64,000 nucleotides of DNA from Acholeplasmataceae bacterium (lineage in GTDB: Bacteria > Bacillota_I > Bacilli_A > ML615J-28 > CAG-313). Below the pieces are notes generated by a model. It saw only the letters and a list, made by a program, of their open reading frames with translations, was not told where the DNA came from and ran no database searches. How positions within the stretch are numbered: the stretch's first letter is position 1; every line of letters starts with the position of its first letter. The position numbers and the translations under genes are program-made. The stretch covers positions 3,845-67,844 of the forward strand of contig DUOG01000051.1 in assembly GCA_012838945.1 (NCBI GenBank), written 5' to 3'. This document shows positions 1 to 64,000 of this stretch, piece after piece.

Positions 1-237
1 ACTTTAGGTATTATTGAAGATATCGTAACCGAAAAAGCACAATTTGAACCATTTGGTTCGTTTGCAGATTTAGAATACTTACCAATTGAAGGTTATCATC
101 CAGACTTTAATGATCCTGAATATGTCAAACAAGTTAAAGACAGAATGAAAGATCGCTTATCATATGTTGAAGATCTTGATGAGTTTAACCGTTTACCTGA
201 AGAAGCACTTGCTGCCATCAAGAAATTAACAGTTTAG
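1..237 (+). CDS. C-terminal fragment of an upstream gene (the 5' end lies outside the window); function not recognised
   Basis: Frame +1 is open from the window edge to a TAA at 235-237 (...RLPEEALAAIKKLTV*). I see no diagnostic motif. Confidence 0.3.
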   Translation, partial: TLGIIEDIVTEKAQFEPFGSFADLEYLPIEGYHPDFNDPEYVKQVKDRMKDRLSYVEDLDEFNRLPEEALAAIKKLTV

Positions 238-248
238 ATTGAATGCAT

Positions 249-290
249 GGAACCATTAGTGAATAATGTACCATTATTTTTAATGGTTCC
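249..290 (+). promoter_or_regulatory. Long nested inverted repeat (17 bp of stem) in the intergenic region upstream of oadA
   Basis: GGAACCATTA-gtg-AATAATG-tac-CATTATT-tt-TAATGGTTCC. No U-tract follows on either strand. Confidence 0.4.
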
Positions 291-311
291 TAAAGATAAA
301 GAGGTGAAAAC

Positions 312-1703
312 ATGCAAGTAAAGATAGTTGATACATCATTAAGAGATGGGCATCAATCACTGATTGCAACCAGAATGACGACTGATGAGATTCTAAGTGT
401 CCTTCCTGAAATTGATGAAATTGGATATTATGCTCTTGAAGTTTGGGGTGGTGCTACTTTTGATAGTTGTTTGCGCTTTTTAAATGAAGACCCATGGGAA
501 AGACTTCGGGCTATCAAAGCAAAGACTAAAAAGACTAAACTCCAAATGTTACTTCGAGGACAAAACTTATTGGGATATCGTAATTATCCTGATGATATTG
601 TTAATCTATTTGTAAAAAAAGCCATTGAAAATGGTATTGATATTATTCGTGTATTTGATGCTTTAAATGATATTAGAAATTTAGAGGAATCAGTAGCGGC
701 TATTAAAAAGTATGGGGGCGAATGTCAAATTGCTTTATCCTATACTACTAGTCCAGTTCATACACTTGACTATTATGTTGACCTAGCTCAAAAGGTAGAA
801 AAACTTGGAGCGGATTCGCTTTGTATTAAAGATATGGCTGGAGTCTTACTCCCTAATGATGCTTATGAATTAGTATCTAGACTTAAAGCAACCATTAATA
901 TTCCGATTGAACTCCATACCCACTCTACTGGTGGGGTTGCAGAAATGACGATTATGAAAGCAATTGAAGCTGGAGTTGATATTGTTGATACTGCTTTATC
1001 ACCATTTGGCAGTGGTACCAGTCAACCGACTAGTGAATCAATTCAATATGCGTTAATGGGTAGTAAATATGACCCTAAACTAAACATAGAAAAGATGAAT
1101 GAAGCAGCTGAAAAATTGGCTAAAATTCGTGATCGCTATTTAGAATCAGGAACGCTTAATGTTAAAGCATTAATGCAAAATCCTAATATTTTAAAATATC
1201 AAGTTCCTGGAGGAATGCTATCTAATCTAATGAGTCAATTAAAAAATCAAGGAGCAATTGACAAATTAGAAGATGTTTTAAAAGAAGTGCCAAGGGTAAG
1301 AGCAGATTTAGGCTATCCACCATTGGTTACACCATTATCACAAATGGTTGGCACTCAAGCAGTTATTAACGTCTTATCCGGAGAGCGTTATAAAATGATT
1401 CCTAATGAAATTAAGGAATATGTTAAGGGTTTATATGGAACACCACCAGCGCCAATTAGTGATGAAATGCGTAAATTAATCATCGGTGATGAGGAAGTTA
1501 TTACTTACCGACCAGCCGATAAATTAAAGCCTCAATTTGAGGAAATTAAGAAAAATTATCAAGATTTAGTAAGTAGTGATGAAGATGTCTTATCAATAGC
1601 TTTATTTGAAAGCGTAGCGGTTCCTTTTTTAAAGAACCGAAAAAGTGTTGTATCTTCGCCAAGTAAAGTTGATGAAGTTGTAGAAATAAATTTATATATA
1701 TAA
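312..1703 (+). CDS. oadA: Na+-translocating oxaloacetate decarboxylase alpha subunit (5S-type carboxyltransferase, TIM-barrel). It has no C-terminal biotinyl domain.
   Basis: Carries the HTHSTGG metal/substrate motif and LRDGHQS of the pyruvate-carboxylase/OadA carboxyltransferase fold. At 463 aa it ends before any AMKM biotin motif. Confidence 0.8.
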   Translation: MQVKIVDTSLRDGHQSLIATRMTTDEILSVLPEIDEIGYYALEVWGGATFDSCLRFLNEDPWERLRAIKAKTKKTKLQMLLRGQNLLGYRNYPDDIVNLFVKKAIENGIDIIRVFDALNDIRNLEESVAAIKKYGGECQIALSYTTSPVHTLDYYVDLAQKVEKLGADSLCIKDMAGVLLPNDAYELVSRLKATINIPIELHTHSTGGVAEMTIMKAIEAGVDIVDTALSPFGSGTSQPTSESIQYALMGSKYDPKLNIEKMNEAAEKLAKIRDRYLESGTLNVKALMQNPNILKYQVPGGMLSNLMSQLKNQGAIDKLEDVLKEVPRVRADLGYPPLVTPLSQMVGTQAVINVLSGERYKMIPNEIKEYVKGLYGTPPAPISDEMRKLIIGDEEVITYRPADKLKPQFEEIKKNYQDLVSSDEDVLSIALFESVAVPFLKNRKSVVSSPSKVDEVVEINLYI

Positions 1704-1716
1704 AGTAGGTGAATGA

Positions 1717-2031
1717 ATGTTGTTTCTAGCAATCGTAGATAAAAGTGAATATATTTCAATTCCTAGAGCAATTGGGATTGCTTTAAATTCGATGTTGATT
1801 GTTTTTGGAATATTAGTTTTAATATGGTTATCGGTAGTACTCATTAAATATGTTCAACTACCAAGATCCAATAAACCAAAGGACGACCAACCTGTTAAAA
1901 ACCAACCAACCATTACTAAAAGTGTCGAAATTAAAGATGATGATATGATGGCTGCTGTGCTTGCAGCAACCATTGATTTTAACAAAGAAACGGGAAAAGA
2001 CGCTAAACTAATTTCCGTTCGCGAGCTTTAA
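1717..2031 (+). CDS. Small membrane subunit, OadG/gamma-like
   Basis: One N-terminal TM helix followed by a charged tail with an Ala-rich AAVLAATI segment. It sits between the alpha and biotin-carrier genes. Confidence 0.45.
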   Translation: MLFLAIVDKSEYISIPRAIGIALNSMLIVFGILVLIWLSVVLIKYVQLPRSNKPKDDQPVKNQPTITKSVEIKDDDMMAAVLAATIDFNKETGKDAKLISVREL

Positions 2032-2041
2032 GGAGGAAACT

Positions 2042-2371
2042 ATGAAAATCTATAAGATAAAAGTTAATGGCAAACTTTATGAAGTACAATTAGAAAGTGT
2101 TGAAGAAAACGATCAACCAATTGTTCATGAACCTGTTAAAGTGGAACAATCTGCTCAAGGTGAACAAATCTTAGCACCAATGCAAGGAAATATTTTAAGA
2201 GTTGATGTTGAAGTAGGGCAACAAGTTAACAAAGGGGACTGTTTATTAATCTTAGAAGCTATGAAATTAGAAAATGAAATTCTAGCTCCAGTAAGTGGAC
2301 GAGTTGTTCAAGTAGCAGTCAGTAAAGGCCAAACTGTCAATACCAACGATCTCTTGGTTGTGTTAGGATAG
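2042..2371 (+). CDS. Biotin carboxyl carrier subunit of the decarboxylase (separate biotinyl protein)
   Basis: EAMKLEN biotinylation motif inside a ~70-aa lipoyl/biotinyl fold; an RBS GGAGG lies upstream. Confidence 0.8.
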   Translation: MKIYKIKVNGKLYEVQLESVEENDQPIVHEPVKVEQSAQGEQILAPMQGNILRVDVEVGQQVNKGDCLLILEAMKLENEILAPVSGRVVQVAVSKGQTVNTNDLLVVLG

Positions 2372-2375
2372 AACT

Positions 2376-3509
2376 ATGAAAGAATTCTTTATTGAAATAG
2401 GTCAAACCTTTAGTGAGTTTTTCAAAAGCACCGGTATAGCTGGGCTTGATATTCCTAGTATTATTATGATGATAGTGGCCTTAGTTTTGATCTATTTAGC
2501 TATCACCAAAGAATTTGAACCATATTTGTTAATACCGATTGCGATTGGTATGCTACTCGTTAACTTTCCTGGAAATCAACTATTGAATAAAAATGATGAT
2601 GGATTTTTAGCCTTTATTCAAGATGGATTAAAAGTCTATCCACAATTGATCTTTTTAGCAGTTGGTGCTACTACTGACTTTGGACCACTAATGGCCAATC
2701 CTAAAAGTGTTATCTTAGGGGGAGCCGCTCAAGTAGGTATTTTCATTACCCTAATTGGAGCAGTCATTTTAGGATTCAATGCTGGTGAAGCAGCTGCGAT
2801 TGGAATCATTGGTGGAGCCGATGGCCCAACCTCAATTTATATTTCACAATTGTTTGCGCCCAACTTACTATCAGCCATCACTGTTTCGGCTTACTCTTAT
2901 ATGGCGCTAGTACCAATTATTCAACCGTTTATCATTAAACTAATGACGACTAAAAAAGAACGTATGATTCATATGCCTCAAGTTCGTGAAGTTAGTCAAT
3001 TTGAACGAATTGTCTTTCCGATAATTGTTATGATTATTGTTATCTTAATCATTCCATCAACTGCTTCCTTAATTGGGATGTTGATGTTTGGGAACTTGAT
3101 TAAAGAATCAGGTGTTGTTTCTAAACTAACAGAAACCGCTGGAAATGCGTTATTATATATCATTACCATCTTACTAGGCTTAAGTGTCGGTGCCCAAGCC
3201 TCCGCAGCAAACTTCTTAAACTTCGAAACGCTTAAGATTTTAGCATTAGGACTTTTTGCCTTCTCAATGGCAACAGCTTGTGGTGTATTAGGTGGTAAAG
3301 TTATGAATGTTATTACAAAGGGTAACTTTAATCCAATGATTGGAGCCGCAGGTGTATCAGCCATGCCAATGGCGGCCCGGGTTGTTCACAAACTTGGACA
3401 AGAAGAAGACCCATCAAACTTCTTATTGATGCACGCAATGGGAACCAATGTTGCGGGACAAGTTGGTTCAGCCGTAGCCGCTGGTGTCATCTTGGCCCTC
3501 TTTGCCTAA
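2376..3509 (+). CDS. oadB: Oxaloacetate decarboxylase beta subunit (Na+-pumping membrane subunit)
   Basis: A polytopic membrane protein of the OadB/GcdB/MmdB family. It is positionally coupled to the carboxyltransferase and biotin-carrier genes. Confidence 0.8.
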   Translation: MKEFFIEIGQTFSEFFKSTGIAGLDIPSIIMMIVALVLIYLAITKEFEPYLLIPIAIGMLLVNFPGNQLLNKNDDGFLAFIQDGLKVYPQLIFLAVGATTDFGPLMANPKSVILGGAAQVGIFITLIGAVILGFNAGEAAAIGIIGGADGPTSIYISQLFAPNLLSAITVSAYSYMALVPIIQPFIIKLMTTKKERMIHMPQVREVSQFERIVFPIIVMIIVILIIPSTASLIGMLMFGNLIKESGVVSKLTETAGNALLYIITILLGLSVGAQASAANFLNFETLKILALGLFAFSMATACGVLGGKVMNVITKGNFNPMIGAAGVSAMPMAARVVHKLGQEEDPSNFLLMHAMGTNVAGQVGSAVAAGVILALFA

Positions 3510-3510
3510 G

Positions 3511-4068
3511 ATGAAGACAAGGCGGGTTGCGACTCAAGCAATTCTGCTTTCATTGCTAATTGTTTCAGCCTTTATTAAAATTCCCACATCACTGATACCT
3601 TTCACATTACAACTCCTGGTAGTTTTAATTATTTCATTTATCACCAAGCCCCTTGATGGTATGATTATTTTTGTAACTTATATTATCATAGGGCTCGTGG
3701 GAATACCTGTTTTTGCGAGTGGGGGTGGACTGGGTTATATCTATCTACCCTCATTTGGTTTTATTATAGGCTTTATCATAATGCATTTAGTAATGAGTTT
3801 AATGAGTCGCTTTTTGAAAAGATTTAAGAAAGTAGTAGGCTACTTGATAAGTTCAATCATCGGCCTAATTACTCTTTATCTAGTAGGAATTATTTATGCC
3901 CTCTTCATCTTCAATGTTTATCAAGATTTGGGCTACTCAATTATTAAAATTCTAAACTTAATGGTGCTACCATTTATCGCATTTGATTTGATCAAATGTT
4001 TGCTTGCATCAATTATCGTTTCTCGTTTAGATAAAATAATTAACATAAGAGGGGATTATGGAATTTAA
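3511..4068 (+). CDS. bioY: Biotin transporter BioY (ECF S-component)
   Basis: About 185 aa with 5-6 TM helices and a BioY-like sequence. The ATG at 3511 follows the oadB stop directly; the ORF-track start at 3484 overlaps oadB. Confidence 0.7.
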   Translation: MKTRRVATQAILLSLLIVSAFIKIPTSLIPFTLQLLVVLIISFITKPLDGMIIFVTYIIIGLVGIPVFASGGGLGYIYLPSFGFIIGFIIMHLVMSLMSRFLKRFKKVVGYLISSIIGLITLYLVGIIYALFIFNVYQDLGYSIIKILNLMVLPFIAFDLIKCLLASIIVSRLDKIINIRGDYGI

Positions 4069-4780
4069 GATTATACATTTTGATGAAATTGACTCAACCA
4101 ATACATTTTTAAAACAAAATTATAATGCATACTTGGAAGGAACGGTTATTACAACTGATTATCAAAAACAAGGGTACGGCCGGATGGGGCGAGTCTGGGT
4201 CGATCAAAAGCAAAAAAATTTAACCTTTTCACTCCTCTTATATCCGAAATTTGAAAAGACAATCCTTTCTCAAATTACCCCGCTTACGGGTGTTAGTCTC
4301 TTTAAAGTACTAAAAGAAACCGTTCCTAATCTTTCAATAAAATGGCCCAATGATTTACTAGCGGGCACTAAAAAACTAGCCGGTATTTTAACCGAGGCCA
4401 TCTTTAATGGTAATGATTTAAAAGCTTTGATTATTGGGATTGGCATCAACGTCAATTCAACCAATTTTCCTCAACCTCTAGCGGATAAAACAACTTCAAT
4501 TGTTTTAGAAACAAACCAAGAAGTTGACAAAGACCTTTTACTTGATGAGATCTTGGCTAGCTTTAAGAAGCACTACTTGGCTTTTTTAAAGGGGGACCGG
4601 AGTTATCTTAAGGTCTTTAAAGAAAACTTTCGATACCTTCATCAAGAAGTAGATATAATTCAAAATGAAGTTATCAAAAGGGTTAAAATTATTGATGTTT
4701 TGGATAATGGCAACCTACTGGTAGAGTCTTCTGGTAAAACCTATGAAGTCACCTCAGGTGAGATTTCCCTCAATCGCTAG
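4058..4780 (+). CDS. birA: Biotin--[acetyl-CoA-carboxylase] ligase BirA, group I (no N-terminal HTH)
   Basis: Shows QKQGYGRMGRVW (the GRGRRGRxW biotin-binding loop variant) and KWPNDLL, with a C-terminal SH3-like tail. The start overlaps the bioY end by 11 nt. Confidence 0.85.
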   Translation: MEFKIIHFDEIDSTNTFLKQNYNAYLEGTVITTDYQKQGYGRMGRVWVDQKQKNLTFSLLLYPKFEKTILSQITPLTGVSLFKVLKETVPNLSIKWPNDLLAGTKKLAGILTEAIFNGNDLKALIIGIGINVNSTNFPQPLADKTTSIVLETNQEVDKDLLLDEILASFKKHYLAFLKGDRSYLKVFKENFRYLHQEVDIIQNEVIKRVKIIDVLDNGNLLVESSGKTYEVTSGEISLNR

Positions 4781-4858
4781 CAATTTTTTACAAGATAATT
4801 TTTTTTGAATTAATAAATGAAATAGAGTATAATGAGGATGGGAAAGGAATTGATTGTT

Positions 4859-5449
4859 ATGGATCTAAGGTGCCGAGATGGCTGGATTGAAGTTATTTGT
4901 GGAAGTATGTTTGCGGGGAAAACGGAAGAACTAATCCGCAGAGTTCGTCGCATAGAATATGCCAAAAAAGAAATTGTTGTATTTAAACCAATTATTGATA
5001 ATCGCTATAGTAATGATGAAGTTGTCTCCCATCTCAATAATCGTACAAAGTCGATTCCGATTGAAAAGGCGAGTGAAGTATGGGATCATTTATCAAAACT
5101 TCCCTATGCGGTAGCCTTTGATGAAGCGCAATTTTTCGATGAAGGTTTAGTGGTCATTTGTGAACAACTAGCTAATCGTGGTGTTCGGGTAATTGTTGCT
5201 GGACTGGACCGAGATTTCAGGGGAGAACCATTTGGGGTTATGCCTAAACTACTAGCACGGGCTGAATATGTCACTAAACTTCAAGCCATTTGTCAAGTGT
5301 GCGGTGAACCAGCTACTAGAACTCAACGAATCATCAATGGTGAGCCGGCTCACTATAATGATGAGATAATCCTTGTTAGCGCTAAAGAAAAATATGAACC
5401 GCGTTGTCGCCATTGCCATCAAGTGCCAGGAGCACCAGATGAAAAATAG
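4859..5449 (+). CDS. tdk: Thymidine kinase
   Basis: [22 protein letters not shown]-loop and a C-terminal Zn ribbon (CQVCG...CRHCH). The N-terminus ([12 protein letters not shown]) aligns best at 4859; a TATAAT at about 4826 would place the transcript start after the 4832 ATG. Confidence 0.85.
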
Positions 5450-5903
5450 AGATGAACACTTCATGCAAATTGCTTTAAAAGAGGCAAAAAAGGCTTATGA
5501 TCAAGGAGAGGTTCCAGTAGGATGTATAATCGTCGCAGGTGATGAAATCATTGCGAGAGCGCATAACACTCGCCAGAATAATCATGATCCTTTAGGACAC
5601 GCTGAAGTAAAAGCTATTCAAAAAGCAGCCAAGAAACGAAATGCTTGGATTTTAGATGATTGTGAACTATATGTAACCCTTGAGCCTTGCTTAATGTGTG
5701 CGGGGGTAATATTACAATCACGCATCAAAAGAGTGGTATTTGGTGCCTTTGAGCCTAAATTTGGTGTTTTAGGAAGTACCATTAATATTTATGAAGCAGC
5801 TACCTTTAATCACCAAGTAGAAGTAAAAAGCGGTGTCTTGGAAGAAAAATGTTCCTCTTTAATGAAAAACTTCTTTAAAGAGTTAAGAAATAATAAAAAT
5901 TAG
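5439..5903 (+). CDS. tadA: tRNA-specific adenosine deaminase
   Basis: HAEVKAI and PCLMCAG zinc-deaminase motifs. The start overlaps the tdk stop by 11 nt. Confidence 0.85.
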
Positions 5904-5945
5904 TAAAAAAAGGATTTAAAAATACTTTCTAAAAGTTATACTTTA

Positions 5946-5954
5946 TGGTATAAT
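5946..5954 (+). promoter_or_regulatory. Extended -10 promoter (TGgTATAAT) for SRP RNA
   Basis: TGGTATAAT sits about 18 nt upstream of the SRP RNA 5' helix. Confidence 0.45.
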
Positions 5955-5971
5955 AATAATGATCTCATTTT

Positions 5972-6062
5972 AAGTACCTTCATCCAAGGTTACGGTGTGA
6001 ACCAGGTCAGGTCTTGATCGAAGCAGCCTTAAGCATTTGTAACTTGTGGGTGGAGGTACCTA
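5972..6062 (+). ncRNA. ffs: Small SRP RNA (4.5S/scRNA)
   Basis: ACCAGGTCAGGTC...GAAGCAGCC matches the conserved domain-IV core of bacterial SRP RNA (E. coli ACCAGGUCAGGUCCGGAAGGAAGCAGCC), with the same spacing. The terminal helix GUACCUUCAUCCA/UGGGUGGAGGUAC closes the molecule. Confidence 0.75.
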
Positions 6063-6160
6063 AGATGAGATTTTTGCATTTAGATGAGATAATATGATAA
6101 AATATAAATAAATATATTAATATATTTGTTAGATAGATAAAGAAAAAGGAAGATTGAAAC

Positions 6161-7135
6161 GTGAAATTAAAAATAGGAAATGTTGAATTAGAACATAATA
6201 TTGTGCTCGCGCCGATGGCCGGGATTACTAATGAAGCTTTTCGGATTATTTGTCGGCGTTTTGGTGCAGCCTTAGTATATTCAGAAATGATTAGTGATAA
6301 AGGACTCCTTTATCAAAATGAACGTACGCTTAAGATGATTAGCGTTCACCCTGAAGAACATCCAGTAGCCATTCAATTATTTGGTGGAGATATTGAATCA
6401 TTAGTTCAAGCAGCTGAATTTGTTGATCAAAATTCTGATGCTGATATTATTGACCTTAATATGGGATGCCCCGTTAACAAGGTGGTTAAAGGAAAAGGTG
6501 GCGCACACTTTTTAAAAGATCCAGATAAGATCTATGAGGCAGTTAGCGAAATAAAAGCTCGAATAAGTAAGCCACTAACAGTAAAAATTAGAGCAGGTTG
6601 GGATCATCATAGTATCAACTGTGATCAAGTAGCTCGTCTAGTTGAAAAGGCGGGAGCTGATGCTATTACCATTCACGGACGAACTCGTAGTGATTTATAT
6701 TCAGGAACGGTAAATCTTGATTTTATCAAGAGGGTAAAAAACAGTGTTTCGATTCCCGTCATTGGAAATGGTGATATCAAAAGTTATGAAGATGCCAAGA
6801 AGATGTTTGATGAAACTGGTGTTGATGGTGTCATGATTGGAAGAGGTGCCTTAGGTAATCCGTGGATCTTTAAGGAGTTAACTGATTATTTTGAAAAAGG
6901 TTTGTTGCCAAACGAGATTGATGCTGAAGAAAAGATTAGAGTTTTACTAGAACATTTAGATTTATTGATTGGAATTAAAGGTGAAAAAAGAGCAGTATTA
7001 GAAATGCGCTCTCAAGCCGCCTGGTATTTTAAACACCTGCCTCACAGTAAAAGTGCTCGTCAAGGTTTAAGTAAAATTCAAACCAAAGAAGATTTAGTTA
7101 ATATCTGTCAGGAGTACTTAAAACAAAGGTATTAA
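6161..7135 (+). CDS. dusB: tRNA-dihydrouridine synthase
   Basis: GTG start; VLAPMAGITNEAFR and the Dus FMN TIM-barrel motifs (NMGCP, catalytic Cys region). Confidence 0.85.
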   Translation: MKLKIGNVELEHNIVLAPMAGITNEAFRIICRRFGAALVYSEMISDKGLLYQNERTLKMISVHPEEHPVAIQLFGGDIESLVQAAEFVDQNSDADIIDLNMGCPVNKVVKGKGGAHFLKDPDKIYEAVSEIKARISKPLTVKIRAGWDHHSINCDQVARLVEKAGADAITIHGRTRSDLYSGTVNLDFIKRVKNSVSIPVIGNGDIKSYEDAKKMFDETGVDGVMIGRGALGNPWIFKELTDYFEKGLLPNEIDAEEKIRVLLEHLDLLIGIKGEKRAVLEMRSQAAWYFKHLPHSKSARQGLSKIQTKEDLVNICQEYLKQRY

Positions 7136-7170
7136 TTTTAAAACCCAATAATATACTTTATTAGAAGAAG

Positions 7171-7203
7171 ATAGTCATATAGCGTTGCTTTTGACTATTT
7201 TTC
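7171..7203 (+). terminator. Weak intrinsic terminator after dusB
   Basis: ATAGTCA-13 nt-TGACTAT followed by TTTTTC. Confidence 0.35.
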
Positions 7204-7227
7204 ATTTAGTATAAGGATGGGTTACGT

Positions 7228-8082
7228 ATGAAAAGAATATTATCATTTTTGTTGGTGTTATTGGTCCTACTGATATATGGATGCAAGCCCAAAGAACACA
7301 CATATCCTGATTTTAGTGCCATTGGCCGCATCAATGTGGTCCAAGACGTCAATGAAAGTACCAAAGCTACGCTAAGGTTATTCACAACCAAAAAATATAA
7401 TCAAATAAAGGTCAATAAAATTGACAGCCCCGAGCCATTCCAGTGGAGCATCAGTGAACCAAAAAAAGTTGTTGTTAAAAAAGGTAATCAAAAACATCAT
7501 AGCTATTATTATACGATTACCATTACTTTTGAAGGTCCCGCCCACTTTTCTAAAGTAGAGTTATCGCTTGATGATGTAGTTAAAACCTATAATATCGGAA
7601 GATTTGAATGTAAAGAAATGCTTGGATATGAAACGGATGATGACGTCAAAGTTTATTTTGATATTCCTTTTGAATGTTATCAACAACCATTTGTCACTAA
7701 TGCCCTTATTTATGTGAGGGTTCAAAATGAAAGTGAGATACCGATCGAACTAGTATCATTAAAAAGTTTAGAAACCAACTCTGAATATGAGATTGATGTG
7801 ATGAAAAGTAATCTACAGCGCCACGAGTTAGATAAGGGTGAGGATACGGAGGCAACATATTTTAATCTGGGGGTATTTACAGATGACTTGATGATGCTTG
7901 AAACCCTCTTTGAGTTACAGTATATCAAAGGTGGCAAACTATGCAAAAAAGTGTTGAAGTGTTCCCTAGGACTGATGCCAGAAGTAATTGATAGTGAGAT
8001 TTTGCCGATACATGTGGAACTGGACTATTTAAATAATGGGAAAGTGTGTACCCTTGAAGAAGAGTTATCGAATTCTCATTAG
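7228..8082 (+). CDS. Lipoprotein, function unknown
   Basis: Signal peptide with lipobox LIYGC; the mature N-terminus GCKPKEHTYPDFSAIGRINVV. Confidence 0.55.
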   Translation: MKRILSFLLVLLVLLIYGCKPKEHTYPDFSAIGRINVVQDVNESTKATLRLFTTKKYNQIKVNKIDSPEPFQWSISEPKKVVVKKGNQKHHSYYYTITITFEGPAHFSKVELSLDDVVKTYNIGRFECKEMLGYETDDDVKVYFDIPFECYQQPFVTNALIYVRVQNESEIPIELVSLKSLETNSEYEIDVMKSNLQRHELDKGEDTEATYFNLGVFTDDLMMLETLFELQYIKGGKLCKKVLKCSLGLMPEVIDSEILPIHVELDYLNNGKVCTLEEELSNSH

Positions 8083-8854
8083 TTTATGCGTGCTACTTTG
8101 TATATTTGCTATCGCTGGTTGTAGTAAGCCAAAAGCTACCCTTCCTAGTGACTTTATTGGGGTAACTAAAGTTGAAGTGATTGATTATCTTCAAAATAAA
8201 AGTCATCAATTTAAATTTTTAGTCTTTACCTCTACTGACAATGAGTTAATTGATGGGTTTAAAAATAAATATATTGATAAGTTAGTAATTAATCGTTTGC
8301 CTCATATTTACTTAATTGATAATAATGAACAATACCTTAGTTCGATGTATGAAGTAACCGTTTCGGTAAAACCTATGGTTTGTCAGTTTCAAACGATAAA
8401 GTTATCTTTTAAAAATGGAGTTAAGGAGATTCCCTTTGGTTATTATGAAAACATTGATTTACCTCATTCAGAAAATCAAATTGATGTTAACTTATATTAT
8501 GATTTAAAATCAAACAATAATATCTATGACATGCAACTAATTATTCATAACTACCGGATGAGTGATGTTTACTTAAACCAAATAAACTTTGTTGATAAGG
8601 AAAATTCAGATCGGTTTGTTATGGCTCCCCTTACCGATAATATTATCATCTCTGATAATATCAAAATTATTTCCAACATTAAGTTAGAAGTCCCAAATAA
8701 CACCTTTTATAATAAAGGTTTAATCAACTTAAAGTTTGTTACTGATCATTTAGAATTTGAACAACCAGCGGTATATTTGGTTGATAATCTTCCAGATTAT
8801 TATCAATTAAAAGAATCGGGAATCGAATTAAATAGATTAATTATTCCAAGATAA
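8054..8854 (+). CDS. Lipoprotein, a paralog of the preceding gene
   Basis: Lipobox IAGCS. The mature N-terminus GCSKPKATLPSDFIGVTKVEV parallels the upstream gene. A TTG at 8054 gives a canonical signal peptide (KKSYRILISL...). Confidence 0.5.
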   Translation: MKKSYRILISLCVLLCIFAIAGCSKPKATLPSDFIGVTKVEVIDYLQNKSHQFKFLVFTSTDNELIDGFKNKYIDKLVINRLPHIYLIDNNEQYLSSMYEVTVSVKPMVCQFQTIKLSFKNGVKEIPFGYYENIDLPHSENQIDVNLYYDLKSNNNIYDMQLIIHNYRMSDVYLNQINFVDKENSDRFVMAPLTDNIIISDNIKIISNIKLEVPNNTFYNKGLINLKFVTDHLEFEQPAVYLVDNLPDYYQLKESGIELNRLIIPR

Positions 8855-8887
8855 AAAGGAGAGACTAAATTTGATCTCTCCTTTTGC

Positions 8888-10174
8888 TTATATAAGATAT
8901 TCTTTATATTTACTTACAAGTCGTTTAGGAAGGCGAGCCATCACTTTGATAGCATCAGGTTCATAATCGGTGGATATGACTTCAGTATTTTCTTTTAAGT
9001 AGGAATAGATTTCCCCTTTGGCATAAGGTAGTTTTAAGGTGTAAATGGCATAACTACCAAACAACTCATTTTCAATCCAATTAAGTAGTTCTGGATAACC
9101 TTCTTTAGTCTTGGCCGAAATGCGAAGGGCATTTTCATATTGAGATGGAATATAAAAGTAATCATCGATTAAATCAATTTTGTTAAAGACATATAAAGTC
9201 TTAACATTCTTGACCCCAATTTCAGTTAACACTTGATTAGTAGTTTGGATTTGTAAGTCTAAATAGGGACTGCTTGCATCTACCACATGGAGGATTAAAC
9301 TAGCTTCTTTAATTTCTTCTAAGGTTGATTTGAAAGATTCTACTAAATGGTGCGGTAGTTTACTAACGAAACCAACGGTATCGGTTAGTAAGAACTCATT
9401 ATTTGACGGTAGTTTTATCTTTCTAGTGGCAGTCTCTAACGTAGCAAATAACATATCTTCCGTATACACTTCTTTAATATCGTTTTCGGTAGTGAATTCT
9501 AAGATGGAATTTAATGTTGAAGATTTACCACTGTTAGTGTAACCTACTAAAGCAACTACTGGTACGCTTTGATCGTGGCGTTTCTTTCGGCTAGTTTCCC
9601 TAGCCTTTACTAGTTCTTTAAGTTCTTTCTTGGCTTTATCAATTTGACTTAAAATTCTACGACGGTCTAGTTCCAGTTTAGTTTCCCCTGCTCCACGACG
9701 GGCACCAGCACCCCCACCACCGCCTCCCCCAAGGCGTGATAGATAACGGCGACTTCCCACTAAGCGAGGCATCATATACTTCATAGCCGCAATCTCTACC
9801 TGGAGTTGGGCTTCTTTAGTTTTGGCCCGCCGATCAAAGATATCCAAGATAACCATAGTTCGGTCAATGATCCTAGTATCAAGAACAGATTCAATATTTT
9901 TTATTTGGGATGGTGTCATTTCATGATTAAAAATTACCACTTCAGCATCAGTAGCATCAACCATCATTTTTATTTCTTCAAGTTTTCCGCGATTTACGAA
10001 AAAGGCAGGATTAATGGTTTGAAGGTTTTGGGTAACCACTCCGACCACTTCCACTTGGCACGCCACACATAATGCTTTTAGTTCTTCTAATTCGTATAAG
10101 AATTCTTGGGTATTTCCCGTGTTGACGGAAACTAGTACGGCCTTTTCTAATGTTTCAAAATTCATAAGCGTCAC
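8888..10174 (-). CDS. hflX: GTPase HflX
   Basis: N-terminal HflX domain with a Gly-rich loop (GGGGGGAGARRGAGE); G1 GYTNSGKSS and G3 DTVGF. Confidence 0.85.
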   Translation of the reverse strand: MTLMNFETLEKAVLVSVNTGNTQEFLYELEELKALCVACQVEVVGVVTQNLQTINPAFFVNRGKLEEIKMMVDATDAEVVIFNHEMTPSQIKNIESVLDTRIIDRTMVILDIFDRRAKTKEAQLQVEIAAMKYMMPRLVGSRRYLSRLGGGGGGGAGARRGAGETKLELDRRRILSQIDKAKKELKELVKARETSRKKRHDQSVPVVALVGYTNSGKSSTLNSILEFTTENDIKEVYTEDMLFATLETATRKIKLPSNNEFLLTDTVGFVSKLPHHLVESFKSTLEEIKEASLILHVVDASSPYLDLQIQTTNQVLTEIGVKNVKTLYVFNKIDLIDDYFYIPSQYENALRISAKTKEGYPELLNWIENELFGSYAIYTLKLPYAKGEIYSYLKENTEVISTDYEPDAIKVMARLPKRLVSKYKEYLI

Positions 10175-10324
10175 TCATTTCTTGTAATATTTACCTTTAT
10201 TATTATACCACATAACTTTCAAATCCTATCAAATTCTGATTTAAAATATCAATAATTATTGGTTTGTTTTTGAAAACTTTTGATTTATCTTTCATATACT
10301 TGTAGTGGTGAAGGAGGTTAGGGG

Positions 10325-12301
10325 ATGCTCGATAATTTTAGTAAACAAGTTATTAGAATCATTGAAGAATCTAAAGTAATTGCGAGAAGCAAAGATAGTC
10401 AATTAGTGGGAACCGAACATTTGTTGCTTTCAATGATGACCATTGAGGATTCAATCTGTCATTTTTTATTATCAGAACAAAATATTAGCATAAGTGATAT
10501 TGAAGCAATCTTAGAAAAGTATGTTATCTTACGGAAAAGCGATTCAGAAGATATTATTTTCACCCGAAAATATCAAGAAATAATTCTTGATGCTGGCGAG
10601 TTAGCCTCTCGCCTCAATAGTAGTTTAGTTTTTGATGAACATCTTTTTTATTGTTTGTTAAAAGCTGATGCTGCGGTTGCTAAAGAGATCTTGCTGGAAT
10701 TAAAGATGAATATAAATGATTTGTTGGAAGATATAGAGGACATCTTTCAATTTAATCCCCCTGAAGAAGATTATGTCTATTCATTTTTAACTAACATTAG
10801 TGAACTTGTCAAAAAGCCCAATGCCAATAAATATATATCAAGGGGAAACCACTTAGAAAAGATTATTAATATTCTATCCAAAAAGCAAAAAAACAACCCA
10901 ATGTTAATTGGGAGTGCTGGAGTGGGAAAAAGTGCGATCGTAGAAGGATTGGCTCAAGAACTGATTAAACGGAACTACAAAGAGCCAATTTATCGCCTCG
11001 AGCTTGGAGCAATGATGGCCGGGACGAAATACCGCGGTGAACTAGAAGAAAAACTAATCAAAGCAATGAATTTTATTAAAGAAAAAAAAGCTATCCTTTT
11101 TATTGATGAAATTCACAACATCGTAGGCGCTGGTTCTAATGAGGGATCACTGGATATTGCTAATATATTAAAGCCTTACCTTGCTCGTTATGACATCAAG
11201 TGTATAGGTGCGACCACTTTAGAAGAGTATTATCGCTATATTGAAAAAGATAAGGCCTTGATGCGTCGTTTTCAAAATATCTTTATCGATGAACCAACCG
11301 AATCAGAAACCCTAATGATTTTAGAAGGGATAAAGGATTCCTATGAAGAATACCACGAGGTATTCTATCCTCAAGAGATCTTAAAAGGAATTGTTAAAAA
11401 GAGTGGGCGCTTTTTGATTAATCGTAAGTTTCCCGATAAAGCTATCGATATCTTAGATGAATTAGGAGCCCGAGCCCATGCTAAAAGCAAAACAGTAATT
11501 ACCTCCGAGATGCTGGGAGAAATCATTAAAGATATGGGAGGAATCAATCAACTCTCTAGTGAGGAACTAAGAAAGTTAGTCTTAAACTATCCCGGGTTAA
11601 AGAGTTATTATTTACGCTTTTTAAAAGGGGAAAGTGATGCGACCAATATTGTAGTGATTGAAGTAGAGGCAGGATTTAATCCTGAGCCGTTGTATCAAGA
11701 CTTGGATAAAGTCTTTAAACTACGAAAAGAAATGATCTTAGAGATAAATCTCGAAGAATACCTAGAGCACAATGCGATCAATAATCTGATTGGCTCACCC
11801 GCTGGTTATGTGGGGTATGAAACGGGAGGGATCTTATCAGAGCATCTGATAAAATATCCAATGTCAGTTGTTTACTTTAAGGGAATAAAACACGCTAATT
11901 TTGCGATTAGAAACTTTTTGAAACGAATGTTAAAGCAAAAGACAATTATGGATAACAAAGGAAGGACCATTTTATTATCCAATACTATCTTCATTTTAGA
12001 AAAAGATCAAAAACAACGAGTGATTAAAGGTTTCTTAAGCTCAGAGGTTAACGAATCAATTAGTGAAACTGAAGCAGATATTAGAATAGCAAAACCGGGA
12101 AAAAAGATGGGTCATGATAGACAAATGTTAAAATATATTGAGTTAGGATTAAAAGAAGGTTATAACATTATCTTTGATATTGAAGAGATTAAGAACCCCA
12201 AACAACTAGAACAAACCTTTTATCAAATCTTACTTGAGATACCAGGAACTTATCATATTTATGAAAAAAATAATCAATATCATTATCGCCATGACGGTTA
12301 A
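10325..12301 (+). CDS. Clp/Hsp100-family ATPase-like protein: two Clp_N repeats and an intact first AAA+ module, but the second module lacks a P-loop
   Basis: Clp_N repeats at the N-terminus. D1 has Walker A GSAGVGKSAIVEGL, Walker B ILFIDEIHN and sensor ARYDIKCIGATT. The D2 region keeps IGSPAGYVGYETGG and KGRTILLSNTIFI, but NIVVIEVEAG replaces the Walker A GxxGxGKT. Confidence 0.7.
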   Translation: MLDNFSKQVIRIIEESKVIARSKDSQLVGTEHLLLSMMTIEDSICHFLLSEQNISISDIEAILEKYVILRKSDSEDIIFTRKYQEIILDAGELASRLNSSLVFDEHLFYCLLKADAAVAKEILLELKMNINDLLEDIEDIFQFNPPEEDYVYSFLTNISELVKKPNANKYISRGNHLEKIINILSKKQKNNPMLIGSAGVGKSAIVEGLAQELIKRNYKEPIYRLELGAMMAGTKYRGELEEKLIKAMNFIKEKKAILFIDEIHNIVGAGSNEGSLDIANILKPYLARYDIKCIGATTLEEYYRYIEKDKALMRRFQNIFIDEPTESETLMILEGIKDSYEEYHEVFYPQEILKGIVKKSGRFLINRKFPDKAIDILDELGARAHAKSKTVITSEMLGEIIKDMGGINQLSSEELRKLVLNYPGLKSYYLRFLKGESDATNIVVIEVEAGFNPEPLYQDLDKVFKLRKEMILEINLEEYLEHNAINNLIGSPAGYVGYETGGILSEHLIKYPMSVVYFKGIKHANFAIRNFLKRMLKQKTIMDNKGRTILLSNTIFILEKDQKQRVIKGFLSSEVNESISETEADIRIAKPGKKMGHDRQMLKYIELGLKEGYNIIFDIEEIKNPKQLEQTFYQILLEIPGTYHIYEKNNQYHYRHDG

Positions 12302-12397
12302 AGTTGTGGCTTTTTATTATTAAGATTAGTGATAACTCAAATAATAAAATAAGGCATTTTTCCTTTAAAATAGCCTGACTTTATAATTTGGTATTTT

Positions 12398-12432
12398 TCA
12401 TTAACAAAATTGTCAAATCGTGGTATAATAAA
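12398..12432 (+). promoter_or_regulatory. Sigma-A-type promoter TTAACA-17 nt-TGgTATAAT
   Basis: It lies inside the 5' end of the maximal ORF, which implies the real start codon is at 12439 or 12451. Confidence 0.45.
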
Positions 12433-12450
12433 AGAGTAATGGTGATGATT

Positions 12451-15400
12451 ATGGGAAAAAACAAAGAACGAAAGTATTTATTAAAGTCAACCAATAAACA
12501 TTTATTAGATATTTTTGAACAAAATTACTATGTGGAATTAGGTTCAATCGATCTAGAAGTAATGAATGAGTTCTTGAGTGGTACGAGTATTCCTTTCAAT
12601 GAAATTGCTGATAAGATGATTTTGGTAGAAGGAACTGGTCGAATCACTAGTGACTTTAATTATGAACAAGAATATCAATTAAATTATCTTTTAGATTTTG
12701 TTAGATGGAATTCTTCCACCAAACTCTTTTTAACCTGTGGTATTATTAAATACTATAGTACGCTTAAACAAGAACTCTATGCACCTCTTTTGTTAATTCC
12801 CATTAAATTATATAAAAATCAAGATGGCAATTGGGAAGTTGTCAAGTGTGGCGAAATCTTTGAAAATGAATTATTAATGAAACGGTTACGTGAACTAACC
12901 ATTGAACCGCTTCCTAAAGCAGAAGATATTAGAAGACCATTTGACATTGACCACTACTCACAACGAGTAGCTAAAGCTTCCGGTTGTACTTTTGAAATCG
13001 GGAATTTTTTAACCTTTGCGAGGACGGAATATCCAGACCTTAACTTTATTCATGAAGAACTACTTGATACTAGTTCCTTTTTGGAATACTCTATTGCATA
13101 CATCTATGGACAGGCTTTATCAAAAACAAGATCCCTTTTACCATCAAACATCTATCAAAAGTATGTAATGGTAAAGGCTTCACAAAATGAAAGTTTTGCT
13201 TGTAGTGGGCGCTTAAATTCCGGTAAAACCAGTACCATTATCAATATTATTGGTGAAAGACTATTAAAAAATAAACAAGTATTATATGTCAATAGTGATC
13301 AAGTTGCGTTAGGAGAACTAGAATACCGCCTTCATGAGCTTGGTCTTGGAAAATATACCTTTAATTTGGTGAACCCATTAAAAACACCTAAAATTAGCCC
13401 AGTACGTAAAGACTATCATTTACGCGGGATGAAGAAAACTCTCGCCAAACTTTTAAGCAATCTACTATCTTTTGACCACCTGTTAGATCATAAATACTAT
13501 GGATATCGTTACCGTGAAATTGTGGAAAATCAATTATCTTTATATATCAATGGGTATGTTCATAAACCATTACCAATTGTGGATAAGTTGGAAAAGTTTG
13601 AAGTTGAAGGCATTTATGAAAAACTAAAAGCAGTTGAACGTGCCCTTTCGGTAATTGGTCCTTATGAAAAGTGTGGTTGGAGTACTTTAGAGCACTACTA
13701 TACTAGTAGTGATATTAAAGAAGTTGTTGAAGCAACCACAACTTTTGAAGCAATTCAAAATGAACTTTATACGGTATTTAATAAATTTAATGAACAATAT
13801 CATTTTAAACCAACCACAACAATTAAAGATGCTCATCGATTGATATATATACTAAAAGGTTTTAGTGATAATATTCCACCGTATAGTTGGCGAAAAATTA
13901 AAGATTTTAAACGTGCCACAAGAGAAATCAATTATCTAAAGGAACTTCAAGCAGAATATCAAAAACACCAAACTAAAATCCAAAACACCTATAATGGTGA
14001 TATTGAAAGTGTGGATGTTGAAGGTATCTTTAAGACTTTACTAGGGCCGTATTATGAAGTAACCGATAATATTTATCTTGATCGCATTTTATATAATTTA
14101 AAAAGTTTAAAAGAATTAACTAAAAGAGTAAATATTAATAAAAAGGTTATTAATGAATCATTAACTGCCTTAAAGGCTACCTTTAAGATTAAAGTTGTTG
14201 AAGACTATATGTATGATTTGTTGGCTGAAATAAATGAGTATTTAGATCAGCATGTTTGTCAGTTGCATTGGCTTACCCAATCATATGATAAGAATCCAAA
14301 TATCTTAGATGATTACAATTCCGATTATTTGAATTATTTAGAATACAATGATTTAGCTGTTCGGATTAAAAGTTACCTTAAAAAAGGTGCACCAGATGAT
14401 TATCAAACGCTTTATAGTTTGCTTACAACTCAAGATGATCAAAAGGTTCTTCAAAAGATTATCAACTTTAAACTATTAAAAGAAGATAACCTTTATCTTT
14501 TTAACTTGATTGCTTATCTTAAACGTTATTTAGAATTAGTTGAAATCTTAACTAATAAAATGAAAAAACACAAGTTTAAGACTTTTGATGACCTAGCAAA
14601 TAACTATCATCAATATAAAGCTTATATTGACTTACTTGATAAATCAACTAAAGAAAAGACGTTTATTAAGAAAATATTAGAAGACTATTTAACCAAACTT
14701 GAGAAGAAGAGGAATAGTGCTAAAGAAAGACTTTCCGCTTTTAGTAGAACTTACCTTGATAATTTAGATATTATCAAACAATTAAAGTATTATAATATTA
14801 ATATCAATACTCCTCAAGCTACGAAAAAGCTAACTATGCTCTATCATTTTGTTCAATATTTTAATCACATTTATAGTTTGAACCAAAAGTATCGTCCATT
14901 CTTTAAGAAGAATAACTTAGTAATTTTTGAGGATTATCAAGAGTTATTGAGGGATGTGAAAAATCATCATCGCCTTCAAAAAGCGATTGCTGTAAAGGAT
15001 AGTGATTACCAATATCTCTTTGGTGAATATTATCGTGGTTTTAAAACTGATATTATTACCCTGGAACGAATGATCGCTTATTTCCAACTTTTCTTACAAA
15101 TAATTTATGATCCAAAAGAGTTGGATGAAATGTTAATTCGTGACACTTTATTAAAGATTATCAGTAAACGCAAAACATTGGAAAAACTATATGAGAATTG
15201 GTATAGTTGTTATCGAAGATTCAACAAACTATTCCGTGATAGTAAATCCTATTACTTTGAAAATACCTTGTTAGAGAACATGGAGATAATTTCAGGGTAT
15301 GTTAATAAGTTAAACCTTCTTCCTGATGTCTTTACCGTCATTGAAAACATTGTGTTTATTAGGAAATATGGATTAGATAAACTTGCATTAGGAATTGAGA

Positions 15401-16680
15401 ATGGTACCTTCTTTGATAATTTGGGTGATCGCTTCCTAGCAACGGTTTATGAACATTATCAAAAGGCCATTGAAGATAAGTATCCAATCCTAAAGGATTT
15501 TGATAAGGTATTAACTGATGCTAAGTCTTATTCCATTTTGGAAAAAGAATGGTTTAATCAAAACATTGAATATTTTGCTGATAAAAAAAGCAATCCACGT
15601 GATCGTATTAAACATAAATTAAAGACAATTAGCACCTATAGTTGTGACCGGATCATAGATATTATTGGTCGAGACTATCAGGTATATTTAGCAGATGTCG
15701 ATATTTTCAACAGTAATATCGATCTTAAGCGATTTGATACCATTATCATTGATGATGCTCATTTGGAAAACTCTAATAAATATTATCGTTTAGATGAAAA
15801 TCTAAATCAGGTGATAATTTTCGGTGATAAAACCTTTACTAGTTCGGTATCGAATAACTTAATGCAAAGAATTATCCCTTCGGCTATTACGCCGTTAAAA
15901 TATCGTTATCAAAGCCTTAACAATTATTTTGATAACCAACTAGGAACAAATAATATTTATATCCCTAGATTTGATCAAAATGCTAAAATTAAGCGACTAG
16001 CAAACATCAGTGATTTAACGAAAGAAATAATTGAAGCAAGTACTTCAAAGACCATCAATATTGTTTTTGCGAGTAACAAGACAAAATTTAAATTTTACCG
16101 TGAGTTATTAAATGGTATTGATGACTATGAAAAAACTAAAAAGTTATTAAAGAATATCAATTTGATAAATGCACTTACTCATGATGCATTAAACGCTGAT
16201 GATGTTTATTTGTTGTTTGATGATTTCAAGACAATGGAAGCTGATGTTTTAGATAAAGTTCTAACTAATCATAATCAAGCATCCCAAAACTTCTATATGG
16301 TCTATTTTGAAGACATCATTGAAGAAAGAAATCAATACTTAGAAGCTCAGATGTTAAAATTACTGAAACGTAAAATCGCCTTCCTCCCTAGCTACAATCC
16401 AGTTATCAGTTATTTGGTGAATGAACTTCAACAACAAGGAGTGGAAGTTGAGTGGGGCGTTGGGGCTATTGATCTAATTGTTAAAGGTGCTAAACCATAT
16501 GGTTTTATCATAATTGGTTTGGATGAAGAGGATAAGTCTTTTATTGATATCTATCAATACTACTATCAAGAGTTTTTAAAACATGGGTGGAAGATCGAGT
16601 TTATATATGCTCCAGCACTAGCAAAAGATCCACAGGCAATAATAACAAAAGTAATAAAGACGGTGATGAAAAATGGATAA
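12451..16680 (+). CDS. Giant SF1 (Upf1-like) helicase-related protein with an ~850-aa helical insertion and a PD-(D/E)xK-like C-terminal domain
   Basis: N-terminal APLLLIPIKL region, recalled as DUF4011-like. Walker A GRLNSGKTSTII plus SDQVALGEL; Walker B IIIDDAH; motif III IIFGDKT; motif IV-like LKYRYQSL. The C-terminal AIDLIV...GLDEEDK resembles a restriction-endonuclease fold. The maximal ORF begins at 12388. Confidence 0.55.
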   Translation: MGKNKERKYLLKSTNKHLLDIFEQNYYVELGSIDLEVMNEFLSGTSIPFNEIADKMILVEGTGRITSDFNYEQEYQLNYLLDFVRWNSSTKLFLTCGIIKYYSTLKQELYAPLLLIPIKLYKNQDGNWEVVKCGEIFENELLMKRLRELTIEPLPKAEDIRRPFDIDHYSQRVAKASGCTFEIGNFLTFARTEYPDLNFIHEELLDTSSFLEYSIAYIYGQALSKTRSLLPSNIYQKYVMVKASQNESFACSGRLNSGKTSTIINIIGERLLKNKQVLYVNSDQVALGELEYRLHELGLGKYTFNLVNPLKTPKISPVRKDYHLRGMKKTLAKLLSNLLSFDHLLDHKYYGYRYREIVENQLSLYINGYVHKPLPIVDKLEKFEVEGIYEKLKAVERALSVIGPYEKCGWSTLEHYYTSSDIKEVVEATTTFEAIQNELYTVFNKFNEQYHFKPTTTIKDAHRLIYILKGFSDNIPPYSWRKIKDFKRATREINYLKELQAEYQKHQTKIQNTYNGDIESVDVEGIFKTLLGPYYEVTDNIYLDRILYNLKSLKELTKRVNINKKVINESLTALKATFKIKVVEDYMYDLLAEINEYLDQHVCQLHWLTQSYDKNPNILDDYNSDYLNYLEYNDLAVRIKSYLKKGAPDDYQTLYSLLTTQDDQKVLQKIINFKLLKEDNLYLFNLIAYLKRYLELVEILTNKMKKHKFKTFDDLANNYHQYKAYIDLLDKSTKEKTFIKKILEDYLTKLEKKRNSAKERLSAFSRTYLDNLDIIKQLKYYNININTPQATKKLTMLYHFVQYFNHIYSLNQKYRPFFKKNNLVIFEDYQELLRDVKNHHRLQKAIAVKDSDYQYLFGEYYRGFKTDIITLERMIAYFQLFLQIIYDPKELDEMLIRDTLLKIISKRKTLEKLYENWYSCYRRFNKLFRDSKSYYFENTLLENMEIISGYVNKLNLLPDVFTVIENIVFIRKYGLDKLALGIENGTFFDNLGDRFLATVYEHYQKAIEDKYPILKDFDKVLTDAKSYSILEKEWFNQNIEYFADKKSNPRDRIKHKLKTISTYSCDRIIDIIGRDYQVYLADVDIFNSNIDLKRFDTIIIDDAHLENSNKYYRLDENLNQVIIFGDKTFTSSVSNNLMQRIIPSAITPLKYRYQSLNNYFDNQLGTNNIYIPRFDQNAKIKRLANISDLTKEIIEASTSKTINIVFASNKTKFKFYRELLNGIDDYEKTKKLLKNINLINALTHDALNADDVYLLFDDFKTMEADVLDKVLTNHNQASQNFYMVYFEDIIEERNQYLEAQMLKLLKRKIAFLPSYNPVISYLVNELQQQGVEVEWGVGAIDLIVKGAKPYGFIIIGLDEEDKSFIDIYQYYYQEFLKHGWKIEFIYAPALAKDPQAIITKVIKTVMKNG

Positions 16681-17206
16681 ACGAAAAAGAAGCCCTAAAC
16701 GCGACTTAAGAGAAATAGTAAGAGATTTAAAAGAAAATGTTGATTCAATCGCAAAACTAAAAGTGAAATTAAAAAACATTGTGGAAAACGGTGGGGATTT
16801 AAATATTAAACTTTACAGTGGTCGCACCTTGATGCATTATGCTGTGAGGTATAATAGAAAGGGACTAATTAAATTATTTTATCGATTAGGAGTGAATGCG
16901 GAGATCTGTGATGATAATTACAATACCCCTTTGCATTATGCAATCCTAAAAGATAATTATCAAGCGGTAAAAGAATTAATCAAACTTAATGTTGATATTA
17001 ATTTACCAGCGGAGCTTGAACAAACTCCTTTGCATATGGCAGTTTTAAAAGGAAATAAAGATTTAGTAAAACTACTAGTTGAAAATGGAGCTGACATTAG
17101 TCTAGTTGATGAAAAAAACTTAACCGCCTTAGACTATGCCTATGATGAAAATGATAAAGATATAATCAATTACTTAAATAGTAAAATGAAATTAATAAAT
17201 GGATAA
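16673..17206 (+). CDS. Ankyrin-repeat protein with about four ANK repeats
   Basis: Repeats TPLHYAI, TPLHMAV and TALDYA, spaced about 33 aa apart, with the usual ANK hydrophobic pattern. The ATG overlaps the stop of the giant gene (ATGGATAA). Confidence 0.75.
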   Translation: MDKRKRSPKRDLREIVRDLKENVDSIAKLKVKLKNIVENGGDLNIKLYSGRTLMHYAVRYNRKGLIKLFYRLGVNAEICDDNYNTPLHYAILKDNYQAVKELIKLNVDINLPAELEQTPLHMAVLKGNKDLVKLLVENGADISLVDEKNLTALDYAYDENDKDIINYLNSKMKLING

Positions 17207-17221
17207 ATAGGATGTGGAATT

Positions 17222-18028
17222 ATGGATATTTTTAAAGATATTTGGTCATATTTTAGTAAGTATACTGGCGGATTTGAAGCCTATGGAATCATTAGACTAG
17301 TTATTGATTTATTACTTATTTCTTTTCTTACCTTTTCAGCTATCATCTTCTTAGCCAGAAAAACTAAACAATCTGCGATGAGAAAGATTCTCATTACCTT
17401 TATTGTGGTGATTTTGATAGTATTTTTGATGGATCTTCGAATCATGCAAGAATTACTTAGGGAATCAATTTCCATACTGATCATCTTGTTCATTGTGGTT
17501 TATGCTCAAGAGATTAAAACCTTCCTAGGTTTTTATGTTCGTTCGAAAAACCATAAGGGATTGCTTAACAGTGAAGAAAAGAAAGATCGTTTAATTAACA
17601 CCTTAATTTCAACCGTAAGTTATTTATCGAGACGCTCCATTGGTGCTATTATTACGATCGAAAAAGATAATTCTTTAAATGCATATATTGAGAAAGCTAT
17701 CTATTTAGATGCGGAAGTTTCCTTTGAACTCTTTTCTACCATCTTTACTCCGGGCACCCCACTTCATGATGGTGCGGTAATTGTTCGGGGAAACCGAGCA
17801 ATGTGTGCCGGCGCTTTCTTTCCATCGAGTGATAAGTATGATATTCCTAAATCCCTTGGTTCCCGTCACCGGGCTGCTCTGGGGATTAGTGAAGTCAGCG
17901 ATGCTTTCACAATTGTCGTATCTGAACAAACTGGTAATATCTCTACTACGATTGATGGAGTAATAAATATTAATATTTCATTGGATGACTTAAGAATGTC
18001 ACTAAAACAAAACATTCTTTTAAGATAA
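17222..18028 (+). CDS. cdaA: Diadenylate cyclase CdaA (c-di-AMP synthase)
   Basis: Three N-terminal TM helices and a DAC domain with TPGTPLHDGAVIV, RHRAALG and VVSEQTG. Confidence 0.85.
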   Translation: MDIFKDIWSYFSKYTGGFEAYGIIRLVIDLLLISFLTFSAIIFLARKTKQSAMRKILITFIVVILIVFLMDLRIMQELLRESISILIILFIVVYAQEIKTFLGFYVRSKNHKGLLNSEEKKDRLINTLISTVSYLSRRSIGAIITIEKDNSLNAYIEKAIYLDAEVSFELFSTIFTPGTPLHDGAVIVRGNRAMCAGAFFPSSDKYDIPKSLGSRHRAALGISEVSDAFTIVVSEQTGNISTTIDGVININISLDDLRMSLKQNILLR

Positions 18029-18037
18029 GGGGGTCCT

Positions 18038-19333
18038 ATGACGCAAATCTTAGATTTTTTGAGTGAAAATAAATATCAGATTGAATATCTTTATTATGCG
18101 GGGTTAGTGACCCTTATTGGCTTGATCATCTTTAAAGCAAGCCTTTTTAAGAAAATATTTAGTTATGATGTGATTTTTCTCTTAATCGTGGTGAGTTACT
18201 TTGGTTTAAATTTTTTGTGGAAAACCGATTACAATCCAACCATTTATAGTGTTTTAGCTATTGTCCTTGTCATCATTCAATTAATAAAGACAACTCACTA
18301 CTATCAAGAAGAAGATAAAATGAAGGTCAGTGCCTTAAATCATATCAAAAACGCGGATTATGATTATTTTGTTACAGTTGATGACAAAGATAAAATGATT
18401 GATTTTAGTAATAGTATTGCTCAAAAGTTTGGCATGGGAGAAAGTGATCTCCGAAAAAGTAAGTTTTGGGATCTCTTTGTTAGTCGCTTTGGCATCGTTG
18501 GGATTAATGAAGAACCAGTTGATGAAGAACGACTAGCCATCTTAAAAAGAGAATATGCCAAAAAGGTTAAGTTTAATATTAGTTATCAATTTCGGGTTCA
18601 AGTAAGAAATATTGATAATGAAATTGAATACTATCAATTCTTAGTAAAGCCAATCTATAATGGTGAACGTTACTTAGGAAAGAATATTTTCATTAATCGT
18701 AATCGCTGGCAAATCATTAATGAGTTGAATACTAGCTTGGCTAATATGATTGATCAATATGAAAAAGCCAAACAACAAAGTCATATCTGGTTAAGTATGG
18801 TTCCCCAAGTATTGCTTTACTATGACTATCACTCTCAGACTTATATCATAACCGAAACCTTTAAAAGGGTTTTAAATACTCAAAAGAGTGAACTTACTGA
18901 AACCGAGTTTTTGGATTTAATCCATCCGGAGGATTTAGAAAAATATAAATCAGATTTAATGAATATCAATAGTCAAGAAGTCACCAGTATCATCTTTAGA
19001 TTAAAGATTAATGGTAAGTACCGTAAAATTAGTGAAGAGGCAATGCTGATGGAACCACAAAGTGGTTTAGTATCAGTTGTTAAGACCTTGCCGGTAAAAG
19101 AGGAAAATGCTGATAACGTTGAGTATATTAAAAGCTTAACTACTCCAGCTAGTCATAGTATTAATACCCAAGCAATTAAAACAGCTAGTACGACCATGGC
19201 TGCCCCAAAAGAAGATATTAAAGAAATTGAAACTAGTGATGACTTAAAAAAATTGGCTGAAAATATGCAGAATAAAGATGTTGACCGTTTGGAATCACTC
19301 CTTAATTCAGCCATCAAGAAGCGTGATTCATAA
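18038..19333 (+). CDS. Membrane-anchored protein with two PAS-like domains, at the position where CdaR (YbbR) usually sits
   Basis: Three TM helices, then PAS-like segments (DYFVTVDDKDKMIDFSNSIAQKFGM...; LIHPEDLEKYKSDL...). I recognised no YbbR repeats. Confidence 0.45.
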   Translation: MTQILDFLSENKYQIEYLYYAGLVTLIGLIIFKASLFKKIFSYDVIFLLIVVSYFGLNFLWKTDYNPTIYSVLAIVLVIIQLIKTTHYYQEEDKMKVSALNHIKNADYDYFVTVDDKDKMIDFSNSIAQKFGMGESDLRKSKFWDLFVSRFGIVGINEEPVDEERLAILKREYAKKVKFNISYQFRVQVRNIDNEIEYYQFLVKPIYNGERYLGKNIFINRNRWQIINELNTSLANMIDQYEKAKQQSHIWLSMVPQVLLYYDYHSQTYIITETFKRVLNTQKSELTETEFLDLIHPEDLEKYKSDLMNINSQEVTSIIFRLKINGKYRKISEEAMLMEPQSGLVSVVKTLPVKEENADNVEYIKSLTTPASHSINTQAIKTASTTMAAPKEDIKEIETSDDLKKLAENMQNKDVDRLESLLNSAIKKRDS

Positions 19334-20007
19334 TGTTTGATGTTGTTATTGTGATGGCGGGGACTGGGGTTCGTACCGGTCTTAAAACAAATAAAGTTTT
19401 ATATCCAATCAAAGGTATTGAGGTTTTTATTTATAGCGTTCGTGCCTTCTTACAAGTAGCTGGAATTAACAACTTAATTTTAGTTATAAGTCCCAGTGAT
19501 GCCAACCTTGTTGAAGAAATCCTTAAAAAATATAATTTGTTTGATAAAGTTATCATGATCTCAGGCGGAAAAACCCGTGCTGAAAGTGTACGAAACGGTT
19601 TGCTGGAAACAGGGGCTGACAAAGTTTTAATTCATGATGCGGCCAGACCACTAATAACCGCCACTGATATTAAAAAGGTGGTTGATGCCCTTGACAAATG
19701 GGATGCGGTAACCCTAGTTAATCCAATCTATGATACGGTTAAAATAGTTCAAAATCAGAAAGTGTTAAAAACTATTAATCGTGAACTGGTTAAAAGAGTG
19801 ATTACTCCTCAAGGTTTAAAGAAGAAGGTTATCACACAGATCTTAAATCCAATTCAGTGTGATGATGCTATCACTGATGAAATGGTTCTTTTAGAAGAAA
19901 AATTTGAAGTATATACGATTGAAACTAATAATCCAAGTGTTAAGTTTACTACTAAAGAAGATCTAGATTTAATAGAATATTATTTAACTAAAAGGGAGGA
20001 AAACTAA
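19333..20007 (+). CDS. ispD: 2-C-methyl-D-erythritol 4-phosphate cytidylyltransferase
   Basis: VIVMAGTGVRTG nucleotide-binding loop, IHDAARPL and VITPQG. It is coupled to ispF. Confidence 0.75.
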   Translation: MFDVVIVMAGTGVRTGLKTNKVLYPIKGIEVFIYSVRAFLQVAGINNLILVISPSDANLVEEILKKYNLFDKVIMISGGKTRAESVRNGLLETGADKVLIHDAARPLITATDIKKVVDALDKWDAVTLVNPIYDTVKIVQNQKVLKTINRELVKRVITPQGLKKKVITQILNPIQCDDAITDEMVLLEEKFEVYTIETNNPSVKFTTKEDLDLIEYYLTKREEN

Positions 20008-20483
20008 TGTATCGAATTGGTCATTCCTTTGATTTTCACCCCCTAGTACCAGATCGTCTCTTAATTTTAGGAGGAATAACCATTCCCTTTGAAAAAGGAT
20101 TGGCTGGTCACAGTGATGCTGATGTAGTTTTACATGTGGTCGCTGAGAGCATCTTGGGAGCCCTAGGTGCAGGAGACCTCGGCACTCACTTTCCTGATAA
20201 TGATCCTAAATATAAGGGGCAGTCTTCTGACTTCTTTGTCAAGGAAAGCATAAAATTAGCTAAAGAAGCCGGGTTTGTAGTTAATAATATAGATGTTATG
20301 GTCTACATTGAAAAGCCTTCCTTAAAAGAATATAAACCTTTTATTAAATCCCGGATTGCATCGCTTTTAGAAGTAGATGAAACATTGGTTAATGTCAAAG
20401 CAACAACCATGGAGAAGAAAGGCATTATTGGTGAGGGCGTAGGTATCGCCGCTGAAGCCATAGTCCTTCTTAAACAAAAGTAA
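20007..20483 (+). CDS. ispF: 2-C-methyl-D-erythritol 2,4-cyclodiphosphate synthase
   Basis: RIGHSFDFH, GHSDADV and LGALGAGDLGTHFPD. Confidence 0.9.
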   Translation: MYRIGHSFDFHPLVPDRLLILGGITIPFEKGLAGHSDADVVLHVVAESILGALGAGDLGTHFPDNDPKYKGQSSDFFVKESIKLAKEAGFVVNNIDVMVYIEKPSLKEYKPFIKSRIASLLEVDETLVNVKATTMEKKGIIGEGVGIAAEAIVLLKQK

Positions 20484-20527
20484 TTAATACCACCACTTTA
20501 GGCATAAGATGAAGTGGTGGTTTTCTT

Positions 20528-21205
20528 ATGAAGAAAAGGTTTAAAAAGTTCTTCATTCTCGCATTAATTTTTTTAATTCCCTTATTTTTAATCAGTTTTT
20601 CTGATCGTTACTTTGGGGAACGAGCGGGGGTATATATAAAAGAAAGAGCCCAGATGTATAGTATGCAAATCATTAATGATGCTGTTTTAGAAGTGGTGGG
20701 GCCTAGTATATCAATGGATGACATCTTGATAATGGAAAAGGACACTACTGGCAAAATTATTAGTGTCTTAGTCAATACCCAACAAGTAAATCAAATCTTA
20801 GGGAAGGTTGGAAAAAGTGTAGAAGGTGGAGTTCAGGCGATTGAGGAAGGTAAAATCTCTAGTTTGAGCATCCCCCTCGGGGTTTTAATTAGTAGTACAA
20901 TTTTGGCCGATCGCGGTCCTGAAGTAAAGGTAAAGGTCCGACCAATTGGGTCCTATAAGGTTGATGTGATTTCTGAGGTTAGTGGTTATGGTATAAACAA
21001 TAGTTTAGTATTGGTCTATATCTTAGTAAAAATTGAACTGGAAGCATTGATTCCTTTGAGGATTGTCCCGGTAGTGACCGAGTCAAAAGTTGTCTTAATC
21101 TCACAAATAATTAAAGGGGAGATACCCAAATATTATTATGCTGCGGGGACATATTTGCCCAATCCTCCTCCTGAGTCTGATTTTGGCGTTATTCCTAACA
21201 GTTAA
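20528..21205 (+). CDS. Sporulation protein YunB-like
   Basis: N-terminal TM helix; IPLGVLISSTILADRGPEVKVKVRPIGS matches my recollection of the YunB family core. Confidence 0.45.
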   Translation: MKKRFKKFFILALIFLIPLFLISFSDRYFGERAGVYIKERAQMYSMQIINDAVLEVVGPSISMDDILIMEKDTTGKIISVLVNTQQVNQILGKVGKSVEGGVQAIEEGKISSLSIPLGVLISSTILADRGPEVKVKVRPIGSYKVDVISEVSGYGINNSLVLVYILVKIELEALIPLRIVPVVTESKVVLISQIIKGEIPKYYYAAGTYLPNPPPESDFGVIPNS

Positions 21206-21373
21206 ATTGTTTACAATATTCTTACCATAAAAAGGAAAGATGTGATATAATAATATAAATAATGGTTCTTAATTAAAAATGGTTGACGTAGGTTTAATGA
21301 AAATTGCATATTAAAACATCGATTTTGAAAATTGTAGTATAATAATTATAAATAATAGAAAGGTCGATGAAAT

Positions 21374-21607
21374 ATGACAACAGATATCGAAACCAAAATT
21401 AAGAACATTATTACGCGCATTCGTCCCTATATTCAAAGAGACGGTGGCGATATTGAATACGTCCGTTTTGAAGACGGAATTGTTTTTGTCAGACTGACTG
21501 GCGCTTGTGTTGGTTGTCAGTTTAGTGATGTAACCCTTTATCAAGGCTTAGAGTCCGTTTTGGTGGAAGAAGTTCCGGGCGTTATCGGTGTGGAGCTTGC
21601 TGATTAG
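21374..21607 (+). CDS. NifU-like Fe-S cluster protein (Nfu C-terminal domain)
   Basis: GGDIEYVRFEDGIVFVRLTGACVGCQ. Confidence 0.8.
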   Translation: MTTDIETKIKNIITRIRPYIQRDGGDIEYVRFEDGIVFVRLTGACVGCQFSDVTLYQGLESVLVEEVPGVIGVELAD

Positions 21608-21609
21608 GG

Positions 21610-22017
21610 ATGAACCATATTGTTCTTTCAACGCTAATTTCATTAATAATCGCGCAGGGAATAAAATTTTTAATTGGCACCATTAAAGCTGGTAAGGCCG
21701 ATTACCGGTTAATCTATTCTAATGGTTCAATGCCTTCTTCTCATAGTAGTATCCTATCTACCTTAATTGTAATGGTAGGTCATTTTGAAGGAATTGATTC
21801 AATCATCTGGGGCATCACTTTAGTTTTTAGCTTATTAATAATTGGGGATGCAATGGGCATTCGTACCCAAAGTGGAAAACAAGCAAAAGTGTTAAACCAA
21901 CTGGTTGGTGAGAAGAGATTACGTGAACAAGTGGGCCATAAACCAACCGAAGTAATTGGTGGGATAATCCTAGGCATTATTGTTGCATTACTTTATATTA
22001 CTTTAATTATTAAATAA
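21610..22017 (+). CDS. Divergent PAP2-family membrane protein, YuiD-like
   Basis: SNGSMPSSHSS motif, three TM helices, about 135 aa. Confidence 0.6.
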   Translation: MNHIVLSTLISLIIAQGIKFLIGTIKAGKADYRLIYSNGSMPSSHSSILSTLIVMVGHFEGIDSIIWGITLVFSLLIIGDAMGIRTQSGKQAKVLNQLVGEKRLREQVGHKPTEVIGGIILGIIVALLYITLIIK

Positions 22018-22049
22018 AAATTAATATATTATCGAAAGGAGGAGATAAT

Positions 22050-22388
22050 ATGATTAAACCAGGATCAATTGTATATGGTAGAATAACGAATATCTTAGGT
22101 TATGGCGCCTTTGTCGCAATTGATGGTTATGATGGTTTGATCCATATCTCCGAATTTTCAGATAATTTTGTCAGAAATATCGAAGATTATGTGAAAGTGG
22201 GAGATCGGGTTAAACTAAAGGTTTTAGAAGTCGATGAAGAACAAAAACAATTAAAATTGAGCTATCGACAAATTCATAAGACTAGAGGAGTTCGCTGTCG
22301 TATTCCTCAATACAAGATTGGTTTTAAACCCTTAAAAGAAAATTTAGATCAATGGATAGCATTGAGTAAGGTAGGTCAAAGTGAATAA
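22050..22388 (+). CDS. S1 RNA-binding domain protein (YugI/GSP13-like)
   Basis: GYGAFVAIDGYDGLIHISE S1 motif. Confidence 0.7.
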   Translation: MIKPGSIVYGRITNILGYGAFVAIDGYDGLIHISEFSDNFVRNIEDYVKVGDRVKLKVLEVDEEQKQLKLSYRQIHKTRGVRCRIPQYKIGFKPLKENLDQWIALSKVGQSE

Positions 22389-22926
22389 GGTTTTAATAAT
22401 ATTGTCGTTATTATTACTTGCGGGTTGCGCAAAAGCTGATCAAATCAGCGATGATTATCCCCTCATTAAAGATCGAAAACACATCTTCCAATACACGAAT
22501 GCCACTAAGGTTATTGAAATTCTAAAAGGAGAAAGCAAAATAGACGAGCTAGAAGTGATCGTATTTACTTTCCCAGAATGTCCATGGTGTCAAGAGTCAT
22601 TACCAAGAGTTAATCAAGTGGCGAAAGAACTGGCCATTACGGAAGTTTTATTACTGAATGTTCGCGAAATGCGAGATTTAAAAACGCCGGAATATATGGA
22701 AATATTTGAACTTGTTAAGGACGATATTGAGTTTGGTGAAGGCTCAAAAGAACGTGAAAGAATCAATGTTCCGACGATAATTGTGGTGAAAAATGGTGAA
22801 ATAGTCGGTTCGCATTTATCAACAGTTGCGAGCCACGCAATTGATGAAAACAAAGTTTTACCACCAATGACTGACGAACAAGATGCGGAGTTTAAAGCAA
22901 TTTTAAGAAACTTATTTGCTAAATAA
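22381..22926 (+). CDS. Thioredoxin-fold lipoprotein
   Basis: Lipobox LLAGCA; CPWC redox motif. Confidence 0.5.
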   Translation: MNKVLIILSLLLLAGCAKADQISDDYPLIKDRKHIFQYTNATKVIEILKGESKIDELEVIVFTFPECPWCQESLPRVNQVAKELAITEVLLLNVREMRDLKTPEYMEIFELVKDDIEFGEGSKERERINVPTIIVVKNGEIVGSHLSTVASHAIDENKVLPPMTDEQDAEFKAILRNLFAK

Positions 22927-23002
22927 TATATTTAATGGATAATAAATTTATCTATTAAATTTATAGTATTAATTTAGATAGTTAAAAATAAAATGCTACT
23001 AG

Positions 23003-23707
23003 GTGATACGGATGCGTAAACGGTTCATTTTGTTTTTAACTATTATTTTGTTAGTTACCTCAATTTTAATGACTACCTTTTTGGTTGCTAAGAAGGAAAA
23101 TTCCCAAAATGTTTTGGGTTGGAAAGAAGTCATAATCTACCTTGATCCTGGTCATGGTGGGTTTGATGGTGGCGCTATTGGAATTGATGGTACCTATGAA
23201 AAAGATATTGTTTTAAACATTTGTTTAAAGTTGGAACGTTACTTTAAACAAAGTGGTTTTAAAGTAGCTTTAACTAGGAGAACTGATGTGGCGCTCCACT
23301 CTCCAGGCAGTAAAAATGCCAAAAGAGATGATATTTATAAACGGGTTAGTTTAATCAATAAATCAAATGCTGATCTTTTTCTTACAATTCATGCTAATGC
23401 TTTTTCTAGTTCGAAAGTAAAAGGAGCCCAAGTTTTTTATAGTGATAAAAACCCTTCCTCAAAAGATTTGGCTGGTGCCATTCAAAATATGATTAGTTTA
23501 TATCATGAGAATAACCATCGTCCTTCCAAAAGTATTAGTGGAAAGTATTTGTTAGATCACGTTGAGATACCTGGTTGCCTAGTTGAAGTGGGATTTTTAT
23601 CAAATCTCGAAGACTTAGAAAATCTGAAAAATGATGAATACTTAGAAGAAATGGCTTTTATTATCTATTTAGGAGTACTACAATATTTGCATAAAAATTA
23701 TAGGTGA
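23003..23707 (+). CDS. cwlD: N-acetylmuramoyl-L-alanine amidase (Amidase_3), CwlD-like
   Basis: N-terminal TM helix; YLDPGHGGFDGGAIG...IHANAF...VEVGFLSN Zn-amidase motifs. Confidence 0.7.
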   Translation: MIRMRKRFILFLTIILLVTSILMTTFLVAKKENSQNVLGWKEVIIYLDPGHGGFDGGAIGIDGTYEKDIVLNICLKLERYFKQSGFKVALTRRTDVALHSPGSKNAKRDDIYKRVSLINKSNADLFLTIHANAFSSSKVKGAQVFYSDKNPSSKDLAGAIQNMISLYHENNHRPSKSISGKYLLDHVEIPGCLVEVGFLSNLEDLENLKNDEYLEEMAFIIYLGVLQYLHKNYR

Positions 23708-24159
23708 ATATGATGAAAAAAATATTACAAATTAAGAGCCCAGAGGAAATGATCGCTCTCGGGCAAACTATCGGAAAAAAACTTTTCCCAGGTGCCATTA
23801 TTACCTTAAATGGTGATTTGGGGGCTGGGAAAACTACTTTTACTAAAGGGATTGGACAAGCCTTGAATATCAAGGCAGTTATTAATAGTCCAACCTTTAC
23901 CATTATGAAAGTTTATCAAGGTGATTTAACTCTCTTTCATATCGATGCTTATCGTTTAGATGGAGTAGGTTCTGATTTTGATTTGGAAGAATACTTTTAT
24001 CAAGATGGAATTTGTGTGATTGAGTGGGCAGAAATCATTACTGATATCTTGCCGGAAGAGCGCCTTGATATTACGATTTCTATTACTGGCGAATCAACTA
24101 GACAAGTAATAATTGAAACAAACAATCAAGAATATCAAAAGTTAGAAGGAATATTATGA
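23704..24159 (+). CDS. tsaE: tRNA t6A37 biosynthesis ATPase TsaE
   Basis: GDLGAGKTTFTKG P-loop; operon context tsaE-tsaB-rimI-tsaD. Confidence 0.85.
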   Translation: MNMMKKILQIKSPEEMIALGQTIGKKLFPGAIITLNGDLGAGKTTFTKGIGQALNIKAVINSPTFTIMKVYQGDLTLFHIDAYRLDGVGSDFDLEEYFYQDGICVIEWAEIITDILPEERLDITISITGESTRQVIIETNNQEYQKLEGIL

Positions 24160-24743
24160 TAAATTTAGTTATTGATACATCAACGGATTATTTATATATC
24201 GCCATTATTCAAGATAATGAAGTTGTTAGCGATTATTTCGTCAAGGGTAATAATAATCATTCGGAAAATTTAATCGATGCTCTTACCAAAGTTTTAAGTG
24301 AAAAAAACTTTTTAATTGAAGACTTTGATGGAATTTATGTTGGTCGTGGTCCGGGATCTTATACTGGACTTAGAGTTAGTGGAACTGTTGCTAAAGTGTT
24401 AGCCTATTCTAAAGAAATTCCATTTTACAGTTTTAGTTCTCTTGACTTGGTGGCATCAGCTTATATCGATGTTGAAGGAAAATACTTAAGCAAAATCAAA
24501 GCTAAGAAGGGCTATCACTATGTGAAGGTCTTAAATTTTGTCAATGATCAAATCACTGAAGAGATGGCTGATTCCTATTTATCCGATGAAGCGATTGAGG
24601 AAATCATTAAAAATGATCCGACAATGATAATTATTGATGAAATTAAAAAATTTAATCCATTAGTACTCTTTAATTATGGCTTAATGACAGCGGTTGAAGA
24701 TCTTCATGCATATGTACCTAATTACTTAAGAAAGGGAATTTAA
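24156..24743 (+). CDS. tsaB: tRNA t6A37 biosynthesis protein TsaB
   Basis: YeaZ-like N-terminus (LVIDTSTD...) with a coupled start. Confidence 0.8.
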   Translation: MINLVIDTSTDYLYIAIIQDNEVVSDYFVKGNNNHSENLIDALTKVLSEKNFLIEDFDGIYVGRGPGSYTGLRVSGTVAKVLAYSKEIPFYSFSSLDLVASAYIDVEGKYLSKIKAKKGYHYVKVLNFVNDQITEEMADSYLSDEAIEEIIKNDPTMIIIDEIKKFNPLVLFNYGLMTAVEDLHAYVPNYLRKGI

Positions 24744-24744
24744 G

Positions 24745-25179
24745 ATGGAGATTCGCTTGATGAGGCCAACTGATATCGAATCAGTGATTAAAGGAGAAGA
24801 GGCTACATTGGGGGAAACTTTGGGGAAGGAATTCTTTGAACAAGAATTAACTAATCCCCTTGCTTACTTTTGGGTTGCCACCAAAAATGATGAGGTGATT
24901 GGTTATATTGGGGCTTATGTTGTTCCGCCTAGTGCGGATATCATAAGCTTCTATGTTCTCGATGCTTATCAAAAACAGGGTTATGGAAGTAAGCTAATGA
25001 CGAGGCTTCTTGATGAGTGTGGCCGACTTAAAGTTGAAGCAGTAACTCTCGAAGTAAAAGAAGGAAATAATAAAGGAATCAATTTTTATTTAAAAAATGG
25101 ATTTCAAAAAATAAATATACGTAAGCATTATTATCAAGATGGCAGTAATGCTCTGTTAATGAAAAAGGTGATTAAATGA
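24745..25179 (+). CDS. rimI: Ribosomal-protein-alanine N-acetyltransferase
   Basis: GNAT fold (QKQGYGSKLM); it sits between tsaB and tsaD. Confidence 0.8.
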   Translation: MEIRLMRPTDIESVIKGEEATLGETLGKEFFEQELTNPLAYFWVATKNDEVIGYIGAYVVPPSADIISFYVLDAYQKQGYGSKLMTRLLDECGRLKVEAVTLEVKEGNNKGINFYLKNGFQKINIRKHYYQDGSNALLMKKVIK

Positions 25180-26138
25180 TTGTATTAGGTATAGAAACTA
25201 GTTGTGATGAAACTGGGGTTGCGGTAGTAAGATCAGGTAAAGAAGTTCTTAGTAATGAAGTATTTACTCAAATAGAAATTCACAAAGCCTATGGGGGCGT
25301 AGTCCCTGAGGTTGCCAGTCGTCATCACATTGAAAAAATAACATATGTAATGGATGCAGCAATTAAAAAAGCTAACCTTACTTTTGAGGATATTGATTTG
25401 ATTGCTGTGACAGGGAATCCCGGATTAGTTGGATCCCTTATGGTGGGGATTAATGCGGCAAAAGCTGTGGCATTGGCTTATAATAAACCAATTGTCTTTG
25501 TCAATCACATCCATGGTCATATTTATGCCAATTATATTGAGGATGACTTTTTATTCCCATTGTTAGCTTTGGTTGTTTCTGGTGGACACACTGAACTAAT
25601 TTTAATGAGAGATCATTTTCAGTTTGAAATCTTAGGAGAAACCTTAGACGATGCTGTAGGTGAAGCTTATGATAAAGTGGCTCGAGTGGTTGGGGCCGGT
25701 TATCCAGGTGGACCAATAATTGATAAGATGGCTAAACAAGGCGAGGCTAGTTATGCTCTCCCTAAGATAATGCTTGATAAAGATAGTTTGAATTTTAGTT
25801 TTTCCGGCTTAAAGTCAGCGGTTATTAATTTGGTTAATAAGCACAAAATGAAAAACGAAGAGATTAATCCGAATGATCTTGCTGCAAGCTTCCAAGAAGC
25901 AGCGATCTCAGTTTTAGTGGAAAAAACCATCAAAGCCGCTACCGAACACGAAGTCAAACAAGTGGTGGTTGCTGGAGGCGTCGCCGCAAACTCTCACTTG
26001 CGTGAAGAAATGGCTCAAGCAATTAGTGCTTTGCCGGGTGTAAAACTATCAATTCCTAAAATGAAATATTGTACCGATAACGCCGCAATGATTGCAGTTG
26101 CTGGTTATTTTCAATATTTGCATGAACATAAACACTAA
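25176..26138 (+). CDS. tsaD: tRNA N6-adenosine threonylcarbamoyltransferase TsaD
   Basis: LGIETSCDETGVAV, and HxxxH (HIHGH) metal site. Confidence 0.9.
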   Translation: MIVLGIETSCDETGVAVVRSGKEVLSNEVFTQIEIHKAYGGVVPEVASRHHIEKITYVMDAAIKKANLTFEDIDLIAVTGNPGLVGSLMVGINAAKAVALAYNKPIVFVNHIHGHIYANYIEDDFLFPLLALVVSGGHTELILMRDHFQFEILGETLDDAVGEAYDKVARVVGAGYPGGPIIDKMAKQGEASYALPKIMLDKDSLNFSFSGLKSAVINLVNKHKMKNEEINPNDLAASFQEAAISVLVEKTIKAATEHEVKQVVVAGGVAANSHLREEMAQAISALPGVKLSIPKMKYCTDNAAMIAVAGYFQYLHEHKH

Positions 26139-26146
26139 TTTATTCT

Positions 26147-26173
26147 GACAGCCCTTAGTCGCTGTCTTTTTTT
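26147..26173 (+). terminator. Intrinsic terminator after tsaD
   Basis: GACAGC-ccttagtc-GCTGTC followed by T7. Confidence 0.6.
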
Positions 26174-26218
26174 ATTTTTCCAAGTGTTATTTTCTTGTTA
26201 ACTAATCGCTTAATTAAA

Positions 26219-26247
26219 TTGAAATAATATGCCCCTTATGTTATAAT
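26219..26247 (+). promoter_or_regulatory. Promoter TTGAAA-17 nt-TGtTATAAT for the GroEL-like operon
   Basis: Consensus spacing and an extended -10. Confidence 0.45.
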
Positions 26248-26279
26248 AAAATAAATAAAGGGGATGGGGGAAAGCAAAA

Positions 26280-26324
26280 ATGGAGAAAAATGAGAAGATT
26301 TCACAAAGATTGATTAGTCACTAA
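26280..26324 (+). CDS. 14-codon upstream ORF (MEKNEKISQRLISH) in the leader of the GroEL-like gene
   Basis: Its own G-rich SD (AAAGGGGATGGGGG) lies 9 nt upstream. Its TAA stop overlaps the second G-rich SD (cTAAGGGGTAGGGG) that serves the main ATG at 26338. Confidence 0.3.
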   Translation: MEKNEKISQRLISH

Positions 26325-26337
26325 GGGGTAGGGGCAA

Positions 26338-27906
26338 ATGACTAGCAATCTTAAATTTAATAAAGAAGCACGCGAATCAATGGTTCAAGGGATAAAAAAA
26401 ATCTATGATGCAGTGAGGATAACCTTTGGTCCTAAGGGACGCAATGTTATTATTGATGAAGCCTATGGTCCACCGCTCATCATCAATGATGGTGCTACCA
26501 TTGCACGCTCAATAAACCTGTCTAATAGATGGGAAAACTTAGGTTCTAGTTTAATTATCGAAGCAGCTTCCAAAACGAATGAATTGGTTGGTGATGGAAC
26601 GACTACGGCCATCATATTAGCATCTGTCTTGATCTTTGAAGGATTGAAGAAAGTTGAAAAGGGAGTTAATCCAGTTCATTTGAAAAACGGACTTGATTAC
26701 TTGTTACCACTTATCATTCAGATGATTGATGATCAAAAGATTATGCTGAGTAGTAGGGATGATTTGCTTAATATAGCGATTAACTCATCGAATGACCAAG
26801 ATATCAGCAAGTTAATTCTTCAAGCATTAGATGAAGTAGGAGCTGACGGATTAATTAATATTTTAGAATCGAATGATGCTTGGACTCATCTAGAAATAAC
26901 CAAAGGATATCGATTTGACCGAAGTTATGTGTCACCTTATATGGCTAGTGATCAAGAAAAGATGCAAACCATTCTGGAACGCCCCCTAATCTTAATTACT
27001 AATAAAAAGATTAGTTTACTAACAGATATTTTGTGGGCATTAGAAACAGCAGTGGAAAAGGGATATCCTTTACTGATAATTTGTGATGACATTGACCAAG
27101 AAGTAATAAGCTCCATAATTATAAATAACTTAAATGGTGTGTTTAATGTTGTAGTAGTGAAAGCTCCAAGTTTTGGTGAATATCGTGATGCTCTGCTTCA
27201 AGACCTCAGCATCTTAACAGGTGCTGCGTTTCTCAATGAAAACTCGCTGGGTTCAGCTCAAAAAGTAATCATTCAAAAAGAACATACTACCATCATCGAT
27301 GGATGTGGTCTTGATGAAGAACTTGAAACACACCTTCGCTCACTAAAACATCAATTAGATTATGCTAATCAATTGGAAAAAGGGAAAATAAAAACTCGGA
27401 TTGCTAAACTGACAAGTGGAATTGCTTTAATAAAAGTAGGCGCAGCAACAGATATAGAACTTCAAGAAAAAAAGTTAAAATATGAAGATGCCTTAAATGC
27501 CACCAAATCTGCTCTTAAAGATGGAATTGTTGAAGGTGCTGGGAAGGTCTTTTATCTCATAGGTAAGAGGCTAGACAACCTACATATTAATTCTGATTAT
27601 CAAGATGCTAAAGCAATTATGTCAGTGACTTTAAAAGCACCCTTTCATCAAATTGTTGAAAATGGTGGTTATCATCTGGATGCCATCATCCACGATCTAA
27701 CTGATGAATTATGGTTTGATGCCTTGACCGGTGAAAAATGTTTGCTGAGGGATCGAGGAATCATCGACCCAGTTCAAGTCCTCAAAACATCTTTAATGAA
27801 TGCGGTTAGCATTGCTTCAATGTTTTTAACTACCGAATGCGCAATAATCCTTAAAAATATAGATAAAACCATAGATAAAACAATCAATGAGGAGAATCTG
27901 CTATAA
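26338..27906 (+). CDS. Divergent GroEL/Cpn60-family chaperonin paralog, with no GroES partner and no C-terminal Gly-Gly-Met tail
   Basis: Colinear with GroEL: LKFNKEAR~DVKFGNDAR, TFGPKGRNVIID, VGDGTTTA, KAPSFGEYRDALLQD, VGAATDIELQEKK, GIIDPV. GGG414-416 has become GAG, and the protein ends ...NEENLL. No CIRCE inverted repeat lies upstream. Confidence 0.8.
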   Translation: MTSNLKFNKEARESMVQGIKKIYDAVRITFGPKGRNVIIDEAYGPPLIINDGATIARSINLSNRWENLGSSLIIEAASKTNELVGDGTTTAIILASVLIFEGLKKVEKGVNPVHLKNGLDYLLPLIIQMIDDQKIMLSSRDDLLNIAINSSNDQDISKLILQALDEVGADGLINILESNDAWTHLEITKGYRFDRSYVSPYMASDQEKMQTILERPLILITNKKISLLTDILWALETAVEKGYPLLIICDDIDQEVISSIIINNLNGVFNVVVVKAPSFGEYRDALLQDLSILTGAAFLNENSLGSAQKVIIQKEHTTIIDGCGLDEELETHLRSLKHQLDYANQLEKGKIKTRIAKLTSGIALIKVGAATDIELQEKKLKYEDALNATKSALKDGIVEGAGKVFYLIGKRLDNLHINSDYQDAKAIMSVTLKAPFHQIVENGGYHLDAIIHDLTDELWFDALTGEKCLLRDRGIIDPVQVLKTSLMNAVSIASMFLTTECAIILKNIDKTIDKTINEENLL

Positions 27907-28844
27907 TGAATTATGTCGTTGATATTTTAGTTGTTATCTTTTTACTTTTCATCGTTCTATATGCCTTGAAACAAAGGACTTCTAAATATTTGGTAGTCTT
28001 TATCACCTACTTTTTACCGATGGTTGTGGTGTTTCTTTTGGGGAGCCCACTATACCTTAATTGGATAAGTAAGTCTTCGGTTAGTTCAAAGTTTCAAGAT
28101 ATATTTGCGAGTAGTTATTATTTAAGTGGTTATATAACAACTGAAATAATCTTCTATATAATTTTAGTTATTGTTTTAAAGTTTACTGTTTATCTTTTTA
28201 AAAAAACAAGTTTAATTGCTGATGTAACAAAAGCAAAGAAAAAGAAAATATATGTCAATTTAATATTGGCATTAATTCTGGGATATTTTTATGCCGCCGT
28301 CTTAGTCGGGGCATTATATCCACTTGGGTTAACGAGTGAAAATACTCTTCTAGAAAATATATATCAAAATACAATCTTAATTGACCTCAATGAAACAAAT
28401 CAGTTAAATCAATACATCCAAGTCTATGAGTCGATTGTAGAGATTAAAGAGATCTTAGCCTTAGATGAAGATGATCCAAACTTTATCAAAATCGTAAGTG
28501 AATATGCGAAAGACCAAGGTCCCAGACTTCAAAGACGTGTCCAAGTCTTCTTGGAAGCATGTGAGGGATCTAGTGGGTCACCATTAAACTATTTTGTTGA
28601 ACAAAAGATTATTAAACCATACTCAAAATTTATCGTAAAAAAACAAGTAGTACGCAATGTGATCAGTGAACGGGTTATTGAAGATGATTTGTTTAGCGAA
28701 ATCATTTTTAAAAACTGGGTTCAAAAATATCAGATTGATTTAAGGAATATCAGTGACAATGATCAAAGCAATTTAGATAGCGCCCTTCAGAAGTTAAAAC
28801 TAACTAAGGAGGCAGCTGAAAAACTAGGAGCGTATTGGAAGTAA
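27906..28844 (+). CDS. Membrane protein with four TM helices (possibly CvpA-like) and a ~170-aa C-terminal soluble domain
   Basis: The ATG overlaps the GroEL-like stop (TAATG). TM helices at roughly aa 5-22, 28-50, 75-97 and 115-140. Confidence 0.4.
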   Translation: MNYVVDILVVIFLLFIVLYALKQRTSKYLVVFITYFLPMVVVFLLGSPLYLNWISKSSVSSKFQDIFASSYYLSGYITTEIIFYIILVIVLKFTVYLFKKTSLIADVTKAKKKKIYVNLILALILGYFYAAVLVGALYPLGLTSENTLLENIYQNTILIDLNETNQLNQYIQVYESIVEIKEILALDEDDPNFIKIVSEYAKDQGPRLQRRVQVFLEACEGSSGSPLNYFVEQKIIKPYSKFIVKKQVVRNVISERVIEDDLFSEIIFKNWVQKYQIDLRNISDNDQSNLDSALQKLKLTKEAAEKLGAYWK

Positions 28845-28856
28845 CGAGGTGAGCTT

Positions 28857-29834
28857 ATGGATCGTGAAATCGATTTAACCCAAATAAGTAAGTTTTCTCA
28901 AAAAGTTAAAAAGTCAGTAATTGTCGATAAAGAGATAATTGCTGATGAAGTGATGGTTGATAAGGTCCATCAATTTAGTGAGGAGAAATATGATCAAATC
29001 ACCCAAACCCTCAAAGTGAATCCTTTCATGCCTAAAGAAGGAACCACTGAATTTGAGGTCATTAGTATTGATGAATACTATTTTACTTATAAAAATGAAA
29101 CAATGAACCTTAGAGGGGTTATTACAAATAATAACTTAACTAAAGGGGAAAAGAAAAAAATAATCAAGTATGTCTTTAAAAATTGGATTAAAGATTATCG
29201 AAAACTCGAACGAGAATCAACCATTTCTATTAAAGAACAGTTGAGTTTGTTAGAGGATGTGAAATATAAAAGATTTTCAATTTTGTTAATCCTTTTATTT
29301 GTGATAATCTTTTTCATCAATACTTTGTTATTCTTTTCTAATAACTTACTTATTGATTCACCCATCTTCCTAAAAGCAAATATGAGAATTAATGAGACAC
29401 TAACTAATAATCCTGTCTTAGAAAAGTTAACTGCTGTTATGTTGGTCTTGAACTTTTTGATGATTGCTTTTGGGATTTATCACAATAAGGTGTTAAAAGA
29501 ATACCGTAAGCAATATTTGCTTTCCAAACAAAATGTTAATGAACTGTATACCAATATGAAAAGAGCTTTTTTGGGGAAAGCCCGAAAAGCACGCCGTTAT
29601 TACTTAAGAGCTTATAAGAAGAAAAACTATAAGCCTTATCCGATTAAAAAAATTGATTTAGAAGAATATAGTATTGATAATGTCTTAAAATATGCACAGG
29701 TAGCAACCATTCACACTGCTCATTTTAAGAAAATATCAAGTCGTTTTAAAGGGGTTCGCATGGCACTTCTATGGGGAGGAAGTGGCATGATAATAGCATA
29801 TTATATCTATCTGATGATTTCAATCTTTCTATAA
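28857..29834 (+). CDS. Membrane protein: a ~140-aa soluble N-terminal domain followed by three TM helices and a K/R-rich loop
   Basis: Hydropathy pattern and RBS GAGGTGAG. I recognised no family. Confidence 0.35.
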   Translation: MDREIDLTQISKFSQKVKKSVIVDKEIIADEVMVDKVHQFSEEKYDQITQTLKVNPFMPKEGTTEFEVISIDEYYFTYKNETMNLRGVITNNNLTKGEKKKIIKYVFKNWIKDYRKLERESTISIKEQLSLLEDVKYKRFSILLILLFVIIFFINTLLFFSNNLLIDSPIFLKANMRINETLTNNPVLEKLTAVMLVLNFLMIAFGIYHNKVLKEYRKQYLLSKQNVNELYTNMKRAFLGKARKARRYYLRAYKKKNYKPYPIKKIDLEEYSIDNVLKYAQVATIHTAHFKKISSRFKGVRMALLWGGSGMIIAYYIYLMISIFL

Positions 29835-29846
29835 GGAGGGGCCAAG

Positions 29847-31430
29847 ATGGAAAATTCAAACTTAAACCGTCAAAGGGAATTAGAAGAAGCGCTAGCCCGA
29901 AAGGAACAAGAACTAAAGAAACTAGAAACTCGGGTTAATGAATTAGAAAGTAAGTTGTTAAATAAGGGGGCAAATACTGACGACTTACTAAAGTATTATC
30001 TTAACAAATATGATAGTTACTATGATGAAATAATTCAACTATGCGAAGAAGAGCGGGCACAAAGCAAAAAGAAATTAGAAAAAGAAATTGAAGAATTACA
30101 AAAAGCAAAAAGCGAAGCAGAGAACTTACTTAAGAAAAACGAAGTTCATCAACAAAACATTGAAAAATTAACTAACCAAAATACAGAAGTTAAAAATAAG
30201 ATTACTGCTGCTATGGATCAGAAAAATCAAGCGGTTGATGAGTTTTTAAAAGATATTAATCAAATGAATTTTGAGACTGATCAGATGTATCTAAATGTGC
30301 TTTCTCAGTTTAATGATGCTATTAATAGTCGAATAAGTTTTGATGAATTATTTGAACATTTAGACCTTTACCAAACTTATTTAGAAACAAAAGGTTTTGA
30401 CAAGGCACAGGAAATCAAAAAGTGTCATGAGAAATTAAAGGAAAGTCAGACCGAAATTGATCAAGAAATTGAAAAGCTAGAGGACAAACTAGAAAGTCTA
30501 AAAGTTCAGATTGAACAAGAAAAAACCCAACTAATTGATACTAATATTTTTGATATCGAAGATCAGTTGTTTAATAAACAGTCAACCTATCAAGATTTTG
30601 ATAAGCAGAGTGATAAAATATGTAATAAGTTTGCTGGTCTTAAAAATAGACATCACAATAATTTTAAGGATGTTTTATATAAGTTAAAGTTATACAACTA
30701 CGCCCCAGCAGAAATAGGCCGTGAGTTTGAGAAACTACTTGACTTGTTTGTTCAAGAACTCAATATGGTTGATGGTGATGATTATGAATTGCGTCAGCGT
30801 GAGATAGCGTCATTGAAAGAACGGATTGATCAAATCGAAAAAGAAAAAGTGGAGCTTCCAGCGCTTGAAGAAGAACTCAAAGAACTTCAGAGCACCTATA
30901 GTAAAGCCCATGCTGAGATTACAGAAATGGAACGCTATATCGCCAAATGTAATCCGTTAATTGAACCATCATCAAGATATTATGAGTGGTATGTATCGTT
31001 AAAAGCGTTACAGGATAAGATGAATAGACTGGCTGAAGAAAAAGAAGAACAAACAAATTATATTAAAGAATTATATCGCGAACGAAAAAAACTTGTTTAT
31101 GATCCGTTTGCTAAGGATAGTTTAAAAAGCTTAGATGAAAAGATTTTATCTGAAGAGGCTAAACTACAGACAATTATGACCTCAATTGATGATACGATGA
31201 CTGTTTGGAAGACGATTGATAACAATCCTGAACAAGCTCGTTTTAAGAGTATCATTAATCAGAAAACAAAATTTGAGGATCGTTTGCCTGTCCTTTATCA
31301 AAGCCTCAATGAGTTAAAACAAGTTATTGATGAAAAATATAATAAAGTTACCGAAATTAAAGAAAGAGTGGTAACTTTAGATCGATTATATGAGGAGATA
31401 GGAAATTTAGAAAATGAAGATAATAATTGA
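29847..31430 (+). CDS. Long coiled-coil protein (527 aa)
   Basis: RBS GGAGGGG. Heptad-rich E/K/Q/L sequence throughout, with no TM helix and no NTPase motif. Confidence 0.45.
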   Translation: MENSNLNRQRELEEALARKEQELKKLETRVNELESKLLNKGANTDDLLKYYLNKYDSYYDEIIQLCEEERAQSKKKLEKEIEELQKAKSEAENLLKKNEVHQQNIEKLTNQNTEVKNKITAAMDQKNQAVDEFLKDINQMNFETDQMYLNVLSQFNDAINSRISFDELFEHLDLYQTYLETKGFDKAQEIKKCHEKLKESQTEIDQEIEKLEDKLESLKVQIEQEKTQLIDTNIFDIEDQLFNKQSTYQDFDKQSDKICNKFAGLKNRHHNNFKDVLYKLKLYNYAPAEIGREFEKLLDLFVQELNMVDGDDYELRQREIASLKERIDQIEKEKVELPALEEELKELQSTYSKAHAEITEMERYIAKCNPLIEPSSRYYEWYVSLKALQDKMNRLAEEKEEQTNYIKELYRERKKLVYDPFAKDSLKSLDEKILSEEAKLQTIMTSIDDTMTVWKTIDNNPEQARFKSIINQKTKFEDRLPVLYQSLNELKQVIDEKYNKVTEIKERVVTLDRLYEEIGNLENEDNN

Positions 31431-32076
31431 CCAACAAATTAAAGCGTTAGTTCCCGAATTTAATATTATAGCTCATGAAATGGATGTCGTGGTTACCAAG
31501 ACTGAAGCAGTTCAAGAACTGATTAAGGAAACCGAAAAAGAGTTACAAGTAAAATATACGATTGAAGATGTCATCCATATCCCTACTATCAAAGAAGGTC
31601 GGGATGGCTATAAAAAGTTTGGGAAAGACCCAAGTCGATATCGGTTGGCAGTTGAGTCACTGTATCGACGGATTGTGAAAAACTATAATTTGTACTCAAT
31701 TAATGACGTCGTTGATATTGGTAATATCTTATCGATTCGAACAATGAGAAGTACTGCCATCCTTGATTATAATCAAATCATGGGTGACGTCTTAGTGCGA
31801 CTGGGCACTGCCGATGATGACTATGAAGGAATCAACCGGGGAAAAATTAATGTGGAAAACATTCCTGTTTATGTTGATGATCTAGGTCCTTTTGGTAGTA
31901 CCACCAGTGACACCATCAGAACTAGTATTACTGATGAGACAACTAAAATCTTAGTGTTAATAATTTGCTTTAGTAATGAAAATATCGAATCAAATATTAA
32001 TGAAATGACTGAATTATACACAAAATATTGTAATGCACAAAATATTAGACGGATAGAAGTCAAAAGCGAGGAATAG
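31414..32076 (+). CDS. B3/4 (tRNA-binding-like) domain protein
   Basis: DPSRYRLAVESLYRRIVKNYNLYSINDVVDIGNILSI matches my recollection of the stand-alone B3/B4 family core. Confidence 0.55.
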   Translation: MKIIIDQQIKALVPEFNIIAHEMDVVVTKTEAVQELIKETEKELQVKYTIEDVIHIPTIKEGRDGYKKFGKDPSRYRLAVESLYRRIVKNYNLYSINDVVDIGNILSIRTMRSTAILDYNQIMGDVLVRLGTADDDYEGINRGKINVENIPVYVDDLGPFGSTTSDTIRTSITDETTKILVLIICFSNENIESNINEMTELYTKYCNAQNIRRIEVKSEE

Positions 32077-32079
32077 AAA

Positions 32080-33720
32080 ATGATTGAAACTTCAAACTTT
32101 ATTAAGACAATTGTAAAAAATGATCTTGAGTCAGGAAAGGTAGAAAAAGTAATTACTCGTTTTCCACCTGAGCCCAATGCTTACCTCCATATTGGACATG
32201 CTAGGGCGATAATCAATAATTTTGAAATAGCTAAAGAGTTTAATGGTTATACCAACTTAAGATATGATGATACCAATCCAGCTCAAGAAGATGTGGAATT
32301 TGTCGAAGCAATTGAGCGAGATATTAGATGGCTAGGTTATGAACCAAAGAATATCTTTCATGGTTCTGACTATTTTGAAAAGACATATGAAAAGGCTGTA
32401 TTACTAATTAAAAAAGGATTGGCTTACGTTGATGATTTAAGTCAAGAAGAAATTAGTAAATACCGCGGAACTTTAACAGAACCGGGCAAGAACTCACCTT
32501 ACCGTGATCGTAGTGTTGAAGAAAATTTAAGGCTTTTTGAAGCAATGCGAAATGGTGAATTCAAAGAAGGGGAAAAAGTTCTTCGTGCTAAAATTGATAT
32601 GGCCAGCCCAAATATGAATATGCGCGATCCAGTCTTATATCGTATTATGTACATCAGTCACCACCAAACAAAAGACAAGTGGTGTATATATCCGATGTAT
32701 GACTTAGCTCATCCATTACAAGATGCCTTCGAAGGAATTACTCATTCTCTTTGTAGTTTGGAATATGAAGATCACCGCCCACTTTATGATTGGGTAGTCG
32801 AACATTGTGAGACTGAACATAAGCCACAACAAATCGAATTTGGTCGCTTAAGTATTACTAATACGATTATGAGTAAACGCTACTTAAGAAAATTAGTTAC
32901 TGAAAATCATGTTAAAGGTTATGATGATCCACGCATGCCAACTTTAGTTGGACTTAGACGTCGTGGCTTTACTCCTGAATCCATCAAAGCATTTATTTTA
33001 TCAACAGGTTTATCAAAAACTAATTCAGTGGTAGATTATGCGATGCTTGAGCATTTCTTAAGAGAAGACCTTAAACTAAAGGCAGAACGCCGTATGGCGG
33101 TACTTGATCCACTAAAAGTAGTAATTACAAATTATCCAGAAGGACAAATTGAATATTTAGACGCTGAAAACAATTCGGAAAATAGAGAATTGGGTACACG
33201 TAAAATTGCTTTCTCAAGAAATATTTATATCGAACGAGAAGACTTCTTACCAGAAAAACCAAATAAACATTGGAAACGTCTTTCTAAAGATATTGAAGTT
33301 CGTTTATACAATGCTTACTTTATTAAATGTACCGAAGTCTTTTATGATGAAAATGGAGAAATTACTCACATTCATGCTACTTATGATCCGGAAACTAAGA
33401 GTGGTAGTGGCTTCAATGCCAGAAAGCCTAATGGAACTATTCACTTTGTTGAATGTTCAACCGCAGTTCCGGCGACATTCAACTTATTTGAACCATTAAT
33501 TTTAGGTGATGACATTACTCCAGAAAACTTCATCGAAAACCTTAATCCAAACTCATGGAGTGTTCAAAAAGGTTTTGTGGAAGCAAGCTTAGCTAAGGTT
33601 AAACCAGAAGAAAGATTCCAATTTTTACGAAATGGTTATTATATTTGTGATAATGATTCAACTGAAAATAATTTAATTTTTAATCGGACTGTTGGTTTAA
33701 AGTCTTCCTTTAAGGTGTAG
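32080..33720 (+). CDS. glnS: Glutaminyl-tRNA synthetase
   Basis: [18 protein letters not shown] (HIGH) and VMSKR-like IMSKR. Both the length (546 aa) and the C-terminal beta-barrel anticodon-binding domains are those of GlnRS rather than GluRS. Confidence 0.8.
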
Positions 33721-33727
33721 GTGCAAG

Positions 33728-35833
33728 ATGGTTAACGAAAATATCTTAGCCGGCCTTAATCCGCAACAAATTGAAGCGGTTACTCATAAAGATGGACCGA
33801 TTATGGTGTTTGCGGGGGCGGGTACCGGCAAAACTAAAACCTTAACTTCTCGAGTTGCTTATTTGATTAAAAATGAAGGTATTAATCCTTGGAACATCTT
33901 AGCGATAACCTTCACTAAGAAAGCAACCAAAGAGATGAAAGACCGATTAGAAAAAATGCTAGGGTTTTCATCTAACCTAAATATCGATACAATTCATGCG
34001 ATGTGTGCCAAGATTTTACGGAGGCATATTGATCGTTTAGGATATAGTCGATCCTTCATTATCATTGATGAAGATGAATCATTAAAAATTATTAATCAAA
34101 TCTATAAAGATAAAAATATTGATCGAAAAAGATTAACTCCAAAAACTTCTCTAAATATGATAGGGGCTTTTAAAAACAATCAAAGTGAGTTAATTGGTCA
34201 AGTAAAAGATATTTATGATTGGTATCAAGAAGAATTACAATTTCAAAATTTAGTTGATTTTGATGATTTACTTATCTTAACGGAAAAACTCTTTGTTGAG
34301 CATCCAGATGTGCTAAAGTATTATCAAGATCGTTTCCACTATATCTTAGTTGATGAATTTCAAGATACCAATGTAGTTCAATACAATATTATTAAAATGC
34401 TAGCAAGTGACTCACGTAACTTATTTGTGGTGGGCGATGATGACCAAAGTATTTATCGTTTTCGGGGTGCTACGGTTGAAAATATGTTTCAATTTGAAAA
34501 AGACTTTCCGGAAAGAAAAAAGGTCGTGTTAGAACAAAACTATCGCTCATCTAATACGATTCTAAAAGGCGCCAATCGATTAATCAATAATAACCAAAAG
34601 CGTCAAACTAAAGAATTGTATAGTAGCATTGAAGGTCAAGTAAGTGATGTTGTTTATGTTGATAACTATAATCAAGATGAAGAAGCACGGTATGTTGCTG
34701 GAGAAATTAAGCGATTAGTTAAATCAGGTTATCAATATGAAGATATTGCTGTCCTATATCGAACCAACGTTATAAGTCGCATCTTTGAGCTTTGTTTCAT
34801 TGAAGAACGTATTCCTTATCATCTTTATGGAGGGTTCTCCTACTTAAAGCGCAAAGAAATCAAAGATATCATTAGTTATTTTGGTTTTATTATTGATCCA
34901 ACTAGTGTCTATCACTTCAGTCGAATCATTAATCAACCAAGTCGTGGTATTGGTGAAAAGACAGTAAATAAAATAGTTGAACATGCCAAGAAAAACTTTA
35001 TAAATATTTTTGATGCGATTGTTGATTTACAAGATACTTTCCCTCAAGGGAAAAAAGAAGAACTCTTTAATTTCAAAAGTATGATTGAAGACTTCCAAGT
35101 TAAAATTGAAGAAATGACTCTTCCTGAGTTCTTTGATTATATGCTTGAAACCAGTGGTTATTTAGCAGTCTTAATCAGTGAAGATCAAGCTGAAGTAAAC
35201 CGAGTAGAAAATGTTAAGGAGTTTAAATCAATCTTAGTCCAAATTGATGAAGAATATGATGGGTATAGTCAGACTGAAAAAATAAAGTTTGGCTTTGATG
35301 AGTTAATCTTAAGTGATACCAATCAGGTTGACGAAGATAAGAAAAATCAAAAAGGGGTTGTCTTATCAACCGTCCATTCCGTCAAAGGACTAGAATTTAA
35401 AGTTGTTTTTGTGGTAGCCTTAGAAGAAGGAATTTTCCCTAATCATCTATCGTCTACTGAACCAGAAGAATTAGAAGAAGAACGTCGGGTTGCTTATGTT
35501 GCTTTTACCCGTGCTAAAGAAAAAATATACTTATCTTGTGCTTATAGACGTTTAATCTATGGGCGCTATCTAAACAATAAAAAATCACGCTTCTTCTTAG
35601 AATATATCGGCACCATTGATGAAACACCAAAGGTGACTGAAAGACCGGATGAAAAAGAAGAAACTGAGGCAACTGATAATCAACAATTAAAAATTGGTGA
35701 TCAAGTTGTTCATAAAAACTTTGGTGATGGGATAGTTATTGCTACTGATCCAATGTTTGTTCAAGTTATCTTTTTAAGTGATAAAAAATCAAGAAAATTA
35801 CTTGCTGGTCATCCAGCCTTAAGAAAAAAGTAA
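33728..35833 (+). CDS. pcrA: ATP-dependent DNA helicase PcrA/UvrD
   Basis: AGAGTGKTKTLT Walker A and the UvrD motifs (DEFQDTN, VGDDDQSIY, QNYRS, VHSVKGLEF, VAFTRA). Confidence 0.9.
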   Translation: MVNENILAGLNPQQIEAVTHKDGPIMVFAGAGTGKTKTLTSRVAYLIKNEGINPWNILAITFTKKATKEMKDRLEKMLGFSSNLNIDTIHAMCAKILRRHIDRLGYSRSFIIIDEDESLKIINQIYKDKNIDRKRLTPKTSLNMIGAFKNNQSELIGQVKDIYDWYQEELQFQNLVDFDDLLILTEKLFVEHPDVLKYYQDRFHYILVDEFQDTNVVQYNIIKMLASDSRNLFVVGDDDQSIYRFRGATVENMFQFEKDFPERKKVVLEQNYRSSNTILKGANRLINNNQKRQTKELYSSIEGQVSDVVYVDNYNQDEEARYVAGEIKRLVKSGYQYEDIAVLYRTNVISRIFELCFIEERIPYHLYGGFSYLKRKEIKDIISYFGFIIDPTSVYHFSRIINQPSRGIGEKTVNKIVEHAKKNFINIFDAIVDLQDTFPQGKKEELFNFKSMIEDFQVKIEEMTLPEFFDYMLETSGYLAVLISEDQAEVNRVENVKEFKSILVQIDEEYDGYSQTEKIKFGFDELILSDTNQVDEDKKNQKGVVLSTVHSVKGLEFKVVFVVALEEGIFPNHLSSTEPEELEEERRVAYVAFTRAKEKIYLSCAYRRLIYGRYLNNKKSRFFLEYIGTIDETPKVTERPDEKEETEATDNQQLKIGDQVVHKNFGDGIVIATDPMFVQVIFLSDKKSRKLLAGHPALRKK

Positions 35834-35862
35834 TAGGGGATGATATTATTAGAGGCGCATTA

Positions 35863-38611
<2,749 letters not shown>

Positions 38612-38625
38612 TATTCATAATAAAG

Positions 38626-38657
38626 AATCCGATTGTTCACTTAATCGGATTTTTTTA
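38626..38657 (+). terminator. Intrinsic terminator after ligA
   Basis: AATCCGATT-gttcactt-AATCGGATT followed by T7. Confidence 0.6.
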
Positions 38658-38737
38658 TTTGGGAAATATATAATTTTGATGTTTTATTAAAGATAGGATG
38701 GGGATTATATGGTATAATAAATAAATGAGGTGATTTT

Positions 38738-41554
38738 ATGGCTGATGATAAAATTATTATAAAAGGGGCTCGAGAGAATAATTTAAAGAATATTGATCTT
38801 GAACTACCTAGAGGAAAATTCATCGTTATGACGGGCCTATCGGGCTCAGGCAAAACATCATTAGCTTTTGATACCATTTATGCTGAAGGGCAAAGACGCT
38901 ATGTGGAAAGCTTATCGGCCTATGCTCGGATGTTTTTAGATAATGTTGATAAACCTGATGTTGATTTAATAGAAGGTTTGTCACCAGCAATTTCTATTGA
39001 TCAAAAGACTACCAATCGAAATCCTCGATCAACAGTGGGAACTGTTACTGAAATATATGATTATTTAAGATTGTTATATGCTCGAATTGGACATCCAGTT
39101 TGTCCGACTCATGGTGTTGAAATATCAAGTCAAACTATTGAACAAATGGTAGACCGGATTTTTAACTATCCGCTTGAATCAAAAGTGGTTATATTAGCAC
39201 CGGTTGCTGAGAACAGAAAAGGAACTTTTGAGAAGACTTTTGAAATATTAAGAAAAGATGGTTATTCAAAAGTTATGGTTGATGGCGAGATGCTTGATTT
39301 GAGTGAAGAGATCAAATTACAAAAAAATCTTAAGCATAATATTCTAGTTGTCATTGACCGTTTCCGTTTACGTGAAGATATTCGTTCTAGGCTTTACGAA
39401 TCAATTGAAACCGGATTACAATTATCTGATGGTAAAATATATGTAGAAATTGAGGATGAAAGGCTTCTCTTTAGTGAAAAGTTTAGTTGTCCTCATTGCG
39501 ATTTTACTGTCAGTAAGTTAGAACCTGCGATGTTTTCTTTTAACTCCCCTCTGGGAGCTTGTCCAGAGTGTAAAGGTTTAGGGTTCTTAAGTGCTGTCAG
39601 TGAAGACTTACTAGTTCCTGATGATAATTTATGTATCGCTGAGGGGGCTATTCGTTATTTAAAAAATATTATCTTTACCGATAATATTGAATGGCAAATG
39701 TATCGAACATTGTTTGAGTATTATAATATTGATTTATATACGCCTTATAAACTTTTATCTGATGAAGAAAAGAAGATAATAATGTATGGTTCATTAGAGC
39801 CAATTGATTATCAGATTACATCGTCTGGTGGCGTAACTTTCAAAAGAAATAAACCAATTGAAGGAGTAGCTTCCTTAATTCAAAGACGTTATTATGAGAC
39901 TAATTCTTCAATGTCAAAAGATTATTATAGTTCCTTCATGAAAGACGTTACTTGTTCAGTTTGTGAAGGAAAGCGATTATCTAGAGAAAGTTTAAGTGTT
40001 CAAATAAATGGTAAAAATATTATTGATTTTACCGAAATGTCAATTACCCAAGCATCAGACTTTATTAACAATTTAACGTTATCACCATTAGAAGCACAAA
40101 TAAGTAGATTAATTGTTAAAGAAATAAAAGAACGATTACAATTCTTAAAGAATGTCGGATTGGATTATTTAACCCTCTCCCGCTCTGCAGCAACCCTTTC
40201 GGGTGGTGAGGCTCAAAGGATACGATTAGCTACCCAAATTGGTTCGAGTTTGACTGGGGTACTCTATGTCCTTGATGAACCATCAATTGGCCTTCATCAA
40301 TCAGATAACAGTAAACTTATCAAAACCTTAAAACAAATGAGAGACCTAGGTAATACCGTTATTGTTGTTGAGCATGATGAAGAGACGATGATGGAAAGTG
40401 ATTATTTAGTTGATATTGGACCAGGTGCTGGTGTCCATGGTGGTTATGTGGTAGCCGCTGGGACTCCAAGTGAAGTAATGCAAGCCGAAAACTCTATCAC
40501 TGGTGATTATCTTTCTGGACGAAAGAAAATCGAAGTGCCAAAGGTACGCCGTGAGGGTAATGGCTTATCACTAAAATTGGTTAATTGTCGGGCCAATAAT
40601 TTAAAAAATATTGATGTAGAAATTCCATTACAAAAGCTAACGGTTGTTACTGGGGTAAGTGGTAGTGGTAAATCAACCTTAGTTAATGATATCTTATATA
40701 ATGGTTTAGCTAAAAGACTTTATAAATCCAAAGGTGAGGTTGGGGCTCATGATGAGATTATTGGTAGGGAGTTTATCGAACACCTAGTGAATGTTGACCA
40801 AGCACCAATTGGTAGGACTCCACGTTCCAATCCAGCCACTTATACCGGAGTGTTTGATCATATCAGAGATTTGTTTGCTGAGACGATTGAGGCTAAAAAA
40901 CGAGGCTATACTAAAGGTCGTTTCTCCTTCAATGTTAAAGGTGGAAGATGTGAGTCATGTCGCGGTGATGGTATTATCCGCATAGCAATGCACTTTTTAC
41001 CAGATGTATATGTGCCTTGTGATGCATGTAAAGGTAAACGATATAATCGTGAGACCTTGGAAGTTAAATATCGAGGGTTAACAATATCTGATGTTTTAAA
41101 TCTAACAGTTGAAGAAGCTTGTGAATTCTTCGAAAATATTCCGAGTATTTATAACAAACTAAAAACTTTGAATGATGTTGGTTTAAGTTATATTAAACTT
41201 GGTCAAAGTTCCACAACTCTATCTGGTGGTGAAGCTCAAAGGGTGAAACTAGCCAGTGAACTTCATAAACGGGTAACCGAAGCGTCCCTCTTCATCTTTG
41301 ATGAACCAACGACTGGACTTCATACCGAAGACATCAAGAAACTTCTGGCTGTGATCAATCGCATTGTCGATATGGGGGCAACTGTAGTAATTATTGAGCA
41401 TAATTTAGATGTTATTAAATCAGCTGACCACATTATTGACCTTGGACCACGTGGTGGTGACTTTGGCGGTGAGGTTATTTGTGTCGGCACACCAGAAGAA
41501 GTAAGCCAATGTGAAGCATCATTGACGGGACAATATTTAAAAAAAGTTTTATAA
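38738..41554 (+). CDS. uvrA: Excinuclease ABC subunit A
   Basis: Two ABC modules (GLSGSGKTSL; GVSGSGKSTL), LSGGEAQR signatures and Zn-finger cysteines. Confidence 0.95.
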   Translation: MADDKIIIKGARENNLKNIDLELPRGKFIVMTGLSGSGKTSLAFDTIYAEGQRRYVESLSAYARMFLDNVDKPDVDLIEGLSPAISIDQKTTNRNPRSTVGTVTEIYDYLRLLYARIGHPVCPTHGVEISSQTIEQMVDRIFNYPLESKVVILAPVAENRKGTFEKTFEILRKDGYSKVMVDGEMLDLSEEIKLQKNLKHNILVVIDRFRLREDIRSRLYESIETGLQLSDGKIYVEIEDERLLFSEKFSCPHCDFTVSKLEPAMFSFNSPLGACPECKGLGFLSAVSEDLLVPDDNLCIAEGAIRYLKNIIFTDNIEWQMYRTLFEYYNIDLYTPYKLLSDEEKKIIMYGSLEPIDYQITSSGGVTFKRNKPIEGVASLIQRRYYETNSSMSKDYYSSFMKDVTCSVCEGKRLSRESLSVQINGKNIIDFTEMSITQASDFINNLTLSPLEAQISRLIVKEIKERLQFLKNVGLDYLTLSRSAATLSGGEAQRIRLATQIGSSLTGVLYVLDEPSIGLHQSDNSKLIKTLKQMRDLGNTVIVVEHDEETMMESDYLVDIGPGAGVHGGYVVAAGTPSEVMQAENSITGDYLSGRKKIEVPKVRREGNGLSLKLVNCRANNLKNIDVEIPLQKLTVVTGVSGSGKSTLVNDILYNGLAKRLYKSKGEVGAHDEIIGREFIEHLVNVDQAPIGRTPRSNPATYTGVFDHIRDLFAETIEAKKRGYTKGRFSFNVKGGRCESCRGDGIIRIAMHFLPDVYVPCDACKGKRYNRETLEVKYRGLTISDVLNLTVEEACEFFENIPSIYNKLKTLNDVGLSYIKLGQSSTTLSGGEAQRVKLASELHKRVTEASLFIFDEPTTGLHTEDIKKLLAVINRIVDMGATVVIIEHNLDVIKSADHIIDLGPRGGDFGGEVICVGTPEEVSQCEASLTGQYLKKVL

Positions 41555-41656
41555 ATAAATTATTAATTTAATAGTATTTTACATAAGATAATATTAATAG
41601 CCTAATCAAAAATTTGGCTTTTATAATTAACGATATGATATAATAGGGTTATAAAT

Positions 41657-42223
41657 ATGAAAAAAATACTATTAAAAAGTTTGGGTTATGGATTTTTATA
41701 TTTGGTAGTCTTACTACTTTTATTACAAATACAGGGTAACTTTGTTATCCTTACCCCTTTTACTAGTGTTATCTTTAGTGCGATAATTGTAATTAATATC
41801 TATGCATTCATTAATTATTCGATAAGTAAAAGTACCGATAATTTAATACTATTGTTATTTGCTTATTTATCATTAGTGCTTGGGGTGCTGTTTTTAAGAA
41901 ATCCTGCCCTAGAATTTCAATATACATTAAAGTGGTATTTGCCGAAGTGGTTTAAGTATCTTTTTACCAATCGAATAGTCTTTCTTAATGTAATTGGTAA
42001 CATTTTGTTATTTGTACCACTTGGACTAATCGTTAGATTACTGTATAAGACTTTATGGCGATACCTCTTATGTTTAATCGCAATCTTTCTTTTTGAAGGT
42101 ATTCAATTTATAACGAAATTGGGGGTATTCGATTTAACCGATGTCATTTTAAATTATCTTGGCATTTTAATCGGATTTGCCCTTTATCATATTAGAAAGG
42201 GGGTTTCTTATGAAAAAGTATAG
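41657..42223 (+). CDS. VanZ-like membrane protein
   Basis: NILLFVPLGL motif; 4-5 TM helices. Confidence 0.5.
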   Translation: MKKILLKSLGYGFLYLVVLLLLLQIQGNFVILTPFTSVIFSAIIVINIYAFINYSISKSTDNLILLLFAYLSLVLGVLFLRNPALEFQYTLKWYLPKWFKYLFTNRIVFLNVIGNILLFVPLGLIVRLLYKTLWRYLLCLIAIFLFEGIQFITKLGVFDLTDVILNYLGILIGFALYHIRKGVSYEKV

Positions 42224-42809
42224 AAGAGATCCTATCGATGATGAGTTAGTTGAAATCGAAACTGAAGAAGAAAATGATGAATCAACCGATGAAGAGTTAT
42301 TTGATCCCGAACAACTAGATTTTGATTCACTAGAAGATTTGATGAAACAATTTGAAAAACCCTCTGGTGATAATCAACGTCCAAAAAACGTCAAGGTGAT
42401 CAATTTCCCTCAACGATTATCAAATAATATTTATTTAAATAGTTTATATGTCATGTTGATTAATATCGTGATTATCTTTTCTTTCCTTGGTTATACCAAG
42501 GTCGTCTACTATCAATCGATTCTTGATGTCTTATTGTACGCACTAATTTTTAGTGTGGTTGAAATATTTATCAAAGAAGTTACTTATTATTATTTTCCAA
42601 TGATCATTTTTAAGTCACTCGGTTCCATTCTCTTAGCAATGACCGTCCTTTCGTTTTTGGTGGCCGATGTCGCCCTAAAAAATATTACCTTTATTTCAAC
42701 GAGTGCATTAGTGTTTTTTATTGTGGTCTTCTTAGTCATTAGATCAACAATAACAAACATAATCGCCAGCAAAAGAATAGAAAAATTAATATTTGGGAGG
42801 AAGAAATGA
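42210..42809 (+). CDS. Membrane protein with an acidic N-terminal tail, function unknown
   Basis: ATG at 42210 with RBS GAAAGGGGG. The D/E-rich N-terminus is followed by four TM helices. Confidence 0.4.
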   Translation: MKKYRRDPIDDELVEIETEEENDESTDEELFDPEQLDFDSLEDLMKQFEKPSGDNQRPKNVKVINFPQRLSNNIYLNSLYVMLINIVIIFSFLGYTKVVYYQSILDVLLYALIFSVVEIFIKEVTYYYFPMIIFKSLGSILLAMTVLSFLVADVALKNITFISTSALVFFIVVFLVIRSTITNIIASKRIEKLIFGRKK

Positions 42810-43747
42810 TAATGTCTGAAGGAAAAATGTCTCTATTTGATCTAAAAAATGAATTAGGATTTGAAGTAATTTGGGGAAACGAGTATCTTAATCGTACTGT
42901 TTCTCGCGCAATGACTTCTCGACCAGGTGTTGAACTCTACTCAGATTATTTCAATTATTATGAATATGAGCGGATTCAAATCATCGGTAGTAAAGAATTA
43001 GCATTATTTAATATGCTTGAAAATGAAGATAAAATAGCAAGAACGGAAAAACTATTTAGCTTTAATCCACCAGCGTTTATCTTTTCAAAAAATGTTGATG
43101 CTCCAAAAGAATTTATTCAAGCAGCAATCAAGTTTAGAATTCCAATTTTTAAGAGTCACTTTACCACATCAATCTTAATCAGCAATATTACTGCCGTATT
43201 AAATGAAGGTTTAGCGGAACGTAAAAGTGTCCATGGCGTCATGCTTGACGTTAATGGAGTTGGGGTAATTATTACTGGTAAGAGTGGAATCGGTAAAAGT
43301 GAAACTGCTCTTGAACTAATTAAAAGGGGACATTTATTGATTGCTGATGACCGAGTTGATATTTATCAAAAGGAACCAGGTACAATCATTGGTGAAGCAC
43401 CAAAAGTAACTGAAAAGTTAATGGAGATTAGAGGTATTGGAATCGTTAATGTTGTTGATCTTTTTGGCGTTGGCTCCTTCAGAGATAAAAAGAGATTAAT
43501 GATGGTAGCCGAATTTGTGAAATGGGAAGATGCTAAAACAACGGATCGAATTGGACTCCGAACAGAAACAATCAAGTACTTTGATACTGAACTTCCTAAA
43601 ATCACTATTCCGGTTCAACCGGGACGTAACATGACAACACTCGTTGAAGTAGCCGCATTAAATTGGCGGTTAAAATCAATGGGTATCAATGCTGCTGAAG
43701 CTTTTGCTAAGAGAATCTCAGAATTAGTTGAGGGAGGAAAGAAATAA
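42806..43747 (+). CDS. hprK: HPr kinase/phosphorylase
   Basis: GVGVIITGKSGIGKSETALELIKRGHLLIADD P-loop. Confidence 0.9.
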   Translation: MIMSEGKMSLFDLKNELGFEVIWGNEYLNRTVSRAMTSRPGVELYSDYFNYYEYERIQIIGSKELALFNMLENEDKIARTEKLFSFNPPAFIFSKNVDAPKEFIQAAIKFRIPIFKSHFTTSILISNITAVLNEGLAERKSVHGVMLDVNGVGVIITGKSGIGKSETALELIKRGHLLIADDRVDIYQKEPGTIIGEAPKVTEKLMEIRGIGIVNVVDLFGVGSFRDKKRLMMVAEFVKWEDAKTTDRIGLRTETIKYFDTELPKITIPVQPGRNMTTLVEVAALNWRLKSMGINAAEAFAKRISELVEGGKK

Positions 43748-44643
43748 TGTTTTTAGTTGATTATCCATTACAAAATTGGGCCTTTGAAATTTTCGGGCAA
43801 AGAATATATTGGTATGCAATCTTTATTTTAACAGGAGCCTTACTAGCTTTTGCTTTAGGTTTCCACTTCGGCAAAAAGACAGGTATTTCCTTTGATACTG
43901 CTTTTGAAGGGTTTACTTGGGGGTTAATAGTTGGTGTACTTGGTGCTCGAATCTATTATGTCTTATTTGACCCTAATGGTAGTATTTCTACCATCTGGGA
44001 GTTTTTCAATATTAGAGGTGGTGGCTTAGCCATCCATGGGGCCGTAATTGCGACTGCTATTTATGCACCACTTTACTGTAAGTTGAAAAAGATTAATATC
44101 TTAGTAGTTATAGAATGTGTTGCGCCAGGCTTCTTACTTGCGCAAGCAGTTGGGCGTTGGGGTAACTTCTTTAATCAAGAAGCTCATGGTGGACTAGTTC
44201 CTGGAGCTACCCTAGCTGAACAAAGAGCATACTTAGAAGGTCTGCACCTTCCAGAATTTATTATAAATCAGATGTTGATTCAAGGTGGTAGTAGTACGGC
44301 ACCGGTAACTGGTTATTATCATCCAACTTTCTTATATGAATCGCTGTTAAATATTTTAGGTCTAATCATTTATATGGTTGCTCGAAGATTTATTAAGAAA
44401 CTTTACCTTGGTGATTCAGTTGCCTTCTATCTAGTGTGGTATGGTGGAGTTCGTTTCTTTATTGAAGGAATGAGAACTGACCCACTTTATATTGGTGATA
44501 TTAAAGTTGCTCGTCTTATTTCAATTCTCTTTATCATTGTTGGTGTTGCGATTTTTGTTTTAAGAAGAGTCTTTAAGTTTGCTTTAATTTCTAACTACGA
44601 TACATTTTATAAAGCACGGGATATAGAAGTGAGTAATTCATAA
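43747..44643 (+). CDS. lgt: Prolipoprotein diacylglyceryl transferase
   Basis: GRWGNFFNQEAHG signature. Confidence 0.9.
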   Translation: MFLVDYPLQNWAFEIFGQRIYWYAIFILTGALLAFALGFHFGKKTGISFDTAFEGFTWGLIVGVLGARIYYVLFDPNGSISTIWEFFNIRGGGLAIHGAVIATAIYAPLYCKLKKINILVVIECVAPGFLLAQAVGRWGNFFNQEAHGGLVPGATLAEQRAYLEGLHLPEFIINQMLIQGGSSTAPVTGYYHPTFLYESLLNILGLIIYMVARRFIKKLYLGDSVAFYLVWYGGVRFFIEGMRTDPLYIGDIKVARLISILFIIVGVAIFVLRRVFKFALISNYDTFYKARDIEVSNS

Positions 44644-45281
44644 TGCAGTACAATACGATTATTTTTGATTGTGACGGAACTTTATTAAACACCTATGATT
44701 TAATCGCGCATACTGTAGTTAAGACCTTTGAGGAATGTTTTCCTAATATAAAACTTTCTGATGAAGAAGTAGATGCATTTTTCGGACCGCTTCTTGAAGA
44801 TAGTTTTGCTAAGTATACTAGTGATGAAGAACTGTTTAATAAAGCTATTGATACTTATCATAAATACAATTTACAGTTACACTCCGAGTATGTATATGCA
44901 TACCCTAATGTTAAAGAGGTCTTAAAAACTCTAAAAGAAAAGAATTATAATTTAGTGATTGTTTCCAATAAACTAACCGCTACCATTAAATATGGTTTAG
45001 AAATAGCGGGAATTAATCAGTTTATTGATAAGATTATTGGGAGTGATATCATGAAGGCTCCTAAGCCTGATCCAGATGGCATCAAGCAGGCCTTAAATGG
45101 TATTGAAAATCCCCAAGCACTTATGGTTGGTGATACTGCCTTTGATATTTTAGCAGCAAAAAATGCTGGAATACAAAGTGTGGGCGTTACTTGGTGCCAA
45201 ACCAAAAGAGCAGATTTTGAAAAAATTGGTGCCGATCATATCATTGATGATATGATGGAATTATTGAATATATTGGAGTGA
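44643..45281 (+). CDS. HAD-superfamily phosphatase (PpaX/Gph-like)
   Basis: FDCDGTL motif I, SNK motif, GDTAFD motif IV. Confidence 0.7.
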   Translation: MQYNTIIFDCDGTLLNTYDLIAHTVVKTFEECFPNIKLSDEEVDAFFGPLLEDSFAKYTSDEELFNKAIDTYHKYNLQLHSEYVYAYPNVKEVLKTLKEKNYNLVIVSNKLTATIKYGLEIAGINQFIDKIIGSDIMKAPKPDPDGIKQALNGIENPQALMVGDTAFDILAAKNAGIQSVGVTWCQTKRADFEKIGADHIIDDMMELLNILE

Positions 45282-46201
45282 TAAAAATGATCTATGATGT
45301 TTTGATTGTCGGGGCTGGGCCAGCGGGAATGACCGCTGCTATCTATGCTAGCCGTGGCAATTTAAAAGTAGGTTTAATTGAAAGAAATGTTCCTGGTGGT
45401 CAAATCGTTTATACCCAAGTAGTAGAGAACTATCCTGGATTTAAATCAATCAATGGGGTAGACCTAGCTATGGTGATGATGGAACAAACGGCAGAAAAAG
45501 ATGTTGACTTTATTTATGAAGATGTAACAAGCATTAAGAAAGAAGATAATCTTTTCACAGTGACCACTAATGAAAATGAATATAAGGCAAAGGCTGTTAT
45601 CATTGCTACAGGTCAAGCTAATCGAAAGTTATCAGTTCCTGGTGAGAACCGCCTGATCGGTAGAGGAATTAGTTTTTGTGCCCTATGTGATGGTTCCCTT
45701 TACAAAGATAAAGACGTCTTAGTCGTTGGTGGCGGTAACTCCGCAGTTGAAGAAAGTTTATATTTAGCTGGTGTTTGTAAGAGTGTAACAATCGTTCATC
45801 AACGTGATGAATTCCGAGCAGACCCAGAAGCAGTGGATAAAATTAAAGATAAAGATAATGTACATATTATTTTAGATAGTACAGTTCAACGCTTTATGGG
45901 TACAGATAAACTTGAAGCAGTGGAAATTGTTAATCTAAAAACAGGTGATGTACAAGAAATGAAATTTTCCGCAGCCTTCTTATATGCTGGTCACTTACCA
46001 GCAACCAGCTTCTTAAAAGACTTGGGTATTTTAGATGAACGTGGATATATCATTACTGATCAAAACTTAATGACAAGCATCCCGGGATTATATGCTGCTG
46101 GCGATTGTGTAATTAAAGACGTTCGTCAAATTGCGACTGCCGTTTCTGATGGATCAATTAGCGCTACTCATGCGGTTAAATATGTCCGTTCATTAAAGTA
46201 G
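45278..46201 (+). CDS. trxB: Thioredoxin-disulfide reductase
   Basis: GAGPAG FAD site, CALCDG redox-active CxxC, GGGNSA NADPH site. Confidence 0.8.
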   Translation: MIKMIYDVLIVGAGPAGMTAAIYASRGNLKVGLIERNVPGGQIVYTQVVENYPGFKSINGVDLAMVMMEQTAEKDVDFIYEDVTSIKKEDNLFTVTTNENEYKAKAVIIATGQANRKLSVPGENRLIGRGISFCALCDGSLYKDKDVLVVGGGNSAVEESLYLAGVCKSVTIVHQRDEFRADPEAVDKIKDKDNVHIILDSTVQRFMGTDKLEAVEIVNLKTGDVQEMKFSAAFLYAGHLPATSFLKDLGILDERGYIITDQNLMTSIPGLYAAGDCVIKDVRQIATAVSDGSISATHAVKYVRSLK

Positions 46202-46209
46202 GGATTTAA

Positions 46210-47160
46210 ATGTCGTTTGCGAGTGAAGTAAAGAAAGAATTATTTTCAATTCCGAATCAGCCTTGTTGTGAAAAGGCCCAACTGATGGGCATCTTGAGAT
46301 GCCTTTCAGAAATTGTCATTGTTAAAAACCAGATGAAAATTAAAGTGACAACCAAACTGTCTTCAGTGTTAAGACACATCGTGCCCCTTCTTCGAAAACA
46401 TTATCAGGCTGAAGGAGATTTATCATATCAAGATAATCTTTCAATGGATAAAAAAAGATCATATGGAGTAATGATTTCTAGTAACGCTGATAAAGTTATC
46501 AAAGAATTATCATTACTACCATATGAAGAAGTTGATTTAAATCATCCATTATTGAAGAAAGAATGTTGTCAAACTGCTTTCATCAGAGGTAACTTTATTG
46601 CTAGGGGTTCAATTAACGATCCCAAGAAAAGCAATTATCATTTAGAGATACTTTATAAAAATGAAAGCGATGCTCTCTTAGCTATTACGATACTAGCTAA
46701 AAACTATATGAATGCACGAATATCAGAAAGAAAGAATGGCACCTTAATGTATATAAAAAAAGCCGAAGAAATTAGCAATTTCTTGGCCTTTATTGGTGCA
46801 GCAAACGGTATCTTCTATTTTGAAGATTCGCGGATTTTAAGAGACTTAAATAATTCGGTTAATCGAATTATGAATTGTGATATTGCTAACTCTAATAAGT
46901 CGCTTCAAACATGTCAATATCAGTTAGAAGCCATTAAGTATTTAGAAGATGAAGGCATCGTTGATAAATTGACGCCTAGACTAAGAGATGCCATTAATCT
47001 TCGCAAGGAATATCCCGATAGTTCATTAAAGGAATTAAGTGAATATTCTTATAATGTTTTGGGAAAAGAGATGTCTCGTTCAGGAATTAATCATTGCTTA
47101 AGAGAAATAGTTAGCATATATGAAAAAAGAAAACAACCCTTAAAAGAGTTGAATGATTAA
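46210..47160 (+). CDS. whiA: DNA-binding protein WhiA
   Basis: 316 aa; N-terminal SFASEVKKEL; degenerate LAGLIDADG-like repeats; a C-terminal HTH. Confidence 0.8.
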   Translation: MSFASEVKKELFSIPNQPCCEKAQLMGILRCLSEIVIVKNQMKIKVTTKLSSVLRHIVPLLRKHYQAEGDLSYQDNLSMDKKRSYGVMISSNADKVIKELSLLPYEEVDLNHPLLKKECCQTAFIRGNFIARGSINDPKKSNYHLEILYKNESDALLAITILAKNYMNARISERKNGTLMYIKKAEEISNFLAFIGAANGIFYFEDSRILRDLNNSVNRIMNCDIANSNKSLQTCQYQLEAIKYLEDEGIVDKLTPRLRDAINLRKEYPDSSLKELSEYSYNVLGKEMSRSGINHCLREIVSIYEKRKQPLKELND

Positions 47161-47444
47161 TCAGAATATTCTAAATCGCTAAAATCAAATAGGTCTCTCG
47201 GGTTGATGTTAAGCGAATAACAAATCTTTTCGATATTTTTGATGGAAATGTTTTTTTCGGCCCGTTCGATTTGTCCGACATAGGTGCGATGGAGACCTAC
47301 TTCAAAAGCAAAAGCTTCTTGACTCATTCCCAAATTAGTACGTATTTGACGAATCTTTCGTCCTAAAAGTACGGGAATTGGTTCATTATTAAGAAACGTA
47401 GAATTGTTAATTGTATTCCTTTTTTCCATGTTACAAAACCTCAT
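47157..47444 (-). CDS. XRE-family HTH transcriptional regulator
   Basis: LGMSQEAFAFEVGLHRTYVGQIERAEKNISIKNIEKI. It is convergent with whiA, and the two stop codons overlap (TTAA). Confidence 0.75.
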   Translation of the reverse strand: MRFCNMEKRNTINNSTFLNNEPIPVLLGRKIRQIRTNLGMSQEAFAFEVGLHRTYVGQIERAEKNISIKNIEKICYSLNINPRDLFDFSDLEYSD

Positions 47445-47503
47445 CCTATATAATACACTAAAAAATGGGATAAATCTACAGCCTATAAGTAGCAGGTGAT
47501 ATA

Positions 47504-47857
47504 ATGATAAAAAAAATTGGGATTGATATAGTTGCGAATAAGCGGATAAAAAAGCTGCTTAAAAATGAAAAGTTTATTAAACGCATTCTGTCAGATGAGG
47601 AACTAGCGACATTTAATACTTTCACTTTGGAAAAAAGGAAGGTTGAATATTTAGCTGGAAGATTCGCCGCAAAAGAAGCTTTAGTTAAAGCAATCGGAAG
47701 TCAAGATGGAGAGTTTAATTTTAATCGCGTTAGTGTTTTGAATGATGCCGACGGGACACCAATAGTCAAACACTGTTTTGATAATTTAATAATTCATGTC
47801 TCAATTAGTCATGAAAATGAATATACGGTGTCTATGGTCATTATTGAAAAAAACTAA
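47504..47857 (+). CDS. acpS: Holo-[acyl-carrier-protein] synthase
   Basis: IGIDIV...EALVKAIG fold, 117 aa. Confidence 0.85.
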   Translation: MIKKIGIDIVANKRIKKLLKNEKFIKRILSDEELATFNTFTLEKRKVEYLAGRFAAKEALVKAIGSQDGEFNFNRVSVLNDADGTPIVKHCFDNLIIHVSISHENEYTVSMVIIEKN

Positions 47858-47901
47858 TAAAACTTGACATATTTCGTATTTAATATTGGTATAATACTTT
47901 T

Positions 47902-47970
47902 AGTGCTATGCCAATATTTAAAGAACAGATAGCACTGTTGTTAAGTGCTATTTTTTTTATAGGAGAATAG
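47902..47970 (+). promoter_or_regulatory. Transcription-attenuator-like leader upstream of the Ca2+ ATPase gene: alternative antiterminator/terminator hairpins and a 20-codon uORF
   Basis: AGTGCTAT (47902-09), ATAGCACT (47929-36), AGTGCTAT (47944-51), then T8. uORF 47908-47970 encodes MPIFKEQIALLLSAIFFIGE. TGgTATAAT lies at 47887-95. Confidence 0.4.
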
Positions 47971-47973
47971 ATT

Positions 47974-50664
47974 ATGTTTGAACAAAAATCAATTTTAGAG
48001 TGTCTAAAAGAGTTAGACACTAATTTAGAACAAGGATTAACGGAAAGTGAAGCCCAAAGAAGATTAGAAGAATATGGGAAAAACGCGTTAGAAACAGATG
48101 GTAAAAAGAGTATCTGGAAGATTTTCTTTTCCCAAATAAATGAGCCAATGATCTATATCTTATTAGCGGCAGCAGCTATCTCTTTGTTGCTCGGGGAGAT
48201 TGCTGATGCGGTGATTATTTTAATTGTGGTGCTTTTGAATGCGATTATTGGCACCGTCCAAGAGGCCAAAGCTGAAAAAGTATTAGAATCACTTAAAAAA
48301 CTATCTTCTCCAACCGCAACCGTCAAACGCGATGGCATTTTAAAAGAAATTAAAGCAGAAGATGTAGTGCCAGGTGACATTATGCATTTGGAAGCCGGAC
48401 GCTATGTCAGTGCTGATTTACGTTTAGTTGAAGCAATTAACTTAAAGATTGAAGAATCTTCATTGACAGGAGAATCATTACCAGTATTGAAAAATGCTAA
48501 TATGGTCCTAAAAGAAAACACACCAATTGGTGATAGGTTAAATCTGGCCTATATGTCCACCAGTGTGGTCTATGGCCGAGGTGTTGGTATTGTTTGTGGT
48601 ACTGGTATGAGTACCGAGATTGGTAGGATTGCTGAACTTATAAATAAGGAAGAGGGCGAACCAACGCCATTACAAAAACGACTTGGTGACCTCGGTAAAC
48701 TCTTAGGAATAGTGACTATCATAATTTCAGTGGTTCTTTTCATTCTCGCAATTATCCAAAAACGTGATCCACTAGCAATGCTAATCACAGCAATCTCGCT
48801 TGCGGTAGCGGCCATTCCGGAAGGACTACCAGCCGTTGTTACTATTGTACTAGCACTTGGGGTACAACGAATGGTAAAGGTAAATACCATTGTCAGAAAA
48901 CTCCATAGTGTTGAAACCTTAGGTGCTGTAAGTGTTGTCTGTAGCGATAAAACCGGAACCCTAACTGAAAATAAGATGACGGTCACTAAAGTATACTATA
49001 ATTTTAATACTCATGATGTTGAAGAACTTGATAAACAAGTATTGCTTAATGAGGCTAGTTTACTCGTAACGGGGATGGCACTTTGTAATGATGCTAGTAT
49101 TGAAGGAGAAAACAGAATCGGTGATCCGACTGAAATTGCTTTAATAGATCTTGCTTATGAGTTTAAACTAAAAAAAGATGATTTGCAAAAGAAATATCCT
49201 CGGGTTGATGAAATACCTTTTGATTCAAATCGTAAGATGATGACAACTGTTCATCTTTCCAATAATAAAAGGGTCTCTTATACTAAAGGAGCCCTAGATC
49301 AAATCTTAAATAAAACAACCGGTATTAGTATTAATGGAATAATTAAGCCAATTACCGAAAAAGACATTATCCGGATTCAAGAAGCAGCTGCTTTAATGGC
49401 TAAGGGGGCCCTAAGAGTTTTGGCGTTTGCTTATAAAGAAGATGTCCAAATGGCATCAGAAGATAACTTAATCTTTGTTGGGTTTGTGGGAATGATTGAC
49501 CCAGCTAGAAAAGAAGCAGCACCAGCGGTACAGTCATTAAAAGAAGCAGGGATAAAAACAGTTATGATTACTGGTGACCATAAAGATACCGCCCTAGCGA
49601 TTGCTAAAGACTTAAAGATTGCCTACAGTGAAGCAGAATGTATGAGCGGTGAGGAACTCAACTTGATGACGCAAGAAGAGTTGAATAGTAAGGTTATGGA
49701 TGTTTCCGTTTATGCTCGGGTTTCACCAGAACATAAAGTTATGATTGTAAAAGCCTTTAAGAGTCATGATTTGATTGTGGCGATGACGGGTGACGGAGTA
49801 AATGATGCTCCTAGTTTAAAAGCAGCAGACATTGGGATTTCCATGGGGATTACAGGAACAGACGTTGCTAAGGGAGCTTCGGATATGACCCTTAGTGATG
49901 ATAACTTTGCATCAATTGAAAAGGCAGTTCGTGAAGGTCGCGGAATCTATTCCAATATAAAAAAATCAGTTTTGTTTTTGCTTTCAAGTAATTTTGGTGA
50001 AGTAGCAATTATGTTCTTAGGAATATTATTGTTCTTCCCAGTACCTCTCCTACCAATTCATATTTTATGGGTGAACTTGATTACCGACTCCTTACCTGCC
50101 CTTGCCTTAGGTGCAGATAATATTGATGATGACATTATGAAAGAAAAACCACGAAAGTCAACTGAAAATTTATTTGCGCATGGTGGTTTAAAACTTACTT
50201 TATTCTATGGTATCCTAATTGCTTTGATTTCATTTGCGATGTTCTTAAGTGTACCAATTCAAGCCCTTATAAATCAAAACCTTCCGATTACCATAACTAA
50301 TCTCACTCAAATGTTTAAAGATGATCCAGACAGGTTGATTCTATCAAGAACTTTAGCCTTTTCAACTTTAGCCGTTTGTCAGTTATTCCATGCCTTTGGG
50401 ATGCGAAATGTTAAGAAATCTATCTTTGACCCTAAGATTTTTGGCAAAAATAGACTAATGTTTTTTTCCTTTATTTTTGGAATGTTATTACAGGTTGCGG
50501 TGACGGAAGTGCCATTTTTAGTCACATTCTTTAAGACAAGTAGCTTGAGTATTAACTATTGGATTGTCATTTTATCAGTGGCTTTAATCCCGGTAACAAT
50601 GCATGAGATTATATTTGTGTTAAATTATTATCGTGAAAAAAGAAAAAAAGTGAAAGAGTATTAA
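47974..50664 (+). CDS. Ca2+-transporting P-type ATPase (P2A/SERCA-like, YloB-type)
   Basis: CSDKTGTLT phosphorylation site, TGES, MITGD, GDGVNDAPSL, and 10 TM helices. Confidence 0.9.
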   Translation: MFEQKSILECLKELDTNLEQGLTESEAQRRLEEYGKNALETDGKKSIWKIFFSQINEPMIYILLAAAAISLLLGEIADAVIILIVVLLNAIIGTVQEAKAEKVLESLKKLSSPTATVKRDGILKEIKAEDVVPGDIMHLEAGRYVSADLRLVEAINLKIEESSLTGESLPVLKNANMVLKENTPIGDRLNLAYMSTSVVYGRGVGIVCGTGMSTEIGRIAELINKEEGEPTPLQKRLGDLGKLLGIVTIIISVVLFILAIIQKRDPLAMLITAISLAVAAIPEGLPAVVTIVLALGVQRMVKVNTIVRKLHSVETLGAVSVVCSDKTGTLTENKMTVTKVYYNFNTHDVEELDKQVLLNEASLLVTGMALCNDASIEGENRIGDPTEIALIDLAYEFKLKKDDLQKKYPRVDEIPFDSNRKMMTTVHLSNNKRVSYTKGALDQILNKTTGISINGIIKPITEKDIIRIQEAAALMAKGALRVLAFAYKEDVQMASEDNLIFVGFVGMIDPARKEAAPAVQSLKEAGIKTVMITGDHKDTALAIAKDLKIAYSEAECMSGEELNLMTQEELNSKVMDVSVYARVSPEHKVMIVKAFKSHDLIVAMTGDGVNDAPSLKAADIGISMGITGTDVAKGASDMTLSDDNFASIEKAVREGRGIYSNIKKSVLFLLSSNFGEVAIMFLGILLFFPVPLLPIHILWVNLITDSLPALALGADNIDDDIMKEKPRKSTENLFAHGGLKLTLFYGILIALISFAMFLSVPIQALINQNLPITITNLTQMFKDDPDRLILSRTLAFSTLAVCQLFHAFGMRNVKKSIFDPKIFGKNRLMFFSFIFGMLLQVAVTEVPFLVTFFKTSSLSINYWIVILSVALIPVTMHEIIFVLNYYREKRKKVKEY

Positions 50665-50670
50665 AAAAAG

Positions 50671-50690
50671 TCTCGAATATCGAGACTTTT
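50671..50690. terminator. Bidirectional intrinsic terminator (A-run, GTCTCGA-ata-TCGAGAC, T-run)
   Basis: It lies between the convergent ATPase and DUF378 genes. Confidence 0.6.
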
Positions 50691-50697
50691 ATCTATC

Positions 50698-50919
50698 CTA
50701 GCGGGCGGCAATTCGTCTTTCGTAACGATCAGAAGTTGCTAAGGATGCAATACTTATAATTCCTGCAACCCCCACAATGGCATAGATAATTCGAGAAATA
50801 ATAGTACTGTAACCATCAAATAGGAAACTAACGAGATTAAAATTAAATAATCCCACTAACCCCCAATTGAGAGCACCTATTATGACAATTACCAAAGCAA
50901 TTTTTTGTAATGTGCTCAT
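50698..50919 (-). CDS. DUF378-family small membrane protein
   Basis: MSTLQKIALVIVIIGALNWGLVGLF. The ATG at 50919 sits behind RBS AAGGAGGT. Confidence 0.6.
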   Translation of the reverse strand: MSTLQKIALVIVIIGALNWGLVGLFNFNLVSFLFDGYSTIISRIIYAIVGVAGIISIASLATSDRYERRIAAR

Positions 50920-51068
50920 AAAATACCTCCTTAATTTCTCGTTATTATTTTGACATATTATATTAAAAATATACATTATCGCCCTTGATAAATAATTGTT
51001 TTGTTAATCATTTATAGAATAATTTTATATAATTGTCATATTATTTATTGAAAGTCAAGAGGTGGAGT

Positions 51069-52073
51069 ATGAAAAAAATAATTCTTTCTTTTGGATTGGT
51101 TATATTTTGTGCATTAATCTTAGTGGGATGTGCCAAAGATAAAGCGATAACGCAAGCATTTCCGAAAAAGGTGCAGGAATTAGATAGTTATGTTTTAAGG
51201 GGTCGTTTAGAATCTTTCTATCCAACCGGACGTAAAGAAAGTGAAGTGACGGTGAAATACAAAAAACCGGATCTTTATCGGGTTGAGATAAAGATGTTAG
51301 GACTTGATGAGAGTCAACTCATAATTAAAAACAATGATGGGGTTTATGTTTTGATACCACGCATCAATAAAACTTTTAAGATTGATGGTAATTGGCCACT
51401 CAACTCATCGACATCTTATCTTCTCCAATCTTTAGCTAAAGATATTATCAATGATGAAAACATTAGGATAACGGAAGAAAAAGATGCTATTTATGTTGAA
51501 GTAAAAGCCCATATGTTCAATGATGCCAATCCGACTAAACAAAAAATTGTTTTTGATAAAAAAACTAAATTGCCTTCTGAGGTATTAGTTTATGATGAAA
51601 ATGAAAACTTAATGCAACGACTTACCATTAATACAATTGAACTTAATCCAAGTCTAAGCAATGATGTTTTTAAAGTCAAAGTAGCTAATGATGAAGTAAG
51701 AGAAGAGTATGGCAATGAAAGCCCAACTTATTCTGATCGAACCTTTGTCTATCCAACTTATTTTCCTCCAGGAACAGCTCGTGAACAAGAAGTAATTAGC
51801 GGCGAAGGTGAAAACCTCATGGCCATTATTAAGTTCCGTGGCGAAGATGTTAGTTATAACATTATTGAAACCTATGTCAATGATCAAGAAGTTCTAACAA
51901 CAACCTATGTTACGGGTGAAATTTTAAGTGTCACCAGTAATGTTGCCATCTATACTAACAATCAATTAATCTTTTATGAAAATGGTATTGAATTTACCAT
52001 TGCATCAAATAATTTGGCACTTGATGAAATTCATAAAATGGCAGTCTCGATGATTGCAGCAAACGAAAAATAA
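51069..52073 (+). CDS. Lipoprotein (possibly LolA-fold/YdcC-like)
   Basis: Signal peptide with lipobox LVGCAK; the ATG at 51069 sits behind RBS AGAGGTGGAG. Confidence 0.5.
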   Translation: MKKIILSFGLVIFCALILVGCAKDKAITQAFPKKVQELDSYVLRGRLESFYPTGRKESEVTVKYKKPDLYRVEIKMLGLDESQLIIKNNDGVYVLIPRINKTFKIDGNWPLNSSTSYLLQSLAKDIINDENIRITEEKDAIYVEVKAHMFNDANPTKQKIVFDKKTKLPSEVLVYDENENLMQRLTINTIELNPSLSNDVFKVKVANDEVREEYGNESPTYSDRTFVYPTYFPPGTAREQEVISGEGENLMAIIKFRGEDVSYNIIETYVNDQEVLTTTYVTGEILSVTSNVAIYTNNQLIFYENGIEFTIASNNLALDEIHKMAVSMIAANEK

Positions 52074-52086
52074 ATTTAAAGTTAGC

Positions 52087-52120
52087 CTTATTGAACGTTC
52101 TTTCAATAAGGTTTTCTTTT
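52087..52120 (+). terminator. Intrinsic terminator
   Basis: CCTTATTGAA-cgttct-TTCAATAAGG, then TTTTCTTTT. Confidence 0.55.
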
Positions 52121-52197
52121 CTCATACATTATTAATTGAAAAACCTACGATAATATAGTATAATGTTTTATATCAAAAATTATTCGGAGGTTTTAAA

Positions 52198-52788
52198 GTG
52201 GCAAATAATAGTCGTAAATTTTATCAAGGAAATGCTTTTTTAATAAGTGTTATTGCACTTACAGTTATCTTTTTAGTAATTGTTATTTTTTTAATGTGGA
52301 ATCCATTTAAAATTAGAAGTTATAAAGGAATGAAAGATATTGAAGCAAGAGATATCTTTACTATTGCTCAAGAAAAAGAAATTGATAACTATTATGTATT
52401 CTTTTATAAATCACAATCTAATTGTGTTGCTTGTGCCGAAGCTGAACCGTTTGTGGTTGAATATGCTGAACTAGCTAGATCAAATAAGGATGCTAAACTA
52501 AAACCTATTTTTGTAGTTGATCTTTCTGCTCCTGGAAATAAACGAGTGATTGCTGGTGAAGGCGATACATCAAATTTAAAGAATGTTACTATCTATACTG
52601 ATCTTAAAGTATTATATACTCCAACCTTAATTGAAATCTCCAAAGGGAAAGTAACTAATGCCTGGGAATCAAAAATGACAGTATTGAAAGAACTAAATAA
52701 TCAAATTACTAAGGTAACTAATACTGGTCTTAATCTCTTACCAGCTGAAGTGATTGATTTCAGGAGAAAAGATTATGCTTTCAATTAA
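52198..52788 (+). CDS. Membrane-anchored thioredoxin-like protein
   Basis: GTG start, one TM helix, CVAC motif. It overlaps the downstream ABC ATPase. Confidence 0.45.
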   Translation: MANNSRKFYQGNAFLISVIALTVIFLVIVIFLMWNPFKIRSYKGMKDIEARDIFTIAQEKEIDNYYVFFYKSQSNCVACAEAEPFVVEYAELARSNKDAKLKPIFVVDLSAPGNKRVIAGEGDTSNLKNVTIYTDLKVLYTPTLIEISKGKVTNAWESKMTVLKELNNQITKVTNTGLNLLPAEVIDFRRKDYAFN

Positions 52789-53677
52789 AGGCGTATCTAA
52801 AAGTTTTAAAGAAGTTCAAGCAGTAAATAACATAAGTTTAGATATTGGGCCTGGACGAATCTTTGGCTTATTAGGTGCCAATGGTGCAGGTAAAACTACC
52901 CTATTTCGAATGATTTTAAACATTATTACTCCTGATGAAGGTAGTATTACCTATAATGATAAACCACTTACTATTGAAAACTCTTCATTGATTGGCTATC
53001 TACCAGAAGAAAGAAGTCTTTACCAAAGAGAAAAGGTTGGCAATCAAGTTGTCTATTTAGCCAAGATTAAAGGTCTGACCACAAAAGAGGCAGAAAAAAG
53101 ACTTGACTTTTACTTAGAACGCTTTGGTATTACTGAATATAAAAATCGAAAATTAAGAGAACTTTCTAAAGGTAATCAACAAAAGGTAGCCTTAATTGTT
53201 GCTTTAATCCATGACCCTGAGATTGTAATCCTCGATGAACCTTTTAGTGGCCTTGACCCAGTCAATGCAAAATTATTTAAAGACTGGATCGTTGAGATCG
53301 CAAGAAAAGGAAAAACAATAATCTTCTCAAGTCACCGAATGGATGTCATTGAAGAACTATGTGAAGAAATGGCCCTTTTAAAAAAAGGGAAAATAGTATT
53401 AGGTGGAAGACTAAAGGAAATCAAAGAATCATACCGAAAGAAGAACATCTTTATTCAAGGTGAAAACTTAACTCTTGACCACTTTAATAACATTCCTGGC
53501 ATTAACAAAGTGGAATGTGTAAATGATGAGTTTATTGTTTCTCTTGATGATAAAGAAGTCATTCCGGACCTAATAAAAGCTTTAAATGAAAAAGTAATCA
53601 TCACGAAATTCATTCAAGAAGAACCAACTTTGGATGAAATCTTCATCGAAAAGATGGGTGAAAAATATGAAGGCTAA
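52775..53677 (+). CDS. ABC transporter ATP-binding protein (ABC-2 type)
   Basis: GANGAGKTT, LSKGNQQKV, ILDEPFSGLD. Confidence 0.85.
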   Translation: MLSIKGVSKSFKEVQAVNNISLDIGPGRIFGLLGANGAGKTTLFRMILNIITPDEGSITYNDKPLTIENSSLIGYLPEERSLYQREKVGNQVVYLAKIKGLTTKEAEKRLDFYLERFGITEYKNRKLRELSKGNQQKVALIVALIHDPEIVILDEPFSGLDPVNAKLFKDWIVEIARKGKTIIFSSHRMDVIEELCEEMALLKKGKIVLGGRLKEIKESYRKKNIFIQGENLTLDHFNNIPGINKVECVNDEFIVSLDDKEVIPDLIKALNEKVIITKFIQEEPTLDEIFIEKMGEKYEG

Positions 53678-54923
53678 AGAATTACTGTCGGTTGTACTAT
53701 ATAGCTATAAGAAAAAGGTCCTCAGCAAAGGCTTCATTATTATGCACTTGGCCTTCATTGGTATCTTCTTAATTACGATGGGAATCGGAATCGCAATTGG
53801 TTTTTCCATCGGATCAAGTGGTGTGACCAAGGATTCAATTATTGTTATCATTGATGATAAAGATCATCAAGATTTGTTTAAAACGATGATTAAAGAAAAT
53901 CCTAGTTTTAAAAAGTACGATATAAAAAGCAAGGCTTTTTATGATACTGCAGTTGATGAAGTCAAAAATAAAGATAAACAAGCAATAATTGAAATTATAA
54001 AAGAAGGCAGTGTTCCCACTTATAATATTATAACTAATGACTATTCAAATACTAATCTGATTAATGAAATTAAAGGTGATCTGTTACTATTCAATCAAAA
54101 ACTATTCTTACTTGAGAACGATATTGATGAAGGTGAGTTTTATACACCACAGATTACCCAAGGAATCTTAGATCCAAATGCTCAAACGCAAGGTGAAGTT
54201 CAAATAGCAACCATTGTTTCAATGGCAATCATTATCTTGATATCGATTATTTGTTTCCCAGCCTTGACAGTTGTGTCCAATGATATAATATATGAAAAAT
54301 CGGACCGAACAATAGAACTAATTGTGTCATCAGTATCCACTAAAAACCTCTACATATCAAAAATACTGGTTGGACTCATGATGGTTCTAACGGAAGTATT
54401 AATCATTGTTGTATTTGGATTAATCGGAATTGGCACGATATCTGCCTTTAGTCAATTAGAAACCTTTAGTGCAATATTATCAATTATTAATGTTGCAAGC
54501 CTAATAAGTAATATATTAGTATTTGGATTATATGTATCCCTGATGTTATTACTATACTTAATATTAGTAATTATTGTTTCTAGTTTAACTACTGATATTG
54601 AAACAGCGGGTTATTTATTACTAATTCCGTTATTACCAATGACAATCTTTAGTTACATGGCTCTATCGGTTCCATACAATCCAAGCAATTCACCATTCTC
54701 ATTGATAATGACATACATGCCTTTTTCAAGTGGATTTGCTTTACCAGTAAAAATAATGTATGGCTTAACCAATCCGACTGAACTAGTGATTAGCACAGCG
54801 ATATTATTATTGACGATTGTTGTTATCTATCTAGTTGGTCAAAGAATCTTTTCAAGTAACATTATAAAATATTCATTTAAGAAGAAGAAAAAGTTAAAGG
54901 AAAATAAATCTAATAGCAAATAG
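53667..54923 (+). CDS. ABC-2 family permease
   Basis: An N-terminal TM helix, a large extracytoplasmic loop, and five C-terminal TM helices. The start overlaps the ATPase stop. Confidence 0.6.
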   Translation: MKAKELLSVVLYSYKKKVLSKGFIIMHLAFIGIFLITMGIGIAIGFSIGSSGVTKDSIIVIIDDKDHQDLFKTMIKENPSFKKYDIKSKAFYDTAVDEVKNKDKQAIIEIIKEGSVPTYNIITNDYSNTNLINEIKGDLLLFNQKLFLLENDIDEGEFYTPQITQGILDPNAQTQGEVQIATIVSMAIIILISIICFPALTVVSNDIIYEKSDRTIELIVSSVSTKNLYISKILVGLMMVLTEVLIIVVFGLIGIGTISAFSQLETFSAILSIINVASLISNILVFGLYVSLMLLLYLILVIIVSSLTTDIETAGYLLLIPLLPMTIFSYMALSVPYNPSNSPFSLIMTYMPFSSGFALPVKIMYGLTNPTELVISTAILLLTIVVIYLVGQRIFSSNIIKYSFKKKKKLKENKSNSK

Positions 54924-54925
54924 AA

Positions 54926-54955
54926 AAGACAGATTCAGCTGAATCTGTCTTTTTT
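54926..54955. terminator. Bidirectional terminator AAAGACAGATTCAGCTGAATCTGTCTTT
   Basis: A perfect palindrome flanked by A- and T-runs, placed between convergent genes. Confidence 0.55.
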
Positions 54956-54969
54956 TAAGGTTATTAAAT

Positions 54970-55722
54970 TTAAAGATAGTTATGAACAGCATCTCTTAAT
55001 ATTTGGGCAAGTCCTTCTCCGTGCTGATCATAATAGTTTTTAAAGCGTTCATCTTGAAGATACATATCTACAACATTCAAGTGAATTTGTTTATCATAAG
55101 ATCCCCAAGCAATGGTGATCCATTGTTGATGAAGTTTGGCCACTTCTTTTTTTAACGATTCATTTTGAGGATTTGCTTTTATTTCTTTTAAGTCTTCTAT
55201 TATTCTTTCAGCAAGACCTTGAAAATGATTAAATTCAGCTTCACTTAAATTTTTGAATTGTTGTTTAGACTCTTGATAGGCATTACTTCCCCAACGAGTT
55301 ATTACTTCATCTTTGAAGTCTTCTTCATTTTTTCTAATTAACTCATCCTTTAAACCTTCAAATTTTTCTTTGTCACTCATCATTAACTCTCCTTTTAACG
55401 ATTTGATGGTGTTTTGAACATTTCGAACTAGTGCATCAAGCTTTCTTTGTCTAATATGTAATTCATCTAGATGTTTAACTAAGATTTCAATTCTTTTTTC
55501 TTTATTAAGAGTTTTCATTATTTTTTTAATCTTTTCTAATTCAAAACCCATTTCTTTAAAGAAAAGGATTTGTTGTAGGGTATCAACATCTGATTCATCA
55601 TAATAGCGATAATTAGATTCCGCATCTCTTTTTGGTTTTAACAGTCCAATCTCATCATAATATCGTAAGGTTCGGCTGCTAATTCCAGCCAGACTGGCTA
55701 GTTCTGATGTTTTGTATTTCAT
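54970..55722 (-). CDS. MerR-family regulator with a TipAS-like C-terminal effector domain
   Basis: N-terminal MerR HTH (ELASLAGISSRTLRYYDEIGLL), a coiled-coil linker, and a ~140-aa C-terminal domain. Confidence 0.75.
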   Translation of the reverse strand: MKYKTSELASLAGISSRTLRYYDEIGLLKPKRDAESNYRYYDESDVDTLQQILFFKEMGFELEKIKKIMKTLNKEKRIEILVKHLDELHIRQRKLDALVRNVQNTIKSLKGELMMSDKEKFEGLKDELIRKNEEDFKDEVITRWGSNAYQESKQQFKNLSEAEFNHFQGLAERIIEDLKEIKANPQNESLKKEVAKLHQQWITIAWGSYDKQIHLNVVDMYLQDERFKNYYDQHGEGLAQILRDAVHNYL

Positions 55723-55767
55723 AATTTCACCACCAATAGTAGTATAAACTATTACGGAGCGTTAATG

Positions 55768-56307
55768 TCAAGAATTTTGAGATAAATATTTTTCTCTTTT
55801 TAAAGAGTAATGATCATCTTGAAAGGAATAGTCATCCCAAGACCTAGTTCTGATAGTGCTATCCTTATACTCAAAGCCAAACTTTAAACAAAGGTTTTTT
55901 GATCTTTCGTTATGGCTCATACAACCATAGATAAATTCATTAGCACCAAGTTTATTAAAGGCAAGGTCTAAAAGTAAACTCAAGATTTCTTTTCCAAACC
56001 CAAGTCCTTGACATTTTTGGGCAATGCAAATCCCGGCATCACCATAGACACCTGGTTCAATTTCTTTAATCCCAGCAAACCCAATGGCTTCATCGGTTTC
56101 CTTTTCGGCGACAAAATAGAAGTAGTTGGCCTTTTGGAATTCTATAATGTTTTCTAATCGCATTTGGGCTTCGGCCATCGTATAAATTGGTTTCCACGCC
56201 ATAAACTTAAAGATTTCTTCATCGCTCCAAATGTTGTTTAACATTGGTTCTAAATCTTTGAGTTCAGCTTTTCTTAAAAGGATATTCTTTGATATCAATT
56301 TATCCAT
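55768..56307 (-). CDS. GNAT N-acetyltransferase (RimJ/RimL-like)
   Basis: CQGLGFGKE acetyl-CoA motif. Confidence 0.7.
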   Translation of the reverse strand: MDKLISKNILLRKAELKDLEPMLNNIWSDEEIFKFMAWKPIYTMAEAQMRLENIIEFQKANYFYFVAEKETDEAIGFAGIKEIEPGVYGDAGICIAQKCQGLGFGKEILSLLLDLAFNKLGANEFIYGCMSHNERSKNLCLKFGFEYKDSTIRTRSWDDYSFQDDHYSLKREKYLSQNS

Positions 56308-56681
56308 TTGTTTGGTTCCTTACCATCATTAAATTCAAAGACAAATCTTTCGATATGTAATACAAAATGATCGTCTTTAATATTGGTATTTGGATGATTA
56401 TCTGATTTGGTTATGACAAATTCATCAAAATTGATTTTGTCCTCTTCTCCCCAATTACCAAAGATGACGTATTGAACGGATAAGTAAATGATGTGATTAT
56501 CATCGTTAATCCACGAAGTATCAAAAGGTTTGGTAATATCCGCTCCGATACTTTCTAAAAAATCTTTTAAGTTAGGAAACTTTTCAGCAACATTTTCGGT
56601 ATAGTATTTACAGGCATTACAATCACAAACATCATCATAATTATCATAATAGTGTTTTGTCTTTTTAATATCAACTTTCAT
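56295..56681 (-). CDS. Hypothetical protein
   Basis: An ORF coupled to its neighbours, with a CDC...C cluster at the N-terminus. Confidence 0.3.
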   Translation of the reverse strand: MKVDIKKTKHYYDNYDDVCDCNACKYYTENVAEKFPNLKDFLESIGADITKPFDTSWINDDNHIIYLSVQYVIFGNWGEEDKINFDEFVITKSDNHPNTNIKDDHFVLHIERFVFEFNDGKEPNKWIN

Positions 56682-56685
56682 AATA

Positions 56686-57189
56686 TCACCTTTTATTTAA
56701 TAATAGTTTTAAGACTTCAGCTTCTCTTAAAATAAACTTTTCTTGATAGTTTTTCCCTAGACAGATATTGGTTTTATAAGCTGTATCTAGTTCGGTCCAT
56801 TCTAATTTAAAGCCAAGATCAATTTCATATTGTTCAGGATGGGCATTGCCTTTCTCCTTCTCCACTTCAGCAAAATAATAATATGACTTTTGGTCAAATA
56901 TTTCTCGCGGATAGTGGGATTTTCTAATCTCGTGAATCATTCCCAATTCTTTAATGGAGTCAGGAATAATCTGCAAGCCTGTTTCTTCACTGGTTTCCCG
57001 AATCAAAGTTTCTAGGTGGGATTCACCATTTTTGATGCCGCCACCAGGGAATTTATAATACCCTTCTTTTTCACACTTGACCAAAGCAATTCGGTTATTT
57101 TTTATAATAACAGCACGAACTGCCCGTCTGGTGAAACGACTCCAGTTTTCATCATAATCTTTATCATCAAAAACTGCGATTACTTTCAT
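56686..57189 (-). CDS. NUDIX hydrolase
   Basis: Nudix box GGGIKNGESHLETLIRETSEETG. Confidence 0.8.
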   Translation of the reverse strand: MKVIAVFDDKDYDENWSRFTRRAVRAVIIKNNRIALVKCEKEGYYKFPGGGIKNGESHLETLIRETSEETGLQIIPDSIKELGMIHEIRKSHYPREIFDQKSYYYFAEVEKEKGNAHPEQYEIDLGFKLEWTELDTAYKTNICLGKNYQEKFILREAEVLKLLLNKR

Positions 57190-57266
57190 AATGAATTACC
57201 TCTTTCGTCTTCAATCCATTATAGCACATTATAAAAATAAAAAAAGGCGGCATATAAAATAAAAAA

Positions 57267-57292
57267 GGTTTGACCTAGATCAAACCATTATT
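57267..57292 (-). terminator. Intrinsic terminator for the - strand tRNA transcript
   Basis: On the - strand: GGTTTGA-tctagg-TCAAACC followed by T6. Confidence 0.6.
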
Positions 57293-57298
57293 TTCAGA

Positions 57299-57375
57299 TG
57301 GTGACTCGTACGGGATTCGAACCCGTGTATGCATGCGTGAAAGGCATGTGAGTTAAACCGCTTCTCCAACGAGCC
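57299..57375 (-). tRNA. tRNA-Glu (anticodon UUC), CCA encoded
   Basis: Cloverleaf: acceptor GGCUCGU/ACGAGUC, anticodon loop CUUUCAC, T-arm GGGUUCGAAUCCC. Confidence 0.9.
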
Positions 57376-57378
57376 AGA

Positions 57379-57469
57379 TGGCGGAGCAGGAGAGATTTGA
57401 ACTCTCGCACCAGTTTCCCGGTCTACTCCCTTAGCAGGGGAGCCTCTTCAGCCACTTGAGTACTACTCC
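57379..57469 (-). tRNA. tRNA-Ser (anticodon GCU), type II with a long variable arm, CCA encoded
   Basis: Acceptor GGAGUAG/CUGCUCC, anticodon loop CUGCUAA, T-arm GAGAGUUCAAAUCUCUC. Confidence 0.9.
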
Positions 57470-57501
57470 GTTTTTGTGTCACCTTGGTAACACGCTCTAA
57501 T

Positions 57502-57530
57502 ATAATACACTATTTTTATAAAAAAGTCAA
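57502..57530 (-). promoter_or_regulatory. Promoter TTGACT-17 nt-TATTAT for the tRNA-Ser/tRNA-Glu pair
   Basis: Read on the - strand; the spacing is canonical. Confidence 0.45.
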
Positions 57531-57660
57531 GAAAAGATTATCTATTTTTGTAAAAATAATTATCCTGTTTTTATTATAGATTAAATATTAAAGATAATAC
57601 CTAAAATTTGTATACTTAAAGTATAGAAGGTAAAAATAATAAAAAAGAAAGGAGTAAACT

Positions 57661-57987
57661 ATGGCTAAGATTACTTGTGAAGTTGTTAATTGTGCTTATA
57701 ATAAAAGTAGAAAATGTTTAAAATCGATGATTGATGTTGAAGGTCCATTTGCGAGGTATCGTGATGATACTAGTTGTGAGAGTTTTATTGAAGGAGAATT
57801 ACCTTCCTTCAACTATGAGTTTGCTGAAAGCGAGGGCAGTGGACTAAGAGATACGGAAGTTGCTTGCAATGTTGCAAGTTGTGTCTTTATGGAAAGAGGA
57901 AAATGTATCGCTGAGAAAATTAAAATTATTGGTCGTAATGCAAAAGAATCACATGAAACCGATTGTGAGACATTTCATTGTCGATAA
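57661..57987 (+). CDS. Small Cys-rich protein with two DUF1540-like repeats
   Basis: CEVVNCAYNKSRKC...C and CNVASCVFMERGKC...C repeats. Confidence 0.5.
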   Translation: MAKITCEVVNCAYNKSRKCLKSMIDVEGPFARYRDDTSCESFIEGELPSFNYEFAESEGSGLRDTEVACNVASCVFMERGKCIAEKIKIIGRNAKESHETDCETFHCR

Positions 57988-58171
57988 ATTTAAGTGGTTC
58001 TGTAAAAAGTTTTTTTGTGCTTTTTATGGGGCCATTTTTTAACACTTAACTTGCTTTTTAGTACAATTTTATGTAAAATACATATATACTATTGATAGGA
58101 GTATTTTTCAACAAAGACAGACAAATTTTTTCACTTTTAATTATCTATTTTTGAAGTCGGGAGGTAGCAAA

Positions 58172-59437
58172 ATGGCCAAGAAAATTATTGAATTACGCAA
58201 TATTACCAAGCAATTTGATGATGAAGTTGCTGTTAATAATATTAATTTATACATCAATGAGAACGAATTTATTACATTATTAGGACCATCTGGTTGTGGA
58301 AAAACAACAACCCTTAGGATGATTGGCGGTTTTGAAAGGCCTGACTCAGGGGAAATAATCATGGATGGACAAGTAGTCAATGACTTACCAGCTCATGAAA
58401 GACCCATCAATACGGTATTTCAGCGATATGCTTTATTTCCTCATTTAGATGTTTATGATAATGTGGCGTTTGGACTATATAACAAAACCCACGAAGATTT
58501 AATTAGAGTCTTTGGTGAAGAAAAAGTACATGAAGTAATTATTAAGAATCGATTATCGAAATTAGAAAAGCGTAAGGCCAAAGCAGAAAAGAAATATAAG
58601 AAATTAGAGATTAGTAAGCTTGAAGCTGAAAAAGCTAAAGATGAAAATGAATATCGTGAATATATGGATCGACCTTATAGTTTGTCAGAATACAAAAAGG
58701 CTTTTAAAACTCTAATTGATATTAGAGTTAAGGATTCCTTAAGACTGGTTAAACTAGAAGGATTTGAGAGTCGTAAAGTTACTTATTTAAGTGGCGGTCA
58801 ACAGCAACGAATTGCGATTGCAAGAGCAATCATTAATAAACCACGTATCTTATTGCTTGATGAACCATTAGCTGCTCTTGACTTAAAACTACGTCAAAAC
58901 ATGCAATATGAATTGAAAGAAATGCAACGACAACTTGGTATCACCTTTATCTATGTTACCCATGACCAAGAAGAAGCCTTAACTATGAGTGATACCGTAG
59001 TCGTAATGAATCAGGGGGTTATTCAACAAATTGGTACTCCTGAAGATATCTACAATGAGCCAAAGAATTCCTTTGTGGCTAATTTCATTGGCGAAAGCAA
59101 CATTATTCCAGCCATTTATAAAGGTAATAAAGTGGTGGAATTTATGGATGCTGAGTTTGACTGTGTCGATGAAAACTTCGTAGCAGGCGAACCATGCAAT
59201 GTTGTTATTCGTCCAGAAGACTTTGATGTCGTGCCACTAGAAAAGGCAAAGATTGTTGGGATTGTGGATTCCTCTGTCTTTAAAGGGGTTCATTATGAAC
59301 TATGTGTTTTAGTTAATGGTAAAGAATTAGTATTGCATACTTATGAAACGGCTCCAATTGGTTCTAAAATAGGATTAAGTGTTGATCCTTATGAAATACA
59401 TTGTATGAAGGTAGATAGCCATGAAGAAGTTTGGTAA
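58172..59437 (+). CDS. potA: Spermidine/putrescine ABC transporter ATP-binding protein PotA, with a ~75-aa Lys/Glu-rich insertion
   Basis: GPSGCGKTT, LSGGQQQR, LLDEPL, and a C-terminal TOBE domain. The insertion between the Q-loop and the signature motif runs THEDLIRV...IDIRVKD. Confidence 0.85.
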   Translation: MAKKIIELRNITKQFDDEVAVNNINLYINENEFITLLGPSGCGKTTTLRMIGGFERPDSGEIIMDGQVVNDLPAHERPINTVFQRYALFPHLDVYDNVAFGLYNKTHEDLIRVFGEEKVHEVIIKNRLSKLEKRKAKAEKKYKKLEISKLEAEKAKDENEYREYMDRPYSLSEYKKAFKTLIDIRVKDSLRLVKLEGFESRKVTYLSGGQQQRIAIARAIINKPRILLLDEPLAALDLKLRQNMQYELKEMQRQLGITFIYVTHDQEEALTMSDTVVVMNQGVIQQIGTPEDIYNEPKNSFVANFIGESNIIPAIYKGNKVVEFMDAEFDCVDENFVAGEPCNVVIRPEDFDVVPLEKAKIVGIVDSSVFKGVHYELCVLVNGKELVLHTYETAPIGSKIGLSVDPYEIHCMKVDSHEEVW

Positions 59438-60239
59438 GTTTGCGATACCATACCTCGTATGGATGGGAATCTTAGTTGTCATTCCCCTCGCCATAATGGT
59501 AGGGCTAGCATTTCTAAAAACAGATGGTGTAAGCTTAAAAGGAGCCCAATTTACTTTTGAAAACTTTAGTCGTTTATTCGACCATGCAATCATAGTCGGA
59601 TTATCAAATTCATTAAAGTTTTCTATTATAACAACCATCGCTTGTTTATTATTAGGATATCCAGTTGCGTATATTATTTCCAAAGCAAATATAAAAAACC
59701 GTTTTTTGGTAATGGCAATATTGATATTACCAATGTGGTCTAATATGTTACTTAGAACCACCGCTTTAAGAAATATCTTTTCGCCCAATAATATAATCAC
59801 TGATCTTTTAGGAATTGAAGGAATTAATATTATTGGAACCGAACTAGCGGTTATTTTGGGAATGATCTCTACGTATCTACCATTTATGATCTTACCTATT
59901 TATACCGTCTTAGAAAAAATCGAGCCTTCATTACTGGAAGCAAGTAATGACTTAGGTGCCAATAACTTTCGGACCTTTTGGAAAGTTGTCTTTCCAATAT
60001 CCTTAAAAGGAGTGGCTTCCGGGGTTATTTTAGTCTTACTGCCAAGTGCTACAGGCTTTGCGATACCTAGGATTTTAGGTGAAGGTAACTATGTATTAAT
60101 CGGATCAATTATTGAAAATAGCTTTGACAATATGAACTATAATTTTGGATCTTTATTATCATTAATTATTATCATTATTATTATGGGCGCGCTCCTCATT
60201 ATATCTAAGATTGACAAGGAAGGAGAAACGCTCCTATGA
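59421..60239 (+). CDS. potB: Spermidine/putrescine ABC permease PotB
   Basis: Six TM helices; EAA-like loop (EASNDLGAN). Confidence 0.8.
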   Translation: MKKFGKFAIPYLVWMGILVVIPLAIMVGLAFLKTDGVSLKGAQFTFENFSRLFDHAIIVGLSNSLKFSIITTIACLLLGYPVAYIISKANIKNRFLVMAILILPMWSNMLLRTTALRNIFSPNNIITDLLGIEGINIIGTELAVILGMISTYLPFMILPIYTVLEKIEPSLLEASNDLGANNFRTFWKVVFPISLKGVASGVILVLLPSATGFAIPRILGEGNYVLIGSIIENSFDNMNYNFGSLLSLIIIIIIMGALLIISKIDKEGETLL

Positions 60240-61135
60240 GTAAATTACGTAGCATATTAAAGATCCAAGAAAAAACAAAAAAGGTACTAGCAACAATTGT
60301 TAAGGCTATAATAGTATTAGTTGTGTTCTTAGTCCTTTACATTCCAATATTTGTGATTGGTTTGCAATCATTAAATGATTCCAAAACAGTCTATAATTTT
60401 GGGGGATTAACCTTAAGGTGGTATATCGCACTATTTAATAAAGGTAGTCCTGATTATGCCCCACACTTGATTCAGATAATAAGTAACACGTTAATCGTGA
60501 CGGTGATTGCGACTATCGTGTCAACTGTATTAGGAACTTTCATTGCGATTGGAATTAATTCATATACAACAAAGAAACGTCAAAAAATCATTATGTTAAA
60601 TAATATTCCAATCTTAAATGCTGATGTTGTAACTGGTATGAGTTTAATGTTAATATTTTCAACTCTCTTACCAATATTCCCAAATATTTTTGGTTTTCAA
60701 ACAATGGTAATTGCCCACATCTTTTTTTGTCTTCCTTATGTCATTTTGAGTGTTTTACCGAAACTAAAGGAAATAGACTCCAATTTGTTTGATGCGGCGG
60801 TTGATTTAGGCTGCTCACCATTTAGAGCCCTGATAAAAGTTATCATTCCGTCAGTCAAATCTGGGATTTTATCAGGAATGTTACTAGCTTTTACAATGAG
60901 TATTGATGATTTTGTTATCAGTTTCTTTACAGCTGGTAGTTTCAATAACATTTCGATTTGGGTTTATTCATCTTATAGAAAAACCCTATCGCCGGCAGTA
61001 TATGCCTATAATACTTTAATCACTATCGGTACTTTAGTTGTATTACTAGCTATTAACTTCCGTAGTTATGCTAAAGATAAAAAGATAAAAAAATTTAATT
61101 TAAGGAGTGTAAGTTATGCGAAAAAAGATTTTTAG
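60236..61135 (+). CDS. potC: Spermidine/putrescine ABC permease PotC
   Basis: Six TM helices; DAAVDLGCSPF loop. Confidence 0.8.
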   Translation: MSKLRSILKIQEKTKKVLATIVKAIIVLVVFLVLYIPIFVIGLQSLNDSKTVYNFGGLTLRWYIALFNKGSPDYAPHLIQIISNTLIVTVIATIVSTVLGTFIAIGINSYTTKKRQKIIMLNNIPILNADVVTGMSLMLIFSTLLPIFPNIFGFQTMVIAHIFFCLPYVILSVLPKLKEIDSNLFDAAVDLGCSPFRALIKVIIPSVKSGILSGMLLAFTMSIDDFVISFFTAGSFNNISIWVYSSYRKTLSPAVYAYNTLITIGTLVVLLAINFRSYAKDKKIKKFNLRSVSYAKKDF

Positions 61136-62222
61136 TTTCGTTTTACTTTTAGGTTTGGGTTTAATATTTTCAGCATGTTCCCGCAAACCAACCCTTTATA
61201 TCCTCAACTGGGGAGACTACATTGATGAGAGTTTGTTTGCTGAGTTTGAAAAGGAATTTGACTGTAAAGTAGATATCGCTTATGCGGATTCAAATGAAAG
61301 AATGTACGCAAAAATAAAATCACGACAAGTAGCATTTGACATTGTAATACCTTCTGATTATATGGTAGAAAAACTATATAAAGAAGGACTATTAAATGAA
61401 ATTGATTTTAGCAAACTTGAAAATTTCCATGAAGGTATCTTCTTTGATGATTTAGAAGAATATCGTGATGGATATTTTGAAAATAACCAAAAATATGCGA
61501 TCCCTTATTTTTGGGGAACATTAGGTATAATGTACCGCACCAATGATAGCCAATTAGAAACGGCTATTAAAACACATGGATGGAGTATCTTCTTTAATCC
61601 ATCATTACTTCCAGCAGGCAAAAAGATTGGAATGTATGACAATCCACGTGATGCGGTTGCTGTGGCAGAATTATATTTAGGCAAAAGTTTAAACACAACC
61701 AATGCTGCTGATTTACAAGAAGTTGAAAACACTCTTAAAGCTCAAAAGCAAGCCTTCTCTTCCCTAATGTGGGGAACAGATAACTTAAGAACTGAAATTT
61801 CTGCAGGAAACTTGGATGTGGCCGTTGTTTATTCTGGTGACTTCTTTGATCAATATTATATTGCTGATGAAGAAGGATTACCAAAGAACTTCAATCTATT
61901 TGTGCCTAACTATACAAACATCTGGTTTGATGCTATGGTTATACCAACCACATCAAAACAAACAGATCTAGCACATAAGTTTATTGACTATTTCTTAAGA
62001 ACAGATGTTGCTACCCAAAATGCTGATACTGTAGGTTATTGTCCAACTCATGTAGCCGCATATAATGCACTACTTGAAGATGAAACATGGGCAGAACTAA
62101 GTGCAAATTATCCATTCTATCCTATTCCTGATTCAGAAAACTTCCATGGTGAGATTTATAAAGATTTAGGAAATGACATTTATAATCGTTTTGCGAGTAT
62201 CTTGGATAATGCAAAAGCATAA
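61116..62222 (+). CDS. potD: Spermidine/putrescine-binding lipoprotein PotD
   Basis: Lipobox IFSACS; type-2 periplasmic binding fold. Confidence 0.8.
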   Translation: MRKKIFSFVLLLGLGLIFSACSRKPTLYILNWGDYIDESLFAEFEKEFDCKVDIAYADSNERMYAKIKSRQVAFDIVIPSDYMVEKLYKEGLLNEIDFSKLENFHEGIFFDDLEEYRDGYFENNQKYAIPYFWGTLGIMYRTNDSQLETAIKTHGWSIFFNPSLLPAGKKIGMYDNPRDAVAVAELYLGKSLNTTNAADLQEVENTLKAQKQAFSSLMWGTDNLRTEISAGNLDVAVVYSGDFFDQYYIADEEGLPKNFNLFVPNYTNIWFDAMVIPTTSKQTDLAHKFIDYFLRTDVATQNADTVGYCPTHVAAYNALLEDETWAELSANYPFYPIPDSENFHGEIYKDLGNDIYNRFASILDNAKA

Positions 62223-62256
62223 TTAAATTTACCAAAATAATGTAATTAAATATACT

Positions 62257-62285
62257 TGCCTTTTTATTTAGAATTTGATATAATA
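62257..62285 (+). promoter_or_regulatory. Promoter TTGCCT-17 nt-TGaTATAAT for tRNA-Trp/tRNA-His
   Basis: Extended -10; it is flanked by the inverted repeat ATACTTGCCTT/AAGGCAAGTAT. Confidence 0.5.
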
Positions 62286-62301
62286 GTAAGGCAAGTATGT
62301 A

Positions 62302-62375
62302 AGGGGTATAGTTCAATGGTAGAACAGCGGTCTCCAAAACCGTCGATGTGAGTTCGACTCTTACTACCCCTGCCA
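62302..62375 (+). tRNA. tRNA-Trp (anticodon CCA)
   Basis: Acceptor AGGGGUA/UACCCCU, anticodon loop CUCCAAA, CCA encoded. Confidence 0.9.
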
Positions 62376-62376
62376 T

Positions 62377-62453
62377 GGCGAATGTGGCGAAGTGGTTAAC
62401 GCATCGGATTGTGGCTCCGACATTCGTGGGTTCGATTCCCATCATTCGCCCCA
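62377..62453 (+). tRNA. tRNA-His (anticodon GUG), with an encoded G-1
   Basis: G-1 pairs with discriminator C; anticodon loop UUGUGGC; T-arm GUGGGUUCGAUUCCCAU. Confidence 0.9.
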
Positions 62454-62466
62454 TATTAGATAATGA

Positions 62467-62501
62467 CACCCTTAGCGAGAGCTAGGGGTTTTATTTTTTT
62501 T
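62467..62501 (+). terminator. Intrinsic terminator after tRNA-His
   Basis: ACCCTTAGC-gaga-GCTAGGGGT followed by a T-run. Confidence 0.6.
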
Positions 62502-62691
62502 GTACAGACTATATTTCAAATGAAATGTTTATCTTTCATATTGATGATCTATTTGATAACAATAATTATGATTAAATATATTTAAATCGACAATTATTAC
62601 ATAGATGATTTGTTATTATTATACTTGACAGAATTATATTGATTGGCTAAAATAAAGTGTAACTTTATATTAGTCATGTTGGAGGTGTGTT

Positions 62692-63948
62692 ATGTATATT
62701 CAAAGATCGATTGAAGAAAGATTGGCTAAAGTTTCAAAAATGTTTTATGTTGTTTTGGTAACTGGTCCAAGGCAAGTTGGTAAATCTACTTTATTGAAAT
62801 ACAATTTCCCAAATATAAACTATATTACTTTTGATGATCCATTATTATTAAGTACAGCTAATCAAGAGCCAGGGTTGTTTTTCAGAAATTATGAAACTCC
62901 GATTATTATTGATGAAATTCAATATGCGAAAGATATTCTCCCTTACATTAAAATGATTGCTGATAAATCAAATGAATATGGAATATTTTATCTAACAGGA
63001 TCGCAACAATTTCATTTAATGAAAAATATAAGTGAAAGTTTGGCGGGCAGAGTGAGTATATTGGAATTACAAGGTCTATCTGCTCGGGAAATTTTTAATG
63101 TCAAATTTAACAAGCATTTCATACCAACCGATGAATATATAAATGAGAGAAAAAAAGATTTAAAAGAGTATACAAATATCTGGAATATTATACACAAAGG
63201 TTCATATCCAGCTATGTACAAGTCGGAAGTAGATTGGACAGAATTTTATTCATCATATGTCAAAACATACTTGCAAAGAGACATTAATGATCTAATTAAT
63301 GTAAAGGATCAAATTGTATTTATGAATTTTTTGACTGCACTTGCTGCAAGAACTGGTGAAATACTTAATTATGAAAATATAGCTAGTGAAGTGGGGGTTA
63401 GTGCTCCAACCATTAAGAATTGGATTTCCATTCTTGAAACTTCAGGAATTATTTATTTATTGCAACCATATACTCCAAGTGCACTTAAGAGAGCAATCAA
63501 AGCACCAAAAATATATTTTAGAGATACTGGTTTAGTATGTTATCTAACAAAATGGATGACACCAGAAACGCTAAAGGTTGGTGCAAAAAGTGGTAATATC
63601 TTTGAAACATTTGTTATCTCGGAAATAATTAAGTCATATACAAATGAAGGTGTTGATTATCGTGGTAGTATATTTTATTATCGAGGGAAAGATAAAACAA
63701 GAAGAGTACGTGATGGTGAGCATATTGAATTAGAATCAGAAATTGATTTGATAATTGAAGAAAATAATACTGTATATCCTATAGAAATAAAAATGACCGC
63801 AAATCCCAAAATTGAAATGGCAAAAAGCTTTAATGTGCTTGATAAAATTGGGTCTAAAATAAGAGGAACTGGTGCAATTATTTGTTTATATGATAAGGTT
63901 CTATACCTGAAAGAGGATTTAGTAGTTTTACCAATTGAATTTATTTAA
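62692..63948 (+). CDS. AAA+ ATPase with a DUF4143-type C-terminal domain
   Basis: VVLVTGPRQVGKSTLLK P-loop and IIDEIQ Walker B. Confidence 0.7.
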   Translation: MYIQRSIEERLAKVSKMFYVVLVTGPRQVGKSTLLKYNFPNINYITFDDPLLLSTANQEPGLFFRNYETPIIIDEIQYAKDILPYIKMIADKSNEYGIFYLTGSQQFHLMKNISESLAGRVSILELQGLSAREIFNVKFNKHFIPTDEYINERKKDLKEYTNIWNIIHKGSYPAMYKSEVDWTEFYSSYVKTYLQRDINDLINVKDQIVFMNFLTALAARTGEILNYENIASEVGVSAPTIKNWISILETSGIIYLLQPYTPSALKRAIKAPKIYFRDTGLVCYLTKWMTPETLKVGAKSGNIFETFVISEIIKSYTNEGVDYRGSIFYYRGKDKTRRVRDGEHIELESEIDLIIEENNTVYPIEIKMTANPKIEMAKSFNVLDKIGSKIRGTGAIICLYDKVLYLKEDLVVLPIEFI

Positions 63949-64000
63949 TCCTTATATTAAATAAACAAAAGTAAATAAGATCATCTAAATAATTTGTAAT

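Follow-up and report, generated by a model that had tools for sequence, protein, structure and literature searches.

In ClpA, ClpB, and ClpC, most of the driving force is attributed to the second AAA+ module (D2), which is the principal motor of ClpA and also the ring that contacts ClpP. In the type II AAA+ proteins NSF and Pex1/Pex6, one ring is catalytically inactive, and a working ring is thus combined with a structural or assembly ring. The Clp-like protein described here would follow this functional logic, but NSF and Pex1/Pex6 come from another AAA+ clade and display no peptidase docking; moreover, the P-loop in the D2 of NSF is intact and continues to bind ATP, whereas that of the D2 described here is deleted. 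Within the ClpC family, one degenerate AAA+ module is retained under selection in ClpM of the Plasmodium apicoplast (bioRxiv 10.64898/2026.05.20.726455), of which the present protein, with its degenerate D2 and preserved docking motif, is a mirror image. A non-canonical ClpC/ClpB-like class, ClpI, has recently been defined by bioinformatics in Actinomycetota, with subtypes that do or do not possess an LGF docking loop (PMC10149685). Unlike our protein, ClpI keeps both ATPase modules and the M-domain, and it is a paralog co-existing with ClpC and ClpB, whereas the gene studied here is a ClpC ortholog.

The Clp-like protein is encoded in a 64,000-nucleotide stretch of Acholeplasmataceae DNA (the window) and is a Clp/Hsp100 that is otherwise intact but has a pseudo-ATPase D2. 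It resembles ClpC, the ClpP partner of Bacillus subtilis and Staphylococcus aureus, in its two Clp_N repeats, its ClpC-like first AAA+ module (D1), a putative docking tripeptide at the homologous position and, for the Haloplasma member of the family, the chromosomal neighborhood. It differs from ClpC in being about 150 amino acids shorter, in the lack of an M-domain, in a D2 without Walker A, Walker B, sensor-1, and sensor-2, in a D2-small subdomain that is unrecognizable by sequence or absent, and in the absence of ctsR-mcsA-mcsB genes or a CtsR box upstream. Escherichia coli ClpA likewise has no M-domain and its IGL docking loop follows the sensor-1 strand with the spacing seen for the tripeptide of our protein, but it has an active D2 and a different N-domain partner (ClpS). 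The features of the locus, in window coordinates, are as follows.

8888..10174, reverse strand: hflX, the divergently transcribed upstream neighbor (Pfam GTP-bdg_N, GTP-bdg_M, and MMR_HSR1; synteny)
10310..10317, forward strand: Shine-Dalgarno sequence GAAGGAGG, 7 nt 5' of the ATG (direct reading of the sequence)
10325..12301, forward strand: coding sequence of the ClpC-derived, D2-degenerate Hsp100, 658 amino acids plus stop, coinciding exactly with a listed open reading frame (Pfam and NCBIfam matches; best PDB match B. subtilis ClpC)
10325..10759, forward strand: N-terminal domain with two Clp_N repeats, residues 1-145 (Pfam PF02861, two stretches)
10787..11299, forward strand: large AAA+ subdomain of D1, intact (motif coordinates)
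11300..11554, forward strand: small (lid) subdomain of D1, without the M-domain coiled coil that is inserted at this site in ClpC, ClpB, and ClpE (Pfam AAA_lid_9; alignment)
11645..12007, forward strand: degenerate large subdomain of D2, residues 441-561, Rossmann-like core retained and nucleotide-binding motifs gone
11645..11674, forward strand: former Walker A site, NIVVIEVEAG replacing (F)LGPTGVGKT (alignment)
11804..11818, forward strand: retained D2 pore loop GYVGY
11867..11899, forward strand: former Walker B site, VVYFKGIKHAN replacing VVLLDEIEKAH (PDB alignment to ClpC; family alignment)
12026..12034, forward strand: KGF tripeptide, homolog of the tip of the ClpP-docking IGF/IGL/LGF loop (aligned with E. 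coli ClpA IGL and canonical (I/L)GF)
12113..12295, forward strand: C-terminal small alpha/beta domain, residues 597-657, consisting of helix, strand, helix, and beta-hairpin (pLDDT 80-89)
12288..12320, forward strand: terminator-like element of hairpin and T-run that overlaps the stop codon (consensus scan, a pattern match only)

The two Clp_N repeats and complete D1 module that a sequence-only reading had described were recovered by Pfam (PF02861 in two stretches, E 4.6e-10; AAA at 193-319; AAA_lid_9 at 326-392) and by the motif coordinates. The N-terminal domain is modeled by AF2 as helical repeats with a pLDDT of about 75-93, and its GxEHLLL and DEH motifs are invariant across the family. 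D1 contains Walker A (GSAGVGKS, residues 196-203, 10910-10933), a pore loop (KYRGE, 235-239, 11027-11041), Walker B (FIDEIH, 259-264, 11099-11116), sensor-1 (GATT, 295-298, 11207-11218), and the Arg fingers (RRFQ, 314-317, 11264-11275), and family-wide the Walker motifs, sensor-1, both Arg fingers, and the pore loop KYRG(E/D)LE are invariant or nearly so. By its motifs, the D1 motor is fully competent. Compared with canonical ClpC-like proteins and ClpB, the M-domain has been cleanly deleted, as in ClpA; residues 410-565 of ClpC correspond to only 76 amino acids in the PDB alignment. The short coiled coil that ClpC has inserted in D1-small is thus missing, and neither the long M-domain of ClpB nor its lack of a docking loop is found, a docking-type tripeptide being present. 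In its Clp_N region and in the two Walker motifs, the pore loop, and the Arg fingers of D1, the protein agrees with Hsp100/Clp class I (double-ring ClpA/B/C/E/L/V), and it also has the alpha/beta core of the NBD2 fold, but not the Walker A, Walker B, sensor-1, and sensor-2 GAR motifs of a class I D2.

The loss of nucleotide-handling elements from D2 extends beyond the P-loop that the sequence-only reading had found replaced. The alignment places NIVVIEVEAG (441-450), as that reading had it, at the strand-plus-P-loop position of canonical SFLFLGPTGVGKT, and a single G....GK[ST] occurs in the whole open reading frame. Walker B has changed from DE to KG, the position of sensor-1 is taken by EKD instead of the T/N residues, and the sensor-2 GAR is gone; the M-domain is missing as well. 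The proposed pseudo-ATPase D2 is correct and now much firmer. Two segments that had been noted as kept, GYVGY (494-498) and DNKGR (543-547), are indeed retained, but the SN that had been taken for a sensor lies in LSNT, which aligns with canonical F(K/R)NT and not with TSN of sensor-1. The Pfam AAA_2 match to D2 is incomplete, covering residues 456-559 and positions 19-122 of the 166-position profile; ClpB_D2-small found no match in the 658-residue protein. The C-terminal small domain, to which hhalign assigned a probability of 0.6% against canonical D2-small, is missing from short family members and has a dN/dS of 0.17-0.34; it may be a D2-small remnant without the GAR sensor-2. D2 itself is an ordered, selectively constrained, nucleotide-free domain with a second pore loop, GYVGY, which is kept in nearly all members and missing only in L037 and L038.

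The degeneration is shared by all orthologs found. In the 40 loci from GTDB species that represent the family, each protein has a single copy of Walker A and of Walker B, and the same was observed for the 47 sequences of the Haloplasma/Anaeroplasma branch, in all of which PF10431 is absent as well; every more distant match has two of each motif. The defect is thus common to about 90 orthologs, and the carrier clade consists of Bacilli that are related to Mycoplasmatota and have reduced genomes, namely Haloplasmataceae, Acholeplasmataceae, Anaeroplasmataceae, and uncultured relatives from gut and digester. The dN/dS of D2 is 0.01-0.12 versus 0.02-0.06 for D1, and the identical protein was found in independent assemblies. 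The degeneration of D2 is ancient and subject to purifying selection, and these data exclude recent decay as well as the lineage-specific decay that had been raised earlier. Similarly, the intact D2 Walker A that a frameshift might have hidden does not exist, as a six-frame motif scan of 10200-12500 revealed no Walker A or B in any other frame; the protein's own frame is intact, and each of the five alternatives contains 46-82 stops. Among the candidates examined, no true evolutionary intermediate was found. P0235 (736 amino acids, no M-domain, intact D2) was rejected as sister or intermediate, being located on a 345-kb jumbo-phage-like contig with its own ClpP, and P0168 (784 amino acids, D2 GPANSGKS, Walker B FKN, IGF kept) has proteobacterial ClpA proteins as nearest relatives, at 33-39% identity. 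The latter, a singleton, is at best a partial parallel of independent origin.

The position equivalent to ClpA IGL and ClpC (I/L)GF is occupied by KGF (568-570), so that the earlier remark that no IGF/VGF loop is present was misleading. Across the family the Gly of this tripeptide is invariant and the third residue is F, L, Y, or I in all members, and the relatives carry IGF, VGF, LGF, IGL, VGL, or IGY, mostly (I/V/L)G(F/L/Y). The first residue is non-hydrophobic in 11 of the 46 sequences of the Acholeplasma-type branch, namely Lys in the window protein, which thereby departs from the canonical ClpC loop, and in its closest relative (also KGF), and T or A in nine others. An apparent decay to EGM/EGI in the Anaeroplasmataceae branch was a regular-expression artifact; the alignment gives xIGF. 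The tripeptide is the best-conserved element of a loop following D2 strand beta4 (562-597), which is disordered in the AF2 model (pLDDT <50), as anticipated of a motif that binds a partner. About 90 diverged sequences keep the tripeptide; it persists in truncated forms too, at their very C-terminus, with six of them ending 0-4 residues past it, and it is absent from ClpB and from the ClpB-like relatives L041, L050, L072, and L079. Because of this retention, the claim that the protein is not an unfoldase for ClpP finds no support in the sequence.

The Clp-like gene is the clpC ortholog of the clade. Its Haloplasma member is followed by radA and, further on, by ispD and ispF, with gltX, cysS, an RNase III-like gene, a SpoU methylase, and a sigma factor also in the locus, and this is the classic clpC-radA-...-ispD-ispF position, the clpC neighborhood of the B. 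subtilis 168 map. In Haloplasma, radA occupies the slot that in most of the clade is filled by a giant DUF4011/SF1-helicase-like gene; downstream of the Clp-like gene, the window retains DAC, ispD, and ispF. B. subtilis ClpC was also the best PDB sequence match (3j3s, 308 bits), and ClpC-ClpP complexes were the best structural matches. NCBIfam scores remained below the equivalog thresholds, at 363 bits versus a cut-off of 993 for ClpA (TIGR02639, the top match) and 360 versus 1232 for ClpB (TIGR03346). The divergent hflX and the giant gene downstream, both mentioned earlier, were identified by the ORF listing and Pfam, and hflX is conserved as upstream neighbor across the family. In the window, the family loci, and Haloplasma, hflX stands where ctsR-mcsA-mcsB would precede clpC. 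In agreement with the sequence-only reading, scanning of the 150-bp intergenic region detected no CtsR operator; a CIRCE element was not found upstream either, and matches to both elsewhere in the window occur at chance level. The regulation by CtsR that characterizes ClpC is thus not seen here. The lack of an M-domain, of ctsR-mcsA-mcsB genes, and of an upstream CtsR box suggests that the protein probably serves constitutive housekeeping instead of acting as a stress enzyme gated by MecA or McsB.

We lean, with modest confidence, towards a D1-only unfoldase in which a nucleotide-free D2 ring serves as scaffold, pore extension, and docking platform, probably for ClpP. In this clade, ClpC has lost its M-domain and the P-loop, Walker B, sensor-1, and sensor-2 of D2, and the D2 fold was kept. 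Hexamers would assemble through ATP-bound D1, assuming that hexamerization proceeds without D2 nucleotide, and substrates would be threaded with D1 as the sole motor. A point against this is the role of D2 as the main motor in ClpA, ClpB, and ClpC; D1 alone may lack useful unfolding power. The dead D2 ring would lengthen the channel passively and provide the platform from which the unfolded chain is delivered to a peptidase, ClpP being the most probable one.

Several observations stand against this reading, and the same ones speak for a ClpP-independent remodeler, a D1-driven chaperone or disaggregase-like unfoldase that would work without a peptidase, like ClpB, and in which the tripeptide would make an intramolecular or inter-subunit contact or bind another partner. 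No ClpP was present in any fetched locus, the literature places ClpP outside the Mollicutes or Tenericutes (PMC6600665, PMC8138137, PMC7804408), and the tripeptide starts with K, T, or A in some members, the window protein included. However, peptidase-independent Hsp100s, i.e., ClpB and its four relatives listed above, have no tripeptide, its retention down to truncated C-termini speaks against such a role, and the M-domain that couples ClpB-type disaggregases to Hsp70 is absent; we consider a remodeler possible, though on the doubtful side. The sequence-only reading had suggested that the protein could be a regulatory or adaptor Hsp100, understood here as a pseudo-enzyme that would unfold no substrate at all, and the dead half of the ATPase machinery and the scores far below the equivalog cut-offs can be cited for it. 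This seems unlikely, since every catalytic and substrate-gripping motif of D1 is invariant or nearly so in the family, and these motifs, together with the GYVGY loop, are expected of a threading motor and not of a static adaptor.

The gene order Clp-like, giant protein, ankyrin protein, found in about 28 of 40 family loci, might alternatively reflect a functional module, in which the ATPase would work specifically with the giant and ankyrin-repeat proteins, for instance through remodeling or degradation or as part of a defense-like system; the giant protein matched the PADLOC candidate PDC-S37 (1.4e-26) and the ankyrin protein PDC-M72A. The Clp-like protein itself gave weak, generic AAA+ matches only to the PADLOC defense models. 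We regard such a module as very unlikely, as radA fills the slot in Haloplasma, which represents the ancestral clpC neighborhood, the giant gene has no match in the loci L007, L012, and L013 and lies upstream on the opposite strand in L009, L010, and L014, and in the window a terminator-like hairpin and a near-consensus promoter-like site separate the two genes. Moreover, the block is a conserved housekeeping region of the chromosome (hflX, ispD, ispF) and not a mobile island. An artifact or decaying pseudogene, be it through a frameshift, faulty assembly, or a function lost recently, is hardly conceivable: nothing supports it except the missing motifs themselves, and against it stand the intact frame, the independent assemblies, the shared defect of the orthologs, and a dN/dS far below 1.

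The D1-only unfoldase raises the question of its partner. By tblastn, the 64-kb window and the 10 kb on either side of 43 family loci yielded no ClpP, ClpX, or Lon; as clpP and clpC are seldom neighbors, this evidence is weak. Two weak matches in L031 fell on the AAA+ module of the Clp-like gene itself, and one in L084 on the Lon_C-like domain of radA. Mollicutes are described as being without ClpP in one review (PMC6600665) and in a passage of another that cites Yu and Houry 2007 (PMC8138137), and one survey reports clpP and clpX missing in Tenericutes (PMC7804408). PMC6600665 and PMC7804408 state this absence for Mollicutes and Tenericutes, respectively, and do not list the genera of the present family; on the Clp content of Acholeplasma, Haloplasma, and Tenericutes the literature offers general statements, and no genus-level table was found. 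If the absence extends to these families, the docking loop is without a known partner. We tentatively see a fairly small chance that these lineages truly lack ClpP and that the invariant xG(F/L/Y) loop on the nucleotide-free D2 docks a different peptidase or effector, which would represent a new kind of pairing of an Hsp100, powered by D1 alone, with its partner.

Over a very long time, a whole clade has thus maintained a ClpC ortholog whose D2 has lost every nucleotide-handling motif, while fold, pore loop, and docking loop are preserved. This family, which also bears on annotation, is a natural experiment on whether D1 alone can drive unfolding and translocation, on what a passive second ring contributes, and, since some members end at the IGF tripeptide, on the minimal D2 required for docking. 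Either the clade has ClpP, against what textbooks generalize for Mollicutes, or its docking loop binds a different partner, and as Haloplasma contractile is in culture, this question is experimentally approachable.

The Clp-like gene occupies positions 10325..12301 of the + strand and encodes 658 aa, in exact agreement with the sequence-only reading, and the two Clp_N repeats and complete D1 reported there were both recovered, as Pfam domains and by the presence of all D1 motifs (GSAGVGKS, KYRGE, FIDEIH, GATT, RRFQ), respectively. Pfam gave no ClpB_D2-small match in the protein. The following features were located:

10310-10317, + strand, strong Shine-Dalgarno sequence (GAAGGAGG) ahead of the ORF
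N-terminal part of the protein, two Clp_N repeats (Pfam)
aa 193-319, AAA domain (Pfam)
aa 326-392, AAA_lid_9 (Pfam)
aa 456-559, partial AAA_2 match, profile positions 19-122 of 166 (Pfam)

Scores were far below the NCBIfam equivalog cut-offs for both ClpA (363 vs 993 bits) and ClpB (360 vs 1232 bits). The closest solved relative by sequence was B. subtilis ClpC, of which residues 23-409 and 566-659 align with aa 22-391 and 468-561, respectively, and of which the segment 410-565, comprising the M-domain and the D2 P-loop region, corresponds to only 76 residues.

Alignment with canonical two-ring relatives and with ClpA and ClpB from the E. coli K-12 genome revealed that the M-domain is removed as a clean deletion, and that approximately 20 residues are missing around the D2 P-loop, where NIVVIEVEAG replaces FLGPTGVGKT. 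Moreover, the D2 Walker B site reads YFKGIKHAN (canonical LLDEIEKAH), the sensor-1 site reads EKD (canonical TSN), and the sensor-2 GAR is gone. The earlier proposal of a pseudo-ATPase D2 was thus correct, with Walker A, Walker B, sensor-1 and sensor-2 all lost; the SN taken for a retained sensor segment aligns with canonical F(K/R)NT, away from sensor-1. A six-frame scan detected no further Walker A or B in the region, and a frameshift hiding intact D2 motifs is therefore excluded; the Walker A in another frame that the earlier reading had named as a refutation did not occur.

An AlphaFold2 model based on the family alignment (pLDDT 75) and a separate model of D2 plus the C-terminal half (pLDDT 73, pTM 0.72) both predict a retained alpha/beta core, with the following predicted elements:

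aa 443-448, D2 beta1, followed by a helix (both models)
aa 471-475, D2 beta2, before the pore loop (both models)
aa 514-519, D2 beta3, after the pore loop (both models)
aa 554-560, D2 beta4 (both models)
aa 562-597, disordered segment
aa 597-657, confidently modeled C-terminal helix-strand-helix-hairpin domain

This C-terminal domain may be a remnant of D2-small, for which hhalign gave a probability of 0.6%.

Homology searching yielded >100 clusters of 620-670 aa at ~50% identity, and the D2 motifs were missing from all members in a 13-sequence alignment. Among GTDB species representatives, 40 family loci were found, labeled Acholeplasmataceae, Acholeplasmatales, Mollicutes, Anaeroplasma, 'Bacilli bacterium', 'Staphylococcus sp. 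CAG:324' or 'Coprobacillus' MAGs, and in all of them (40/40) Walker A and Walker B each occur exactly once. All full-length more distant matches have two of each; one such match cut at its C-terminus (L062) has one Walker B. A second branch, reached via the Haloplasma member, comprised 47 sequences from Haloplasmataceae, Anaeroplasmataceae and a 3.2-Mb 'Mycoplasmatota bacterium' contig, with the same single-Walker pattern and with PF10431 in none (0/47). When 1.84 billion representatives were searched exhaustively with aa 392-658, canonical D2s matched only the core of the query (query positions ~70-180), and the family-specific flanks were matched by ~30 full-length single-P-loop clusters. 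Also among the best D2-query matches were four proteins of 3,300-7,800 aa (P0136, P0150, P0154, P0178), each with two tandem ClpB-D2-like modules whose GPTGVGKT and DE motifs are intact and which have GYVGY pore loops.

For unsaturated pairs of orthologs, dN/dS (Nei-Gojobori) was 0.01-0.12 in the D2 remnant, compared with 0.02-0.06 in D1 and 0.17-0.34 in the C-terminal tail; strong purifying selection therefore acts on the dead D2. The Clp-like protein belongs to a conserved family and is not a decaying gene; the lineage-specific decay considered earlier is contradicted by a D2 loss common to the GTDB loci and the second branch.

The searches found no true intermediate between canonical ClpC and the family. 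The two-ring protein P0235 was rejected as such, its contig (L086; ENA ERZ1767517 NODE_1, 345 kb) being jumbo-phage-like, with many small unannotated ORFs, PhoH, NrdD with an intein, ThyX, dCMP deaminase and CCA-adding enzyme; P0235 itself is the M-domain-less two-ring ClpC/ClpA-like ATPase of this contig (10001-12211), which also encodes its own ClpP (21549-22082) ~9 kb away. P0168, a singleton on a 24.7-kb Logan DRR337547 contig (L085, gene 10001-12355), was rejected as a lone, highly diverged ClpA of proteobacterial type (nearest relatives proteobacterial ClpA, 33-39% identity). In its D2, a P-loop-like GPANSGKS and the IGF remain but Walker B (FKN) and sensor-2 are lost, and P0168 may represent an independent, partial parallel to the D2-dead family.

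Haloplasma contractile SSD-17B, a cultured strain, has its family member (WP_008825012.1, 683 aa) in the order hflX(-), nrdE(-), clp-like, radA, ..., glpX, ispD, ispF, alongside gltX, cysS, an RNase III-like gene, a SpoU methylase and a sigma factor. This corresponds to the clpC neighborhood of B. subtilis 168, which reads clpC-radA-disA-yacL-ispD-ispF-gltX-cysE-cysS-mrnC-yacO-yacP-sigH; by position, the family is therefore orthologous to clpC. The window and ~28/40 loci share the order hflX(-), clp-like, giant ~1,430-aa protein, ankyrin, DAC, PAS, ispD, ispF, yunB, confirming the divergent hflX and the downstream giant gene noted earlier. The context of the Clp-like gene lacks ctsR-mcsA-mcsB, and neither a CIRCE element nor, as already reported, a CtsR operator was found for it. 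Its stop codon lies within a terminator-like hairpin, and the giant gene has a near-consensus promoter ahead of it, so that the Clp-like gene is probably monocistronic.

The giant protein (12388-16680, +), in whose slot Haloplasma has radA, has Walker-A-like GRLNSGKTS and IIIDDAH motifs, a marginal DUF4011 Pfam match and a match to PADLOC candidate PDC-S37 (1.4e-26); its listed TTG start is probably too early, because the promoter (12401-12429) lies inside the listed ORF, and an ATG at ~12451 (MGKNKERKY) is likelier. The giant gene's stop overlaps the start of a gene for a 177-aa ankyrin-repeat protein (16673-17206, +), an arrangement suggestive of translational coupling; the ankyrin gene, matching PADLOC candidate PDC-M72A (3.8e-19), is kept in the same synteny block clade-wide, and ankyrin repeats are unusual in bacterial core chromosomal blocks. 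Between it and ispD-ispF, at the place of disA-yacL in Bacillus, 17222-19333 (+) encodes a 268-aa protein with a DAC (diadenylate cyclase) domain and a 431-aa PAS_3 protein; the C-terminal position of the DAC domain (131-246) would fit a CdaA-type rather than DisA-type cyclase.

Elsewhere in the window, 7228-8854 (+) contains two adjacent overlapping ORFs of 284 and 272 aa whose N-termini resemble those of lipoproteins (LLIYGCKP, IAGCSKP); the first has no Pfam match, and the pair looks like lineage-specific lipoprotein paralogs. The class I Glu/Gln-tRNA synthetase encoded at 32080-33720 (+) has the anticodon-binding domains tRNA-synt_1c_C and _C2, which are usual in GlnRS and in eukaryote/archaeal-type GluRS, where Haloplasma gltX has the bacterial-type Anticodon_2; it is a candidate GlnRS in a lineage derived from Bacilli. 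A homolog of the sporulation protein YunB (20528-21205, +; Pfam 2.6e-21) fits the sporulation remnants reported in Mycoplasmatales-related orders (PMC10868615), the relatives of its genome being labeled Acholeplasmataceae.

The absence of an IGF/VGF loop claimed by the sequence-only reading was not upheld, as KGF (aa 568-570) aligns with the IGL of E. coli ClpA and with canonical (I/L)GF. The glycine is invariant in 46/46 complete Acholeplasma-type sequences (IGF 14, TGF 6, VGL 5, IGL 5, IGY 4, AGF 3, VGF 3, LGF 3, KGF 2, LGI 2, VGI 1, IGI 1), KGF being carried by the Clp-like protein and a relative at 78% identity. The Haloplasma/Anaeroplasma branch has IGF, LGF, IGY, MGF or VGF; an apparent EGM/EGI there was shown by alignment to be a regex artefact. 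At this site, LGF, IGF or VGF occurs in canonical relatives and no such motif in ClpB-like ones. Six truncated members (L018, L028, L033, L034, L037, L038) stop 0-4 residues past the tripeptide, two of which (L037, L038) have lost the D2 pore loop too. A short motif that is conserved within a disordered loop, and kept even where all downstream sequence is lost, bears the signature of a putative partner-docking element. The lysine in KGF, like the T or A of some relatives, could mean that specificity is relaxed or altered.

ClpC is the closest family to the Clp-like protein, and ClpA resembles it in lacking an M-domain; because it does not have the two active AAA+ modules that define these proteins, it is filed as a variant rather than a plain member. 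Unlike it, ClpI keeps both ATPase modules (PMC10149685), and apicoplast ClpM, with a degenerate D1 and no ClpP motif, is its mirror image (bioRxiv 10.64898/2026.05.20.726455). No published description of a D2-dead ClpC ortholog with a docking loop was found in a literature search of incomplete coverage, and an earlier account may exist.

The retained intact D1 motor, folded and constrained D2 without nucleotide-handling motifs, D2 pore loop and docking-type loop suggest a hexameric unfoldase driven by D1, in which the dead D2 ring would serve as a passive channel and docking platform, with ClpP as the most likely partner. With both the M-domain and the CtsR/McsB context lost, the enzyme would probably be constitutive. 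The 64-kb window and the flanks fetched around the family loci yielded no ClpP, ClpX or Lon; reviews describe ClpP as absent from Mollicutes (PMC6600665; PMC8138137) and one survey reports clpP and clpX missing in Tenericutes (PMC7804408), the genera concerned here not being listed in any of these. Either ClpP is present in these less-reduced lineages after all, or the loop has a different docking partner.

What the first reader, a model, noticed from the sequence alone, without database searches (positions are those of the whole stretch)
12388..17206. A giant SF1/Upf1-like helicase-related protein with an ~850-aa insertion and a nuclease-like C-terminus is translationally coupled to an ankyrin-repeat protein
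The 1430-aa protein has Walker A (GRLNSGKTST), SDQVALGEL, Walker B (IIIDDAH), motif III (FGDKT) and a motif-IV-like LKYRYQSL. Motifs V/VI are not recognisable. Walker A and Walker B are separated by about 850 aa of K/N/Y-rich helical sequence. The N-terminus has a DUF4011-like APLLLIPIKL region, and the C-terminus looks like a PD-(D/E)xK fold. Its stop overlaps the start (ATGGATAA) of a four-repeat ankyrin protein. Ankyrin partners are rare in Firmicutes. A helicase/nuclease plus a protein-protein interaction module resembles the architecture of defence or DNA-surveillance systems, but this pairing is not one I recognise.
Basis: partly seen in the sequence, partly recalled or inferred. Interest (0 to 1): 0.6.

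Follow-up and report, generated by a model that had tools for sequence, protein, structure and literature searches.

The report
Degenerate helicase–ankyrin pair beside CdaA
The giant gene is a worn-down relative of an anti-phage helicase-nuclease that, with a small ankyrin protein, has been inherited vertically next to the housekeeping c-di-AMP synthase gene in a whole clade of uncultured gut Bacilli; this points to a chromosomal housekeeping or regulatory job rather than a mobile defence system.

Summary
The likely start is ATG 12451, giving 1409 aa rather than 1430. The roughly 840-aa gap between Walker A and Walker B is a trait of the whole DUF4011 superfamily. The C-terminal nuclease fold lacks its catalytic residues.

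Profile-profile comparison shows the protein is collinear with canonical DUF4011/AAA_11/AAA_12/REase_MTES_1575 proteins, the Hhe / ProA / PDC-S37 anti-phage type. It keeps only the Q motif, Walker A and a DD Walker B. Motif III is truncated, motifs V and VI and the nuclease active site are lost, and there is no DUF3320 tail.

About 80 full-length family representatives exist, all named "hypothetical protein" where a name is given. In more than 50 species-level loci the gene is intact. Its stop lies within 20 nt of an orthologous ~180-aa ankyrin gene, which is missing in only one locus. A CdaA-type diadenylate cyclase gene follows directly. The giant protein has co-diverged with these neighbours. 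The three genes stay together where the flanks differ, including one locus with cdaA-glmM-glmS and no cdaR, and in a sub-clade whose ATP site is also dead.

My best reading is a domesticated pseudo-helicase/pseudo-nuclease plus ankyrin adaptor acting as a nucleotide-dependent scaffold or regulator of CdaA, analogous to RadA-DisA. The identity and inheritance are well supported. The link to c-di-AMP is inferred from gene linkage only.

The parts
12288..12310 (+). Terminator-like hairpin plus T-run at the end of the clpC-like gene. It marks the upstream boundary of the transcription unit.
   Evidence: 8-bp stem, 4 GC pairs, TTTTTATTAT tail.
12401..12429 (+). Sigma-70-like promoter TTAACA-17-TATAAT with an extended -10 TG. 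It is the best site in 10000-21500.
Evidence: 11 of 12 matches.
12451..16680 (+). Giant CDS (1409 aa): a degenerate DUF4011-type SF1B ATPase with an inactivated REase-like C-terminus.
12451..13050 (+). N-terminal DUF4011-like domain (aa 1-200). Invariant residues are Y27, E29, G31, P112, L115 and P117 (the APLLLIPIKL motif).
   Evidence: Pfam DUF4011 at 26.6 bits on the fragment; invariant columns; hhalign against the canonical family; AF2 model with pLDDT 74 and no clear PDB match for this part.
13132..13410 (+). First half of RecA-like domain 1A, carrying the Q motif (Q236) and Walker A (G253-T260; nt 13207-13230).
13429..15666 (+). All-helical region of about 745 aa (aa 327-1072) inserted in domain 1A. 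Its first half is homologous to the equivalent region of ProA / PDC-S37 / canonical DUF4011 proteins.
   Evidence: AF2 DSSP shows helices only, mostly with pLDDT 80-92. PADLOC and NCBIfam matches cover aa 229-771. hhalign. Conserved residues E384, L392, W480, F928 and E1031.
15667..15897 (+). Second half of domain 1A: Walker B FDTIIIDD (aa 1095-1102; nt 15733-15756) and the truncated motif III QVIIFGD.
   Evidence: D1101 and D1102 in 39/39, Q1120 in 38/39, G1125 in 39/39. Aligned to the canonical FDvvIFDEASQ / VVVGDxKQLPPT.
15898..16365 (+). Degenerate RecA-like domain 2A. The motif IV arginine is kept (R1152, 35/39); motifs V and VI are lost.
   Evidence: hhalign mapping; column statistics; alpha/beta secondary structure in the model; Foldseek two-RecA helicase hits.
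16366..16677 (+). C-terminal restriction-endonuclease-like fold (alpha-beta-beta-beta-alpha-beta) without a conserved catalytic D / (D/E)xK.
   Evidence: Aligned to REase_MTES_1575 of the canonical family. D1341 occurs in only 24/39 sequences and the ECDG equivalent is hydrophobic. Topology.
16673..17206 (+). Ankyrin-repeat protein (177 aa): a basic N-terminal helix plus about four ANK repeats. Its start overlaps the giant's stop by 8 nt.
   Evidence: An orthologue is present in 52 loci, with a start codon -20 to +6 nt from the giant's stop.
17222..18028 (+). CdaA-type diadenylate cyclase (268 aa): three N-terminal TM helices plus a DAC domain with DGA and RHR motifs.
   Evidence: Pfam DAC at 1.4e-35. 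TM scan and sequence. It is always the next gene after ank.
18038..19333 (+). Membrane protein with PAS-like domains (431 aa) in the same operon. It is conserved only among closer relatives.
19333..20483 (+). ispD and ispF, the distal genes of the same tightly packed transcription unit.
   Evidence: No terminator-like site lies between 12310 and 20870 on the + strand.

Best explanation
**What it is (shown).** Gene 12451-16680 encodes a lineage-specific, vertically inherited offshoot of the DUF4011 superfamily of SF1B (Upf1-like) helicase / Vsr-type nuclease fusion proteins. That superfamily includes the anti-phage proteins Hhe and ProA and the PADLOC candidate PDC-S37. The whole architecture is kept: the DUF4011 N-domain, a RecA 1A domain split by a long helical region, a RecA 2A domain and a REase fold. 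Of the catalytic machinery, only the ATP-binding part survives: the Q motif, Walker A, and a Walker B with DD in place of DE. The motif III Gln, motifs V and VI (including the arginine finger) and the nuclease active site are lost, and there is no DUF3320 tail.

**Gene linkage (shown).** The gene is translationally coupled to an orthologous ~180-aa ankyrin-repeat gene. That gene is followed directly by the housekeeping membrane diadenylate cyclase gene cdaA, in one operon driven by a promoter at 12401-12429. This giant-ank-cdaA triad is the unit that stays constant across a clade of uncultured Bacilli, in records labelled Bacilli, Acholeplasmatales, Mollicutes or 'Staphylococcus sp. CAG:324'.

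**How it most likely works (inferred).**
1. The giant protein no longer unwinds or cuts nucleic acid.
2. It acts as an ATP-binding switch or scaffold. It probably still contacts nucleic acid through its DUF4011, RecA and dead-nuclease domains.
3. The ankyrin protein, made in fixed proportion to it, serves as the protein-protein adaptor.
4. Together they bind and modulate CdaA, setting c-di-AMP synthesis according to a cytoplasmic cue.

This would be analogous to the helicase RadA, which is encoded immediately upstream of the cyclase DisA and inhibits it. It would also parallel CdaR and GlmM, which are encoded in the canonical cdaA operon and regulate CdaA.
For: **Homology and degeneration.**
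- hhalign of 39 family members against 16 canonical DUF4011 proteins gives probability 99.9-100% and is collinear over about 1140-1180 columns.
- Other similarity hits: PDC-S37 1e-26; ProA 5e-25 and Hhe 5e-5; IGHMBP2 3.6e-9, but only through the Walker A half.
- Column statistics: Walker A and Walker B DD in 39/39, Q1120 in 38/39, G1125 in 39/39, R1152 in 35/39. The motif V/VI positions and the REase D/E positions are not conserved.
- The same pattern holds in 82 representatives clustered at 50% identity: GK[TS] in 78/82 and DD in 75/82.
- The AF2 model (pLDDT 79) shows a split RecA 1A, an all-helical region of about 745 aa, a 2A-like alpha/beta domain and an alpha-beta-beta-beta-alpha-beta C-terminus. 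Foldseek finds two-RecA helicases such as Setx, Aquarius and IGHMBP2.

**Vertical inheritance and selection.**
- Synteny hflX / clpC / giant-ank-DAC-...-ispD-ispF is kept down to 21-24% identity.
- ORFs of 1406-1499 aa are intact in 49 loci.
- The giant's pairwise identities correlate with those of DAC (rho 0.82), ank (0.75) and ispF (0.60). None of 500 permutations reached these values.

**The triad.**
- Ank is present in 52 loci, with a start codon -20 to +6 nt from the giant's stop.
- DAC is always the next gene.
- The triad persists where the flanks differ:
  - L064: RNR | giant-ank-DAC-MGS-GGDEF.
  - L066: giant-ank-DAC-ispDF.
  - L068: giant-ank-DAC-glmM-glmS, with no cdaR.
- No YbbR/CdaR Pfam hit occurs in any annotated locus.

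**Precedent.** CdaR and GlmM are co-operonic with cdaA, form a complex with CdaA and regulate it. RadA, encoded just upstream of disA, binds and inhibits DisA (PMC8573169).

**ATPase-independent role.** The sub-clade P0180/P0183/P0186/P0194 has lost the Q motif, Walker A and Walker B, yet P0180 keeps ank and DAC next to it.
Against: - No experiment or interaction prediction links the giant or ank protein to CdaA. The linkage could be historical synteny, since much of the surrounding region is also syntenic.
- Only three loci with rearranged flanks were examined.
- One species (L025) has lost ank while keeping giant-cdaA.
- The Walker A and DD Walker B motifs are strictly kept in most members, so real ATPase or even translocase activity cannot be excluded from sequence alone.
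- The giant protein evolves fast (mean pairwise identity 27%, against 44-53% for its neighbours). This is also what an arms-race gene would show.
- I could not check whether cdaR, radA or disA exist elsewhere in these genomes.
Confidence: 0.5

Rival explanations
1. The pair is a housekeeping DNA-transaction factor (repair, recombination or nucleoid organisation) that took over the radA slot between clpC and ispD. The ankyrin protein is its partner. Adjacency to cdaA is inherited gene order with no functional meaning for c-di-AMP.
For: - In the window and most close relatives the pair sits between clpC and ispD/ispF. In B. subtilis this position holds radA-disA. The gene order is from my own knowledge; the clpC operon is reported to encode DNA-repair proteins (Krüger et al. 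1997, listed in PMC4786428), and radA lies immediately upstream of disA (PMC8573169).
- The ancestral family is made of DNA helicase-nucleases.
- The long helical region gives weak Foldseek matches to SMC, MukB and JetC.
- Canonical DUF4011 genes can be core chromosomal genes, for example in P. aeruginosa (PMC10250203) and mycoplasmas.
Against: - The translocation motifs and the nuclease site are degenerate, and the ATP site is lost in one sub-clade.
- clpC and ispDF are not always adjacent, whereas cdaA always is.
- The SMC-like matches have low probability (0.2-0.4) and very low TM-scores.
Confidence: 0.25
2. The pair is still an anti-phage system of the Hhe / ProA / PDC-S37 type that has become fixed in the chromosome. 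The ankyrin protein acts as sensor or regulator of the helicase-like ATPase.
For: - The closest named families are anti-phage: ProA 5e-25, Hhe 5e-5 and PDC-S37 1e-26. Hhe is a DUF4011 defence protein.
- The ank protein gives weak hits to ankyrin-containing PADLOC candidates (PDC-M72A 3.8e-19).
- The giant protein evolves faster than its neighbours.
Against: - Scores are far below the family cut-offs: 87 against 1500 bits, and 21 against 2000 bits.
- The nuclease catalytic residues and helicase motifs V and VI are lost.
- There is no defence-island or mobile-element context. The gene lies inside a housekeeping operon that is syntenic over more than 50 species and co-diverges with its neighbours.
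- The ankyrin hits reflect generic ANK-repeat similarity.
Confidence: 0.12
3. The giant ORF is a decaying remnant with no function, kept open by chance or by polarity constraints on the downstream genes ank and cdaA.
For: - Catalytic motifs are degenerate.
- Mean identity is low (27%).
- Two loci (L040, L055) have the ORF split in two.
Against: - An open frame of more than 1400 codons in AT-rich DNA is kept in 49 of 51 full-length loci and in about 80 representatives at 50% identity, with a narrow length range.
- Twenty-one columns are invariant and 26 more are at least 90% conserved across 39 sequences, including the P-loop and residues in the N-domain and the helical region.
- The AF2 model is confident (pLDDT 79).
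Confidence: 0.02

Closest known systems
Hhe (HheA, 'Gao_Hhe'; NCBIfam NF042953) and the wider DUF4011 / AAA_11 / AAA_12 / REase_MTES_1575 / DUF3320 proteins
   Same: - The domain order is collinear: DUF4011 N-domain, Q motif and Walker A, long helical region inside RecA 1A, Walker B, RecA 2A, Vsr/REase-like fold (hhalign probability 99.9-100%).
- The signature motifs match: APLLLIP, SSQ/QKY and GxxGxGK[ST].
   Different: - Walker B is DD rather than DE.
- KQLPPT of motif III, QGDERD of motif V and GGERRLNVAITRAR of motif VI are lost.
- The nuclease ECDG/RDRDR residues are lost and there is no DUF3320 tail.
- The HMM score is 20.9 bits against a cut-off of 2000.
- The gene is a core, syntenic operon gene paired with ank and cdaA, not a single-gene system in a defence island.
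ProA (NCBIfam NF058533 'anti-phage protein ProA') / PADLOC candidate PDC-S37
   Same: These give the best sequence-profile matches: 5.4e-25 and 1e-26. They cover aa 229-771, which is Walker A plus the first ~450 aa of the helical region.
   Different: - Only about 40% of the protein matches.
- The score is 87 bits against an equivalog cut-off of 1500.
- The profiles are 1903 and 1550 positions long, against 1409 aa here.
- I found no paper describing ProA in the library, so its mechanism cannot be compared.
Upf1-like SF1B helicases (IGHMBP2, Upf1, Sen1/Setx, Aquarius, Dna2)
   Same: - Two RecA-like lobes with accessory insertions in 1A.
- The Walker A half hits IGHMBP2 at 3.6e-9.
   Different: - The second half of the core (motifs II-VI) is undetectable by sequence against PDB, whereas the canonical DUF4011 set hits both halves.
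- There is no motif VI arginine finger.
RadA(Sms)-DisA module of Firmicutes
   Same: - A helicase-type P-loop protein is encoded immediately upstream of a DAC-domain c-di-AMP synthase; RadA binds and inhibits DisA (PMC8573169).
- The operon position is the same, between clpC and ispD, in many loci (the B. subtilis gene order is from my own knowledge).
   Different: - There is no homology: the giant is SF1B/DUF4011 rather than RecA/Lon-like RadA, and no KNRFG motif occurs in a credible gene.
- The cyclase is membrane-bound CdaA, not the DNA-scanning DisA.
- An ankyrin protein sits between the two genes.
CdaR (YbbR) and GlmM, the operon-encoded regulators of CdaA
   Same: They are co-transcribed with cdaA (PMC8573169). 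In L068 the triad sits at the head of cdaA-glmM-glmS, exactly where the canonical operon begins.
   Different: - They are unrelated proteins.
- Giant and ank are encoded upstream of cdaA rather than downstream.
- No YbbR domain is found in any annotated locus.
- Any regulation of CdaA by giant/ank is untested.

Membership tests
Hhe anti-phage protein (NCBIfam NF042953 equivalog) | Whole-protein HMM score at or above the curated cut-off (2000 bits). | tested here: not met
   20.9 bits, E 4.8e-5, only aa 239-306 matched.
Hhe / canonical DUF4011 helicase-nucleases | N-terminal DUF4011 domain. | tested here: met
   Pfam PF13195 at 22.3 bits (cut-off 22.2) on the whole protein and 26.6 bits on aa 1-230. 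hhalign aligns the N-domain, and P112, L115 and P117 are invariant.
Hhe / canonical DUF4011 helicase-nucleases | Complete SF1 helicase core (AAA_11 + AAA_12, motifs I-VI). | tested here: not met
   No AAA_11 or AAA_12 Pfam hit. The motif III KQLPPT, motif V QGDERD and motif VI RRLNVAxTRAR equivalents are absent or unconserved.
Hhe / canonical DUF4011 helicase-nucleases | Vsr/REase_MTES_1575 nuclease with catalytic acidic residues. | tested here: not met
   The fold is retained (alpha-beta-beta-beta-alpha-beta; aligned). D1341 occurs in only 24/39 sequences, and the E and D of ECDG are replaced by hydrophobic or variable residues.
Hhe / canonical DUF4011 helicase-nucleases | Defence-island or variable genomic context, and a phage-resistance phenotype. 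| tested here: not met
   The context is a syntenic housekeeping operon in more than 50 species, with co-divergence. The phenotype itself cannot be tested with these tools.
ProA (NCBIfam NF058533) / PADLOC PDC-S37 | Whole-protein HMM score at or above the cut-off (1500 bits), with full-length coverage. | tested here: not met
   87.1 bits; aa 229-766 against profile positions 647-1207 of 1903. PDC-S37: 91 bits; aa 238-771 against 300-827 of 1550.
SF1B Upf1-like helicase | ATP-binding site: Q motif, Walker A GxxxxGK[ST], Walker B. | tested here: met
   Q236, G253, G258 and K259 are invariant and T260 is in 37/39. Walker B is present in 39/39 but as DD rather than DE. In the wider family, GK[TS] is in 78/82 and DD in 75/82.
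SF1B Upf1-like helicase | Coupling and translocation motifs III (GDxxQ), V and VI (arginine finger). | tested here: not met
   Only QxxxxG[DE] of motif III and R1152 of motif IV remain. The motif V and VI columns are unconserved.
SF1B Upf1-like helicase | Two RecA-like domains. | tested here: met
   AF2 model with pLDDT 79. Foldseek probability 0.97-1.0 to Setx, Aquarius, IGHMBP2 and DEAD-box cores over 300-430 columns.
Ankyrin-repeat proteins | Tandem ANK repeats detected by the Pfam Ank models. | tested here: met
   Ank_4 1.1e-24, Ank_2 1e-23 and Ank 3.3e-23. The orthologous family has 13 invariant columns.
CdaA-type diadenylate cyclase (neighbour gene 17222-18028) | N-terminal TM helices plus a DAC domain with DGA and RHR motifs. 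| tested here: met
   DAC 1.4e-35. TM segments in aa 18-104, plus 'HDGAV' and 'SRHRAA' in the sequence. glmM-glmS lies downstream in L068.
Known CdaA regulators (CdaR/YbbR, GlmM) | Homology to YbbR-domain or phosphoglucosamine-mutase proteins. | tested here: not met
   No such Pfam hit for giant, ank or X431. A functional analogy (binding and regulating CdaA) cannot be tested with these tools.
RadA/Sms | RecA-like ATPase with a KNRFG motif and a Lon-like C-domain. | tested here: not met
   No credible KNRFG-containing gene in the window or loci. The giant protein belongs to the SF1B/DUF4011 lineage.

The most novel reading that the evidence does not exclude
An immune-type helicase-nuclease (Hhe/ProA-like) was domesticated in an ancestor of a large clade of uncultured gut and anaerobic-digester Bacilli. 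It became a catalytically degenerate ATP switch or scaffold. With a dedicated ankyrin adaptor, it forms a previously unknown class of cytoplasmic regulator of the essential c-di-AMP synthase CdaA. In this role it stands in for CdaR and possibly feeds nucleic-acid or nucleoid status into c-di-AMP signalling, as RadA-DisA does elsewhere.
Probability: 0.3. Interest if true: 0.8.

Novelty: new variant of a known kind. Interest (0 to 1): 0.6.

Why it matters
- **Defence-gene exaptation.** If the model is right, this would be a clear bacterial case of an anti-phage-type helicase-nuclease turned into a pseudo-enzyme with a housekeeping role.
- **c-di-AMP control.** It would also be a new way of controlling the essential second messenger c-di-AMP in a clade that appears to lack the canonical cdaR next to cdaA.
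- **Annotation.** The family has about 80 clusters at 50% identity and hundreds of contigs from gut metagenomes. Every named member is called 'hypothetical protein', so even the descriptive result improves annotation.
- **A caution for defence finders.** PADLOC and NCBIfam similarity to PDC-S37 or ProA does not make a gene a defence system.
- **Testability.** The sub-clade that has also lost the ATP site is a natural experiment for an ATP-independent scaffold role.

Tried and rejected
1. **Single-sequence Pfam scans** of the whole protein and of C-terminal fragments, with E up to 10, found no AAA_11, AAA_12, DUF3320 or REase model. Only profile-profile comparison revealed these domains.
2. **The search for homologous proteins** with the 6- and 39-sequence alignments returned the same candidate set and no new family members. 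The census came from the exhaustive representative search and the genome scan.
I used six family sequences plus 16 canonical homologues instead.
4. **The first representative search** failed because the profile exceeded 1200 positions. It was repeated from aa 240.
5. **Fold searches.**
   - Foldseek on the whole 1200-aa model is diffuse. The SMC/MukB/JetC-like hits for the helical region have low probability and I do not rely on them.
6. **RadA near the locus.** The KNRFG hits are all in non-genic or unrelated frames.
7. **X431 as a CdaR equivalent.** It has no YbbR hit. It is a TM + PAS-like protein, replaced in distant relatives by GGDEF-like proteins.
8. **Literature.** I found nothing on ProA, on ankyrin + CdaA, or on this family.
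9. **ClpC-adaptor idea for ank.** I dropped it because the triad persists where clpC is not adjacent.

Full report
**1. The observation**

The window has an ORF at 12388..16680 (+) and an ORF at 16673..17206 (+). The junction reads AAAAATGGATAA, so the ankyrin ATG (16673) overlaps the giant's TAA (16678-16680) by 8 nt.

The start needs correcting. The strongest sigma-70-like site in 10-21.5 kb is TTAACA-17-(TG)TATAAT at 12401-12429. It lies downstream of the TTG at 12388. A terminator-like hairpin at 12288-12310 closes the preceding clpC-like gene. Homologues begin at the equivalent of ATG 12451, with MGKNKE.... The protein is therefore about 1409 aa.

**2. Single-sequence domain searches**

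| Library | Hit | Score | Region |
|---|---|---|---|
| Pfam | DUF4011 | 22.3 bits (cut-off 22.2); 26.6 bits on aa 1-230 | aa 88-143 |
| Pfam | AAA_11, AAA_12, DUF3320, REase | none, even at E = 10 | – |
| PADLOC | PDC-S37 | 1e-26 | aa 238-771 |
| NCBIfam | anti-phage protein ProA | 5.4e-25; 87 bits (cut-off 1500) | aa 229-766 |
| NCBIfam | Hhe | 4.8e-5; 21 bits (cut-off 2000) | aa 239-306 |

The downstream 177-aa protein is a clear ankyrin-repeat protein, with Ank_4, Ank_2 and Ank at 1e-23 to 1e-24.

**3. What the giant protein is**

I compared an alignment of 39 family members (A2) with 16 canonical DUF4011/AAA_11/AAA_12/REase_MTES_1575/DUF3320 proteins (A3). The result was probability 99.9-100% and one collinear alignment of about 1140-1180 columns. 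Three points follow.

- **The gap between Walker A and Walker B is a family trait.** In P0007 Walker A is at 682-690 and Walker B at 1320-1324. The first half of the region is homologous. That is why ProA and PDC-S37 match aa 229-771.
- **The motif mapping shows what has been lost**:

| Canonical family | This family |
|---|---|
| FDvvIFDEASQ (Walker B) | FDLVIIDDAHL |
| VVVGDxKQLPPT (motif III) | QVIIFGD, with KQLPPT gone |
| WHYRSRHESL (motif IV) | xxRYxxM, arginine kept in 35/39 |
| QGDERD (motif V) | no conserved counterpart |
| GGERRLNVAITRAR (motif VI) | no conserved counterpart |
| IDLAV...GIECDG...RDRDR...GW (nuclease) | D in only 24/39, then a hydrophobic GIiIxG, then Y.YYY...GW |

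- **The DUF3320 tail is absent.**

What is strictly kept is the ATP-binding set. Q236, G253, G258, K259, D1101, D1102 and G1125 are invariant in 39/39 sequences and Q1120 is in 38/39.

PDB searches agree. The family profile reaches IGHMBP2 (3.6e-9) and Sen1 only through the Walker A half. The canonical set hits IGHMBP2, Sen1, Dna2 and Upf1 through both halves.

An AF2 model of aa 210-1409 has mean pLDDT 79. It shows:
- RecA 1A split by an all-helical region of about 745 aa (aa ~327-1072);
- a 2A-like alpha/beta domain;
- a C-terminal alpha-beta-beta-beta-alpha-beta unit, which is the restriction-endonuclease core topology.

Foldseek finds two-RecA helicases (Setx, Aquarius, IGHMBP2, DEAD-box) with probability of about 1. 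The DUF4011 N-domain model (pLDDT 74) has no convincing PDB match beyond the attached RecA half.

The protein is thus a pseudo-nuclease with a degenerate helicase core that probably still binds ATP.

**4. Distribution, inheritance and gene linkage**

*Size of the family.*
- The word-indexed search found only five relatives at 24-67% identity.
- The genome-collection scan found 51 loci. All are MAGs labelled Bacilli, 'Staphylococcus sp. CAG:324', Mollicutes, Acholeplasmatales, Anaeroplasma, Tenericutes or Erysipelotrichaceae, plus a few with evidently mislabelled titles. The best is only 29% identical to the window protein.
- The exhaustive search of 1.84 billion representatives found 102 hits at E <= 1e-30.
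- About 80 of these are full-length (1330-1511 aa) end-to-end matches.
- Below about 1e-25 the hits are canonical DUF4011 proteins that match only the first ~300 profile positions.
- Named members in public databases are all 'hypothetical protein', and the partner is 'ankyrin repeat domain-containing protein'.

*Synteny.* In every Logan, JGI or ENA locus with gene calls the order is hflX, a short clpC, giant, ank, DAC, X, ispD/ispF, yunB, nifU.... tblastn across all loci shows giant -> ank -> DAC -> ... -> ispD -> ispF wherever the DNA is present.

*Integrity.* The giant ORF is intact (1406-1499 aa) in 49 loci. It is split in two ORFs in L040 and L055.

*Coupling.* In 52 loci a start codon in the ank frame lies -20 to +6 nt from the giant's stop, and 39 of these overlap it. 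Only L025 lacks ank; there the giant gene is followed directly by DAC.

*Co-divergence.* Pairwise identities of the giant protein correlate with those of DAC (Spearman 0.82), ank (0.75) and ispF (0.60). None of 500 permutations reached these values, and DAC against ispF gives 0.54. This fits vertical co-inheritance and not horizontal spread. The giant protein is the fastest-evolving of the set, with mean identity 27% against 44-53%.

The rest of the window is ordinary chromosome: oxaloacetate decarboxylase, GroEL, a class-I Glx-tRNA synthetase, PcrA, LigA, UvrA and a P-type ATPase.

**5. The conserved unit is a triad with cdaA**

The gene after ank is a CdaA-type cyclase. It has three N-terminal TM helices and a DAC domain (1.4e-35) with DGA and RHR motifs.

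More distant family members show different flanks but the same three genes:

| Locus (giant) | Gene order |
|---|---|
| L064 (P0180) | RNR \| giant - ank(193) - DAC - MGS - GGDEF ... ispD - ispF |
| L066 (P0165) | giant - ank(185) - DAC - ispDF |
| L068 (P0171) | dus, RNR \| giant - ank(202) - DAC - glmM - glmS |

The small proteins are orthologues of the window's ank (hhalign probability 99.9%; HMM 1e-51 to 1e-69).

L068 carries the canonical Firmicute cdaA operon without cdaR. In the canonical operon, cdaR and glmM lie downstream of cdaA, and their products form a complex with CdaA and regulate it (PMC8573169). No YbbR/CdaR domain appears in any annotated locus.

The same paper records that radA lies immediately upstream of disA and that the RadA helicase binds and inhibits that cyclase. 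In the window and its close relatives the giant-ank-cdaA block sits between clpC and ispD. In B. subtilis that position holds radA-disA. The gene order is from my own knowledge; the clpC operon is reported to encode DNA-repair proteins (Krüger 1997, cited in PMC4786428).

**6. A natural experiment**

Four representatives (P0180, P0183, P0186, P0194) have lost the Q motif, carry AKQGT[KR]K in place of GxxGxGKT, and have DG in place of DD. P0180 still has ank and DAC beside it. In that sub-clade whatever is selected cannot need ATP. This favours a scaffold or regulatory role over an enzymatic one.

**7. Mechanism proposed**

*Shown:*
- homology to DUF4011 helicase-nucleases;
- loss of the nuclease site and of motifs V and VI;
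- retention of the ATP-binding site in most members;
- translational coupling to ank;
- invariant adjacency to cdaA;
- vertical inheritance.

*Inferred:*
- the giant protein acts as an ATP-dependent switch or scaffold, possibly still binding nucleic acid;
- ank acts as an adaptor made in fixed proportion;
- the pair modulates CdaA activity, or localises it, in response to a cytoplasmic cue.

I put about 0.9 on the descriptive part and about 0.3-0.35 on the CdaA-regulator part.

*Rivals:*
- A DNA-transaction housekeeping factor whose adjacency to cdaA is historical (0.25).
- A still-active Hhe/ProA-like defence gene fixed in the chromosome (0.12). Against this stand the dead nuclease, scores far below the family cut-offs and the core syntenic context.
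- A decaying remnant (0.02), excluded by the conservation of an open frame of more than 1400 codons in about 50 species.

**8. Comparison with known families and novelty**

The protein does not qualify as Hhe, ProA or PDC-S37. It falls below their HMM cut-offs and fails their defining catalytic features. It is, however, clearly derived from that superfamily.

Canonical DUF4011 genes can themselves be core chromosomal genes, as in P. aeruginosa (PMC10250203) and mycoplasmas. I found no description of a DUF4011-type protein paired with an ankyrin protein and CdaA.

I rate it a new variant of a known kind. The most novel reading still open is a new class of CdaA regulator domesticated from an immune helicase-nuclease.

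Noticed in passing
window 10325-12301 (+); also L003 4328-6301 and L007 8000-9940: The clpC-like gene upstream is unusually short: 658 aa here and 643-658 aa in relatives. It has Clp_N, AAA, AAA_lid_9 and only part of AAA_2 (aa 456-559), with no C-terminal D2-small domain hit. No ctsR, mcsA or mcsB lies upstream; hflX sits on the opposite strand instead.
   Followed up: partly
window 18038-19333 (+); L007 15809-17380; L064 13886-15439; L068 15851-16531: The gene after cdaA encodes a ~3-TM protein with PAS-like domains (PAS_3 2.5e-6). In distant relatives this position, or one nearby, holds 517-523-aa proteins with a GGDEF hit (faint in L007, clear in L064). A c-di-GMP-type signalling protein therefore tends to accompany the c-di-AMP cyclase.
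   Followed up: partly
L068 9138-13060: In this distant relative cdaA is followed directly by glmM and glmS with no cdaR between them. This is the canonical Firmicute cdaA operon minus its YbbR regulator, with giant-ank at its head.
   Followed up: partly
L025 7968-13315: This is the only locus in which the ankyrin gene is absent. A longer giant ORF (1499 aa) ends 2 nt before the DAC gene's start.
   Followed up: yes
L040 7980-12300 and L055 7995-12210: The giant gene is split into two overlapping open frames (866+584 and 775+638 codons). This could be a frameshift, a pseudogene or an assembly error; I did not resolve which.
   Followed up: no
proteins P0180, P0183, P0186, P0194 (locus L064 8001-12002): This sub-clade of 1331-1359-aa family members has lost the Q motif, Walker A (AKQGT[KR]K) and Walker B (DG). 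P0180 keeps the ank and DAC neighbours.
   Followed up: partly
window 7228-8082 and 8036-8854 (+): Two tandem ORFs (284 and 272 aa) have signal-peptide-like N-termini and lipobox-like Cys (LIYGC / IAGC). They have no Pfam hit on record and are poorly conserved (52-57% identity where neighbours are 78-87%). They look like paralogous lipoproteins.
   Followed up: no
window 12001-16000: GC drops to 0.29-0.31 over the giant gene, against 0.33-0.37 in the flanks. The gene is inherited vertically, so this probably reflects its K/N/Y/I-rich helical composition rather than foreign origin.
   Followed up: no
window 20528-21205 (+); L004 21717-22091: Sporulation-associated families (Spore_YunB here, Spore_YtfJ in L004) occur in genomes whose records are labelled Acholeplasmatales, Mollicutes or Tenericutes. 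This suggests the labels are loose, or that the clade keeps remnants of the sporulation programme.
   Followed up: no
window 29847-31430 (+): A 527-aa ORF with no Pfam hit at E <= 1e-5 sits in an otherwise well-annotated housekeeping stretch (GroEL ... Glx-tRNA synthetase, PcrA, LigA, UvrA).
   Followed up: no
literature: PMC12228374, PMC8249566, PMC10250203: Canonical DUF4011 proteins are chromosomal genes in Mycoplasma hominis (disrupted by an ICE insertion) and M. bovis (183 kDa). In P. aeruginosa one is a universally present gene flanking a defence hotspot. Core-genome residence of this superfamily therefore has precedents.
   Followed up: partly

Follow-up and report, generated by a model that had tools for sequence, protein, structure and literature searches.

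Gene content of the groEL locus

We analysed a window of 64,000 nt, by which we mean the whole stretch of DNA under study, from a genome of about 1.5 Mb. The host belongs to an uncultured low-GC Bacilli lineage from anaerobic digesters with the NCBI label 'Acholeplasmataceae bacterium', and it appears to be a spore-former rather than a wall-less parasite. The features of the locus are as follows.

23704-26138, + strand: tsaE-tsaB-rimI-tsaD operon, directly upstream of the groEL locus
25176-26138, + strand: tsaD, last gene of this operon, 67-71% identical to PF00814-bearing proteins of the relatives L002 and L013
26147-26166, + strand: intrinsic-terminator-like hairpin and T-run ending the tsaD operon (6-bp stem with 4 GC pairs, then TTTTTTTATT)
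26219-26247, + strand: sigma-70-type promoter, TTGAAA-17-TATAAT with an extended -10 TG (11/12 consensus matches)
26257-26266, + strand: putative vestigial groES ribosome-binding site and ATG (AAAGGGGATG), spaced from the -10 as the groES SD and ATG are in relatives
26338-27906, + strand: groEL ortholog, 522 aa, without groES and fast-evolving by profile, tree, residue and rate comparisons
27906-28844, + strand: m1, orphan membrane protein with four predicted TM helices at the N-terminus plus about 170 aa of predicted helical cytoplasmic domain
28857-29834, + strand: m2, orphan membrane protein with a predicted soluble N-terminus (about 140 aa), two TM helices and, after a basic linker, one more TM helix at the C-terminus
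29847-31430, + strand: cc, 527-aa all-helical protein
31414-32076, + strand: standalone B3/4-domain protein (PF03483, E = 1.8e-14, 54 bits, cut-off 29.3)
32080-33720, + strand: glnS, glutaminyl-tRNA synthetase, with homologues in all related loci (PF00749, PF03950, PF20974)
33728-35833, + strand: pcrA/uvrD-type helicase (UvrD-helicase and UvrD_C Pfam families on orthologues)
35863-36633, + strand: alpha/beta-hydrolase, also found between pcrA and ligA in L012 and L013
36575-38611, + strand: ligA, NAD-dependent DNA ligase (DNA_ligase_aden, OB and BRCT domains on orthologues); the listed TTG probably lies upstream of the actual start
38738-41554, + strand: uvrA, last gene of the conserved syntenic block (UvrA domains on orthologues in L004, L012 and L013)

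A preliminary description of this DNA had taken the 522-aa protein for a divergent GroEL homologue, colinear with Cpn60 and with the GDGTTTA motif kept, and our results agree with this. PF00118 (Cpn60) spans residues 22-504 of the protein, which is colinear over its full length, with a score of 181 bits (cut-off 34.3). The protein also scores above the cut-offs of the GroEL subfamily model NF009487 (518.9 against 352 bits) and of NF000592 (517.6 against 397 bits). By contrast, it falls below the cut-off of 582.1 bits for the equivalog TIGR02348, with 521.8 bits against 531.9 for the GroEL of L001. Scores with this model form a gradient from the outgroup (678 bits) over the groES-bearing relatives (573-624) to the window and L001 (522-532).

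The ATP-binding and hydrolysis residues T30, G32, P33, D52, D87-T91, D398, G414, G416 and D495 are kept. GGG414-416 has become GAG (G415A), as had been noted before, and among the GroELs compared this change is seen in the window only; L31F, I150N and E386D are also present. The apical hydrophobic positions Y199, S201, Y203, F204, L234, L237, L259, V263 and V264 are Y, S, Y, M, L, L, I, I and I, with L234, L259, V263 and V264 retained or conservatively replaced. The C-terminus reads ...INEENLL without the GGM repeats. The preliminary description had pointed to this missing tail, but five aligned groES-bearing relatives and the canonical outgroup lack it as well, so it is not peculiar to this GroEL.

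It had also been claimed that no co-chaperonin gene adjoins groEL, and this was borne out. The gene is preceded directly by the promoter, the terminator and tsaD, and with tsaD as the upstream neighbour there is no room for groES. Neither tblastn nor a six-frame Cpn10 HMM search with --max found a groES in the 64 kb of the window. The locus nevertheless keeps the groES-operon promoter of its family. The site at 26219-26247, the top one in a 14-kb scan, is almost identical in L001 and aligns with the groES promoters of L002, L004, L012, L013, L017 and L018. A 90-nt leader (26248-26337) stands in place of the groES ORF, with AAAGGGGATG at its start and an ORF of just 9 codons after that ATG. Promoter, leader, SD and AAAGGGGATG are conserved between the window and L001 despite saturated dS, and AAAGGGGATG is probably a relic of the groES start. 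Because the groES promoter and the apparent vestige of SD and ATG are kept in both genomes while the ORF is gone, the data point to a deletion in place. To judge from the 64 kb seen of a genome of about 1.5 Mb, groES is probably absent from the whole genome, though a relocated groES or a second groESL may exist elsewhere in it.

We also scanned for CIRCE, defined as TTAGCACTC-N9-GAGTGCTAA with up to 4 mismatches allowed. No match was found in the window or at any family locus, whereas the outgroup L014, used as a positive control, has two copies upstream of groES. The lack of a CIRCE/HrcA operator had been described correctly; since it is also missing in all groES-bearing relatives, however, it is not peculiar to the window groEL.

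Downstream, the TAATG overlap between the groEL stop and the m1 start (27904-27908) and the order of genes up to ligA are as first reported, as is their tight packing. The gaps from groEL to pcrA range from -17 to +12 nt and there is no terminator-like site on the + strand between 26166 and 36773; groEL is thus probably co-transcribed with these genes. Hydrophobic segments number four in m1, three in m2 and none in cc. Homologues of m1 occur only in L001 (54% identity) and L002-type genomes (28%), and those of m2 only in L001 (71%) and L002 (27%). The suggestion that m1 is CvpA-like had to be dropped, as no match to the profile or fold of this colicin V production protein was found. For m2 there was no match in Pfam, NCBIfam or PDB. 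The AF2 model of cc (pLDDT 86) is helical throughout with ten long helices and had no Foldseek match in PDB with E < 0.1. Database names that make cc an SMC/Rad50-type ATPase were rejected, as NCBIfam scores of 24-37 bits against cut-offs of 300-730 reflect coiled-coil stretches only and there is no ATPase head. The B3/4 gene, present in all 11 family genomes, shares 17 nt with cc and has its end 3 nt from glnS. Its product has a weak match to the canavanyl-tRNA deacylase CtdA (9f7e; E = 0.0032 over 52 residues). Standalone B3/4-domain proteins have an aminoacyl-tRNA deacylase function (PMC10018355, PMC12449066), and this one is a candidate aminoacyl-tRNA trans-editing factor.

The locus in related genomes and the rate of GroEL change

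We compared 11 genomes of the family, namely the window, L001 and nine with groES, with L014 as outgroup. The nine relatives have groES-groEL-(m1-m2)-cc-B3/4-glnS-pcrA-ligA at the same locus. Their groES genes (9/9) are small ORFs of 78-83 aa that were confirmed as GroES by profile and lack the roof hairpin. In the window, L002 and L013 tsaD lies upstream. The outgroup has a canonical 93-aa groES, groEL and its two CIRCE copies, followed by unrelated genes. The family GroE system is therefore already atypical, with a short GroES, no CIRCE, no GGM tail and a groESL joined to a run of genes without a terminator.

In the GroEL tree the family forms a single clade within the Bacilli GroELs, and the longest branches belong to the window and L001, which are sisters. 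A tree from GlnRS and the B3/4 protein has the same pairing, ((window, L001), L002), with short branches for both. Gene order shows the window gene to be the positional ortholog of the family groEL; it is probably not an extra copy. The preliminary description had called it a paralog, yet it sits at the groES-groEL locus of nine relatives and on their groES promoter. An extra copy of the chlamydial GroEL2/3 type found no support in the dedicated models, with scores of 199 bits for NF038369 and 114.7 for NF038370 (cut-offs 600). Chlamydial GroEL2/GroEL3 and mycobacterial Cpn60.2 are also divergent GroELs without an adjoining groES, but they coexist with a canonical groESL, whereas the window gene occupies the canonical locus itself. 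The statement that it is not a housekeeping chaperonin holds only in part: it is probably not a textbook GroES-dependent one, but it is the ordinary groEL of its family at a conserved locus.

Between the window and L001, identity is 58% for GroEL, as opposed to 89% for GlnRS and 80% each for PcrA and the B3/4 protein. Tajima's test gave 101 versus 33 unique changes in GroEL (chi2 34.5), and there was no such bias in GlnRS (52/41), TsaD (29/35) or cc (63/61). At the level of sequence, these data show an acceleration of about threefold relative to the sister lineage that is specific to GroEL. The window GroEL is the fastest-evolving of 117 compared. At 100 near-invariant columns, conserved at 95% or more among 115 other GroELs, it has 10 changes and L001 has 14, against a family mean of 1.3. 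Of the 102 lineage-specific changes, 47 lie in the apical domain, the part that binds GroES and substrate. This domain also has a deletion of 11-13 aa and carries substitutions near binding residues (P235W, K266N and R268N/Q, with R268N in the window).

Possible histories of the locus

The reading that we favour, and hold to be rather probable, is that this is an ordinary family groEL whose groES was deleted in place, that GroEL has since been accelerated yet stayed intact, and that m1, m2 and cc are lineage-specific neighbours. The groESL of the family would have been joined without a terminator to cc, the B3/4 gene, glnS, pcrA, ligA and uvrA, and one subclade would have gained two orphan membrane genes between groEL and cc. 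Later the groES ORF would have been deleted in place in the ancestor shared by L001 and the window genome, so that the remaining operon promoter and vestigial ribosome-binding site/ATG would now drive groEL directly, with constitutive expression from a sigma-A promoter along with the downstream genes. Freed from GroES, GroEL would have evolved about three times faster than in the sister lineage, above all in the apical domain, while selection would still keep the ORF together with the residues that bind and hydrolyse ATP and the hydrophobic ones used for binding. The product may be an ATP-driven bind-and-release chaperone without an encapsulating lid. Conservation suggests that it continues to act as a chaperone without GroES. 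On the best reading it either works without GroES now or is in slow erosion as in Mollicutes.

One alternative is that a groES, or a horizontally acquired canonical groESL, lies elsewhere, so that the window GroEL either keeps a co-chaperonin partner in its cycle or is redundant as a second copy. The 64 kb inspected and the hydrophobic residues kept in apical helices H and I fit with this, and there are examples of orphan groEL genes whose groES lies at a distance, as in mycobacterial cpn60.2 and chlamydial GroEL2/3. However, the promoter and vestigial SD and ATG indicate deletion of the ORF in place and not transposition, and the GroEL-specific acceleration and apical remodelling are what loss of the partner predicts. 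In addition, a database check by shared 5-residue words, which has limited recall, found no family-type GroES cluster on contigs of this species, and the models of chlamydial GroEL2/3 were missed by a wide span (115 and 199 bits against 600). We consider this alternative unlikely.

It is similarly improbable, in our judgement, that groEL is a non-functional relic nearing pseudogenisation, at a stage before the groEL fragments of 16SrIII phytoplasmas. The extreme rate, the 10-14 changes at near-invariant positions, G415A, E386D and the apical deletion would all fit such a relic, and GroE loss is frequent in related bacteria (PMC4221730, PMC13245659). Within the species, one DNA comparison gave 5 non-synonymous and 4 synonymous differences, tiny counts that are compatible with fairly weak constraint. 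By contrast, the window's species and L001 both carry an intact ORF, with 42% of residues differing between their GroELs, and at least 12 strain variants are full-length too. Truncated versions occur only where m1, m2 and cc are also fragmented, which indicates assembly errors. The dN/dS of groEL is at most about 0.15, with dN far below the saturated dS, the catalytic residues are untouched, and promoter, leader and SD are conserved. To judge from these comparisons, the ORF, the ATP site and the hydrophobic binding residues are held by selection.

The preliminary description had instead proposed a specialised Cpn60 module tied to the membrane, in which GroEL, m1, m2 and cc would form one dedicated machine that no longer needs GroES. 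We find this hard to credit. In its favour, the groEL stop overlaps the next gene or lies within 27 nt of it in 11 of 11 genomes, with the overlap conserved in most, which leaves room for a functional link to the next gene; moreover, cc follows groEL or groEL-m1-m2 in every genome (its start overlapping the preceding stop in 6 of 11), and no homologues of m1, m2 or cc were found outside this GroEL family. But the five genes do not co-occur as a set: cc and the B3/4 gene are in 11/11 genomes, whereas m1 and m2 are confined to 3/11, all in one subclade, and absent from 8/11. L002 carries m1, m2 and groES together, so the gain of the membrane genes predates the loss of groES and is independent of it. 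Spacing is equally tight through the functionally unrelated B3/4 gene, glnS and pcrA, and since unrelated housekeeping genes (glnS, pcrA, ligA, uvrA) keep the same tight order, adjacency here reflects the synteny of the lineage. The rate of cc stayed the same (63 versus 61) while GroEL accelerated, so that no signal of co-evolution is visible, and neither m1 nor cc has a recognisable interaction or lid-like domain. Least probable of all is that cc by itself is a lineage-specific chaperonin partner (an adaptor, or a tether via m1/m2) that made GroES dispensable in the window lineage, although, if true, this would give group I chaperonins a co-factor of a new kind.

Comparison with known systems and significance

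Compared with the canonical groES-groEL of Bacilli (Bacillus subtilis), the window GroEL is 41-42% identical to Bacillus GroEL over its full length and has the ATP-site and apical hydrophobic residues in common with it. It likewise lies downstream of tsaE-tsaB-rimI-tsaD, an operon near which B. subtilis groESL is located. The canonical operon is under HrcA/CIRCE control, whereas the window locus has no groES, CIRCE or GGM tail and its GroEL is below the TIGR02348 cut-off. By contrast with the canonical operon, the window groEL has no terminator after it, overlaps the next gene and enters a long housekeeping array.

Repeated loss of GroE is documented in Mollicutes and Acholeplasmataceae (PMC4221730, PMC13245659, PMC5810989), and 16SrIII phytoplasmas retain remnants of groEL but no vestige of groES (PMC13245659). 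The groEL pseudogenes of 'Phytoplasma pruni' (16SrIII) also come from a related reduced-genome low-GC lineage in which constraint on the chaperonin has weakened. These are remnants, however, whereas the window groEL is full-length, with a conserved promoter and apparent purifying selection in two species. Among 13 GroEL-positive mollicutes surveyed GroES was always present, and that survey reports no stage with an intact groEL but no groES (PMC5810989). The single-ring chaperonin of phage AR9, a GroEL-family ATPase that operates without a GroES gene (PMC9598537), may be a functional analogy. The giant-phage GroELs come from phage genomes, make up a sequence group of their own and have been characterised by experiment; the window groEL, by contrast, is chromosomal, appears to descend vertically from a GroES-dependent ancestor and is known from sequence.

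A practical lesson of this locus is that the 'membrane module', striking as it looks, amounts to conserved gene order and not to demonstrated function. A further outcome of the comparison is the record of an uncultured family in which GroES is miniaturised and the groESL operon is fused to genes for translation and DNA repair. GroEL and GroES are normally retained or lost jointly. A groEL that is intact and selected after deletion of groES, with close groES-bearing relatives as controls, is thus a natural experiment on what a group I chaperonin can do without its lid and on which parts of GroEL are constrained by GroES alone. For the second question, the surplus of apical-domain changes already suggests where the answer lies.

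Orthology of the GroEL gene and its locus

The GroEL gene of the window lies in a stretch with 33–35% GC where nearly all genes are on the + strand. The features of the locus, in window coordinates, are as follows.

23704–26138, tsaE, tsaB, rimI and tsaD, upstream of groEL
26147–26166, terminator-like hairpin after tsaD
26219–26247, sigma-70-type promoter (TTGAAA, 17 nt, TATAAT, with an extended –10 TG), the top site in a 14-kb scan
26248–26337, groEL leader, 90 nt from promoter to groEL start
26338 (start), groEL, 522 aa
27906–28844, m1, membrane protein of 312 aa with four TM segments followed by a soluble C-terminal domain (residues 160–312)
28857–29834, m2, membrane protein of 325 aa with a soluble N-terminal part (residues 1–140) and three TM segments
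29847–31430, cc, helical protein of 527 aa with no TM segments
31414–32076, B3_4, B3/4-domain protein (PF03483, E = 1.8e-14)
32080–33720, glnS, glutaminyl-tRNA synthetase (GlnRS)
33728–35833, pcrA, helicase
35863–36633, alpha/beta-hydrolase gene
36575–38611, ligA, DNA ligase
38738–41554, uvrA, excision-repair ATPase

The groEL stop and the m1 start share a TAATG (27904–27908), gaps between genes from groEL to pcrA range from –17 to +12 nt, and no terminator-like site was found on the + strand from groEL up to 36773. The spacing between ligA and uvrA is 126 nt. The listed ligA start is a TTG located 59 nt inside the end of the hydrolase gene (36575–36633); the true start is more likely to be an in-frame ATG located 11 codons further on. 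All of the sequence-level observations made on this locus in the preliminary description held, among them the TAATG overlap and colinearity with Cpn60, whose profile spans the 522-aa product end to end (PF00118, 181 bits). The product also passes several NCBIfam GroEL subfamily models and is below the equivalog cut-off (TIGR02348, 521.8 versus 582.1 bits). Matches to HAD_2 inside GroEL, to Staygreen and to tropomyosin/ATG17 were under their cut-offs and were discarded.

The protein is HHU80445.1, from a metagenome-assembled genome (MAG) labelled 'Acholeplasmataceae bacterium'. Identical GroEL, m1, m2, cc and B3_4 proteins are present in public collections, and the species also occurs on public contigs, the largest being 1,525,981 bp and carrying the identical m1 and B3_4 proteins. 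The closest proteins form approximately 90 clusters (513–534 aa, 45–57% identity), whose source MAGs go under the names 'Bacilli bacterium' or 'Acholeplasmataceae bacterium'; as a comparison, the GroELs of Bacillus and Staphylococcus are 41–42% identical to it. Neighbour-joining groups these clusters into a single long-stemmed clade within the Bacilli GroELs, beside Erysipelotrichaceae-type sequences, with the window protein and P0003, the GroEL of locus L001, as sisters on the longest branches. Three top matches (P0002, P0004 and P0069; 909, 784 and 711 aa) were set aside as canonical GroELs that carry internal duplications introduced by assembly and are not related to the window gene's family, and a scan of a genome collection with 8-mers specific to the window GroEL returned only four unrelated canonical groELs.

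We retrieved the genomic context of ten members of this GroEL family. In nine of these (L002/L003, L004, L011, L012, L013, L017 and L018), groEL is directly preceded by a small ORF of 78–83 aa that profile searches identified as GroES, and is followed by cc (504–535 aa), B3_4, glnS and pcrA, sometimes by the hydrolase gene, and by ligA and uvrA where the locus extends far enough. In L002 and L013, tsaD lies 6–8 kb upstream. The nearest outgroup (P0098, locus L014) has a groES of 93 aa, a groEL of 536 aa, two CIRCE elements and, after a 170-nt gap downstream of groEL, unrelated genes. The synteny with the nine groES-bearing members places the window gene in the one groESL locus of the family. 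On this gene-order evidence we regard it as the orthologous groEL of the family and not, as had been proposed, a paralog.

Absence of groES from the window

Neither tblastn nor a six-frame HMM search run without filters found a groES in the 64-kb window, part of a genome of approximately 1.5 Mb; the control, L002, scored E = 2.6e-34. This agrees with the earlier statement, within these 64 kb, that there is no adjacent co-chaperonin gene. A GroES match at 53570–53668 falls in the C-terminal part of an ABC-transporter ATPase and was rejected as fortuitous. When 5.8 billion proteins were searched with a profile of five GroES sequences from the family, 114 GroES proteins were recovered, none assigned to contigs of the window species or of L001, the locus of its closest relative; because this search hinges on shared 5-residue words, the lack of a match for the species is weak support.

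Two other absences had been thought distinctive. There is no CIRCE element in the window with up to four mismatches allowed and no GGM tail on the protein, but neither sets the gene apart since relatives with groES are alike: CIRCE is missing at every family locus, with the same scan finding two copies upstream of groES in L014, and the GGM tail is missing in five aligned groES-bearing members and in P0098.

In most of seven relatives, the sequence upstream of groES consists of a TTGAAA-like –35, 17 nt, TGnTATAAT, an A-rich spacer of approximately 10–20 nt, a Shine–Dalgarno sequence and an ATG. Both the window and L001, whose GroEL is approximately 57–58% identical and which has the same five genes, carry exactly this architecture, ending AAAGGGGATG (26257–26266). 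What follows is an ORF of only 9 codons (window) or 20 codons (L001), and then the Shine–Dalgarno sequence and start of groEL. The two upstream regions are nearly identical through the promoter and the first approximately 40 nt of the leader. The simplest reading is that the groES ORF was lost by an internal deletion in the common ancestor of the window and L001 and that the operon promoter was kept. The retained promoter architecture argues against simple relocation of groES.

Within the leaders (26248–26337 and L001:60–131), the near-identical first approximately 40 nt (AAAGGGGATGGGG..CAAAATGGAGAAAAAT) contrast with synonymous sites that are saturated between the two genomes. No conserved small ORF was found in the leader between window and L001, and the conserved segment could be a vestige of the groES start or a regulatory element.

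The groES genes of the family are miniature, scoring 21–32 bits against NCBIfam cut-offs of approximately 100. The roof beta-hairpin is missing, the mobile loop is shortened and several have no precomputed Pfam match, and they likely go unannotated in MAGs. The tsaD–groES interval varies, holding genes for a Na+-pumping oxaloacetate decarboxylase or a P-type cation ATPase in relatives. In the window, tsaD abuts the groEL promoter, oadA/oadB are elsewhere (312–3509) and a Ca-ATPase is at 47974–50664.

Family groES ORFs and, where given, genes inserted between tsaD and groES (locus coordinates)
L002: groES 7736–7987; insert 2048–4660
L004: groES 7757–8008
L011: groES 8754–8990; insert 2280–5555
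L012: groES 8757–8999
L013: groES 8751–8996; insert 1291–5231
L017: groES 1391–1633
L018: groES 7751–7993; insert 3920–6532

Rate of change and selection on GroEL

Between the window and L001, GroEL is 58% identical, compared with 89% for GlnRS, 80% for both PcrA and B3_4, 68% for cc and 71% for m2. The groES-bearing pair L004–L012 is at a similar distance (GlnRS 86%), and its GroELs are 69% identical. Tajima's relative-rate test points to an excess of changes in GroEL.

Tajima's relative-rate test, window versus L002 with L013 as outgroup (counts are unique changes)
GroEL: window 101, L002 33, chi2 34.5
GroEL, L001 replacing window: L001 103, L002 32, chi2 37.3
GlnRS: window 52, L002 41, chi2 1.3
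TsaD: window 29, L002 35, chi2 0.6
cc: window 63, L002 61, chi2 0.0

Changes in GroEL are equally divided between the window and L001 (59 versus 54), so the acceleration is ongoing on both branches. A tree of GlnRS and B3_4 gives ((window,L001),L002) with short window and L001 tips; in the GroEL tree these two tips are the longest. The apical domain, approximately one-third of the protein, holds 47 of the 102 lineage-specific changes and has a deletion near E. coli positions 304–316 of 11–13 aa in the window and 4 aa in L001. Across 100 columns that show at least 95% conservation in 115 other GroELs, we counted 10 changes in the window and 14 in L001, against a family mean of 1.3 and maximum of 7. 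Common to both are L23I, V54A, P235W, K266N and R268N/Q, the last three located within or next to helices H and I, which we take from established GroEL–GroES structures to form the groove for the GroES mobile loop and substrates. Together, these comparisons indicate that GroEL changed after GroES was lost.

The gene nevertheless does not read as a pseudogene. Residues of the ATP site are intact (T30, G32, P33, D52, D87–T91, D398, G414, G416 and D495), apical Y199, S201, Y203 and L237 are retained, and L234, L259, V263 and V264 are retained or conservatively replaced; the window departs from this with G415A, E386D, L31F and D83E, and also with I150N, which it has in common with L001. For groEL between the window and L001, dN is 0.341, which is 4.3 times that of GlnRS, and dS is saturated (>2), giving a dN/dS of at most approximately 0.15. 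Twelve full-length GroEL variants of the species are on record. One strain comparison of groEL had five non-synonymous and four synonymous differences, too few to read selection. On two of the ENA contigs from this species (31,813 and 31,111 bp), GroEL, m1, m2 and cc are all fragmented (P0155, P0156, P0160, P0174, P0175, P0178, P0185 and P0193), which could be misread as pseudogenisation. Every gene on both contigs is fragmented, which points to assembly errors, and they look like a frameshift-rich assembly.

Downstream genes and relation to known systems

The preliminary description proposed a specialised Cpn60-derived module tied to the membrane. This was not supported. The genes m1 and m2 are confined to the window, L001 and L002-type genomes and are missing from most of the family loci examined, and L002 retains groES alongside them; it is cc–B3_4 that is constant. 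In the remaining family genomes cc directly follows groEL, overlapping its stop in L004, L011, L012 and L013 and starting 15–27 nt past it in L017 and L018. This distribution suggests an order in which a groESL–cc–B3_4–glnS array was present family-wide, m1–m2 were inserted in one subclade and groES was then deleted in the window/L001 lineage. The membrane proteins are tied to GroEL by adjacency alone, and glnS, pcrA and ligA are equally adjacent.

Sequence comparison of m1, m2 and cc with Pfam, NCBIfam and the PDB gave nothing beyond coiled-coil noise, and the suggested CvpA-like identity of m1 was rejected. A metagenome scan with an m2 alignment found only a contig of the window species. The AF2 model of cc (pLDDT 86) has ten long helices and matched nothing in the PDB at E < 0.1 with Foldseek. 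A profile search with cc gave at least five matches, with candidates dominated by low-complexity words; its database names (chromosome segregation ATPase/SbcC) reflect coiled-coil composition only.

In the window (31414–32076 and 32080–33720) and all ten related loci, B3_4 begins before cc ends and is directly followed by glnS. This constant position suggests a function in tRNA editing that has no connection with GroEL, and the B3/4 protein could edit in trans in association with GlnRS. Among Firmicutes, most of which rely on GatCAB, a GlnRS is unusual. The B3/4 protein weakly matches CtdA (9f7e), a standalone canavanyl-tRNA deacylase (PMC10018355, PMC12449066).

Three other genes bear on the identity of the organism.

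20528–21205, sporulation protein YunB (127 bits, curated cut-off 111.9)
23003–23707, CwlD-like amidase (197 bits, just under the 221.6 cut-off)
51033–52073, GerS-like germination lipoprotein (weak match)

Together they make a walled spore-former the probable identity of the organism, and the 'Acholeplasmataceae' label a loose one. A 658-aa Clp/Hsp100-type ATPase (10325–12301) matches ClpA/ClpB models from position 1 to 400–450 only, far under cut-offs. This is possibly a Clp chaperone of reduced length or unusual type, the GroE system of the genome being atypical too. A 177-aa protein (16673–17206) has ankyrin-repeat-type matches to Legionella Ank effector models, also far under cut-offs, which is unusual in a free-living digester bacterium.

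That Mollicutes can lose GroE is well established, with Acholeplasma oculi and the 16SrIII phytoplasmas among the examples, the latter keeping groEL fragments with no groES remnant (PMC4221730, PMC13245659). In one survey, all 13 GroEL-positive mollicutes have GroES (PMC5810989), and giant phages encode GroEL homologues that need no co-chaperonin (PMC9598537). The window GroEL is an intact chromosomal ortholog under selection, from whose locus groES was probably deleted. We class it as a GroEL-family member that scores under the equivalog level and has no groES partner in the 64-kb window. That it is not a textbook chaperonin is plausible. Its mode of action may resemble that of chaperonins that function independently of a co-chaperonin; alternatively, it may represent an advanced stage of erosion of the Mollicutes type. 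The locus varies an established theme and is not a new kind of system, and it offers a clean natural experiment on the evolution of GroEL without GroES.
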